A DNA stretch of 56,076 nucleotides, counting the filler, from Platydemus manokwari (Eukaryota), in the NCBI GenBank assembly GCA_037951405.1. It is 5 parts of 5 records of this genome, joined end to end, with 100 filler letters (N's around TTAATTAATTAA, not from the genome) between each part and the next. Parts side by side here need not be neighbours in the genome. Positions count along the whole stretch, not along the records: positions 1 to 9,931 come from JBBMOY011187877.1; 4 more parts are not named here. One strand, written 5' to 3'. This document shows, one piece after another, positions 1-56,076 of the stretch; positions within the stretch are counted from its first letter, which is position 1; each line of letters opens with the position of its first letter. Below the pieces are notes generated by a model. The model ran no database searches. It was not told where the DNA came from and was given only the letters and a program-made list of their open reading frames with translations. The position numbers were made by a program, and so were the translations under genes.

Positions 1-44
1 ATAAGATCTTCAATTTAATATTTAAAAATGAAAAGCCAATTTAA

Positions 45-75
45 AAAAGGCCATTATTTTTGCACCAACCTAATA
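45..75 (+). mobile_element. Right terminal inverted repeat of a mariner element (cecropia/Hsmar1-like) plus TA target site
   Basis: ccattatttttgcaccaacctaa+ta is the reverse complement of TA-TTAGGTTGGTGCAAAAATAATGG, close to the Hsmar1-type TIR; the body of the element lies left of the window. Confidence 0.75.
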
Positions 76-594
76 TAACACAATAATTTAAAAATCGAGG
101 AAATTTTGAAGATTTTTTAAATAGTAAATTTTAACAGAATGGATTGCTATAAGGTTAAATTTTTATTGTTATAGTGAATAAAATGGTAACTAAAAAATAA
201 GTGAATTAAGAAAGCATTCACATGGATTTATTTAAAGAATGTTTATTTAATATTAAAAATAATTTTAGAAATTTTATAATAATTTCCTCAAATAAACATG
301 ATATTGAATTATCAAAAACTAATAAATAGGCTTTACATAATTTTGATCAAAGCATAAAAACCCTTCCATTTTGCAGACAGAATTGATATTAATACATAAG
401 CAAGATGAACACTGTTGATACATTTTAATTTATATTTTTTATTAACATATAATATTTTTATGTGTAACAGAAACCTTTATTTTGACTCTCTCTCATGTTC
501 CTTTCTTATTTATTTTTGTATTTTATTTTCATTCTTAATTATATTCTTAATCTTCAAAATTTCTTCCCGTGAAATATTATTATTAAATATAAAT

Positions 595-840
595 TTCATT
601 CATCGACAACATTTAGTCACTAGAAATCTCGCAAAACATTTGAACACATCCCTCCTTATAATGATTGCGGATGCTAACAAAATATGTCTAATCCATTAAA
701 CTCAAAACTCTTCAAACAGTTTTGTTCTAAAAATGATGAAGAATTTCAAAGACTTTAATTGCACACAGAAGTAAAATGGCTTTCCAAAAGAAACTGCTTT
801 ACTCAACTCTTCTCGCTTTTTTACACTGTTGTTGAATTCG
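595..840 (+). pseudogene. hAT (Buster/Charlie, ZBED5/8-like) transposase fragment
   Basis: Reads IHRQHLVTRNLAKHLNTSL..., then after a frameshift LNSKLFKQFCSKNDEEFQRL*LHTEVKWLSK; matches the Buster motifs H-R-x-x-L and LLHTEVRWLS; contains a stop and a frameshift. Confidence 0.85.
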
Positions 841-1687
841 CACATTCATTTTATTTGTCTCTGACAACTGAATTTTTTCTACATTACACTACTTTAGAAA
901 AAATTCCTAAATTGTGTTAAACAGCAAAATTGTTTTATATTTCATTTCGAAGCTCGTATTTAGTAGAAAAAGGTAGAAAAAATGTCTCAGATTTTCAGTA
1001 AGTCAAGGAACCACCGTATATCGAAGAGAGAGAAGACCTCAGCTTAAGGCCTTAGAGTCTATTATTGAAGAAATATTGAAGAAGTATCAACTTAATTATT
1101 CTCATTAAATATATGTTTTAAATGGAAATATAATACTATTTAGGATTACTTTTCATCTTTCATTTAACTAGTATAAAACTTGTACTTCCTTACAATCAGT
1201 AATTTAAAGGATTCAATCATTATGAGAACGAACTTTATAGGTTTCCATATTGTGGAAGACAAGGAGAAGATGTCCGTGGTTAAATGAAAACGATAGAAAA
1301 GAGTCAAATTTGAAAAAGATCGGGATAAAGTTTCGATATTCCATTTTTAATAAATTAAATATACAATTTAGCAATATTCCTAATCAGGATAATTTTCTGT
1401 AAATAAATCTTTGATTTCTAATCTTTCTTTATCAGTTAATTTACTATCAATTACTATAAATAAATTTACCGTTAGAAATGAAAAGCAAGTAAGATATTTT
1501 GAATTTTTAGATTAGTTATTTAGAAAGTTTTCAGAAATTAGCAGAGGAATTAATTTTATTTTTGATAATATTAGACCGATCAGGTTATTTCATTTTATTA
1601 ATTAAAACATTCAGGGAAAGAGTTTTCCGAAAATTTGTTCTAGAAGAATTAACTATTATTTAGATATTTGAGGATGCAATGCCCAAA

Positions 1688-1954
1688 TGTCCGTACGGGT
1701 ATATTAGTGTAGACTAGCACCTTAGTGTAGTGCGTTCGTTACTGTAGTCACGCACGCAAGTAAGTAGTATAGATCAGGAGTAGCGGACTTAATCCGTATT
1801 TAATTTCTGTGACGTAACTTTAATTTGGGCTAGTCTCTTTTTGTAAAATAGGGTTGTATATTATTATACAAATATAAATAAGTGTGCAACCTTGTTTTGT
1901 TTTTGGAATCGGATTATCAGCGAGAATTGTTGTGTTCTACACCCGGTAGACCCA
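1688..1954 (+). mobile_element. Possible solo LTR
   Basis: GC-richer island with TG...CA ends and imperfect inverted termini (TGTCCGTACGGGT ... ACCCGGTAGACCCA); no TSD found. Confidence 0.3.
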
Positions 1955-2559
1955 ATATATATATAATAGTATTAATAGGCAGTCTTTTGAACGTGTAATT
2001 TCAAAATACGAACGAATGATAGCGAGGGCTGGGTTTAATTACTGGCTATTAATACTACTTTTATTAAATAAAAACTTGTCTACATTTCCAAAAATAAAAA
2101 CAAATCATATACATTACATGCAAAGAGACAAACTAAGATCACAAAAGAGTCAAATCAAAATATCAAAATAGGTTCGCAAATTCACCACTACACTATTTTT
2201 TAATTGAGGAGAAACCTTTATATTAAATGTTAAAAATATACATTATGTCAAAAAAGTACCGGGAATTAATCATTTAAAAAACCCGCTTAAAGGTACTGTA
2301 TCCATCTGTTTTGTTGTTGTCAAAATCTAGGCAGGTTTTAAAAATCAAATCTCATTAGAAAATGTTCTCGAAAGAAAGTCAAATGTTTTGTTGATCAAAT
2401 CTCGAATGCTTGTCTTTAAATATTTTATTAATATCTCAATCCATCTAGAAATTAATTAAATCTTAAATTCAAATAATTGTTTCTTTTCTTGATATTTTGT
2501 TCAAAGAGGATTTTGCTAGCTTTCAAATAATTAGCGAATTTTTTCAACAAAGCGATCTT

Positions 2560-2960
2560 TTTATGTCTGAGAAACCAGCTAAAACAGACAAACAAACATG
2601 TTTTAAACAAATATTTAAAATTTCATGGGCAGTCTTAATCAGCCATATTTATCTTATTAAAACCACCAAAATACAAAAAATAAAACAATCGAAAAGAATA
2701 AAAAGCAGTTAATAGCAAAGAAAAAAAACAGAAAACAGAAAACAAATTCAAATTAACAAACAAAACTAAACCAACAACTAACTCCTTTATATAAAATCCA
2801 GCTAAAAACGGAAAACCACATAAATAGAATAAACTAAAAAAAACATTAAATGAAGCAAAAAATGAAACAAAAAATTTTAAAACGAATAAAAAGCGAAACA
2901 AATTTAACTCCTCAGACATATAATCTCAAATAAAAAAATGAACACTACCAACTATAAAAT
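2560..2960 (-). pseudogene. nad5: Nuclear mitochondrial insertion (NUMT), nad5 fragment
   Basis: ORF 2635-2919 contains LCGFPFLAGFYIKE (nad5 signature xxGxPFLxGFYSKD) and LTAFYSFRL; extreme T-rich coding-strand bias; truncated and embedded among nuclear TEs. Confidence 0.85.
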
Positions 2961-3667
2961 CATTTAGGAAACCACTAGGTTGCGTTAGAAGACTTAAGAA
3001 GTCCATAATTTATTTCGAAACAACTAGGAAGAGTGCGTTAGCCCATTTAAGAAACCACTAAGTTGCCCGAACTACTCGAAGTCAGTTAGAAGATTTGCTA
3101 GTCGACAGAACATGCCAATATCATTTGCCATTGCCAAGTAGTGAGTTAGATCATTTTGTAAACAACTAATTTATATCTATAGTACGTATCGTTCATCATT
3201 TTATTATAGAGCTATGCTCACAGACATCCTTGGTATTTGGTTTTAATCCAAGATAAGGAAGTATAAACAGCTATCCTCTGGAATTGTAAGCTTAGCCGTT
3301 GATCCAACATTTTTATTTGGTTTTTATTGTATTGCAAACTGTATTTTAATGTTATATATTTAATAAACGCTTAGTTGTAGAAAGAGTTACGTTGTTGATC
3401 GATATTTTGAGGCATAAAATAGTAAATGAGACTGATAGGATTAATTTACCGCTTGGATCATTGTTGCCAATCAATTCTATTACCATATAGTTTTGATTGC
3501 GAGGTGAATATAGGTATAGAAATACGGTTTAGTGAGGTGTACCTTGGGCTTGATTAGAACTCATTTGAGACTGATCGAGACAACAGTGACCCGTGAGCTA
3601 AATCATAATAGTAATTTATTGAGACTGATTAAAAACATAAAATTAACACCAAGCCCGAAACACGACA
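2961..3667 (+). mobile_element. 5' LTR (left end truncated) of an LTR retroelement
   Basis: Ends in ...ACGACA 2 nt before a PBS; AATAAA at 3362; internal repeats (catttaRgaaaccactaRgttgc x2, tgagactgat x3). Confidence 0.65.
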
Positions 3668-3669
3668 AC

Positions 3670-3687
3670 TGGTGCCCCAATTGAGGA
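3670..3687 (+). promoter_or_regulatory. Primer-binding site, elongator tRNA-Met type
   Basis: TGGTGCCCCAATTGAGGA versus the complement of metazoan elongator tRNA-Met 3' end TGGTGCCCCGTGTGAGGA (15/18). Confidence 0.7.
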
Positions 3688-4268
3688 AAACTCTTGTTTA
3701 AAATTAATAAAGTTTGAAAGCATAAATAGTTAACATCCAATGGTTTTCGAGTGAGAAAAATTCTTGATTAAAAATTACTAAAAGTTCGAATGTGTAAAAT
3801 TTGAAATAAATTATACATCAACTGTTAAACCCGAGTAAAATTTGATAAATTGAAATTAGGCCAAGGAGCTAATACTGATAAATGAAAGTTAAGCGATAAA
3901 ACTTTTGATAAATTTGATAATTAAAACGCGTATTATTTATTGCGTGAACCGGAGAGCTAGTTTAGCGACGCATAATAAGTATCATCGGTATATAAAATGA
4001 AGAAAAACAGATTAAAGTTTTCAACTTTATAGCAACAAAGTTAACAATTTGAGAGGTCTTAGAGGTCTACACCCTGCTCTAAGTGTCATTATTTAGTAAA
4101 GAGATTGATAACTTAATAGGTCTAATTTCGTAATAAGCATTGATTGTTCCAGAAAAGTGTTGAGTTTACTCCATGAATAGTGTTGATTAAAATCTGCAAA
4201 AAGCGTTATTAGACTTAGGTAGTTTGACCCATAGAGCGATAAAATTGATAATTTGAAATCTGCAAGGA

Positions 4269-5401
4269 GTGCATATGAATAGAAAAAATTCGATATTAAA
4301 GAAATATGATAGACAATTACGTAGAGCAAGCAAAAGCAATTTATTAGAGAATTTGGAAATAGTGAATAGGCATCTAAGCAAAAGTAGAAATATAAGTGAA
4401 ACTGAAAATTATAGTAGACATATTACCAGTGACAGTGAATTAGAAAATAGTAGTAAAGAAAATTATGGTAATAATTTTGAAAGGATAGAACCCAGTAATT
4501 TACCCGAAACAAGCGCCATAGAAAAAGATAGTAAAATAATTGATAGAAATAATTGTAAGGAAATAAGCACCCAAACCTATAGTAAAATAATTGAAACAGG
4601 CACCTAAGTTGATATAGAAAGTGAATTAATTAGAAATTGTAAAGCACCATTAATTAAAATGAATGAAGTAGTTATGATTAATAATAAAAATGTATATATA
4701 CCAATTAATCCCTATGATGGAAAACAATAAGGGTTTGATGACTTTTTCAATGAATAAGATGGACTGACTGTAGGTTGTCATTATATTTAAAATCATACGC
4801 GTTACAAACATTTCAAGGATTAGATTTTGGCGTAATTAAAAATTATAAGGATCTAGTAAGGGAATTAAAAAGCAAATCAGTTATGGAGGATGATGTACAT
4901 GAATTTTATGTAAAGCAATTTAATGATAGATATCAAATGTCTGGAGAGAGTGTTGGAGAATATTCAATGACATTGAAAGAATTAGTAAATAAGGCTTATG
5001 GCAAGTATGTATCTGTTGAGGGTCTTGAGCAAATAGTTAAAAGGGGAATAACACCCATATTAAGAAGTCAAATAGCATTAGCAGAATATAAATATTTCGA
5101 TGAGTTTGAACAAAAAACAAGGATAATTGAAATGATTAATGGGTCAAATAGTTTGTCAAATCATAATATAGGATATGGAATACCTGGAAATTATCCATTG
5201 ATAAGTCCAGTAACATTTAAGGGAAATAAAAAAGAGATACCAACTACTAGTAAACATAATATAGTGACTAAAGATGATGTAACATGGGAACAATTAAACA
5301 AAGTATTAACACAGCTTCAAATAAAAGATGATAATGTTAAGCAAAGCAAAACATATAATAATGGAAATTATTTTGATATGAATAGGAATTATGATCACTA
5401 G
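4269..5401 (+). pseudogene. gag: Retrotransposon gag (capsid-like), decayed
   Basis: INPYDGK, then FNDRYQMSGESVGEYSMTLKELVNKAY (Q-x-x-x-E-S-V-x-E-Y major-homology-like motif of Ty3/Gypsy Gag) and KRGITPILRSQI; broken by stops and frameshifts; downstream of LTR-PBS. Confidence 0.8.
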
Positions 5402-5949
5402 CAGAGGAAAGAAAAAAGAAGTGAGAAGAAGAACAGAAAAAATAGCTAAAAGAGAAAGAGAAATGAAAATTAATATAGAAAAGGAATTAGATACAGAAAT
5501 TACAAGTGTAGAAAATTCATGAAAAAAGACAGAACAAGAATAACAAAAAGAATTGAAAAAATTAGCAAAGGAAAAAAAGAATTACAAAAGAAATTAAAGA
5601 AATTAAGATAAAAGAAAGAGGATCACAATAAGGAATTACAATATGAAGAAATAGAATCAAGATATAGAGAAATAGATCATGATTGCAATGGAGAAATAGA
5701 TTATGATAGAATAAGGAGAACTGAATACAGAGATAATAGAAATGACGATCAATACTATTAGAAGAGGAAATACGAATAATAGAAATAATGATAGGGATAA
5801 TAGAAGTAATGACCGATATTACAGAAGAGAAGATAGAAGAAATAATGAGTATGAAGTGGAAATTATAAGACAGACATTAAGAAGAAATTCATATGCAAAT
5901 TCAAGTGAAGAAGAAGAAAAAAATTTGATAAAAGAAGATAGTTGTGAAT

Positions 5950-7400
5950 TATATACATGTAGCGAAATACTTGGACCACGTATAATGGAAACAATAATAG
6001 GAAAAGTTGAGAAAATACAACAATTAATTAAATATGAAAATTTTGAGAGAACCAGTGAGTTAATAAGAGAAATGCAATTACAAGCTAGAGAAATGAGGAA
6101 ATTAAATGAACAGGAAGAATTTGAGTTAAAATATTGTGGAAAAATAATTAGGATCAATACGGAATTACAAAAGCCGTTTAGATTAAACATTTGGACATTT
6201 ATAAGAAATAAGGAATACAAAATAAAATTTCCCATACATGCATGCACAAACATTAAGAAACTTAAGAAAACATAAATACAGCAATTAGAGGAAAAACATG
6301 GCATAGTAGCAGTGGACATGGTAATAATATTTAAAACAAAAGAGTTAGACGACAAAGAATATCTAATAGATACAGGATTTTCGCAATATGATCCGGATCA
6401 AATCACGAAATGTAAACGACGGAAAAACAAAATTATACGACAAAGCAGTTCAATGGGAACATTATAAAATAAATAAAATTGAGATAGAAGTTAAAATGAT
6501 AGTTAATATAGGCAATGAAATATTAAAAAATATAAGAGTAAAAGATACAGCAACGACAGATTACCTAAAATTTGAAATAGATCGAATTTGGCCATTTAAA
6601 AGAGAAGGAATTAGAAAAATGACTTATAAAGTAGATGTAGGAATGTTAATGAGAAAACAGGACCTTTATTAGGAATAACATTGGAATTAATAACAAAAGG
6701 AGTATTTATGAATTATGAAAAACAAATAGGATATTACCGAATAAGAACAAATCAGAAAAATAGGATAATAGCAGTTATGAGAACATGGAATGAAAGGATC
6801 ACTGGCGATAAAGATCATATTAAGTTACCAATATGGTTATTGTCTGCACCGGTATATCAACTAAAATTGAACATAAGGGGAAAGGAAGAAATAGAAGAAT
6901 TTAGAACTAGTGAAAATGCCTCAATTAAATGGTTTAAAAATTGGATATCTAAACAACAGGGATACCGCAAGAAAAATATATAATAAGATGGAAAAGCATA
7001 CCAAGAAAAATAAAATTAAAATATGAGCATAAGAGAAAAAAAGAGAATATTTGGAGGATATTGGACGATGATTATCAATTTTGGCACTATGGTATAGAAC
7101 CAACAGAGTGAAATAATACAGAAATAGGATTAATAAGTGAAGAAGATAAATATATAGTAAAAGTTGAAGTGTTAAATAGTTACCAGGAAGAAAAAGTTAA
7201 TAAAGTTAATAAAGAAAAAGAAAGAAGTAAAACATTTGAAGAGAAAAATAGAAGAACAATATATAAATAAAAGAGAATGGGGATTAAACAAAAAAATTAT
7301 GAAATATAAATAACGAACCTTATTAGAGGAAGAAGAACTAAAAAATGTGTTCTTAGAGGATAACATAAATGTAGTGACAATTAACATAATAGCCCCAATG
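5950..7400 (+). pseudogene. Tandem ubiquitin-like domains in the retroelement polyprotein
   Basis: Units include ...TNIKKLKKT*IQQLEEKHGIVAVDMVIIFKTKELDDKEYLIDTGF; ...ENASIKWFKNWISKQQG...WRILDDDYQFWHYGIEP; ...EVKHLKRKIEEQ...IMKYK*RTLLEEEELKNVFL. These follow the ubiquitin pattern TIxxVKxxIxxxxGI...LIFxGKxLEDxxxLxDYxI. Confidence 0.6.
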
Positions 7401-7983
7401 CCAAATATACATAAAACGATACCTTGGAGGTATACAATTTCGATGTATGTTGGGGATATAATGACATAAATTTGATAAGATGCGAAGAAAAGGAAGAGGC
7501 AATGAGTGATAAAATTGATAAATCAGGAAACACAGAAATGACAAAATGTAGGAAGAAAAGTAAAGATAGAAAAGCTAATAAACAATGGTCAGTAGACTTA
7601 GATGAAATAACGGATGAAGTAGAAAGTGTGGATGATAAAAGCATTGATAAAAAAGAGAAACATCAAAGAAGAAGAAGAAAAACGAAGTTAAAAATGCAGA
7701 ACATACTGAATCATCAGGAAAATATTTCATAAAATTATTTACGGAAACAAGAGAAGAATGCATACCTGGAAAGATGATAACGACATTGCAAACAACAATA
7801 AACCTAATAGATAATCAAATAATTGATAAGGATGAGGGAGCACAAATAATAGCAAATGAATATGAGAACGAAATAAATCAAAATGATGGATGGACTAAAT
7901 TAGTGCAATTTATGCTAGAGCAATTGGTGGACAAAAGAAAATCTATAGTTCTAAACGAAGAAAAGCAATTAGAGAAACAGTAG

Positions 7984-8878
7984 CCTCAACAAAAATCTAA
8001 ATTCACCACCATAGTTCAAACATTATTAACAATGTATCCAGTAGGATTGATAGGAGGAGTAGATGCGGGAATAGATGGTTTTGATTGTGGAAAACCACAA
8101 TGGGGACAAAAATATTCATTACTAGATATTGATAAATGCCCAGAGGCATACCCTGTAAATTTAACAAAATATATACCTAAGAAAATGTGATTCGTTTCAT
8201 AATAATAGAGAATAATAGAGCAATAATAGGCTGTCAACAACAATGTAATTGGAGAAAATTAAGGGATTTAAGTCAAATACAGGTCAAAAATGAAACGGAT
8301 ATAATAGAATTTATAATTAAGTGTCATCAAGGATTTGGTGTAAAATGTAAAATAGAGAAATTAGAAGAAATAACAATAACAGGAAAATGGGAAGATTTAA
8401 TAAGTCAAGAATGGAGAGTTAATTTCCTAATAATAATACAGTTAGCAAGCAGTAAACAAAAGACAATTGAAGCTATAAGACATACAAAAGCAATGATAAA
8501 AGATTAAAATCCAGGCAAAAATAAATGGAAATTTAAAGCACCAAAAGCTAAGGAGATAATAGGAATATCATGGAAATCATATACCAATAAGTTAACATAT
8601 CATCTCATAGCATAATGGCAATATTTGCAAAAATAGGAATTAATGGAGAAAAAGAAATTAAGTTAAATAATACTATACCATCTAAAACAATCATATTACC
8701 AGCATTAGGAACCCACGATATATCGTTCACACAGTGTTACGCTTATCCATATAAATCAAAATGTAATTGTGAAAAAAGTTTTAAATTTTGTACGACTAGT
8801 ACGGATAAGGTAATAATCAATGTGCCAGAATGGAAGTTATCAAAGATAATTAATAATGAAAATGAAATAGAAAATTAG
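7984..8878 (+). pseudogene. Env-like glycoprotein remnant (chuvirus/gB-type N-terminus) and downstream Cys-rich segments
   Basis: In frame after ORF 7774-7983: hydrophobic IVQTLLTMYPVGLIGGVDAG then IDGFDCGKPQWGQKYSLLDIDKCP, resembling the G[YF]DC...SLLD...C start of chuvirus-like glycoproteins; later fragments are Cys-rich. Confidence 0.5.
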
Positions 8879-9149
8879 GAAGTGAAAAGAAATAATTTAT
8901 TATAGACAATAGATAAAAGAATGGAAAAAATAAAGATGAAAAAGGAGAACGTCTTAGAGTAAAAGGAAAAGCGATTCAGTAAAGAAAAGAATTAGAATTA
9001 ATAAGAATAGAAAGAGATAAAATTATAAAAGATAGTTTACAAATTATAGAAAATGTCAATTTAGCAACTCAAGTAGCTAAAAACAGTAATTTGGCATGAT
9101 GTCTAGAGAGTTTCTAGAATTATAAACAAAAGAGTACAAGAAATAAACA

Positions 9150-9931
9150 CACAGATATGACGCATGCGACCTACAAAATCAGCATATAAGAGCAAGTAAA
9201 TATATTTTGATTGCACTTTATTATACACACATTAGTTTACACTATTAATTCAGCGAAACTTTTTGTCCGACGAAGCAATTATTATTGACAAGAAATCTAA
9301 GCGGATCAATCTTATTATTATTTACGAAGAATTTTGACGAAGCAATTTTATCAAATCATTTATTTACAAAGCATTTTGATTAACCAATTTTATTTGAAGA
9401 ATTATTCGAAAAATCCCGTTGAGTATCATTTACAAGAAGCATATACGAGTATATTTAATTCCGAATTCAACTATTTATATCTCGAAATCATGATGAGTAA
9501 AATTTTATACTTTTATTACGCGCCCACAGATATCTCGATAGCTGTGTGGTTGTTTTAAACTTATTTAAGTTCCATCTTATAACTTTCACTTTCTTTTTTA
9601 TCCACAGGAGTGTCTTGCCAATTAGTTAGGCACATCTGAATGTTCTACTGAGAGGTTCTGGTCGTCCACAATAGTATCTTGAAGTGTGCATTAAAATTTG
9701 ATTTATTAATAAACGTATTTTATCATCATTGTTTATTTAATAATTGATTTTAACATTTTCAGAAAGACTCATATTTACCGATATCTATAGTTTAAATATT
9801 ATTATTACTCGAGAGTGATTTAAACACTCCCTACATATACTGAGCGACAAGATTTTTAACCCGGTCTTAATTAGTATACATTAAGGCGTTTTCCCAATTA
9901 TTATTGTTGAATTATTAGTATAACTGATTAA
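9150..9931 (+). mobile_element. Possible LTR of a different family, cut by the gap
   Basis: Non-coding; pyrimidine tract + cacag acceptor at ~9607 and AATAAA at ~9708, same layout as the 2961-3667 LTR but not alignable to it by eye. Confidence 0.3.
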
Positions 9932-10031
9932 NNNNNNNNNNNNNNNNNNNNNNNNNNNNNNNNNNNNNNNNNNNNTTAATTAATTAANNNNNNNNNNNNN
10001 NNNNNNNNNNNNNNNNNNNNNNNNNNNNNNN
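9932..10031. other. Artificial assembly spacer (N44-TTAATTAATTAA-N44)
   Basis: 100-bp linker with stops in all six frames; the same linker occurs at 25647-25746, 35513-35612 and 46096-46195. Confidence 0.97.
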
Positions 10032-11214
10032 GTATAGAACATCCAAGAAGCCAACAAAATGAAGACTGTGTTGGTATAAATTAAAACAAAGAAAAGCATG
10101 CTTAAAATGAATTATTAAAAGATACACGCAAAAGAGAAATGAAGCATTTAATAATTACGAATTATAAATAAATTATATTTAAACTAAAATCATTCATATT
10201 CTTTTAACAATTTCTACCAGATCATTACTATGACACCTTTATGGTCCTCATAATGTTTTCTCATTCGTTTTTGTTATGCAGAAGAAGGTGAATGATATAC
10301 GATTAAGAAATACTCCTAAGTGCTTGTATTTCCTCTGCAACGAAAATTCGTCTTGGATTTTTCTTTCAATATAACTTCTTGACTTGCTTAAAGGTTCAAG
10401 ATAAACATTATATGTATTACAAGTACTTGTTCATTGAGTTATAATTCTATATCAATTTAATAAACCGTCCACATTCGAAGGCACATACTACTTGTTAACT
10501 TTTGTACATGGTTCCTGTGTTACAGTTTGTTCACTGCTTCTATATTTGTCGATTTTTTAATGAATTCTTGTTGTCATTATTTATTTTTTCATTTTTATTT
10601 ATTTCTTTTGTTTTGTTTGTACTTAAATACCTTTAATTTATCTTCAACACTTTCCCTTAGGCAATAATTAACCGAAAATTATAACTTGTTATCCATAAAA
10701 TCAATATCATACTTTATTTAATCCATAAAACCAATTTATAAAAGTTTAAAAAATCTAAACTAAAATGAATTTCCACAACTTGTTTTCCCAACATAAATTG
10801 ATCCTGAAAAAACAAACCTGCTTACTGTTAATAATTAAAATTATTTATGAAAATCTAAACAACATGATGATGAACAAAATGAAAATCAATTATGGCGAGT
10901 AAGTTGTCATTTATTGTTAGCAAAATTTTTTAATGCTAATAATCACTGTTGTATATAAATTGTGGTTTTAGTTGAGTTTGATTTACTTGTATTTCGTGTA
11001 CTTGATGTTGAGGATTTGCTGTAATTTTGTATTGATGCCAGGAATTTTTTGATAAAAAGTTTGAGATTTGAATTCAGAAATGGATGGTTGTAAGATCTCA
11101 AAAAATAGGAGAAAATCTGTCAACTGAGTTTATTATTCTATTGGTTGTTGTTAACAGGTTTTGCTGTCAAGGATTTCTCTTGCTGGAAATAAAGACTGTG
11201 GTCAATCGCTAACA

Positions 11215-11884
11215 CAGTGGTTTTCAACTTTTTTGCTGGAGAGGAGCCCCAGGGAAACATTCCTCTGGAAACACTGCTACAATTTAATTGTTTTATGCAA
11301 AAAACAGTATCTATTTTTTTAATGAAATAAAAGAATTTATGTTCAGAGTATTGTTCATGTTTGAATAGACTAAATTTATTCTTATCAAAAACTCAATGGT
11401 AAATTTGAGACTGGTGCTTCTTGCACAACTCTTTAAGATTCGGTTTTGTTTTTGACAGACACACTCGAAGTTCATCTCCCACAGACAGTAATTGTGCTCA
11501 TTTCTTGTGTTTGATTATTGTCACAGCTGAAAATCTTAAATCACACAAATATGAGGTTGAAAATTGAGCAAGAAGTCGTAGCGAGTTCTGGTCAATTGTA
11601 GGATATTCCTTTTCAACAAGCAACCAAAATATATAAAAGCTAACCTAATAGTGGTAGGAAAAAGTGATCTTTCAAATGTAGTGAGTTTAATTATGTTAAA
11701 TTTAGTATATTTAAACAACAAATAATAATAAAATAATAAAAATAATAATAGCAATAATAATAATAAAATATTTTTTCGAAATTGAATTTAATATGATGCT
11801 TATTTGTTTGTTGTTCTAATTTAGAAATTTAGAAATTGCAGTAATCCTGGAGTGTACTGGTGGAACTCTGGTTGAAAATCATTG
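11215..11884 (-). mobile_element. Non-autonomous hAT-Buster/Charlie element (670 bp)
   Basis: TIRs CAGTGGTTTTCAAC / GTTGAAAATCATTG; 8-bp TSD cgcTAaca / ctcTAgca (6/8, central TA typical of Buster); minus-strand transposase C-terminus GFSAVTIIKHKK*AQLLSVGDELRVCLSKTKPNLKELCKKHQSQIYH* ending at 11393. Confidence 0.9.
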
Positions 11885-12715
11885 CTCTAGCATAATAAAT
11901 AAATCATAAACTTTGCTAAATTAAATCCTTGTTAGGAATACAATAGAATGTATTCCAATGCCAAACGAAAATTTGTGATTTGAATGTGGTTTAATTGACA
12001 CCTACATCGATAGGAACTAATGATTCAGTAATGTGTTCAAAAACAATGAGAAATAATAGTGATAAAATTATATTTTATAAGAGATATGTGCAAATACATA
12101 ATTAAAACGCCTTCGAATTAAATCTTGTATAAAATTTCCCTAACTATATCTGAACTGTAAAAATTGAATTGTATAGCCGAATTATAATAAATTTAGAAAG
12201 TTTTGCATTGTTTCTTAGAAGCTTGTTTTCGGTTCTTCCAGACTGATACGAAATATATTGTAATTGGAAACTTCTTGATGAAGATTCCAAGTCCAGATTG
12301 CGTAAGTGGCCTTTGACTAATTTTTTGGTTTGGTCCAGAAGTTGCTTTTCTATTTGGTAAAACATTCCCTCAGATGACTAGTTTGCATTGTCTCTTGCCA
12401 ATTTGAGCATTTTACTTAGTTATTTGAGCTCTATTCAATCTTAGAATAAATATTATTTCTTTTTATTCCTATTTTGAATGTTCTAAAGTTTTGTTCTGAG
12501 TATAAATGGATTACACAAAGAAAATATCAAATAATATTCCTGGGTTTTAATGAATGTCTAAAATAGATGCACTTGATGGATATTATGGGTGTTTGGTGAT
12601 GATTTATAATTTGAATCAACCAGATACACTCAATGATCCAAATGTTATTCAATTCTAGTCTGTCAAAAGCACATTAATGGATATCCACCAAAAATCTGAC
12701 TCTTCACAGGAATAA

Positions 12716-13661
12716 GGTTACGGTTATAAATAATGAACGTGGATCAGTAAATAAAAACTAATATGATAAAAATACTTTTATTGATGAACTTGTATACAAA
12801 TATAAATTGATAAAATGATAAAATTAAAAGAGTAAGCTTTATGCCCTGAAGAATGAAAATCGGCGGAGGGTCTACATGCTCCGAATATAAACTAAAGAAA
12901 TGATAGCTAAGTTTAAAAATCTACAAATTCTGACGACTTTGCAGATGGTAATTCACTGTTTACCAACTCATCTCCTGTCGAAGATTGACGGAAAAACAAC
13001 GATAACGTATATGCAATTAAGGCTTACCATGCTGAATGAGGATAATTAAAATAAATTCCAATGCTTGCGAACGTAAGAGAAAATGAATTCCTATGCTTGC
13101 GAAAGTACGATAATTATGAGTTCCACTTCTTGTGAATGAATTGGTTCTGAATCCTAATACGTGTAAGCTGAATGAAATCTGAAGTCCACTGCGGAAATAA
13201 TGAATAAAAGTTTGTACGAGAAATTTTTGTGCTTTTTGTGTCTTATGGAATATGTTTATATAGTTATTTGTATTTATATAGGTTCTGTTTCATGCTTGCT
13301 TATGTTTCTGTAGGTTCTGCTTCGTGCTTCCTTATATTTATGTAGGTGCTGTTTCGTGCTTGCTTATGTTTATGTAGGCCATGCTTGTGCGTTGGCCTTT
13401 TCTGCTGATTTGATTTATTATTGCTGTGGGCTTTGATGAATAAGCCCTTATTCTACCAAATTGGTTACTGTTGACTAATACTAGCTGCTGATCAATTCCA
13501 TATGTTGTTATGGAATTTTGTGTACTAATGATTAATTCAATTTGGAATTTTGTTTTTAATTTGTAATTTTTATGTAATTTTTTATTATTATATTATCTGT
13601 ATTATATTATATGTACATCTAATTATATTATGTGTATGTCTATATTATATGTATATCCAAC
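12716..13661 (-). mobile_element. Probable solo LTR (~950 bp)
   Basis: Minus strand starts TGTTGG, has AATAAA near its end and ends ...CCGTAACC; non-coding, with internal tandem repeats; no TSD found. Confidence 0.4.
13281..13376. repeat. 32-bp tandem repeat, 3 copies
   Basis: ggttctgtttcatgcttgcttatgtttctgta / ggttctgcttcgtgcttccttatatttatgta / ggtgctgtttcgtgcttgcttatgtttatgta. Confidence 0.9.
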
Positions 13662-13824
13662 ACACTGCAGAAAGAAACAATGAAAAATCAAACGATAAAC
13701 CTCGAACAAGAGCTCTTAAATGAATTAAACTAAATTGAATAATCTGACCTGTAAACAACTTGGAACAATAAAATTACCTTTATTGAACTTGATGTAGTCT
13801 ACTAAATGAGATTTTGTGTAAACC

Positions 13825-14400
13825 TTTATTTGGCTGCTATAAATGTTTGGATTTTATATAAGCAAACAACAGGATAAAGGATATCGCGACAAGAGGAACT
13901 TGCCACCGAATACCGCGATATACATGAACAAGAAAAAATGGAAAATATGGCGAAAACTTCAGCAGATTCCACTACAATTTGTGAAAGACGAAAAACGTGT
14001 CAAATTGGATTTGACAAAAAAAATAAAACCATAAACATTAGTTCTACATGTAAAAAATATGTTTGTGGAAAATGTTTGCGGGAGAGAGCCGTCACCTGTA
14101 AAAAGTGCGACAACGAAAAAAATTTTTATTTAGTTTGAATAAGGACACGCATGTAAATTACTGAAGTAACATATCATTTTTCAGTTTCGAGCCTTCATTC
14201 TAAAAATGTACTCCTGAAGCCCGAGAATAAATGTTTTTTAATTATTATATGATAATTATTTTGTGTTTATTGTTTATACTAAATTCTATATTAATTGCAA
14301 TTAAATGTAAAAGACTATAATGTTTATTTCAAAATCGGTCATTTGACCGCCATCGGTAGAAATAGGTATATATATAATATGTCGGTAGGTTTAGTGTTAA
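13825..14400 (+). mobile_element. piggyBac 3' end (transposase C-terminus, TIR, TTAA)
   Basis: LAAINVWILYKQTTG*RISR and Cys-rich RKTCQIG...CKKYVCGKC...CKKC; terminus gtcggtaggtttagtg followed by TTAA at 14397-14400. Confidence 0.9.
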
Positions 14401-14929
14401 AAGCAACGCAATTGATTCGTTTGGCTACTCGAATTCTAGTTCGAAGAAGAAATATGTGATATGAATGTAAAATAAAATATTAAATATTTCAAAACCATCG
14501 GAATAAGAAAGTGAATATCATCAATTTGTATCTGAATTAAAAGTTGAAACTGAAAAAGTATAACAGTGGATTTCCAAGAAATGGAATATGGGTGACAACT
14601 GTGGTTTATGAAAAATTTTATTCCGTCAAAGTCCATATCAGATGAGAGAATGATATTCGATAATGAAATAAATACGGATAGAGCATTCTCTGAAAGATGG
14701 GATAACATCTACAAATTTCAAGATGAAATCCTTGTGTTGGGATCCCCAACTAACACAATTCAAACCAAACAAAAATATATGTTAAAAATTAAGTGAAGTT
14801 TTAATGCTGAAAATAATAGAATATTTGTTTGGAAAACATGTCATATGGAAATATATTATTTTGTGTTAAAAAAGATTATGACTTTTGAATCCAACATAAA
14901 AAATGAAGAAGTGTTGTGTTGTTCGCTGT

Positions 14930-17900
14930 TGCCAGACAGATTGGGGGATAACATCAAACACTTTATTAAAAAGTTTAATCGATTTTTTGAGGCTAGGAAA
15001 ATCCCAAAGTACGTCCAACACGCTATCGTTTAATGTAGTGGAAGATATTGTCTCACAAAATAACTAAAACAAAGTTAACTTTCCTCATGGCGCATTGTTC
15101 AGATGTGGAGCTTGAGAAATTAAAATGAGAGATATTGAGGAAGTCGATCAAATAAACGAAACCGTAAAAAAGCTCGATGAAGTAAGAAATAAAGAAAGAG
15201 AAGTAAACACAATGGGAGCAGAAGAATGGGCCACGATAGTCAGAGCACAACTAAAACACAGGCCTTTAGAATGAAAGTTAGATAATAGGACTTACTTAAA
15301 CTGCAAAAAACTAGGGCATATAGCACGAAATTGTAAAAGCGAGAAAGTCGTGACATGCTACGACTGTCACTAAGTAGGTCACATGACAAGATATTGTACA
15401 AATGTCCTAAAGTGCCTTAGATATCAATACCGAGAACATCAAGAGCAAATGCTGAGAGAAGGGGACAACAAAGGTCAAACTACAAACAAGGGACATCGAT
15501 AATTCAGCGAAGGTCTGATCACAGACAGAGGACCAATAGAATAAGTGAAAACAGACAGAGTTTCAACGGAAAAAATTACAGAATGGTGAACCTAAATAAT
15601 AGACAAGTAGCGGTGGTCGAGTAAAAATCGGATTCAGAATACGACGTAGAACACTCAAAAGAGAATGCGCCGACTCCCTTCGAGTGTATCGGGGCAATTC
15701 ACAAAACAGTAAATCTAAGTCTGAGCAAGATACCGAGAGTATAAGTGGTAATATTGATATTTATAATACAAGTAATTTAAAGCAAATAAACAAAATCAAA
15801 AATATAATAAACAAGCAAGGCTGTCCCCAGAACAAAAAAATTGGAAAGTGGAAATACAATTTGCAAACGGTAACAACGATGATATAGAATCAAGAAATAG
15901 AGTACAATAGAAAGTTGTAAATTTTATAAAGAAGAAGATGACTAAAAAGGTAGTAGAAAAACAAGGAGACGAAAAATTAGTAACGATCAATGAGTTAAAG
16001 CTTCCCCAGAACGAGCATAAATATAAAAATAGAGAATAAAGAATTTGAATGCTTGTTAGACGCGGGCTCATGAGTTAATTTTATAGATAAGACAATATTT
16101 GAGACACTCGAACAAGTAGAAATCGAATATGAAATTTTACGATTTGCTAACAACAGTATATTAGAGGTTGTTGGTAGAATAAGAACAAAAATCAAGTTCA
16201 AGACAGCGAGATTTGGTAGGATTGTAACCGATGAAGACAGATTCAAGAAAAGAAAAGAATGTCTTGCGGTGAAAGAAGGATCTCGTTTATGGGGAAGATT
16301 AAAAGCAAATAATAACGCATTCATGGCAGGTCTTTGAAACATTGGTTGTACAAAGTTAGTAAAATACAAGATTGTTACAAACGGACCTCGTAGACAACCA
16401 ATAAATTTAGAAGGAAAGGCAGAAGAGGCAATCAAGAATTAAGGAGAAAACAACATTATAAGAAAATGCAATTCACCGTGGAATACACCACTTAATAACG
16501 GAGAGACAAGCGTTTCCCATGCCAAATATGGAAGACCTATTAGACACTTTACACGGCTCTAAGTATTTCTCGTTAGTAGACTTGGGAAATGCATATGATC
16601 ATATTATCAGGTAGGGCTTCACAAAGAATCACAAGGAAAAACGATAATCTCGATGAAAGAGGAGCAATGCTGTTGTACATGGATGCCATTTGGGATAGCA
16701 ACAGTACCGGGAACATTTCAAGAATTGATGACAAAAATATTATTAGATATGAGAGATAAAGAAACCATGGCACATTTAGACGACATATTAAAAACGATAG
16801 AGAACACTATGAAATACTGGAAGAAGTAATAAAAAGAAATGCAAGACAATGCATCAATTTAGAAAAATGTAAAATAATGAGAATGAAGAAGGCATTAAGA
16901 GAGGTCCAAGTAAGATTGAAACAATAGAAAAATTTGAAAGAAAAAAATGTTTAAAAAACCTACGAAACTTTCTTGTAATTTGTGGACATTACAGGAGATT
17001 TATAAAGGAATACTCAAAAAAATCAAGAGCACTAAAAGAATTGTGTGGTAAAAATAGTGAAAAACTCATTTCAAATGAAGCATGCAGGAGTTCATCCTAA
17101 ATCTCGATGCAAGTTTCGACACAATAAGAGCGATATTATCGCAAAGAGATAAAAAATAAAATGAACGAATCATTGCGTACGAATCTCAAGCAATAAGCAA
17201 ACATGAGAAAGATATATTACTTCTGTCAGCATTTCAATCACTATTTGTACGGGAATCACATTCATGCTGAAAACAAAGAACCCAATAACTCCACAATTCC
17301 ATACATGGCTAAATTATGTAAGCAACCTGGATATACACCTGGATATGCTTTCAGGGAATACCTGTACGACATGTTCCCAATATCAAACGAAACACGAGAA
17401 CCCAAATACGGGAAAAATGAAGACCCGGATATTAACAAAAATGACAAAGAACATAGGAAAAGAATGATAGATTAAAAACGATGAGATAGAAATGATAAAA
17501 ATAAGGATAGTTCGAACGCGAAGTAGTAATTTCATGCTCGACAGAGACACAATAAAACTGAAGAAAACAAAATTTGGATATCAGTAGTGTAAAGACGAGA
17601 AATGATAGAACACACACAGGAACGGAAAAAGTCACGCAATATATAAAAAAATTTTGAAAGGGAAAGAAAATCAAAGTTATAACCCAGTGTGAACAATGCC
17701 AAACAACTAAACTGACAACAATGAAAACGAAGGAAAAACCAAAGTTACTGCATCGACATTTTCGGACCGTTGAGAAAAACAAATAGAGGAGAAAAATTTT
17801 ATAATTGCAATAATTGACCAGTTCAGTACATACATAATACTGACACCCATAAATAAACAAAACAAGGAAACAATAGAAAGAGTGATCCAGAATCAATGGG

Positions 17901-18095
17901 TATTAAAATACGGAGCATCCGAGGAAATACACGCAGATTGTGGAAAATGTTATGAATCACAGAGAATCAAAGATATGGCGTTCGAAATGAGAACGCAGTT
18001 GATATTCTCAAGTCCTTATCATCACAGCATTAATGGAATCATTGAACAACAATTTCGAATAATTAGGGATTACACAAACGTGACGATAGAAGAAA
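14930..18095 (+). mobile_element. Decayed Ty3/Gypsy internal region (gag-pro-RT-RNaseH-IN)
   Basis: CCHC knuckles (CKKLGHIARNC, CYDCH*VGHMTRYC), protease LLDAGS, RT (FPMPNMEDLLDTLHGSKYFSLVDLG, MPFG, HLDD), integrase (EEIHADCG, SSPYHHSINGIIE) in Gypsy order; many stops and frameshifts. Confidence 0.9.
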
Positions 18096-18289
18096 TACAA
18101 AATAATAGAATATTTGTTTGGAAAACATGTAATTTGGAAATATATTTCTGTGGTACAAAAATTACGAATTTTGACTACAACATAAATTGTGAAAAGAGTT
18201 AGCAACTAACAGCGAACATGAAGGTAAAGTTGTTTTTGCAAAAAGATTTATTAGAATGGGATAAATATAATAGGCAATTTATAAATGAG

Positions 18290-18625
18290 ATAATAATTTA
18301 TTGCAAAGTGTTGTTAATAAATTTAATAATAAAGTTTATTCAAATATTGGTGTTAAACCCTTTAAAGCAAGTAAAAATTCTGAAATAATTAAATGAAAAG
18401 TTGAAGAATGGAATAATTTTAATAATAATTTAAATGCTAAACCAAAAATTAAAATTTCAGATCGACTAAGAATTTTAAAAAATAAAAATAAATTTGAAAA
18501 AGGTTATACTACTAAATATTCAAATGAAATATTTGTTATTAAAGAAATTTGCAAAACTGACCCAATAACGTATAGATTAAATGATTTAAATGATGTAAAT
18601 ATTTTTGGAAGGTTTTATCGAAATT
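18290..18625 (+). pseudogene. Polinton/Maverick c-integrase C-terminal fragment
   Basis: KNKFEKGYTTKYSNEIFVIKEICKTDPITYRLNDLNDVNIFGRFY matches the Maverick pattern FEKGYxxxWSxEIFxI...PxTYxLxDLxxxxIxGxFY. Confidence 0.85.
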
Positions 18626-18719
18626 TTAAAAAATGTATTTATTTAAAACAATGATTAATAAGATAGCCAGGTAAAACTGACTTTATAAATTAGAGTCTTT
18701 CAAATGATTGACTCTATAA

Positions 18720-21700
18720 CATCACACTTCGCATTTTATCTGTTTCATCGTTGGCTCCCAATCTTTGATCTGTAATGGTTTGATTTTTTCGGCACTTATC
18801 AGCCTCAGTGGAATTGCCATTGGAGGTAGGATGTTGAAATATTATGCAATTCATTGCGATTTTATGGAATTCCAAGTTTTCGTAGGATATCCTACTGTGT
18901 ATTGTAGTCTTTTCTTCTTAATCATATCCCAGAGAGCTGAAAATTTTTAAATTTTTTGTTGTTAGTCTCTTTGATGAGTTTGGGTTCGTCCATTGGACAT
19001 TTGATATGCAGCAGCATAATTGTAAGCTTTCTTTAGTCAATCATCTGTATCTCTATTCCCAAATTAGATTCAATGAATTGACATTGAGTCCGTATTATTT
19101 ACAACATAATTTGCTATAATTTTCATAATTTGATCGTAGTAAAGACATGTGTTTGTGACTCTGTTGAGTAGAGGCACTTTCTACATGCCATTGTTAATGT
19201 GTCTGTCTTCACCTTGTGGATAAATTGAGACTATTTTCCTCCACATAGGGCTCGTTGTTCCGTTGAGACAATTGCAGCGTCCGCTTTAAATTCGCTTGTT
19301 CCAAAACATTTGATATGATTGGGCAAAGCATCTCCTTAACCTTTTTGGTGCTTCTTTTATTCTTTTACACTCTATAATTTCTGATTTTGCATAATTAAAC
19401 TCATTGGATAGAATATTTTGTTCGATTCTAAGCATTTAGATGCTATTGATAATTTCGGATCTCACAGAGATGTGTAGTTTCTTTGCGACATATTTAATTG
19501 ACTTTCTAACTTTTATGTGTTCTTGAAGTGCGGGAGTTCACTATGAAATGAAAGGCCAACGAAACAAACAAACAAAAAACGAGGTGAGGGATATCCCACC
19601 GCCTTGAAACGAAAATTTTTATGTTGAAATAAAATTTAGCATTTTTTTTAAGCCAGTCGAATATTCCACTTTGGTCTTTGGCCATGATTTTTGTATTTGC
19701 CGCTTTGTTCAGTGAGTGGTATGCCGCTTGTCTGGTAACTTCGTGTTTGCTGATGAGTAAATAGAACGCATGTATGATGGATCGGATGGCGTAATCCTCT
19801 GACATGTTCTTAAGATCGCAACCGCTATTGGATTTTGACGAATATAGATAGTTGGTGCTGCAGTACTTAGGAATACCCAACACTGTTTTCAGATTTTTGC
19901 GTGCCATCACGTCGAATTCCAATAGTCTGGTAAATGTGATGTAATAGTTCCGGAGGTGTGTATAAAGTACTGAAATGAGCTTAGCTTTTGCTACGGTAAG
20001 AGTATTGATTCTGTTAGCTTTTTCGTGCTCTTTTCAATCTCAATAAAGTTAATTCCTAGATATCGATAGTGATCTTCCAGTTTGGTGAGAGATATCCTTT
20101 GCCTGTCAAGGTAGACATTACTCAGGATGGAGCCACTATTCGTGACGTGCAGATTTCCACATTTGGAGGCTTTAAACCGGAAGCCTATTAATTGTGCAAG
20201 TGTTGATGCATCATTGACTATTTCACTAATTTCTCTGATTAGTGCGAGGTAGTCTGCATAGGTCAGGCAGGATATCTTGGTGGTGGCTATTAGTAAACGC
20301 CCAATTTTGTTTTCTTCCATTCTCACAAGTATGGGGTTGATAGTAATATTAAAAAGTAATATTGAGATTGGGCATCCTTGTCTGATCCCGCACTACATTA
20401 CGAATACATTTGTTTCGTAGTCACCGCATTTATATGTTGTTCGGCAGTTTCTATACAGGCATTTGATTAATTTGAGTGAATGTTTGTCAACACTCGAATG
20501 TTTTAGGATGGTGAACATGGATTTAAAATTTACAGATGGAAAGGCTTCCTTGATGTTCATAAATGCCTTTTTTGTATGTTTTTCGAATAAAGGAAATTAT
20601 GCTCTGTGCAACTGTCTGTTGGCCCTTAGCTTTTCTGCAGATGGTGTATTAGGTTGTAAGTCTCTACCAATTCTCGCAACTGTAAATAAAGGATCGTTGT
20701 TACCAATATATAGCAGCAATAAGTCCCCGTGACCCGATTTTTTCATTTTGTCGGTCCTTTATCGGTTTGTGGATCATTGTTGTTGAGTATGTCCGTCATT
20801 CCTCAGGTATTTCAATATTCTTTATGCATATTTTGAATAGAGCATATAGCATCTCTACAGTCGGGTCTGCGTAAAACAAATCTCGGTAGTTAATGTTGTT
20901 TCTTCCAGGTGAGGTCTTTCTCGGTAAGCATTTGATGTATTGTTTCGCAGTCTGTCTTGCTAAAGGAAAAGGTTGGCTCTTGTTTAGTTAGTTTCTTTAG
21001 TTCGCAGAATTGTAAAACAAGGTTTGTTGCATGGTAGTTGGCATTCATGGACAACAATGTGTGGATTTTATTTCTTGGTGTAAAGCTCCTTTATTTTACA
21101 TTTCTTTGGCAACGCATTAGCATGGATGGTTCTCGTTATGATTTCAAATGCCGCCGATAGTTCGTTGTTAAATAAGTTTCTCATTTTGATATCGATTTTT
21201 CCTCTGCTTATATCATTGTGTGCACTTTCTAAAAAAGACACCCTGGTGTTTAATTGTGGACATGCTTTTTACAAATTCACAGATGATTTAAAAAGTTTAG
21301 TTGATTGTTTCTTCTTTAAGATTCTTGGCTAAATTGTTCGCTGAGCTACGTCTACTTTTCAGGGCATCTTTAGGGGCCTCGTTATATATTGCGAGTAGTG
21401 GTTCTTCTCTTTTAATCTGTTTTCGGCGGTCGTGGAATGCTGCATTCGCATTCTCTTTTATTTTTGATATGTTGATTTTAGTTAACTTGCTATTTTTAGT
21501 GGTGTTACGGATGTACACAAATATCAAGGGTCCGCTTTCTTCAAAGTTGGATTCCAGGAGTCTGTCTTCATACGCTTCATTGATTTCTAGCTTATTTTTC
21601 AACCACAGAAGATGGGACAAGTTGTCTTTTAAATTATTTAGTATTTTAGTTTTATCATGGTTTGTTGAATTTCCTTCTGGGTCTATAAAGGCAATTTTGT

Positions 21701-22750
21701 TGTTGCTGATATTTGCAATTATGGGGATTCATATTTTGCACATTAGGAGTATAGGATAAAAGATGATTTCTCTGTTTTTAAAGTATTTGAAAAAAAGGTT
21801 TTCTTTGATTTCCTCGATGTTGTTAGCGGCTAACGATTTGTTTATGGTCGGTTCTAAAATTAGATAATTTCGACATCGAACTTCTTTTGAGCAGAGGACG
21901 ACTATATATCTCTCAAAAAACAGAAGGTGGTCATGTTAGTATGTTTCAATATCTGAGTTTTCTACCTGGTCCCCTGCGATATTTATACTGAATTTACTGA
22001 AGCCGCTAATTTTTGTGTCTGATCTGATATTTTCCACGTTATGCCTACTACATGTCCGCATACGAGGGCTCTTCAGTCGTCATTATCTGGGATTGACGAT
22101 TCTGGTAGCTATGTCATTCATTGAGCGTTTAATTTGCCCAACTGTCGCAATGTTTCATTGTGTTGATTAATATGGTAGCTTTTGCAGTTGCTCTACACAA
22201 GGACGCATTTTGGTTTCCTAATGGGTCGACAAACTCAAACCTTCATTTTATGAACCGACTAATAGAGTCCAATAAAGATTGTTGATGTTGATTGGAGTGA
22301 TTATGAGGCTGTATTTCTTGAGAGTATCCCGGTGTCCACTATGTCTAGGTTATGAAGAATAGTAGCTTCTGTGACATTGGATTTGAGGTAGTATAATATT
22401 TTTGTTTTGATGTTTCTAGTTATGTAATCGTCTATGTTATCTCCGGAGAACGAAAGAGAATTACATTAATGCAGTGAGGGCGTTCTTGTTGTTCTACCGG
22501 ATTTGCCTTAAGTGCTACACCACCAGTCTTGTTTAGTTAATCGGGGTCTTAATTTAATGTTTATCTGTAAATTTAGGAAATTTCATGATGGATCTTAGAG
22601 GCTTGTTTTTCGGCCTGGAATGTGATTCAGATTTCTGCTAAATGGCGAAGATCCATTTTAACAGGGCATAATCAATCCATTCGCAAGGAGCATATTTTCT
22701 TTTTACGGTAATATTCAAGAAAACGAGGAATTTTTGCATCAGAGCGGATT
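18720..22750 (-). mobile_element. Decayed R2-group (NeSL-like) non-LTR retrotransposon
   Basis: RT GIRQGCPISILLFNITINPIL and CLTYADYLAL (~20250-20390), YRYLGI, C-terminal knuckle CRKCLYSTESQTHV (~19150-19190), and an upstream Ulp1-like protease segment (~21500-21780); no APE domain seen. Confidence 0.8.
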
Positions 22751-23379
22751 AAGATCCTTTTATTACTATAGTAATTCTTCATAAGCTATTAATTCAAAAC
22801 TTTAACTATAATTTTTCATTATAAACATTGTACCCATGATTAGATTATTAGCAGTTCAATTATCATATTTTTAACCATATTATTTATCGATAATAATAAT
22901 TGGCAGTTATATTAGTATATAACTGCATTGATAATAATTTGCCAAAAATTCTCTTTAAACGGATCTTTTCTCCGTCCACTTCGGACTTTGCTGGCTACTT
23001 GCTGAGGCAATGTGCCGGCCATTTGATCATTTTTTTATTAAATCGCTCTCAGCTGTTTGTCTCTAAAAAATATATTTATTAAAACCCAATTGTGTTGATA
23101 TCGAGTTGAATCCGATAATATCATACAGTAATTAATCAACTCATAAAAATTAATTTACGTAATCATTTAAATAGCAGCATTATATAATAGTCAATTGGGT
23201 TGAGGAGCTTAATTGATTTAATATTGCAGCATTTCGATCAAGTTTTCGTTATCACTCAGGTGGACTACTGCCATCAACTAAAGTAAGTCTTAAGATAACA
23301 GTACTTATTAATTTTCCAATAGCGAGGTCTTCATACCCGTTATTGAAGCCCCTTAAGGTCCAGTAAAATAAATTAAAAC

Positions 23380-23680
23380 ACAACCACAACTATTTTCCTA
23401 GCTAGTGGTGAACGATTGAAATGTTGAAATTCTTGGCAAGCTTTAGCACTACTCTGGTACACTATTACTATAAACACTCTATCCGCAAATGAAAATTTAA
23501 AATCACCAGCTGCTTCCGCCATATTATAATAATTCAACTGATTAATAAGAAATAAGAAATAAAGTATATTAATAAGTGAATGATAATTAATATTCATGAG
23601 TATAAATACGTGAGTATAAATTATATTGTGTTTTGTTGTTTTATTTTAGTTTTAGAGACGGAAACTTATGAATCGCACGG
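23380..23680 (-). mobile_element. Tc1/mariner-superfamily element, 5' fragment (same family as 40953-41823)
   Basis: TIR ...tttagagacggaaacttatgaatcgcacgg + TA; MAEAAGDFKFSFADRVFIV aligns with ORF 41228-41680. Confidence 0.85.
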
Positions 23681-25949
23681 TATATTTTATAATCATACAG
23701 ATAAAATAATCATTTTTATACATCGATAATTATAATCAATCAATGTCCTTAATCAGTAAAGATGATTTCTAATTCAGTGTCAGAATCAATAAGTTCCACT
23801 ATATTTGTATTGAATTAAATTGGACTTGGAAGTTTGGGATTTTTCTCAGGCATTTAGGTACACAATCCAGCACCCGTTTCTTCTTATTTTTCTTCAATTT
23901 CTCCAGGCCCTATGTTACAGTCCATTGTTGCCATGTGTTCTGAGCTTTAGTTTCGTTATTATTCTCCCTCTCTGTCAAACCCATATTTTTTCAATATTAT
24001 GTCTTTTCTCACCGATTCTGTCATGTCATATTTCTTCGTCCACTGTTCACATGGCCTAACTGTCATAGAGATTTTCTCAACATCGGATGCATCATTAGTT
24101 TATCTTTCTGAGAATAGTGCCAGCTTGCCCGTGTCAAAAGTACAAACATATGATTTATACTTTTTATTTTTTAATTTTCAATTTCCAGCGATATTTCTGT
24201 CATTGAATTATCTTAATATTTTAAGCAAATTAAAATTTTGATTACCGATTATTTAGTCAACTATACCGTGGCTGGGATAAATTTTATTACAAAAATCTTT
24301 TGAATGAAGTTAATTCCACCAATTTCTGACAACATATAATTTCTGTGGACTATTTATAGCCTACTTGTATGAGTATAATCTCTATCAAATATTCAATCAT
24401 CATTGCAAAAGGAGGGTTGCTGGTCAATATGGTAAAATTCTCCAACCAATTTAAAAAAATTTGATTAATTTAAAATATCACCATAAAGAATAATGGTTGT
24501 CCATACTCCATAATTTAAATTTAATGTGTTTATAGTAAAGTATTTTCCAAAAAACACGAACACACACAATCACTTTTGTTAATACCCACCTATTAGAAAC
24601 ATTTTTTTCAATTCTATTAAGTGACTCCGGTGCCTTTCTCGATAAAACTGGTAACATGGCGACATTACATTCATCTTTAGACAGGTGACTCAGACGCCTA
24701 TTGTATCTATAAAGGTAATTTATTAAGAGATCTATTTCCATTATCGCTCTATAATGCCAAAACAACAAAGACAATTTAATTTATCAAAAGTAAATTGTTT
24801 TGAGTTGAAATTGATTTCCTTTTAAATCATTTTGAAATTCTTTGTGGGAAAAATATTTGTGTTCTTTCATAAAATAGATAAAATTAACTAAAAATCTATC
24901 CAACTGATATCGAAAAATTTCAACCTGTATTGGAAACAAATTAGATTAGTGGTTCGACAATTCTGAAAAGAATGTCACCCAATATAGTTATTGAATGAGA
25001 TATAAATTTATCCAATACATTAAAATCAAAGTTTTCAGCAAATCTTACGTTAGTTAAAATGAATAGGTTGATATTATAAAGGTAATGAAAAGAATCACAT
25101 TGATTAAAATCGGACTAGCGGATATACAGTTATTAGTCAAGGACATCCTTCCAAGCATTTGACTATTTCATAAAAATCCAGAAATTTTATGCATTTATTT
25201 AATGAATATCATTTGATATTGGATAAATAATCAGGAAAAATAGTAAATTTATTGCATACCTCAGTAAAAAATTTCGTTACAGGAATACTTATACCAAATC
25301 AATGGTAAGATTCTTCGAAACCACGACTTCCTAAATGTTTTTAAGTTAAGTTCTGTGACATATAATTCCATACGACGTTATTATATTACTATTTATAATT
25401 ATACCTTCTGGTTATAACTGATTATTTTTAAATTCAATTTCTAAATTTAACCGATCAATGTGAATAATCCATTTTTTATAAATTATTTTATTGATGTTGA
25501 TTTTATTTTCATGTGAAACTTGATTTTGGGTGGGGAAAACTTAATAATAAATCTGCTAACAGCCATTCATAGCAAGTTAAACCGATTTATATTTTTATTA
25601 AAATCTAATGATAAAATATTTTATATTCATTTTTTAAAAAGCATCANNNNNNNNNNNNNNNNNNNNNNNNNNNNNNNNNNNNNNNNNNNNTTAATTAATT
25701 AANNNNNNNNNNNNNNNNNNNNNNNNNNNNNNNNNNNNNNNNNNNNCAAAAATTGTGGTTCAAAATGAGTAGTTGAAATCATTAATAAGTCATTTAAATG
25801 TTCATCAGACAACCGTGACCTGTTCGTGTGTTTCATAGTAAGCTTGGCGGGCCCCTGGTTTAAGTTAAGAAAAGAGGTCTTAAAATAAAATTTTTAATTT
25901 GTTGAGTGTATTGCAAAAATCTATATAGTTTATTTAATAAAATTCTTTA

Positions 25950-26910
25950 AAAACATTTTGAATTTTTTATTGAAGTACTTAAGAAGAGTTTTAGTTGTTT
26001 GAAATCAAATATTAAATACACTAGAGCATCAAAATCTCCTAAAATTGGATTATTTGAAAAACGGATCAAATTAGGTCAAATATCAAATTATCGAAAATTA
26101 GAGAGGACTCCGTTTTATAATATTAGACGTAAATTGAGGTACACTTTAAATTTATACAATTATTTGATAAAAACAAGTAATATTAGACTATTAAACATGC
26201 CATGAATTTCTAAAGTTCAATTATAATTAGATAAATTTAAATTTAAAAACTCAAATAATCATATCGAAGTGTTGTAATTAGAATCGGAGCTTGATTTTAA
26301 AACTATGTGAATAACAGCTGCGGCTCTGATACTCAAATCGAACGTCGGATGAAAGTCTAATAGAACTATTTAGTACTTGGTGTGTTCTAAAGTTTCCCCC
26401 ATGATATTTGGCATTCATTGATATGTAGTAAAGAGATTGAGAAAGATAATTATTAGAAATATTTGGGGACAAAATGATTTCAACTTATTCTCGATTTGTA
26501 AATGATTTCGAAATGCTGGTCATTTAAAATTTAGACATGTGCTTTGAATACGAATGCCTAGTGTACTATTTTTAGTAAGCAGAATTAGCAATATAATATG
26601 AACTAAAATTCATGTAAAGACCTAAGATCATCCTTACGAGGAAACATAAAAGTTGTTGGTTGATAAAGACATCAGGACATGGTACCTTCATCCGCTAAAG
26701 AGTGTATAACAGTTAACCTACCTTAGCAACAACACCTGAAAATAAAGAACGCTTTGGCATCGGATAGGTAACGCAAGTCATTCCATGGTAAATAATAACT
26801 TCTTGATATCGTTTAAGAAATATCGGTGGTTGCTACGAAGCTAATGGCTTTAGTCAGAGTGCAGCAACTACGAATACAAATATTTGTAGAACATAATATA
26901 CAAGAACTGA
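25950..26910 (+). pseudogene. Degenerate 28S (LSU) rRNA fragment
   Basis: Colinear conserved LSU blocks: aatagaactatttagtacttgg...aagtttccc, caacttattctc...taaatg, tttagtaagcagaattagc, aaaagttgttggttgataaagacatcaggac, tccgctaaagagtgtataaca...cctgaaaat; many near-universal positions are changed toward A/T. Confidence 0.85.
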
Positions 26911-28077
26911 CCAGATCCATCTCTATAACCTTAAAATTTTATTTCATTGATTTTTATTTTTGGTAATTGCCATTATTTATTTCAAACAATGATTTATAAA
27001 ATTTAAAATTCAATGTTGAGATGTGATTAATTTCGTGATAAGATTAGTGTGATGTCATTTATGGGAAAAAGTCGAATAAGGAAGATCAATCGAATATCTC
27101 AATTTTAAAATTAATTTCACCGGTTTTAAACTAAATTAAACAGGTATTACCAATTAATAATTTAAAAAAATTAAGAATCTAATTTAAATATTATCTTTAT
27201 TCTCACAATTAACGATTTATTTATTTAAAACTAAATATGACTGGAATTTACAAATGATGTATTTGTCTTTTTAAAAACAAGGAAACTCGAGTTACTAAGT
27301 GAAGAAATATTTTGAAGTGAGAAATAAAGTAATTTCAATCCAGTGAAATTATTTATTGGTGGCCTTAATCAAAACATTTCTGAGTGTGATTAAAGAAATT
27401 GTGTTATGCAAAATATTTTAAAATCAACAGGAAATTAACGAAGATATTACTGAACAAGATGTGTTTTCTACATAGTTGACAAATGAAAGATTGTAAGAAA
27501 ATAACAATCAAAATGTTGAGTCTAAGTCCTCTTATAAGTAAGGTTATTATCTAAATAGAGCCGCGGAAAATATTTTAAAACACTCATTATTAATCTTGAA
27601 AACTCTTCAAGTATATGTTTATAACTGCTTCAACTTAACGGCTCGGTCTTTTTTTCTAATCTGACTCTTACTCTAATACTGGTACACTGAGAAAAAACAA
27701 ATGCGTTTTTCTGATTAAGATGTATTTATATTACAATTTGTACTAAATATAAACCTTGTGAAAACACAAATTTCAATAAAATTAAGTTAGTAATACGAGG
27801 ACCTAGTCCTGATACTTATGTTGAATACTTTAGCTCACACTATAATAACCTATTTTACTAATTAACACACTGCCAATACAAAAGTATCTTCATAATAATT
27901 ATACTTCCGTACAACTACACTTATTGCTGGACTTACTAGTTTAACAAATAGTATCTTACTTTTTTGTAGCGTATATTTGAATGACGACCAAAGGAATGGC
28001 CACCAAGATCTCCAGACCTCACGATATTGGACTTTTGGCTTTGGAGCTATATCAAAGATCGAGTTCATGCAATCCAT

Positions 28078-28350
28078 AACAATTATACAACGCTCATCCA
28101 ACTTCAAGGAGCAATTTCACATGAGTTAATAAACATTAATCAAAAAGTCGTCCGTAAATGTTATTCAAGCTTCAGAAAACGATACAATCTCTGTTTAGAG
28201 TAAGATGGTGAACATTTTTAATAGTGTTTATGGATTCGCTTATTATTTACCCTTATTTGTTCTCATTGTTATTGTGTTTTGCTGTGCATTAAAATAACTC
28301 AATACATTTAGTTTGTTTTTACTGTGGTTTTATTTTAATTTTAGAGACGG
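28078..28350 (+). mobile_element. Tc1/mariner-superfamily element, 3' fragment (same family as 40953-41823)
   Basis: Transposase C-terminus ...SFRKRYNLCLE*DGEHF, then TIR shortened to ...tttagagacgg + TA. Confidence 0.8.
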
Positions 28351-28949
28351 TATAATGCACGTCTTAGTATCAGAATTCTAAAACCCTAACGACCTTTGAT
28401 CACTATAGATAACGATAATTATGCGTATTTATTTAAGATAAATCTTAAATCCCTCGATAAATCTCTTTTTATCTTCCCTCAATTGATATAAAGTATCATA
28501 TTAATTTTTCTAATAAATTCAACTTGAATTACACTCAAATGAAGTATTGTGGTTCATTACATTAATTTTGGATTTCTAAAATTTAATAACCGTCACCATT
28601 GATATAGTTTTAATACATTTTTAAGTTCATTTAATATAATATTCTTTATATTTAATGATGAATGAAAATAGAAACCCTTTAATTGTTGTTACCTAATGAT
28701 TAAATCTATATTTAGCTGATAGTGAAACAGATAACTGGCACAGAATGTTTTTATTTAATAATCAATAATGGTTTTTGTAAGTAGTAAATCAGGAATTATT
28801 TTTTCATGTTGATTGTATCTATGTTTTGTTGAGAGCGAAACAGATAACTTGTGCAGAAAATTTTAATTTAATTATCAATTATAAAAACCCGAAACTGTTG
28901 TTCGCTTATTAATGTGTCTAAGCTTTGATTATATAAAAGTTTAAGGATA

Positions 28950-30330
28950 TCATGAAGCACAGAAACCATTTGGTTACATGTTAGTCATTGACCATGTCGC
29001 TTGAAAAAATTGAATTGAATGAATTTGATAAATGGAAAATAATAAAATATCTGATTCAAATTATGAGAGAAACTATGATTATTATAATGAGACAACAAAT
29101 ATTGATTAACGAGTGAGTAGCTCAATGCTCTATTAAAGCTTCTAACAGATTGATGTGGTACCTCTGAACAACTGAACAACCTCTGACTCCAAAAACCAGA
29201 AGACAATAAATTTTATTTCCAAACTGCATACTAATCAGTACGACTTATAAAATACAAAAACATACTCAAAAGTACTTTCCAAAAATATAAGCAAAATCTG
29301 GCTTCCAATTGGTAAAGAACTTACATAATGGCTTTGTAGATATTTATATATAATGATTTAATATAATGATTTACTCATTGTGAACATGTGCCACAAAGCA
29401 CCCACCACACAATGAAGTAATATAAAGGTGGACTGTGAAAAAGTGACTTGTTTAGTAGAATAAGACAAGTTTTCAAATAAGAATAAAGATGATGAACAGA
29501 ATGAAGTGAAATAAGAAATTCTCTGCGGAAGTATCATAGATTTATCCATTAATATCTCGTTATAAAAATATGTGGAACAAAAAGAATTACTTGTGAATTA
29601 GGGAAAATGAATTATTCTATGAAAAGAACATGATTTATTGATACATAGTTCCTCGATGTGGTACCAAAAACTTAAAAGTCAAATAAAACATGAAAAATTA
29701 TGATAAATTGGGGTAGAGGAAATCTTTATTTATTGACCAGGTTGGCGGAAAGACATTAACGAACACTTAAATTTCATGTATTGCATTCTCATCAGAAACA
29801 CTAATTTAAGAAATAAAGATAAATTTAAATCAATAATTACAAATAAGCAGTTAGAAATTATTGGAACCGATATTGTGGGGTCATGTCCGATAATAAAGCA
29901 AGGAAACCGGCTTACACCAAATATGTATCACTTACCCAATTAAAAAATGTTGGTGCAAAAAACCAAGCCCAGTCATTATAGAAAGAATTGATAAGCAAAT
30001 TTTAAATTCCCAAATCATTTTCTCGAAAAATTTTTCAAACGACATTGATATTTGAATTATACAAAATTATGGAAAAAAAGAATATGTTCTTTCACATTTA
30101 TCCACAGTCAAATAAACTAAATGAGAGGACTTTTAAGATTATGGAACTCATTCGAGTGTCATTAAAGAATCACTCATTCTGTGATGATGAAAATGGATTA
30201 AGAATCTCGTATCACAAATCAGTTATGTATTCAGTGTTCAGAGTTGTTTTGAGACAAGGAAAAGGGAAACTATATAAGAGTTCATGAATAATCATAAAAA
30301 ATTTGAAGAAATGTAGACGTTTAATATGAA
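28950..30330 (+). mobile_element. Highly decayed LTR-retrotransposon pol (integrase) remnant
   Basis: LEIIGTDIVGSCP (~29850) and HIYPQSNKLNERTFK (~30095) resemble rve motifs; boundaries approximate. Confidence 0.6.
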
Positions 30331-30699
30331 TCAGATAGTGACGTAGCAGAATTCTCTAATCAAGGAAGTATTAACATTGTTTATCATTGTTAACGTTATT
30401 ATAATTTACAATAAATTATGACAAACCAGGAGTTGTTTAGTTAAAATTTTTGCTTCTCAAGGAACATATTTATTGCACTTAAATAATATTAAGATATCAA
30501 TTGTTCTACGTGCCACGAGAGTTACCTGATTGACCAAGCAGACTATAAATAGAATATTTTTGTAGTCTTTTATCAATTTATTTTCTGATAGAAGAATGTT
30601 GAATGCAAATTTAAACTTGATCTATATATTATATTTTATCTTCAAAATACACATTTAATGAAATATTTTTGTTTATCTAATTTGTTGATTTAGGAAAAC

Positions 30700-32050
30700 A
30701 TTCAAAATTCACTTAGTTATATTTCTGCTTATTGTCACTCGACCTCTAATCAATTAAATTTACTGTATATGAATAATCGGTTCACAAATTATTAAATAAT
30801 TGATTTGATTCGTGATTAATATTACGGTTTGCTCATTTATTGTCAGATATATTTATTAAATAACAAATCCTCAATTGATTTCAACAAAGAAATATCATTG
30901 GCCAACACAAAAAATAATTTTACAATTCGTATCTATGGTTGATTGGTTTGATAGATTCAGCTGAAATTGGTTTTTGAAATTATTTGGTTCTTTTGATAAT
31001 TTTTCAATATTTTCCTAAACTTTTATCCAAGAAGCAGCCCATATTCGCTTTAAATATTTTACAATATTTTCATGTTAATTTCTCTCCTTCGAATGCTGTT
31101 GATGGGAATTACTATGGCCATATAACTTCTGGTAAGATTTTGAATAATTGTTCTATAAAAATGTTTTAGATACTTGTTACCATAGCTTTGACCCTCATTT
31201 TGAGAGATGGTGGCTTATGGTACTGAAAAATATTTCATAGATCAGAATTTATGCAAGAACGGATAACTGCAGTTTGTCGATTTATATTTTATTATTTTCA
31301 AATTTTATCGATATATTTAAGCTTATTGGACAGGTTTGCTATCATTTTATGCCAGTCTGAACTTTCAAACTAAATTTGTAAATAATTCGTCTAAATTTTA
31401 CAAAATCGGTTATTACTATGGAAACATAAATTCATTGGAAAAAATCGTCAACATTAGTCTGACCGGGATTGTAATAAATTACATCATCATCGATTGAAAA
31501 TCTAATAATATATATGTTCAGATAGCACGAACTATGGCTATATTTAAAATGAGAGAAGCAGCAATAATCAATTTTTGTAAAGTTGAGATTTTTGAAGCGC
31601 AATATGTAAAATCAAAATGCTTCGACTTGTAAATATTGATTATCTTTATTTTAATATTCATGATGTTTCCAGTTACCCTCTAAGTAAATTTTGCTGAATA
31701 CAAAAAACTAATACAAGACAAATCATTGAGAATTTCTTTCATCTGCAATGTGGTCAGAGTTGTTTTCTCAATCCGGATTGTGTTTCATTTACAATGGAGT
31801 AGGATAATCGTTGTTATCTTTTCAACAATGCTGGAGGATCATATGGATTGAATTAATTCAAAGTGAAAGCTGCAAAAACATTTCATATTCATGGATATAG
31901 CAATTGACGTTTTGACATAGTTATTAGCAATAGACATAATCATTGCCATTTTCATACGAAACGTCTCTTTCATAACCTTATGTGTTTTATTTTCTGTTTA
32001 TCAAACTCATTTTATCATCAATGGATTATTTTTTAAAAATTCTATACTAT
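30700..32050 (-). mobile_element. Possible decayed L1/Tx1-like LINE ORF2 (APE to RT)
   Basis: Weak colinear motif echoes on the minus strand (MKETF, NPYDPP, NWK); heavily degenerate. Confidence 0.3.
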
Positions 32051-32175
32051 TTTTCATCTGGCAACGATATCATTTATTCAAAATAATAAATTTAAATAAT
32101 GAACAAGAGATAATAAATTTTTATCTGTTGTTAAGTTCTTGTGAATGAAAATTTTATATTTAAATTATTGGTGTT

Positions 32176-32355
32176 TGAGATATTTTATATGAATTAAATT
32201 TCAATTTAATTCAAAAACAATTTTAATTCAAATTTAATTTTATAAAAAAATGGAAATATTTGTTTAAATATTTGGATTTAAAATAGATTGATTGAGTCTT
32301 GACTTTTTAGTTAGATTTTAATGTGTGGTTATTTAAATAGTAGTAGCGGCTAACA
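32176..32355 (+). mobile_element. Solo LTR of the mini-LTR family
   Basis: Reverse-complement homolog of 52563-52783; ends GCGGCTAACA; flanked by gtgtt on both sides (5-bp TSD), initial TG lost. Confidence 0.75.
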
Positions 32356-33149
32356 GTGTTGACCAAAGATTATCGTAAAATATGCACTTAATTCAGAAGT
32401 AGCTTCTCGACCAGAGTTTCCAAATTATGCACGGACTTGATATTTTTTGTTTAATTGACAGAACCTTAATTAAAGGTTTGGTATTCTTGTAATGAATGCT
32501 GTATAGTGTGATATATATCACTTGGTGAACAGGCCATTTTGATACAGATCAATATATTAATAAGTATTATTGCGCAATAGGCCAGATAATTTAAACTGTG
32601 CTTTAACATCGAATTAACATTCATAGTGTGAACCAGATCATTAACATCTCCATCTCCATGATTATCATTCTAGAAATTATGTTTACACCCAAAACCATAA
32701 CTAGTACATTCATTGAGATAGAATTTGTTTAGGAACTAAAGATGGTGTTGTTTGGCACCTGTAATAAAATATGAATTATGTTCTATAGAAATACGCCAGG
32801 CATTTTATTGAAAATAACAGTAAAGTTAGTAATAATGATAACGAAAGATTACTACGCAATTAAAATTATAAATTATCAAAAAAAGAAATAATGATGAACA
32901 AAAATAGTGTGATCAAGTAACATTAATGAACACTGTGAGGTTTATAAATCAAATAAGATTAAGATTAATAATTAAAAATATTTTTAAATGGTCTTTGCTC
33001 AAAACATTACTCTAAACTCTGAATTTGTTAAAAACATATAAAATTAGTAAAAATTATTTTATATAAGAATTATTTTAAAAGTAATTTTTTTAGAGATTAT
33101 TTTAAAGGTTATTTTTATACAAATTTAAAAATTAAAATCTGCGCATTTA

Positions 33150-33785
33150 AATTTTAAAGAACGTTTAAAATAATCGAATATTTGTTTAAAATGGATATAT
33201 TATAAATAGATATTATTTGTATGGTGAAATTATGTCTTTTGAATTAAATAAATACAATGTAAAAGGACCTATAATTTTTAACAATTTATCATTAATTAAA
33301 GATTTATCTAATGGAGAAATCTGTTAACATTAATCGGAAATGTTGTCATTCAATGAAAATTCTGATTCTTATATGTCAAACGAAGTCCCGTTGGTAAATC
33401 TCCAAATCAAAATGTGATAAAATTAAATTAACCTAAAAAGAATTTAATAATTTTTGATGATTGCGTTACAAAAAGCAGGAAATAATGTCCGCTTATTATC
33501 CAAGAGGAAGACATAATAATTGTATTAGTATTTATGTATCACATTGTTGGTTTGATTTTCCAAAAAAACAACTAGTAAAAATTCAAATTTTATTATTTTA
33601 TTTAAATTAAATACGAGATAAAGATTTAATATATTCTGATTTATTTTCCCGCACCATAGAGAAAGAGGAATTTAATTTTCTTGTAAATAAACAATGGAAT
33701 GCAAAATATAAATATATAGCTTTCGATAAGAACAGAGACGTAATAATTGAAGACATATTCAAATTTTATGAAGAAGATTGAATCG
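33150..33785 (+). pseudogene. Polinton/Maverick packaging ATPase (A32-like) fragment
   Basis: IIFDDC (Walker B) ... YYPRGRHNNCISIYVSH ... NSNFIILF, with frameshifts; RGRH motif of A32/Polinton ATPases. Confidence 0.85.
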
Positions 33786-34012
33786 AATATTCTTTCCTGC
33801 GGTGATTTGAATATAAAAAATCTAAAATTTATAAAATTAAAAATGATGGGTTTAGATATTAATAAAATAATTAAATAATTGGGAAAGATTGTTTCCTTGA
33901 CAAATAAAATAAATAATCAATTTGAATAAAATTAATATTCTAAAATTTTAGCAAATCAAGATATTACTGAATTTGTTAAATCTTTGTTAGGTTTAACAAA
34001 TTATAGAAAAGC

Positions 34013-34605
34013 TGTTACTCACTACTCGTTTAAAACCACACATTAAAGACGAACTGAAAAGTCATGACAACACAAATCTATTTAAATACAAATATTTAAA
34101 CAAATAAATTTAATTTTATACAAATATGATTTTATATAAAATTAGAATTAAAATTTTAATTGATATAAATATAATTCATTTAAAGTATCTCACATCCCCT
34201 TCCTTTAAAATCTTTGATCTTGTTAACTGTCTCTGAATCAAATACTCTACATATTTCATTACACAAAAACTCTAATTCTCTTCTCTTTTAATATCTTCTT
34301 TCACATGTACATTATATCTTCTTTTATGTACCCTTTTTATTTCTTCAACAACTTCTTTATATCTCATTTTTACGTTCTCAACATAGTCTGTGTTTTTTCC
34401 TCCTTCTTTACAATTATATTTAGTCGTTAATAATTTCAGAATCGCATCTAGATGAGTGGTCACCATGTTAGGCGTTACTATTTTAAAACCACATATTAAA
34501 AACGAACTGAAAAGTCAAGACACAACGAATCTATTTAAAAAATAAATATTTAAACAAATAAATCCAATTTTATACAAAAATATGATTTCATATAAAATAA
34601 AAATT
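34013..34605 (-). mobile_element. Miniature LTR element (TRIM-like): LTR-PBS-271 bp internal region-PPT-LTR
   Basis: Direct repeats 34013-34194 and 34466-~34605; minus strand ...CCTAACA|TGGTGACCACT (PBS) and AGGAAGGGGA|TGTGAGATA (PPT/LTR junction). Confidence 0.85.
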
Positions 34606-34621
34606 AATAATAATAATAATA

Positions 34622-34657
<36 letters not shown>
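34605..34657. repeat. (AAT)n/(ATT)n head-to-head microsatellite
   Basis: Directly visible; interrupts the 5' LTR. Confidence 0.9.
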
Positions 34658-35612
34658 TTACGAATTAAGAAAATCATTAGATACTCAACAAGGTGGACAT
34701 AATAATGTTTATAATTCAATGAATTAACAGTGTGAAGACATTAAATTGAAAATATTGAAAATGTTGGGGAAATATCAAGTATGTTAAATTTTATTTTAAT
34801 AGATAATTCACAAGACAAAACAGGAGAATTGATTGAATAAATACAAGAAAACTAAAGAAGATAAAAATACTGATAACAAAGGTTTCAAACAAACAAAAGC
34901 TTTTTATAATTTTAAAGAGAACAATGGAAAATATACTTTACAGGAATATTTCCTTTAAATCAGATATTTGGATTTTAGAACCATTAATTCTTATAATGAT
35001 TAAATTAGCTTTAAATAGGAACTTAGATGATAAAAATATTTTGGGGACAAAAGGTGAGGGGAAATTAATCTCAATGTCTTTAGAATTTTGAATGCCAGAA
35101 TCAATTCTAAATTCTATAAATAAAGTAAAATTGTCGAAGAATATTACTTCTTATAAAACTGAAGTTGTGATTTGTAATGATAATCTACCTAGAAATATTG
35201 AAAATATATATATTAGATTAAATATAAATTGGTTTTGTTTCTGAGAATATTATAATAGCAAAAAAAATACATTTGAATCGGTGGCAATTTTACTTTTGAA
35301 TCTAAATTTTCTAAAATTTTGTTTTGTATTTCTCGTTCAATATATTGGTGGAAAAGGAGCTGTTCCTAGTTGCACAAGAAGTTTTAGTGAAGAGAGAAAC
35401 AAATAAGATAAAGAAGAAAGGAGATCATTGCGAACGTCCTCACAGAATTTTGAAATTTTTAAGTCCACATCAAGTTCTTCTTGATTTCCAGGGACAGCCA
35501 AAACCTCGAAGANNNNNNNNNNNNNNNNNNNNNNNNNNNNNNNNNNNNNNNNNNNNTTAATTAATTAANNNNNNNNNNNNNNNNNNNNNNNNNNNNNNNN
35601 NNNNNNNNNNNN

Positions 35613-35649
35613 CATAATAATAATAATTATTATTATTGTTACTGTCATA

Positions 35650-35703
<54 letters not shown>
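35613..35703. repeat. (AAT)n/(ATT)n microsatellite at contig edge
   Basis: Directly visible. Confidence 0.9.
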
Positions 35704-35705
<2 letters not shown>

Positions 35706-37399
35706 ACCAAGCAGTTATAGAAGGAACAGACATTTTTAACTGAAAACCAGACAATTAAAATATTACCATGACTACAATTGGTAAACTGATGACTAATAAA
35801 TAATCGATTATCACATAAGATATGCAACAAACAATTTAAATGAGAGAAATTAATGAGTAATGCTATAAATCAGTACTACTTATTTTAAAAATCCATATTA
35901 TAAATTTGAAATAAATCAATAAACGAATTTTTTTAATGTATTGAATAACGAATAAATAAATCGATAATAAACTCAATTGGTTGATAAAAACAACACGAAC
36001 GAAATGGGTATTTATTAATAATAACCGACTGAGCTTCCATTTTATTTAACGTTTAAACAATGAGAATCCCCATCGATTTTTAAACAAATAAGGAATAAAT
36101 AAAACATTATTAATAGATTCCATTTACCATTGTTGTTTTATCGATACCGAAATTAATAATTTTTGCTTTGCCTAATTACAAGAATGGTTGAAATAGAGTT
36201 GATTCATAGCATTAACCTTCATTCAAATTATCTATTTATGGTTACATATAACATTGCAGAGAAATTCTGTGAAAAATTATATTTCATTCTACATATCGAT
36301 TCACTGAAATAACAATTATCAATTTTCTGATAACGATTTAGTGGTGGAATTTTATTCTTCATGTGCTATCACTGCTCAAGTCATTAAAGCCTCGGTAAGG
36401 GGTTGACACCAAGATTACAATCTCACAGTAACCAGCACTCATCGATAATAACAACATTTTCAATTTTGATTACATGTTACAGTAGTAGATAAGCGGAGTG
36501 AATTTTTTGAAATTGTTATACGTGTAAATTGTTATTAGTAAAATTAGAGAATAATCGATGACTCCGGTATGAGAGAGGTGTGAATGATCAAAAAAAAGTA
36601 TATGTTTGGTTGGAAACCATTTCAAAAATCGTTCATTTTATTGAATAAAATAGTTCTATTCGGTGGGTCGTTTGTATGTGATTGATATGACCTTGTATTT
36701 GACTCCTGTGTGATCCTTGTTGACATTTAGGAAAGTTCTTCACAATAATTAATGAGCGGTATTTCATTTTTCCCAATATATCTTCGATTTTATGCTATGT
36801 GTTGTATATCAGTTGACACTGCACTTTACGAATAAGCATTTGTACTCTTTGTGAATTGCTGTTACCTTTTCTAACACCATAGTCCACCCATTAGCATGTT
36901 AATATGGTCATGGATGAATGTGTATGAAAAACCCGTTGTCAAAACAACGCGGATCCAATTGACCAAAACGCAGTTTTGTTAGATATTTCTGTTGTCGATT
37001 TAGAGTTAAAAGTTTCCCATTATAATATTAACAAAGGATTTTCTAATAGCTGTAAAAACCTGAAAAAACATTACGACAAAAGGAAGACATTCATTGGTAA
37101 ATACAAATCATAAAAATCAATAAATTTACAATCAATATGACCTTTTACTAATGTTTTAACATATGTATATGTATCTCTGAATAATCTTAAATAAGCTTGT
37201 TCATTATATTACTGACTAATAGAATGAATAAGTAATATATCGATTTATGTTTATTTATCAAGACAAAATGGAGAAAACCTAACCGATAACTCATTTAAAG
37301 CACAGCATATGATTTGGTTTTTGTTTTCAGATTTTTCTTCATTCAACTACTAACGTTTGTCTTTTAATTTGGATGTTGCGGAATGAAATTTTAAGCGAC

Positions 37400-40100
37400 A
37401 ATAGTTTATCTAACCGAATGTTAAGAAATAACTCAGATAATTTCAACTCAATTAAAAACATTTTCACAAATATTTGCCCGTCATGAAAATCCGTTCCAAT
37501 GACGAACGAAACTAATGGAAAGAAAAATCATTCGAAATCTGTCAACGGTATCCGATGAAAGTAATGCCGAAAAATATATTGGACAAATATCGATTATGTT
37601 GTTCATATAAAAATCTACAGTAGATAAATTACTCAACGTTGACAGATTAATTAATAGTATCTAAAATAATTGTGATTAGCTCTAATTGTTGAATATTTTC
37701 ACAAATATATTGCTTATTGATTTCTACGAAGTTCTGCCAATGAATTCGTCAGTGGAAGTTTTTTGGATATTGTTACATTAATAAGGTATATTATCAACTC
37801 GTTATTTATTGCATTTTAATATACTTATTTTTTTATCGAAACAATATCTCACTTCTTTTGATCAGCTGACTTCAGTGCGAATCTATAAACGAGATTGATT
37901 ATATAATATATTCCCAAATAGCCCAACAAATCTTTGTAAACCAATTTATACAAGCTGCCTTTCCATCTAAAATGAAAATCAATATCAAATCCAAATATCA
38001 ATGGATTATCGGTGAACTATTGGCTGACCTCGTCAATAATTTGATAAATATCATAAAACCCTGTCCATCTGATATGTCCTCAGCATACGAGACTGTCATC
38101 GTTTCGTAATGATTAGTGTCGACTTATTGTGAGAGTAAAAGGTAATAAACTCAACAAATAACAAAAAATACACTGAACTGATCTATCTATGTCTCGATGA
38201 ATAATATAATGTTTTGTATGCTGATAAATTTGTGTGTTGTACTGACATTAACACTTTGTGCATCTCTTTAATAAGTCTATTGTATTCAAAATGTTGATTT
38301 CAATTTCACAAACTCAGTCACATTATCCGCTACTATTTGATTTCAAACGTATTTTTCGTTTTAAAACCATGATTTCAAATTCTTTTTCCGATATTATGGC
38401 AGTGAAATAGCATTTTATATACATACACATAAATATTGATAATTTTAATATTTATCGATAATTGATTATTTAGTTTAATGTGTTAAAACAAAACATCGAT
38501 TAAAATTTTACATACCGTCCCAATAATCTGATAAAGAGAGTCCAATGATTACCACGGGAAAAATCGCCGGAATATGATATTGACATTGATAACAGTAAAT
38601 TCCTCAAATAATTAAACAATCTTTATTCTTAAGACAATCGACAAATTTGATTCGTTGATTTTTTCACAATGACATATGTAAAAGATTATTGGAAATAACG
38701 TGAAAATCTTTTCTGTGTGTGTGCATAGCAGTATGTGTGTGGAATGACCTTAGCCTTTGTGTCTGCCTACAGTTAATCCTTAAATATGTTATCTTTTCTG
38801 TCTGAATGTGCGATTAGAGGACCTTTTTCGAGTTAATTAGCTGTTACTTGTTATGTAATTGGTTAGACATTCATTAAAATTAAAATTATCCTCCTTTACA
38901 AATTCATGTCGTCTCTCGATTAAATGAAATTTCGATTTTTTTGCTGTTATAAAATTCGCAATGCTACTTTATTTGTACTTTTAAAATTAATTTTCGACTT
39001 GGCCTTCCAATAACTGGTTTCCAGTTTGCAATTTAAGGCTTTATCGGCATAATTATCATATGACATTTTTGTTCGATACGTGTACAATGGATTTTTATTG
39101 ATATATTTGATTTAACTATAAACTAGTAACGAATCAGAATATGGTATTTCAATCAATAACCTCTGGATTGAATCTAGGAATTTTGAAATTTTCAATAAAC
39201 TCTTGATGTGGTTAAGAGGATTGAAGAGTGGTCCATAGTGGTTGCTTAAGAACAAGCCTGTTCCTAGTTTTATTTGAGATTATTCTTATCGTTTTTGAAA
39301 ATTTTATTTTACGAATACAAAAAATATTGGCACCGGACAATGCTCGAATAATCGAATATCATTATCAAAACCATTGATGGGTTTTATATTAACTCTCTTC
39401 ATTATGAAAACTAAAACATTAAAGAAATATTGAAGTCTTTCTTTTGACAATTGATTATTTTAAAATTTCTCTAATAATCCACTCATATTCAGATCTTCAT
39501 TGGATATCAAATGTCGTGTGAAGAACTCAGTAAAATTCAAAAGCTCTAAATGTTTTACATTCACTAGCGATTTAAAATATCAAATACAATACCGAGCATT
39601 TATTTCATAAGAAAGGCTTATAAATCAATATGGATCAACACTATTGATTGATATTGATATGAATTATCTACACGGAGCTTGTGTTAATCTTGATGCAATC
39701 AAAATCTGTATGTAATCCATTAACTTTAGCATATTTGATTGGACAATAATATTTCTGCTGCTAGGATTGAGATATGGATGCACAATTTCACCAATATCTG
39801 ACTTTTTAGCAGTGCCGAAAACTCATAAAATTTATTCACAAATTAAATTGGTAATCAATATTAAACTAACATTAATACAATACAATGTGTGGTGTGATAA
39901 AATTCTTTTTGTGACTTTGTGGTGCCATGAAGATGTGAAACAACCAGTGTTTGGAACTAATACAACGCAACCCTAATGGAAAAAGAGGTCAATTGATGAA
40001 TAGTTTAGAAAGAAGCCAGGTGTTCTTTCAGAACTTGACCAGGTTAATCAATTCACAATTCCCTTTATAGCAATAGTATTGTATGAATTAAAATAAGAAA
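37400..40100 (-). mobile_element. Decayed L1/Tx1-like LINE (APE + RT)
   Basis: Minus-strand echoes in the expected order: KVNGL (~39720), KDFN (~39435), MDHSSI (~39230), SYWK (~39010), SYAEDI (~38080). Confidence 0.45.
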
Positions 40101-40952
40101 TTTACTCTTGATCTAAAGAGGTCTTCTGAAATTTTTCTTTATATTTTTGTGCGATTTCTTACTGTTTAATGCTTCTTTTGTACTATTGTTTTCCTTTCCT
40201 TATCCGTGTCTGTTTATAATTGATTTTTGTTGTTTTCTTTCATTTTATTTACGTTCTCTTTATATGTTGCCAAAATATATGAGTAAGTTGTCATGGTAAC
40301 TTGTATTTCTTCATGAGTGTTTATTATTTATATTTTTGGGATTTGTTTAAGTGTTTTTTGCTTGTTTTATTTTGTTTACCTTATTAAAATTTCCAAAAAT
40401 CAATTTATGATTCATTAATTTCTTATTTATTGATTATTTCAAATGATTCAAAATTTCATAATTTTCAATTTCAGTTGTTTTACTATCGTGAAGCGTTGAC
40501 AGCAGTTTGCAAAGAGTATTTTTAATGAAAAAACTATACTGCAAATTTTTAATACTATTTCATTTTTCGAAAACCTTTGATTATACTTGATGAAATCCGA
40601 TTGGATGAAGCTTTATTAGAATTGATTTTTTAAATTGACTTTTAAAGATAGTTTGAAGCCTAAAATTGTTGTGCAATATGTAATGGGAAAATTTTGTTGA
40701 GGATTGAATGGAGATTGTTGAGATTGTTCGTGAAGTGAGATCGACTTGAGAATTAATGTGAGATTTTATTAAGGATTATTTTTTAGCTGACTTCTTAAAA
40801 AATTATTTCCTTAATTAAATTGTGTGTGATATGATGTCTTATTTGCATTTCTTATTTCCAGATCTTACAGATTTATGAAATACGTGTTGGTTTTTTGTTT
40901 CCATAGAGATTTAGGTAATAGAATTACCTTGAATTACAATCATCTGGATGTA

Positions 40953-41823
40953 TCGTGCAATTCATAAGTCTCCATCTGTAAAACTAAAAGAAAATAACAA
41001 TGAGAACAAACCAAATGTACTGAGTTACTTTAATGCACAACAAAACACAGTAACCGTAAGAACAAATAACGATAAATAATAAGCAATTTCATAGCAACTG
41101 TTCATAATGCTCATCGTCTTGCACCAAACAGAGATTGCATCGTTTCCTGAAGCTTAAATAACATTTAAGGAGGACTTCTTGATTGATGTTTATTATTTCT
41201 GTGCGTTCGTTGAGCTTTGTATAATCGTTATGGATTACCTAAACTCGATATTTGATATAGCTCCATAACCAAAAGTCCAAAAATTATCTTCTCTTGATTT
41301 AAAGAATATTTGAAAGGTTTTATTTTTTCTTCTTTGAGATATCTGTGAAAAGAAGTTTGTGACGTTATACTCACTCGTGCAGTTTCTTGTTGATTTATGC
41401 CCTCATTCTCTTTTACAAAATTTACCACCTTTTCCTTCATGATTTCATCAGACGGTCTTCCTGATCGCAACCTGGTGGATAAGTTTCCAGTTTCTTCAAA
41501 CTTCTGTTTCCAGTATTGCACTGTTGTCCTAGCTGATGGTGCATGATTAAAATGTTGTTGAAATTCTTGGCAAAGTTTGGCACTACTATGGTACATTATT
41601 GCATGGCTAACTATAAACGCTCTATCCGCAGGCAAAAATTTAACATCACCAGCTGCTTCCACCATATTGTAATAATACAACTGATTAATAAGAAATACGA
41701 AATAAAGTACATTAATCAGTGAATAATAATCAATATCATGAAGTATAAATATGTGAATATAAATTATATTGTGTTTTGTGGTTTTATTTTAGTTTTAGAT
41801 AAGGAGACCTAGGAATCCCGCGG
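40953..41823 (-). mobile_element. Internally deleted Tc1/mariner-superfamily transposon (DUF4817-like HTH N-terminus)
   Basis: TA-flanked TIRs at both ends; ORF 41228-41680 has RAFIV...FQQHFN.APSARTTVQYWKQKFEETGNL...RSGRP; DDD catalytic core missing, C-terminal tail retained. Confidence 0.9.
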
Positions 41824-41949
41824 TATATATAAAAGATCTTCAAACGATAATCAACAAAATAACGAACTGAAATTATATTCGAAAAATAATAAGCAAACAA
41901 TTAAGTATTGATATAAATAAACCAGATCAATAACAAGTACACAATAACT

Positions 41950-43750
41950 CGATCAAAATATTGACTCGGACATTAATTGGAATCGGAAAAATTAAAATCA
42001 ATTTTCAATCTCTGAAAATATATTGATTTATCTTATGAAAAGATCATATTGTAATATATGAAGCGGATAAGATATCGATTAATAATAACTCACTTTGATC
42101 TCCATGTACAGTTAGCCCAATATGTTTTAATAAAAGGTTTTGCTGGGAAGTTGACATTGATTAATGTCGGTACATGACAATCAACAATCACTAAATCTCG
42201 TGACAATTCAAGAAAAATCTGTTGCAATCCTTTGGTGAAATCCACAACTCCGTATCACCAAATCAACAGCGACTGTGACAAATCATATTACGAAATCCCG
42301 TGAGAATCCAAAACTAAACAGTCAGAAATCACTAAGATCACCGAAATATAATTCACTTCAACAGTTTTCGTAAAAATCTATGCCACGTCTCTTTTTCGGA
42401 TAGAATGGAATAACAGTTCATGAGATACTTTGAACTTGAAATTGAATTTATCAAAGCGAACTTTACATATTTAACTTATGATTGGACTCTTTCAGTCTTA
42501 ATGTGTTACACAATAACCTCTTGTAATGTACAATTATTATTTCTGTAATCAAGTTTTATCTCGACAATGATTATTTAAAATATTTTTTAACTGGCATTCG
42601 CATATATAAAATAAGATTTCAATTTCTATTGAAGACAAATCTTAAATAAATTCTTTTTCTTTTCACCAAAAACATTTTATTCTTTAAATCGATCAATAAT
42701 CGAACAAATCTTTTAATTCCAATTGATGGATTAAATCCTTATTTGAGATTTGATTCCTCAAATAAAAATAAATCCGCTAGTCCATCAACAATATCTTCAC
42801 TGATATATATATATATGAAAAACAAAATTTATTGATTCAATAAAATCACATTCAATTTTTGCTCGTATCACATCTATTCGTTCGATTGGTTATTCAATTT
42901 AATTTCTCAATAACTAATTTATCAAGGTTAATCTGTTCACTGACAACGTTTGTCCGATAATATTAACGACTGACGTAACTGGAAATCAATAAACAAGTTG
43001 ATTATTATGATTTCGAATAAATATTGAGATTAAAAATTGTATTGATCTTTGTGATTCGATGCTGATATTTGATAAATGAATGTCGGTAAAATGTATTTGG
43101 CTTTATGTGAATAAATCGATTTTCCTTTGATTAAATGTAAAATGACTGTTTGTTTATTTACATTGCTGATTTTAAATGGAAGAATGAAAGGTAAATAAAG
43201 AGACTGCAACAAACCGATAAATTAACATGGTGTCGTGATTAGTATAAATACTGTTGCCAAAACAACACAAAGCATCACCTCATTGGTGCTTTGCACAAGT
43301 ACTTCTGAGAAATATTCGTAGACAGTAAATTATCTAGACAAATTGGTCGATGAAAAAAATTGGCCAGCTATATCAGCTTAATATTCATATTTCCATAGCA
43401 AAGGTGATTTTATTATATTTGAAAACCTCCTCCATTCGAGCTCAGATATCAAGATGGTCCAACTGAATTGTGTGTTATTCGATGAAGTTGTTGTGTTTAA
43501 AGCTTTTGTGGATCTTTCTCTGTTGTTGTATGAATGAAATACTAACGACCAAGTAAGCCGTTTTAAAAAGTTGAACAAAAAATATCGTACATTTTAACTG
43601 AGCGCGCTTTAAAATTTGAATTTCCAAGTCATACTCAATTAAGTAACCGATATACATCTTCAACCGATGATTTAAAATCACAAGCATAAGACGACCGTCA
43701 TAGAATTTATATTTTAAAAGCAATCAAAGTCACTGAGATTATAACCAAAA
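41950..43750 (-). mobile_element. Possible decayed LINE ORF2
   Basis: Weak echoes only (SYNNRERST, VDGLADF, KHIGL); low certainty. Confidence 0.25.
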
Positions 43751-44549
43751 TTCCTCACATAAACTCCAGACTAACAATAAAAGTCCTAGTAAACCAAACA
43801 GTGATAAAAAAACCTGTTTAATATAAATTTCATATTGCCTGCATTTATCTAATTAACAAATCATCGGATAGAATTAAACAAGCTCAAATTCTATGAAGAA
43901 CAACATCTTATATCCACGATCCTCCGACGAGAGATCACACTTCTCCAGGACCTGAAGGTCAACATCAACCTGTACTGCTACTCAGCCTATCCGATTTTAT
44001 ATGGTCGTGCCTGAACCCAAATAGATTTATAGTGCTCGTGGATCCACCAATTAAGGCCAGCGCGATCTATTATGGATCATTTTTGCATTTAAATTCTATT
44101 TCTTTATGTGATTTGTGTTCTGCAACCAAGTCTTATTTTGACTGCATTTGTAGATTATCTTTGTCGTATACCAAATAGCGTAATTTTATGGTTCGAATTT
44201 TCCTCATTTAAATCGTGTGAAATAAACTTTTATTGTCAATATTAATTGGTATTGAAATTTTTATTGTGGTGTTATCGTATTACAGTAATCATAAATTATT
44301 TTGAAATCAATTTTTAATAATATTTTCATCTTTGTAATTATTATCACCATAAACGATCAATAAAGAAAACAATTCTGATGTCAAAATATCGTTCCGATAG
44401 AGATAATTTAGTCTTATCATTATTTTATAATAAAACTGATATATTAATATTTTATATTATCACTTATTATCGATATGGCCTTTGGATATTTAGATATTAC
44501 AACCTGCTAAACAAGAATAAAATTAGTAACATCTATGTACCATAATTAT

Positions 44550-45130
44550 GATTCATACTTCATTATCTTCACTCAACTTGCATAACATTAGGACTAAAAG
44601 GCTTTTGACCACATCAATGGCAATCGCACGGTAATAATATTATAAAATGCTCACATAATATTATAATTATCATAACAAAATAGATCATTTGCCATCTATT
44701 GATAAGTGTGAGCCTTGTTAACATTAATATTCCCGTTTATTAACATACTGAAATTTTTATCTATAATTAGAACAAAAACCATTTCGACAAAACTATTGAT
44801 TGGAGTACATAGTCACCTATAAGTAGTAGATAATTATTGAAAATATTTGTGAAATTTTCAGAAGGATAAATTGGTAGTGATTTAATGAGTTATGCTTATC
44901 AAATATATAATACAAATCAGAATTGTGGAGTTAAGGAACTCATGTCATGTATATATTATAATATTATAAATATTACAGCTGATTCCTCAAACAGTAGCTA
45001 TAAGCATAATTATAGAATAGATATTGGAGTATAGTAAAAATAGAACAGTTCTAATTTCAATGAACTCGAAATAAATAAAATCAATTACGAAATATCTAAA
45101 TACAATGGAACATCCAGACAGAAGGTAACA
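44550..45130 (+). mobile_element. Non-LTR RT fragment
   Basis: D*KAFDHI (~44595), IGVHS (~44800) and SYAYQI (~44890) in RT motif order. Confidence 0.4.
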
Positions 45131-46329
45131 TTTAAATTATCGCTGACCAACAAAAATCAAAATTAAAAAAAACGCAACAATAAAAATAAACATAATTCTT
45201 AAAAATAAGCGAGTTGCTATGTTACACTGCTTTTCTTTTGATTGACTTGGATAGACACCATTAATCCAGCCAATCAAAGGAAAAGCAGACTCAGTCTAAC
45301 CACCAGGAGTAATAAATATAAACAATTTGTTTGAATAATATGTTTTTATAATAACAATTTTACATTGTAGATATGCTATAACCTCAATGGTCAGTTGGTT
45401 TGAATTGTCTCATTCTAGGACTACGTCAGGTACTTCTGCTGAACTACTAGGTCAGAATTCCTTTCTAACTACTTAATAAATTATCCATACCATTGTTCTG
45501 GTTGTTCAAGTTCTTCAAGTTTTTTATTAAGGTCAGAAGGATTTTAACTAGTTTATGAAAAATATGAGTTTAAAGTATGAATGCACCATTTGAAAATATT
45601 ATTAGTGGACCTGATTGCAAAGGCGCAGTAAAAGAAATAATGGCAATAATTTAAATATAAATAAGTTTTATAATATGAAAATATTATTTTCAAATTAATT
45701 GATTATCAATAATCAATTTCAAGTATTAAGTAGAAAAAAAACTGTAACAAACAAATTGTGTTGATTAACAAATAACCAGGTATTTAATAAGGCTTTTTAA
45801 TTATCAGCTGTTGTTTTGTGTAGGATATTAAAAGATCTTTGTGTGGAGAGTTGCAAGGTTATTTTTATGGATCTTTCGATAATTGGGACCTGCGGATCCC
45901 GGCAAACTATTAAAGAGCAAGAATTGATGAGTTTGGATTAAGTTTAAGTATTTAGTAAATGAGTGGTAGGACTAGGTACAGGACAGTATTACTTAGATTA
46001 TTCATTAAAATTATCATCGTGAAATTCATTTAGAATTGTATATTAAAAATAAAATTAATGTTATTTTGTAGTAAATTTCACTATAATAATTCATANNNNN
46101 NNNNNNNNNNNNNNNNNNNNNNNNNNNNNNNNNNNNNNNTTAATTAATTAANNNNNNNNNNNNNNNNNNNNNNNNNNNNNNNNNNNNNNNNNNNNATCAT
46201 TTTAATCTAAAAATATTTATTATTTTACAAAAAAGATAACAATTTTTAAAATTTATTTTAAAAAAGATTACTTTTATCATGTTTTTGTTCTGATTAATTT
46301 ATTTCAATATTATTATTGAAAATTCTTTT

Positions 46330-46880
46330 CTATCATTATGTTTAGATGCATCGATATTGATTGTTGATATGTATCAATTTATGTATCCGTTTCATTTCAT
46401 GAATCCTAATCAAGTTATAGAATTAAAAAATCAATTTCATGTATGATATTACAAAGGAACTTTTATTAAAATCAAAATTTTATTATAAAACTTTATCATT
46501 ATATTATAATATTAAATTCAAATATATTTTTTGAGAACATTAGAAAAGTTATTAAATTCATCAATAAGACCATGGAAGTCCGATTAGATAAAATTAAATT
46601 GTAAAGTTAAATCAAAGGCATTATCATAGTGGAAATTAATTAGTCCAGTTATCGCAAACCAAATTTTTGATTGACATTGAAAGCCTTGATTCAACACTAA
46701 AATTAAAAAATTATAAAATGACAAACAAAAAAATTATTAAAATATTAAAAACTTATCTATGAAGCAGTATTTATAAATGTCTGACAATATGGAAATTGGT
46801 TAAGGAGATTTAAAATTTTGTTAACAATATACAAGAATACATGACTCGAGATGCCAGTCTCAAACTAATACGAGTTAATG
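46330..46880 (+). mobile_element. Possible Penelope-like element C-terminus (GIY-YIG tail)
   Basis: MYPFHFM (46381), KALIQH, KLIYEAVFI (~46750), MTRDASLKL (46841) echo the PLE pattern NGYP...SALxxH...RxxxEAxxI...NRDxG. Confidence 0.35.
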
Positions 46881-47443
46881 AACATTACTATAAGTAGTGA
46901 CAATCAAAGTAAACTTGTCGTGGTAATTACAAGTTGTAAATATTAGAGAATAAAATGGAGTATAGAATAACTTGATTGCGCGGTAAATCTGCCATAAAGG
47001 TACTGTGTAGTATTATAACGATCACTAGTAGATTCTGATTTAGGAAATCAATTTTGTGCATTTTTATATCCTAATTATGAACTATTAAATTGATTTATAA
47101 TGACAATTAGGCATGATCTGTTGCTATTACTTTATGACCAAATCTTGTAAATGTTTGATATCCTAATTAAAACTTTATCATACTCCGTAAAGCATTATAG
47201 CACCTTTGGTGCAAACGGTAGTAGATAACAAATCAGGAAAGTTAAAGTTATGAGTTAATGTAGACACAAATTATTTATTGCTCCTAATTAATATTTTAAA
47301 TTTGTTGAAATAAATATGTATTGTATTACTTAATTTTGTCGAATTATTATTTTTCGTGTGTGTCAGGTATTTGATCTAGAACATTTTGGTGTTTAGTGGT
47401 AAAAATATAAATAAATAAGTAAACTACCTTTTCCTAAAAACTA

Positions 47444-47490
47444 GTCCTATTTCGGCCTCATCAGTACCTTGGTTCAGAGATATATAGGAC
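47444..47490 (-). ncRNA. Type III hammerhead ribozyme motif with minimal stem II
   Basis: GUCCUA-U-A^UAUCU[CUGAACCA]AGGUA-CUGAUGA-GGCC-GAA-A-UAGGAC: intact core, 7-bp stem III, 5-bp stem I, AUA cleavage triplet. Confidence 0.8.
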
Positions 47491-47556
47491 TTGTTGATCT
47501 CTCGGAGCCTTCAAGAACGATAGCTGAAATGATGGTGGTTGTTTGATACAAATAAT

Positions 47557-47614
47557 GTCCTATTTCGGCCTTCCGTGGGCCGCCTCAGTAACTTAGACCA
47601 AAGACAAATAGGAC
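47557..47614 (-). ncRNA. Type III hammerhead ribozyme motif, full stem II, A9-to-C core change
   Basis: GUCCUA-U-U^UGUCU[UUGGUCUA]AGUUA-CUGAGGC-GGCC[CACGGAA]GGCC-GAA-A-UAGGAC. Confidence 0.75.
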
Positions 47615-49058
47615 TAAAAAAATCTATTTGTTTATATACTAATTTAGAGATCAATTCATCAAGTAATTCAAAACCCAGGATTACTATATTGTGAATAAAA
47701 ATCCACGCAAACCCAAGGGATTATAAAGCGCAAATAAATAAATTTTGACCCATTATTACCATCAGATCAAATCTCATTGGAGTACGAAAATTTAAGGAAA
47801 TTCAATTAATAATAGATTACGGATTGAGCTACGACTATGATAGAATATCGCGGCTCAATCAGATTATTAATTTAAAATAATAATTATATTATATTTAATT
47901 ATAATTATTATATGAAGTGCGTATTATCAACTAATACAAATAAAAAATATTAGATAAAATTGCACAAATTTTTGTTTAAATTCATTATCTGGGTCATTAT
48001 GTTGGAAATATTCTATTTTACGTTATGTTTTCATGTTTTAGGATGCCAAAGTAGGTAAGCACTGGGCTAGGCCTTTTAAATAGATTCCGTGCTTTAAATT
48101 TATTGTTTTATTCAAATAAACACTATTATTTAATTTTGTTTTAATTCAGTATCCACTTAGTCATATTCCACATATATAACATCGGGCTAATTAATAACGG
48201 AGCCATAATATTGAAAAATTTCAAATAACAAGCACCTATCGAAATCCAGTTTAGCCATCTCATTTTTTAATATTTTAAGTACTTTCAATAAGCATTTATA
48301 TAACCATTTAATTGCTGTATTATTTATTTCATAATTACTGGAGCTTTTTATAAAATTTGAAACTCAGCATTTCAAAATTAGAACACAAATAATTACTTCA
48401 AAACAGAAAAACTTCAAAAAATGTAAAATTGACAGAAAAGAAAATTCAAGTACAAATAAAGACCCAATTAGTCAATTGAATTTAGTATGTCATTATGCAT
48501 TAGCGCTTAGTCCATCTATCATCCATCATTTATTCACAAGCAATCACACACAACACATTCTTTTACATCTTAAGTTGTGGCTTTATTGTAGAAAACAAGA
48601 ATTCCCAGAATACATCAATTGAATGTCAACAAAATAATTCAATTAGATTGTTTTGTGAACAATTCAATTGAGTGAACCACATATCTTCAAGCCACAATGT
48701 TAGATGATGAGATTAAAAACAATTATTTATGAATTTTATTAATTGATTTATTAATTTGTGATTTTTTTATAAAATATGCCTTTATCAAAAACATTTGTTT
48801 AAATCAGCAGATTTCTTTAAAAAATCTTTCTGTTTTCACTGATAATAATATTCTCGTATAAATAAATGATGCGTTCTATACATAACAGGAAATCTTCAAA
48901 CTCGTTTAATGAATAATTACTTAATTAAATTGATAATTAAACTAATTATTAAGATATGAATACTAATAAATATTTTTTTATTCATCACAGTTGTTGCAAT
49001 ACAGATATTATATTGATTAATAATAACTAAAAATCGTTTTTTTATTATTTTCTCTTCA

Positions 49059-49700
49059 TTAAAAGTAAAAATCATGATCTCGTAAGCTTTTGATATGTCG
49101 TTTCCCAGTTGGCTTATAAACAGGACGAGATTTTGGCACTAGAGGTAATCCCGGAAGAGTTGGACAGGCAACCATATTCTTAAATTTCAGCCAATCCTCT
49201 TCATTATAAAACAATCTGGCATCTCTGGGAATTGCCGTTCGGGAATGTTCATTCAACCATTTATTGTGAGCTACGGAATAAAATACTGGTTTCATTGGCC
49301 ATTTCTAATGTAACCAAAACATTTTAACATAAATAAATTCTGTTTAAATTATCCACTTGATTCATCGGCTGATGGAAATGTGGATATCGGTATTCATATT
49401 CAGGTGCTTTGGTTTTTAAAGCATTACGATCTAGACCTTGTAACATCGGATCCCAAACTTCATTTGTTGCAGTGAATCGTGATTGAGGAAACAAAAGATA
49501 AAATCCTGGCCCTTTCCATTGGTGGGAAACTCCACCACGACTATGATAGAGTGAAGTTTGAGTAGGATAATGCTGAGGTCCAGCAACGTATTTTTCTATC
49601 GCTAATAAAATGGAAATTTAAACCGAATTTTACAGTGGAAACATAAATATCAGTATAATTCAAAACAACCTTCATTTCGGCAGGCATAACCGGTAGCCAT
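49059..49700 (-). CDS. Intact 3-exon host gene, 173-aa uncharacterised protein
   Basis: Exons 49700-49670, 49601-49357, 49304-49059; GT-AG introns of 68 and 52 bp; continuous frame MATGYACRNEAIEKYVAGPQHYP...RDHDFYF*. Confidence 0.85.
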
Positions 49701-52562
49701 ATAAACCAATATTAATTTTATTAAAACAATTTGAAATTATATTAACAAATTTCAGTTATTAAAAATATAAATTCAAGAAAAAAACAATTTATTGTGTCTA
49801 CATTGGGTGTTAAATTTCAAATAATATTTTTTAATTTTGCTAATGCTTTTTAAATTTCTTTTGATAAAGTCGGCAATCTATTGGTAAAGAAATCATATTT
49901 ACATTTAACTTGAAAGTAATGAACGTTGAATTGAAATATTGATAATGAGGTAAAGTTATAACTTAAATGAAGAATGTGTTATTAAAATTATAAATTAATA
50001 ATATTTAGAGTTTGAATATATATATAACCCTAAATTTAGGAAATAATCCAATTTGACTCATTATAAAAATTTGATATTAAACTTAAATATAATTTTTGAA
50101 GCATGTGTAACGAAATATGCCTATATATTGACTTTACATTTCCATTTAAATATTCATTTCGTATTATGCTTGTAACATGCTTGATTTTAGAAGGCAACTT
50201 CTAAAATTAACTCGAAATTTAAGCAATTCACAAAAAAAAATTAATATCACAATTCAAAGTTGTTCAGTTTTGTTCAACTAAATAGTTAGTTAGAACATGG
50301 TTGAAGGTATTTTATCTACTAATCCTTTCATCACTTTGACCCATAAAGTGTGAGCAGAATATTTAGGTCTAACTATCATTTTCAAAATTAAATCATATAT
50401 TTAATGACAATTTACAAAGTATATAATAAATCAATTTTATAAATCAATCGTTTTTTGTTCTAATTCCTTCAAGGAAATAATTCATATTTTAACACTCTAA
50501 AAACCTTCTGCGAAATAGTATTAAAAAAATTTCAATAATTCCAAATCGCTTGATGATTTCAATTAATTCCTAATATTCGATTTAGTTGTAATGACTCATT
50601 CCAATTATCTTCGATAGTTTTTCTAAAAATAGATTTTCTAAACAATTGGAAAAAACAATTCGATGTGTGAAATGCATGAAGTGTTTGTTTATTTTTTAGG
50701 TGATCTAAAGGAAAATATAGCAATATGATGATTGTTGTTTTTATTTTCTCAAGGTGACTTATGAAAAGTATTGTAATGAGTTATTTTTGTTTACGTTTTG
50801 ATTTATGAAGTTTATATTTAATAATGGAAATATAAGTTACATGATAGACATAAATTTTGAAATAAATCTGTGGGAATCATCAGTATTCGGTATCAACAGT
50901 ATATGGAACAATGATTAAACATTTGAAAGCATGTGCTATGTCTTTAAAAAGCATGAAAGACGTTTGTTAGCAGCTACATAAAAACGACTTCGAACATTAT
51001 TCCGAAAATATATATATATATATAAGAGATTTAATTTAAGTTGCTATAAGTAAAAACTGTTACCCCCTATCTCTGAGTTTTATTTGATTGTCCTCTCGCA
51101 ATGCAGTGAAGAAAGCAAGCTGAAAAAAAATATTATTTTGGTTTATTTTGATTTTTTTCATTTAAATAAATGTTCTTTTATTGTCATTACATATGTCTAT
51201 CACAGAAACTTATTCAAACAATTGATTTTGTTAAACGTGTTCATTTTGAATTGGTTAAATACTTTAAAAGTGCTTTTGGTTGTTAAGTCATCAACTCTTG
51301 CTTTTATTGTTCAAAAAATATAATAAATTTAAATGTGTAGACTAACATAAATTAATTTAAAACTTGGGGTTTTGACCAAATGATTAATTCAAACTCAAGC
51401 ACTGAACAACATTGTATAACAATTTTTATAATCATTGTATTTTTATGCATGGCAATACGGGAGATATGTGTGTTAATTTTTATTGTTTTAATTTTAATTT
51501 AGTCAGTGTTTACTTTTATGTTTTAACAATTCCTTGGAACACTTGAGTGAAACTAGTTAAAAACAGTATTTATAAAATAATATGTTGGTATTTATAGTTA
51601 TTATCTGTAAATATCCAAAATAACAATACCGGAAAAACCCATTGAAGAAACACCCATTAAATTACCTACGTAATAAATTTATTAATAAAATAACAACACT
51701 TAATACATTATCGAGCTATAAAATCGACAAATAAATTACCACCCATTATCGTGCACAATAAATACAGTCACTGAAAAAAATATTCAGTTTATTAAATTTA
51801 ATCAGAGAGAATATATCTCTATATAAAATTTCTCTCTCCTATAAATAAATTCCAGGGAAAAAATAACAAATACACTGGCATCAAATTTAATCGCAAAGAA
51901 TATCTGCGAATGATTCATCACTGTCTATATAAGGCAGCAGACACAATTAACACTGCCACAATAACACGTTACATCAATTGTTAAACACATTATTGTGCAT
52001 TTAAGAACAACATGAGAGAAAGCCATCCACTGTCGAATATCGGGATTCCCTATATGCTCAGTATTTTATTGGAAGACCCCACAGTAAGATACGTTCCTGC
52101 AAAATACTAATTTGTATTATATACTGTATCGTTTATCTCTTATTATCGAGTTTTAACTAAATTATCTTTAAAGGTATTTGGATTTTCTTCAATAAAAGGA
52201 ATATATGAACCGTTTCTAAATCCAATAGTTTTTAATGTCCGTTTAAGTTTAATTATAATTTAGTATTAAAATCCATTTGTAATTATTATCTTATTATTTT
52301 ATTTGTTAACCAATTTGTATCAGTGTTATGAATAATGATTTCAAATAGAATTGGGCTAAGTAAAACAATTAAATTAATAAGGCCCGAACGTAGCATAAAA
52401 GCAGATAAAAATTTAATATATTCTCAAGTATATAAATTCTCTAGAGAACTTCTTAAAAGTGTTTAGATAAGAAAAACTCACAAAGACAAGATATTCCAGT
52501 TTAAATGATAAGCACTGCATGTTTATGAGAATTTCAAAAATTATATTATGAGGTATTTAGAT

Positions 52563-52783
52563 TGTTAGCGGCTACTATTTTAAAATCACACATTTAAAAA
52601 CGAACAGAAAAGTCAAGACACAATCAAATCTATTTTAAATCCTAATATTTAAACAAATATTTCTAATTTTACATTAATTTAATTTTTTATAAAATTAAAT
52701 TAAATCTGAATAAAATTTGAATAAATGTAAGTTAAAATTGTTTCGAATTAAATTGAAATTGAATTCATATCAAATATTTCACA
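52563..52783 (-). mobile_element. Solo LTR of the mini-LTR family
   Basis: TGT...ACA ends, perfect 5-bp TSD TAGAT (52558-52562, 52784-52788), homologous to the LTRs at 34013 and 34466. Confidence 0.9.
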
Positions 52784-53966
52784 TAGATTAAACCAAGTTA
52801 ATACTCTTTATCAATATGATCTTATAGGGAATATTCTAATACAAAACAGGTTATTATCCGAAACAGGGTTATAAATTCAAAGCAAAAGATAAACTATATA
52901 AATTGTTGTGATGAAAGATTATTCTTATATTGTTGAAAACTGATCAAATGAAATTATTTGAAATGATGAATACTCTCAAATTGTTGGGAAACCACAGACC
53001 GCCTACTTAGATAATGAATAGAGCGAAGATGAAAAGATTTCAATGAAAATCAATCCATGTGGTGTATGGAAATGTAAAATAAGTGTAAGAAAAACTCCCA
53101 CAAACAATATTTCAATCCCAATCAACACAAATAATACCCCTATATAACACAATCAACACCCCAAATATCTCGAACTGTAGACAAACAAGGTCAAAGTGAA
53201 TCCAGAGTTCAAAAATCCGATAGAGATTCATATCAATAACTGACAGTTTTAAATAAGCGAAAAGAAGAGGTGGAGTGTGGATTTACACGATTGAGATAGG
53301 TGGAAGAGAGAAATAAATACTCTTGATATTGCTTCAATATATTTGCTCTTAAAATCTTCATATCTCAGTGTGTAAATCTACAAGCCCAAAGAAACATTTG
53401 TGAATATTTGATGTGAATATCTGACAGTCAAAGTGCAAAGTACCGAATTTCAGTAACTATGGGGTGATGGATTTTCATCACAAAACACTCTCACAAATCG
53501 AAAGCGAATTGAATACCTAACTTGGTCATCTCGAAAGATAAAAGATAATTGAATCGAAACCGTTAAGCTGCTATATTTCTTTGGTAATTTTAATATTTTC
53601 AAAATCACAAATAAAAAATTGCCCAAAACGATTAGACCTTTTGGTTACATGTTCCAAAAAGTATAAGATTAAATTGTTAGGATCTATAGTTGACTTCTCG
53701 CGATCACGGAAAGATTATAAAATCCTCCATTGATCTCGATTGATCTCGAGTGAAATCTTTCGTAAATTCATAATTGGTTGAAAAAATAAATATAACTAAA
53801 CCAAAACTGTTATTTTTGTGCTTAATAGACCTCACACTGTTGAGCTGCTAGTAATATCAACCAAACACTTATCAAAACCCAACAAAATCATCAAAAATTG
53901 AATTTCAAATAATAATAAAGTTTTATTTCAAATAAAGAAAGATAAATTTTTTTTTAAAATTTAATA

Positions 53967-56035
53967 TCATGTTGCTCCGAAAAAACTTTGTTTGACGACA
54001 ATTTGTGAAATCGGTTTGAAACAGATCACACAATTTTGGATATCCGTATAACAAATATGACAAATGGAGTGACCACATTGAAACAAAATATTATCGTAAT
54101 TGGTATAACAGACCACGCAATTACCCTAAATAATAATTATTTTTGCCTTTTTTAAAAGGGTATATTTTTACCATTAATTGACCTTGTAAATCAATTATCT
54201 TCGTTTTTATGTCATCCGCTTGACAAGGCTAATAAATGAAGAAATCAAATTTAATTTTTGTTTATCTCAAATCTTACTTCAGGACTCCAATGTAATGATT
54301 TTTCCAAATAATTAGAAATTTCAACTTTGTCATTGAAAATACTGAAAAATAATGGATTGAATCCATCCTGGACATTTTTAATTAAAATTAGATTGGATAA
54401 TATATTGGATTACCTTGTTAATAACTTCGTGTGGAACTGTGTATTGTTTAAATATTGAAAATATTGATCTCCAATGTTTATTAGAAATTGATACATGCCA
54501 CACCGAGTTTCCATTCTAATAATTAATAAGGCATTTTCAAAGTCAGAGTTAAGCAAAATCAATTTTTTATCGAACATTTATGATGAATAACTTGTTTTAA
54601 TCTTATATTAATGACCTTGGTTATGAAATGAGATTTTAAAATCGCAAATTGTATTTCTGTTTGATAATTTTTCAAATCAGTTGAGACAATATGCGAAATC
54701 AAATACCGTGAATTAAAAAATAGTGTAAATTAATTGAAAAACCGCAATATGCAATTACCGAATTGCCAAGATGGTTTAAAATTTACAAAAAAATGAAAAA
54801 AAAACGGCATAAATAAGTCAACCCCGTATTTATCAATTTAAAATTATATTTGAAACACTAACTTTATCGAAGATATTTGAATCTGCTCCTTTATATAAGA
54901 GGAACTCTACAATTTCGGCTTTGCAAAGTCTCGCTGCAATGAGCAAAGGTGTTTCGTTCAACTGGAATAATAAAAAAGTGAATAATAATTTATAAAACAA
55001 TATAAATAAGTTTACGTTATTAACAGCGTTGATATTCACATTTAAGTTCAACAAATACCCAATATTATCTATCATGTTACCATCAAAAACAGCATAGTGC
55101 AGTGCATTGTTACCTTCCTAGAAATAAATATGAGCCTTCATTATTATTAATACATAGTGTTTATAAATTTATTAATATTTTATTTATTATTTATATTAAG
55201 ACAAAATTTTTCACAATATAAAGAATATTATAAATATAATAATGCAACCTATTGTGACGTCATTTTATAAAATATTCAGAAGACTTCATAGAAATTAAAA
55301 TACATAAAAAAGATAAATTGAAAAAACAACTGGAAATATGTCAAAGATTCGCCAAAAATTTCAAAAGTTCAACTATAATCAATAATACACACACTCATTC
55401 GTTTACTCAGATCACATCTGATTTTTTAAATGCAAACTCTATTGACCAGAGTTTCTCCATCCAACGATTGATAGTGTGCTTGGTTAATAATTGTCCAACA
55501 CATGTCAATAACTACCGCTTTTATTTGTTATGTGCACTAATATTATTTTGCTATTCCACTTATATAAGTTTCATTATAATACCAACAGTTACTAATACCA
55601 AGCTGAATATTATCAAAAATTATACATTATCTTTAACGTTAACATCTGGAATACAATTCGCTGTAAATTCAATGATACCAATATTCGCTCCCGGTAACGA
55701 TGCTGATTTGTGGAAGACTGTTGCACCATTCTGTAATGTATTCATTAAGACAATTTTAGGTTTTAAAATCAAACATTATCTGTTTTATCGAATTGTATTC
55801 CGCGTGTATACAACATATACAGATGGTGGACATCATCTAACCACTTAATAGCTGTAAATGCTATATTAGACCCATCCTGAAATATATTTTTTCAACACCC
55901 ACACATACATATATAACTCAGCGAAATTTTAATTACCGAATACACTTCGTTAGGATCTACTCCCATTTCAGTTAACTTGCAAAATTGTTCTATGTTGCTA
56001 TCCTTGATAGCATAATGTAAAACACTGTAACCTTT
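53967..56035 (-). CDS. Ankyrin-repeat + C-terminal RING (C3HC4) E3 ubiquitin ligase, Mind-bomb-like C-terminal architecture; 5' end outside window
   Basis: Exons 56035-55937, 55876-55775, 55730-55626, 55117-55016, 54961-54863, 54515-54414, 54367-54278, 54228-54172, 54125-53967, all GT-AG and phase 0; ANK motifs (GNNALHYA, NETPLLIAA); RING CVVC...CGHSICHIC...CVIC. Confidence 0.9.
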
Positions 56036-56076
56036 CTAAATAATTTTATTTTTATTCGAGATATACATACATACAC

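Follow-up and report, generated by a model that had tools for sequence, protein, structure and literature searches.

The locus considered here lies in a window of 56,076 nucleotides from Platydemus manokwari (5 parts joined end to end, filler included). It begins like an LTR retrotransposon and encodes gag and the start of an envelope-like protein (env), with no pol between them. Is such an element one partner of a bipartite retro-system that provides structural proteins only, or what is left of a giant element? Both possibilities were raised in an earlier note on this DNA. The element comprises the following features:

2961..3669, + strand: putative 5′ LTR, non-coding and multi-copy, with the primer binding site (PBS) directly 3′ of it; 5′ boundary approximate
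3670..3687, + strand: PBS, fitting elongator tRNA-Met best among five published primers
3688..4274, + strand: non-coding leader, stop-rich in all + frames (z +1.6)
4275..9180, + strand: decayed long ORF of ~1,630 codons, with at least 9 frame switches and 20 stops along it
4760..5131, + strand: gag capsid-like domain
5403..5760, + strand: Lys/Glu/Arg-rich stretch, likely a coiled coil
6201..6377, + strand: ubiquitin-like domain
6475..7400, + strand: possible extra ubiquitin-like repeats, picked out by eye
7720..7910, + strand: Bcl-2-like domain (BH1-BH2 part)
7990..8187, + strand: hydrophobic signal-like stretch and first ~50 residues of a fusion glycoprotein (env stub)
8181..9180, + strand: ~330 further codons of the decayed ORF, coding-like (z -2.7 to -4.3) and charged at the end
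9181..9931, + strand: 3′ non-coding stretch (z +0.2 over 9181-9930), ending at an assembly gap (9932-10031)

The first of these features is called a putative LTR because no second copy is present anywhere in the window; the earlier note had named it an LTR outright and begun it at 2961, a boundary that is not fixed; repeat cover begins upstream, near 2790-2865. An AATAAA motif occurs within it at 3362. The PBS-like TGGTGCCCC at 3670 is found once in the window, both strands counted, and agrees with the published elongator tRNA-Met PBS at 14 of 18 positions, 9 of them contiguous. Agreement with the other published primers is lower (Ile 12, Lys1,2 12, Lys3 11 and initiator Met 7 of 18), and all other 18-mers of the window reach at most 11/18 against the elongator-Met PBS. 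The earlier choice of elongator over initiator tRNA-Met is upheld in so far as it is the best among the five published primers. Neither the window nor, taken separately, its first 12 kb yields a tRNA or an Rfam family. Assignment of the isotype through viral contigs was rejected, all 10 matches being to sequences other than tRNA genes.

The ORF starts at its first in-frame ATG (4275), and its 3′ end was set by composition at ~9100-9200. Between 4276 and 9180 the A content is 48%, and the least-stop path on the + strand costs 42.5 vs. a shuffle mean of 118 (z -16), as in coding sequence. The minus strand gives z -0.7, which confines the coding-like signal to the + strand and agrees with the A-rich, single-strand tract noted earlier. 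The present copy is decayed, broken throughout and makes no long protein. Direct Pfam matches within the element all fall below curated cut-offs, and the order in which the domains appear is gag, likely coil, ubiquitin-like, Bcl-2-like and env start, then no pol.

The gag assignment made earlier is supported by Pfam Retrotrans_gag (E 0.006, below cut-off) and by the gag of the metagenome protein P0004 (26% over 132 aa, E 2e-12); a word-based protein search with gag gives no match. No CCHC knuckle follows in six frames of the element, whereas a control gypsy element at 15-18 kb yields one. The stretch at 5403-5760 is probably a coiled coil, judging from its K+E+R content of 43-55%, and the profile search returned no match there. 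The ubiquitin-like domain matches Pfam ubiquitin (E 0.0065, below cut-off) and ubiquitin variants in the PDB (E 0.02-0.6). The earlier note spoke of such domains in the plural; one unit stands, profile support extending to 1 of 5 candidates. The other four have no Pfam match, the possible repeats at 6475..7400 have neither Pfam nor PDB support, and a joint profile of the units does not match ubiquitin. Two of them resemble each other (6475-6660 and 6855-6986, z 4.3, one of 45 pairs compared), and the unit at 5970-6176 is modelled as helices at low confidence (single-sequence fold, mean pLDDT 36, unusable).

Just before the env start lies the Bcl-2-like domain, which is absent from the earlier note. 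It aligns to the metagenome proteins P0001 and P0002, which themselves match Pfam Bcl-2 (E 0.012 and 7.7e-5, respectively). When a joint profile of the Bcl-2 region is compared with the PDB, almost all of the best 60 of 67 matches bear Bcl-2 family names (lowest E 0.011); the window piece alone matches neither Pfam nor PDB, and the Bcl-2/env alignment finds nothing in a word-based protein search. The env stub resembles the chuvirus-type (Monjiviricetes) fusion glycoprotein, with 56% identity over 41 aa to P0003 and 41% over 59 aa to P0004, both PF24664 proteins. The env start is common to all four relatives found among 1.84 billion proteins. In two of the four (P0001 and P0002) a Bcl-2 domain is fused ahead of it, with the same junction of Bcl-2, hydrophobic stretch and env as in the window. 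P0003 and P0004 differ in having a long env beyond the stub. P0004 also matches the window gag and comprises gag, full env and protease in one frame; unlike the window, it has no ubiquitin-like or Bcl-2 match between gag and env.

The env-like part reported earlier is a stub. Homology is confined to 7993-8169 and stops at about 8170-8190. The rest of env (P0003 55-304, P0004 610-1200) and the protease part of P0004 reach no more than z 1.7 across 18 frame tests, against 28.5 for the control stub. Roughly 600 of ~650 residues are missing, ectodomain and anchor included, and the highest 19-residue hydropathy after 8190 is ~1.1, vs. 1.95 for the P0004 anchor.

As to pol, no protease (PR), reverse transcriptase (RT), RNase H (RH) or integrase (IN) is detected by Pfam in six frames of 3700-9300 or in 15 pieces, and the series PR, dUTPase, RT, RH and IN is absent from both strands of 3700-9930 and from the + strand of 10032-14900. 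In the control gypsy, itself decayed, the same read-through does recover RT, RNase H and integrase, so the earlier observation that no pol lies between gag and the env-like part holds. It rests on Pfam, because a motif search by regular expressions failed to pick up PR and RT even in the control element. The premise that pol belongs there is nevertheless wrong for elements with env in frame before pol.

Such elements are known. Burro (GYPSM1) is a group of giant gypsy-like LTR retrotransposons found in dugesiid planarians and outlined in section 7 of PMC6431247. According to that section, they exceed 25-30 kb in total length and have paired LTRs. ORF1 (4,873-5,140 codons) encodes gag, Smc-like, Ubi2/SUMO-like and BCL2 domains, then env in frame ahead of PR, with PR, dUTPase, RT, RH and IN after env; two or three CCHC knuckles follow gag, and MATH, BIR and ankyrin accessory domains occur. 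Decayed Burro fragments have already been reported in one planarian species (PMC6431247). Because Burro pol lies after env, an element of this kind normally has none between gag and env. As far as the outline in PMC6431247 goes, the present element shares one long ORF with retrotrans_gag near its start, what may be a coil-like region after gag, a Ubi2/SUMO-like domain upstream of BCL2 (here one unit with weak Pfam and PDB matches), a BCL2-like domain directly before env (here seen via P0001, P0002 and the joint profile), an env akin to the fusion proteins of mononegaviruses, and many copies in an A+T-rich host. It differs in its shorter ORF (~1,630 codons), in having a stub of ~50 residues in place of a whole env between BCL2 and protease, and in the absence of all five enzyme domains up to the gap. 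Searches found no CCHC, MATH, BIR or ankyrin domains either, at a sensitivity that decay lowers. The link to Burro is likely; its basis is domain order and the relatives P0001-P0004, not a sequence alignment with Burro or a tree of RTs.

Since its domain order matches that of Burro, the element is likely a relic of a Burro-type giant, not a new helper system. Of the two origins proposed earlier, that of a deletion derivative is favored, and the domain order names the parent as Burro-type. The element is probably non-autonomous, derived from a Burro-type giant gypsy by internal deletion, and now dead. The parent polyprotein would have run gag, coil, ubiquitin-like, BCL2, env, PR, RT, RH, IN. 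A deletion starting ~50 residues into env would have removed the remaining env and all of pol, bringing the stub up against a coding segment from farther along the same element, either the polyprotein tail or an accessory ORF. Still equipped with LTR and PBS in cis, the RNA, presumably primed by tRNA-Met(e), could have been copied and integrated only by the enzymes of an intact partner, and the decay of the present copy would have come after the deletion. TR-GAG and LARD, non-autonomous LTR elements described from plants (PMC6022998, PMC6431247), are similar, as outlined there, in having a PBS and gag without RT, RH and IN, with enzymes needed in trans. In contrast to these, the gag found here is fused to ubiquitin-like, Bcl-2-like and env-stub parts, and whereas TR-GAG and LARD are defined by an LTR pair, a single putative LTR is seen before the gap.

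The element is multi-copy, and its ORF end and 3′ non-coding stretch are common to other copies. Summed contig depth, which is not equal to copy number, is 1,145-5,759 over 2910-9677 vs. 12-20 for contigs of the exact locus, and 2,624 of 3,606 contigs are <95% alike. These contigs come from one run, possibly the source of the window, and represent copies in the same genome rather than independent ones. Among the matches listed (8 of 945), diverged contigs span the ORF end and, linked one to the next, reach 9751, so that paralogous copies continue to at least this point, beyond the element end placed earlier at 9150. Searches with the locus in viral and metagenome contigs gave no match. The 3′ stretch was rejected as a 3′ LTR (local alignment score 29 vs. 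a shuffle mean of 27).

A shared 3′ end would also suit an autonomous Burro-related family in which env is reduced to a stub and a separate downstream ORF inside the gap encodes pol. The gap could hide pol at the 3′ end of the element; neither a second LTR nor a polypurine tract (no run of at least 11 in 9181..9931) is seen before it, and Burro-like elements shift domains between polyprotein and accessory ORFs, as described in the same section of PMC6431247. This reading is nonetheless unlikely: no pol appears on the + strand at 10032-14900 past the gap (z -1.8), the sole relative reaching past env, P0004, continues from a full env straight into an in-frame protease, and no knuckle lies behind gag.

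Less likely still is a chimera, in which a Burro-type 5′ half, cut in env, acquired the 3′ portion of some unrelated repeat through recombination or nested insertion. The env match does end abruptly beside a 10-nt tandem repeat (8201-8229), the stub and the segment after it do not share a frame in the present copy, and depth is uneven, with 160-420 at 8935-9039 vs. >9,000 at 9040-9109. However, strand, A-richness and the scarcity of stops show no change at the junction near 8185, and depth is of the same order on both sides (4,913 and 2,280). No contig among the matches listed spans this junction. The segment beyond it (8181..9180) has no transmembrane stretch and no match in Pfam, atlas or word-based protein searches, and its single-sequence fold (mean pLDDT 38, unusable) gave no fold match at E 0.001. 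Finally, that the element furnished a pol-only partner with Gag and Env in a bipartite retro-system is very improbable: a multi-copy, pol-less element with gag and an env start in one long ancestral ORF would fit, but its env is short of most residues and any anchor, the nucleocapsid knuckle is absent, the copy is broken throughout, env before pol is the usual Burro order in PMC6431247, and no pol-only partner is seen. The pol-bearing gypsy at 15-18 kb was rejected in that role because it carries a gag knuckle itself and is not similar to the element at the DNA level.

For the deletion derivative of a Burro-type giant, the chances are about even that the deleted form multiplied rather than being private to the present copy. 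A further, tentative reading is that of a “mini-Burro,” a non-autonomous family, hundreds of copies strong, in which gag was kept and the env ectodomain, pol and nucleocapsid knuckles were lost; its ORF may have fused gag to an array of as many as five ubiquitin-like units plus a Bcl-2-like domain, and it may have ridden on full-length giants while supplying host-modulating proteins. No pol-less Burro derivative is described in the literature searched; the original Burro paper and its supplements, outside this scope, may describe one.

There is nothing unusual in a giant element of a described type having a dead, deleted relative, and the absence of pol between gag and env is to be expected wherever env precedes pol, which calls for caution in reading it. 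If, on the other hand, the deletion is common to many insertions, it would show which Burro-type cargo domains (ubiquitin-like, Bcl-2-like) outlasted the envelope and enzymes, and nature would thereby have tested whether such domains are of use to the element.

The element that runs from a putative 5′ LTR at 2961 to the gap at 9932 is a real feature, for the most part accounted for as what remains, after deletion and decay, of an already described type of giant retrotransposon. An ATG at 4275 opens a stop-poor stretch on the + strand that extends to ~9180, with a least-stop path (9 frame switches, 20 stops) costing 42.5 vs. 118 in shuffles. No coding-like signal occurs on the minus strand, in the leader or in 9181-9930; the A-rich, single-strand coding-like tract described in the earlier note is thus confirmed (48% A, z -16 on + only). 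The domains recognized are:

4760-5131, + strand: gag (Pfam E 0.006; 26% over 132 residues against gag from metagenome protein P0004, E 2e-12)
6201-6377, + strand: ubiquitin-like domain (weak matches in two libraries)
7720-7910, + strand: Bcl-2-like domain (joint profile; P0001 and P0002)
7990-8187, + strand: env start, a stub (likeness to P0001-P0004)

The gag assignment holds on both matches; it is followed by a Lys/Glu/Arg-rich stretch, and no zinc knuckle was found behind it. The ubiquitin-like domains had been claimed in the plural, but only the unit at 6201-6377 draws weak matches, whereas four further candidates within 5970-7400, ubiquitin-like by eye, gained no support in profile searches. 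Two candidates are alike (z 4.3, 1/45 pairs).

Searching 1.84 billion proteins with 7651-8187 returned four matches (P0001-P0004, E 5e-6 to 2e-4). P0001 and P0002 join a Bcl-2-like domain to the beginning of a fusion protein of Monjiviricetes type. P0003 is itself a protein of that type, and P0004 contains gag, a whole env and protease in a single frame. In the structure search, the window piece alone gave no Bcl-2 family match; its joint profile with P0001-P0003 pulls out Bcl-2 family structures (best E 0.011). Together with the domains of P0001-P0004, this identifies 7720-7910 as Bcl-2-like and 7990-8187 as the env start. The remainder of the proposed env-like part is absent: across 18 frame tests against the element, neither the more distal env sequence of P0003 or P0004 nor the protease region of P0004 scored above z 1.7, vs. 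28.5 for the env stub as control, and no anchor-like stretch lies behind the stub.

Burro and GYPSM1 of planarians encode a single polyprotein of ~4,900-5,100 residues, ordered gag with knuckles, Smc-like and MATH, Ubi2/SUMO-like, BCL2, env, PR, dUTPase, RT, RH and IN; decayed fragments are recorded in one species (PMC6431247). Burro elements are also present in a species with >70% A+T (accessible part of PMC11410931), and the host of the window DNA is likely a planarian as well. Env-before-pol elements reach beyond the described Burro set, to P0001 and P0002 (Bcl-2 - env) and to P0004, whose gag - env - protease polyprotein carries no cargo domains. Judged by Burro's published description, the element has the same front half and domain order. 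Unlike Burro, it lacks knuckles, a whole env and pol, each of which was searched for. Pfam searches in six frames found no protease, RT, RNase H or integrase, and the same method detected RT, RNase H and integrase in a decayed gypsy at 15-18 kb. The earlier observation that pol is missing between gag and env therefore stands, and is expected because the Burro order places env before PR-RT-RH-IN; the true loss is behind the env stub, not between gag and env. In being without pol, the element resembles TR-GAG/LARD elements (as far as described in the accessible part of PMC6022998). It would work like a non-autonomous Burro-type derivative, and is not classifiable as Burro itself given the missing knuckles, whole env and pol. 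In the literature searched, which lay outside the first publication on Burro and its supplementary data (possibly relevant, also to the PBS), no pol-less Burro derivative is listed.

The PBS-like motif begins at 3670 and occurs once in the window. Its 18 bases share 14 places (9 contiguous) with the published elongator-Met PBS and 12, 12, 11 and 7 with four other published primers (sites from the accessible parts of PMC1084362 and PMC7744096); 11 matches are the most that any other 18-mer of the window reaches. The suggested tRNA-Met(e) is thus the top fit among five primers, though the isotype is not proven. The position of 2961-3669 before the PBS fits an LTR, but the window holds no second copy and the element meets the gap at 9932, so that this is an LTR by position only.

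The simplest account, and a likely one, is that an internal deletion took out everything between the early part of env and the end of pol; it would have brought the env stub next to a coding segment from further along that element. A deletion derivative of a giant element had been one of two earlier proposals, and the Burro-like domain order, the env match that breaks off at the stub and the missing pol favor it. With LTR and PBS in cis, such a copy could be copied by an intact partner, presumably mobilizing it in trans; the window copy is now dead.

Copies were judged from contigs of one public run, possibly the window's own source. Diverged contigs cross 9059-9329 and 9093-9316 and chain to 9751 (8 of 945 matches listed), so both the end of the ORF and the non-coding sequence after it are family properties; the element does not end at 9150, as had been supposed, and there is no private cut there. 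The last ~330 codons after the stub are coding-like and gave no identity in Pfam and protein searches; the whole stretch, on either side of the env break, is repeated, with no contig across the junction near 8185 among those listed. With 1500-9930 as reference, 3,606 contigs fit (2,624 of them <95% alike), and summed contig depth, which is not a copy number, is 1,145-5,759 over 2910-9677, compared with 12-20 for contigs from the locus itself and 26 at 2346-2627 in the flank. Alternatively, pol may occupy a separate ORF concealed by the gap at 9932, which appears unlikely. A chimera with an unrelated repeat is somewhat less probable still. The other earlier proposal, a gag-env helper in a bipartite system, is very improbable, since env is merely a stub.

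The window DNA is A+T-rich, animal-like and crowded with decayed transposons:

14950-18200, + strand: separate decayed gypsy-type element, the positive control for pol detection (zinc knuckle, RT, RNase H and integrase matches)
19500-21730, - strand: non-LTR retrotransposon remnant (RVT_1 E 2e-6 at 19991-20389)
41228-41788, - strand: helix-turn-helix ORF, likely of a Tc1/mariner-type transposon (weak HTH matches)

Repeats related to the latter lie at 23422-23685 and 28027-28350. A Cys-rich reading at ~13900-14110 (+), which by eye we take to resemble a piggyBac transposase end, had no Pfam match. Further high-copy repeats are indicated by summed depths of ~6,400 at 2064-2345 and 40,000-82,000 at 9845-9930, the latter probably the cause of the gap at 9932. 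The four gaps between sequence blocks (9932-10031, 25647-25746, 35513-35612 and ~46096-46195) are placeholders of 100 bases each; the central TTAATTAATTAA inside the three whose letters were inspected is an assembly convention, not biology.

Depth is uneven around the distal part of the element (160-420 at 8935-9039, >9,000 at 9040-9109), which points to a family of several subfamilies. Tentatively, this family may represent a multiplied mini-Burro that kept the ubiquitin-like and Bcl-2-like cargo and lost the envelope and the enzymes.

Follow-up and report, generated by a model that had tools for sequence, protein, structure and literature searches.

The window, by which we mean the whole 56,076-nucleotide stretch of Platydemus manokwari DNA that was analysed, filler included, contains a decayed copy of a Ty3/gypsy-type retroelement whose family has many copies. 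The window is eukaryotic and repeat-rich, with about 28% G+C, and the finding is confined to the first of its five joined pieces (positions 1-9931). The linkers at 9932-10031, 25647-25746, 35513-35612 and 46096-46195 are runs of N around a 12-base spacer and are artificial, so that neighbours across them are not true neighbours. A domain search of the whole window returned only mobile-element domains and ankyrin repeats, the latter at 54836-55117 on the minus strand (PF00023, E 8.5e-13). Other elements include a decayed canonical gypsy element (14600-18400, plus strand) with a CCHC knuckle, protease and integrase, which served as our protease control, a decayed element at 19500-21730 on the minus strand with a reverse transcriptase match (PF00078) that by eye is of the non-LTR type, and a helix-turn-helix frame at 41231-41788 on the minus strand (PF13565, PF13518), probably a piece of a Tc1/mariner-type transposase.

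All parts of the element in the first piece lie on the plus strand. The probable 3' part of a 5' LTR (2960-3667, the start being uncertain), assigned from sequence and many-copy cover, ends with CA at 3666-3667, two bases upstream of a primer-binding-site-like stretch (3670-3681). The first nine of the 12 bases of this stretch (3670-3678) are complementary to the last nine bases of tRNA-Met(CAU); the tRNA identity is not unique, and the same last nine bases are common to other tRNAs (tRNA ends in supplementary file 2 of PMC13524379). The first-pass annotation had placed its feature inside an LTR element, and Gag and the primer site agree with this, whereas BLASTN found no matching LTR pair and a local alignment scored 56, against a shuffle mean of 44 and a maximum of 68 in 100 shuffles, the piece ending at 9931. 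A broken Ty3/gypsy-type Gag with a capsid domain occupies 4275-5400. Its capsid (4754-5398) matches PF03732 with E 0.006, below the cut-off, and Gag was placed in the ESM Atlas at rank 2 (score 0.91) in a cluster that is 56% Retrotrans_gag; a motif scan found no CCHC knuckle in Gag. Between Gag and an array of ubiquitin-like domains (UBLs) is a charged low-complexity spacer with a helical stretch (5400-6173), containing a unit proposed at about 6120 that is unsupported as a UBL. An EF-hand-like stretch in this spacer (5402-5761, plus strand; PF13499, E 0.0012, below the cut-off) may be chance or another captured domain. The array is followed by a charged coding spacer (7439-8004) with a basic cluster at 7667, an env-like remnant (8005-9070), and a non-coding many-copy 3' region (9071-9931) that runs without pol to the end of the piece.

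The env-like remnant consists of a weakly hydrophobic stretch and then a Cys-containing region like the start of a gB-type env, for which we used what we take to be the opening motif of that class. It is short, with about 350 codons, hydropathy shows no membrane anchor, and there is no match to it in Pfam or PDB. The assignment was made by eye, by comparison with the gB-type env entries that supplementary file 3 of PMC13524379 lists, and this 3' part is likely an env remnant. Neither a reverse transcriptase motif nor a pol Pfam match was found in 4200-9300, and there is no reverse transcriptase, RNase H or integrase before the piece ends; presumably the element depended on a pol-bearing helper, or pol was lost in the lineage. 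The array had been described as sitting in the place of pol, but a better description is that it lies between gag and the env-like part of a copy without pol, because elements with GAG-ENV-POL order put pol after env (available text of PMC13524379). The 3' region has short sub-repeats and a CGACA at 9845 that resembles the 5' LTR end, and depth climbs to 22501 in its last bin; it may be a divergent LTR or another repeat.

The plus strand is purine-rich from about 4300 to 9100 (0.57-0.76 per 200 bases), and this strand bias is unbroken from gag into the array. Our proposed reading path of about 1570 codons (4275-9070, plus strand) passes through several stops and frame changes. G+C at codon position 1 exceeds that at position 3 in all 11 of its segments, with the array behaving like gag, and a coding signature is present along 4275-8980. 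The long minus-strand ORFs over the array are plausibly by-products of the A-rich strand, and in other copies the path would form one continuous reading frame.

Within the array we delimited four units, U1 (6174-6425), U2 (6469-6710), U3 (6849-7141) and U4 (7142-7397), all on the plus strand. In their translation X stands for each stop or frame change, and unit ends and breaks were picked after inspection. U1, with a stop at 6273, is the best supported; U2, a weak candidate, has a frame change near 6654; U3 has about 20 inserted residues, a frame change near 6957 and a stop at 7109; and U4 has a frame change near 7200 and a stop at 7311. U1 (6174-6416) matches the ubiquitin family PF00240 with E 0.0052 and 16.9 bits, below the curated cut-off of 25.4, and its only three PDB sequence matches are all designed ubiquitin variants (E 0.04-0.58). 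In the Pfam check that the first-pass annotation proposed, U1 gave this sub-threshold match and U2-U4 gave none; no other in-frame piece matched a Ubl family in Pfam, and U1 alone is seen by a public profile.

Below we use a UBL profile built here from 49 natural domains of this type, whose mean identity is 35%; z denotes the whole-domain profile score relative to composition-matched residue shuffles. U1 scores at z 4.2-4.5, reached by 1/1000 and 0/1000 shuffles, and U3 at z 4.0-4.1, reached by 0/1000 and 0/300. The score of U4 varies with break placement (z 2.7, 3.4 and 3.9, reached by 12/1000, 2/1000 and 0/300 shuffles respectively), and U2 reaches only z 2.1-2.5, equalled by 13, 25 and 23 per 1000 shuffles. 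For comparison, none of 51 control tiles from other coding parts exceeds z 1.9. With this profile the beta-grasp core pattern extends over the whole domain in U1, U3 and U4 (z 3.4-4.5) and is weak in U2, such that U1, U3 and U4 are likely UBL domains and U2 is a possible fourth. The first-pass annotation had counted four to five units, and the five peptide stretches it quoted all occur in the sequence in the places and frames it gave; three of its units are supported, U2 is weak and the fifth is unsupported. That fifth unit, containing FELKYCGKII (5964-6185), scores at chance level (z 0.1) and is ruled out as a whole UBL, as is 6699-6878 (z 0.3). By eye, 5964-6173 and 6699-6850 look like the first two-thirds of a UBL, yet their scores are at chance level.

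Other searches separate the units less cleanly. In local HHalign comparisons the number of shuffles (of 40) reaching the observed score was 0 for U1, 1 for U4, 2 for U0 (upstream of U1), 5 for U3, 12 for U2 and 38 for the linker, and the result is clear for U1 only. A frameshift-aware whole-domain scan was run over both strands of the whole window with three backgrounds. Using the standard background, the U1, U4, U3 and U2 peaks rank 1, 2, 4 and 9 among 568; the four units take ranks 1, 19, 24 and 38 among 570 peaks when the background is mixed, and 6, 163, 165 and 340 among 571 when it follows the composition of the element itself. The top five scan scores were reached by 0/150 codon shuffles with all three backgrounds, a null that does not preserve open frames, and four non-overlapping peaks stand in tandem at domain spacing. 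An earlier profile of 118 viral ubiquitins was too uniform; a 13-row profile places U1 first in the window (10.0 bits, the next 4.2) and detects no other unit. No usable ESM Atlas match was obtained for 6630-6980.

As the first-pass annotation had noted, the units are very divergent from one another, with pairwise identities of 8/63 to 15/65 (13-23%), and a pairwise shuffle test detects no similarity between them (best 2/300 shuffles, 36 pairs). Identity to ubiquitin ranges from 11/71 to 21/71. The ubiquitin core positions are hydrophobic at 12-13 of 14 in each of the four units, a count that depends on the alignment. At position 44 there is Ile in U1 and U4, Lys in U3 and Met in U2, the last also having Glu at 70; U1 and U4 retain the Ile44 patch only in part, and U3 and U2 do not retain it. 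No di-Gly follows any of the four units, which was likewise part of the original description, and along the whole path of about 1570 codons Gly-Gly occurs just once, at 8053. On these sequence features we predict that each unit is an integral UBL domain, not cleaved off, in a position C-terminal to Gag. USP7, OASL, Rad60/Esc2 and coronavirus nsp3 likewise have several divergent, non-cleavable UBLs in a single chain, where they act as interaction modules, although these proteins are not in a retroelement and are cited as an architectural parallel only.

Structure prediction was applied to U1. AlphaFold2 with the single sequence gave a model of pLDDT 44 with the order strand-strand-helix-strand, for which Foldseek returned no match. 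When 31 UBL rows were supplied the pLDDT was 80, with a beta-grasp fold and matches to ubiquitin, NEDD8 and SUMO. Because ubiquitin-family rows were used in the alignment, this second model is circular, and it would indicate compatibility with a beta-grasp only. The units of the window aligned poorly to one another in MAFFT, and that alignment was left out of the folding.

Other copies of the element were seen as overlapping short contigs of one run, possibly the window's own source, which matches 55% of the words of the stretch; among the holders listed there was no RNA dataset containing it. A total of 3604 contigs were placed on 1600-9931, of which 398 are at ≥99% identity, 582 at 95-99%, 1192 at 90-95% and 1432 below 90%. 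Summed depth, which is not equal to copy number, is 694-6434 in all 27 bins across 2156-9661, compared with 12-20 for the near-identical pieces listed. There are many copies over gag, the array and the env-like part alike, and the array is a standard component of the family. Linkage of the array to gag in other copies, which the first-pass annotation presupposed, agrees with this cover over both, although no contig spans the whole element, so that long-range linkage rests on overlapping short contigs. Three contigs join the coding end to the non-coding 3' region (9088 to 9155), which hints that pol is missing from some other copies as well.

Several features of the window copy are not those of the family at large. 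At the frame changes near 6654, 6957, 7200 and 7435 other copies show small indels or loose ends, and among the best-supported differences listed they differ inside the stops at 5520, 7311 and 7981, at least three of the ten on the path; these breaks are therefore attributed to private decay of the window copy. Of 265 differences from other copies, the 40 with the best support are at codon position 1 in 21 cases, at position 2 in 9 and at position 3 in 10, and this lack of a third-position excess is as expected for decay of the window copy and is silent on selection in the family. Depth among the 654 contigs placed on 5900-7500 falls to 54-190 at 6440-6547, and most copies diverge from the window copy at 6398, with loose ends in 13 contigs behind that position, and match it again from about 6573. 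In the window copy the final strand of U1 and the beginning of U2 are thus atypical of the family, and 6398-6573 would be a variant segment or the product of recombination. A depth peak of 17590 is present at 6332-6385, several-fold over its flanks, where U1 ends and the DTG motif lies. Single contigs show many partial deletions across the array.

Protein homologues were not found for the U0 and U1 region among 875 longer and 17 near-length candidates, or for Gag among 451 longer candidates, and locus scans in which Gag, the env-like part or 6657-6956 served as query gave no relatives in viral or metagenome contigs. No intact relative of the element was found in the protein searches and locus scans. 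The closest described layout is that of Burro/GYPSM1, giant gypsy elements of dugesiid planarians in which a single Ubi2/SUMO-like domain lies after gag and before an env in the same frame; they also carry MATH, BIR and BCL2-like domains, and the authors read this cargo as meddling with ubiquitination and apoptosis (PMC6431247, available text). Both Burro and the element here have Gag first, then accessory domains (including, in Burro, Ubi2/SUMO-like PF11976), and then an in-frame env-like region, the env and the single frame being putative in our case. They differ in that the element here has three to four tandem units, nearer to ubiquitin (PF00240) than to SUMO, that no CCHC knuckles, MATH, BIR, BCL2 or ankyrin domains were found in it, and that it has about 1570 codons compared with about 4900 in Burro, the window copy being without pol. 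A GAG-ENV-POL order with an HSV/gB-type env has been described for errantivirus-like elements of Nematoda, Bryozoa and Platyhelminthes (PMC13524379, available text). The order of gag and then a gB-like env region, which is putative here, with no pol in between, is shared, but the env-like part here is short and anchorless, its likeness is by eye only, and no pol comes after it. We file the element under neither group, because it fails the other marks of Burro and lacks pol.

The first-pass annotation named no described LTR family with this layout. A search of the openly available literature found no tandem UBL array in an LTR element, and Repbase, Dfam or subscription journals may contain one; a single UBL in this position is, however, already present in Burro (PMC6431247). 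The word 'ubiquitin' is absent from the main text and seven supplementary files of PMC13524379, and from the main texts of PMC5408684, PMC11673190 and PMC12440569 (term search). Judged from sequence, the tandem array would extend the known architecture of LTR elements beyond a single UBL.

What might such an array do? No PTAP/PSAP or PPxY motif is present on the path, and YPx(1-3)L is found in the env-like part only, not in Gag. When ubiquitin stripped of its two glycines is fused to a Gag that has no late domain, it drives budding that depends on ESCRT and works through L8 and I44 (available text of PMC2958808). Because Gag here is without late-domain motifs and glycine-less ubiquitin suffices on such a Gag (PMC2958808), we favour, tentatively and at well under even odds, a ubiquitin-mimic role: the Ty3/gypsy-type family would encode three to four tailless UBLs behind Gag, likely in one frame and likely mimicking ubiquitin so as to dock ubiquitin-binding proteins, those of ESCRT most likely. 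Linked to Gag, the UBLs would constitute a built-in, non-cleavable ubiquitin mimic that docks host ubiquitin-binding proteins, ESCRT factors first, and ESCRT recruitment would in turn lead to particle release. Like the engineered fusions, the array would place a ubiquitin fold that cannot be conjugated C-terminal to a Gag without late-domain motifs, although the fusions are artificial and carry one genuine ubiquitin whose Ile44 patch is intact, whereas the units here are natural, multiple and divergent (PMC2958808). The array presumably arose by capture of a host UBL, then old duplication and divergence. As the env-like part is short, anchorless and recognised by eye only, budding may not belong to the life cycle at all. 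More speculative still is the general statement that a many-copy, pol-less gypsy-type family has swapped late domains for an encoded chain of divergent ubiquitin mimics on Gag, in natural parallel to the engineered fusions, which would recruit host ubiquitin-binding machinery.

Just as likely as the ESCRT role, and held with the same reserve, is that the array is real and selected but has no part in budding, and serves as decoy or adaptor to counter host control that depends on ubiquitin or SUMO, be it silencing, restriction or the turnover of Gag by the proteasome. The Burro cargo has been loosely read the same way by its authors (PMC6431247), the surfaces of the units differ and would suit different partners, and the env-like part has no membrane anchor; however, no piece matches the SUMO-like PF11976, and no ligase, DUB or SUMO-protease domain was found in the element. 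Less likely, and on balance improbable, is a passenger reading, in which the UBLs are a fragment of a host multi-UBL gene that a non-autonomous family has captured and carries without any role for the element. The absence of pol from the window copy, the many partial array deletions in single contigs and the frequent capture of extra ORFs by LTR elements (PMC5408684, available text) would all fit a passenger, but the array shares the strand and codon-position bias of gag and has family-wide cover, and its cores are kept in units that are only 13-23% identical, although this conservation could predate capture. If instead U1 were the sole true UBL and the others chance beta-beta-alpha-beta patterns in Lys/Ile-rich sequence, then the lack of public profile matches to U2-U4, their weak HHalign results, the low ranks with local background and the want of a usable Atlas match for 6630-6980 would be explained. 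We regard this as distinctly unlikely given that U3 and U4 are matched by 0/1000 and 2/1000 residue shuffles, that all 51 control tiles stay at z 1.9 or below, and that four tandem peaks stand at domain spacing, with 0/150 codon shuffles (open frames not preserved) reaching the top five.

Two further alternatives concern proteolysis. Part of the array could be a decayed retroviral-type aspartic protease, with LIDTG at 6363 as its catalytic motif, U2 as its second half, and two or three UBLs flanking it, a pairing like that of UBL and protease in DDI1. U2 is the weakest UBL, and 6321-6740 scores z 3.2-3.8 against a profile built from 49 bacterial retropepsin-like domains, on a par with the z 3.5 of the window's decayed gypsy protease. 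That score comes from the motif alone, with z 0.3 beyond it, although the control also falls to z 0.0 there, so that the profile is blunt; a 41-aa control piece, on the other hand, matches four Pfam retropepsin families (E 0.011-0.18) and the 45-aa test piece none. Furthermore, the D-x-G aligns gap-free to ubiquitin positions 58-60, after L50, D52 and L56, removal of the motif leaves U1 with a UBL score of z 4.3, and 6469-6740 scores z 2.1 as a UBL compared with z 1.1 as a protease, all of which makes a protease unlikely. Processing of the polyprotein, a function offered by the first-pass annotation and considered here as cleavage by host ubiquitin C-terminal hydrolases (UCHs), is unsupported, as the units lack di-Gly. 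Cleavage by UCH or USP enzymes requires a di-Gly tail, and no Gly-Gly follows the four units. There is a precedent in cytopathic pestiviruses, in which ubiquitin inserts release NS3 via UCH cleavage (PMC8310069, available text), and a cut would be of use at the position of the array, with Gag on one side and the env-like part on the other. Both cases involve a ubiquitin-fold unit inside a viral polyprotein, but the pestivirus insert is near-intact, being ubiquitin minus three residues (PMC8310069), whereas the units here are divergent and only 11/71 to 21/71 identical to ubiquitin. The lack of di-Gly and this divergence leave pestivirus-type processing very improbable, the least probable of the readings considered.

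How env-bearing LTR elements of invertebrates exit from cells, and what role the ubiquitin-related cargo of Burro-type elements plays, are open questions in the field. Should the array prove to be only cargo, it would be a case of host-domain capture. A compact family with several non-cleavable UBLs as its main cargo would make both questions testable with small isolated domains.
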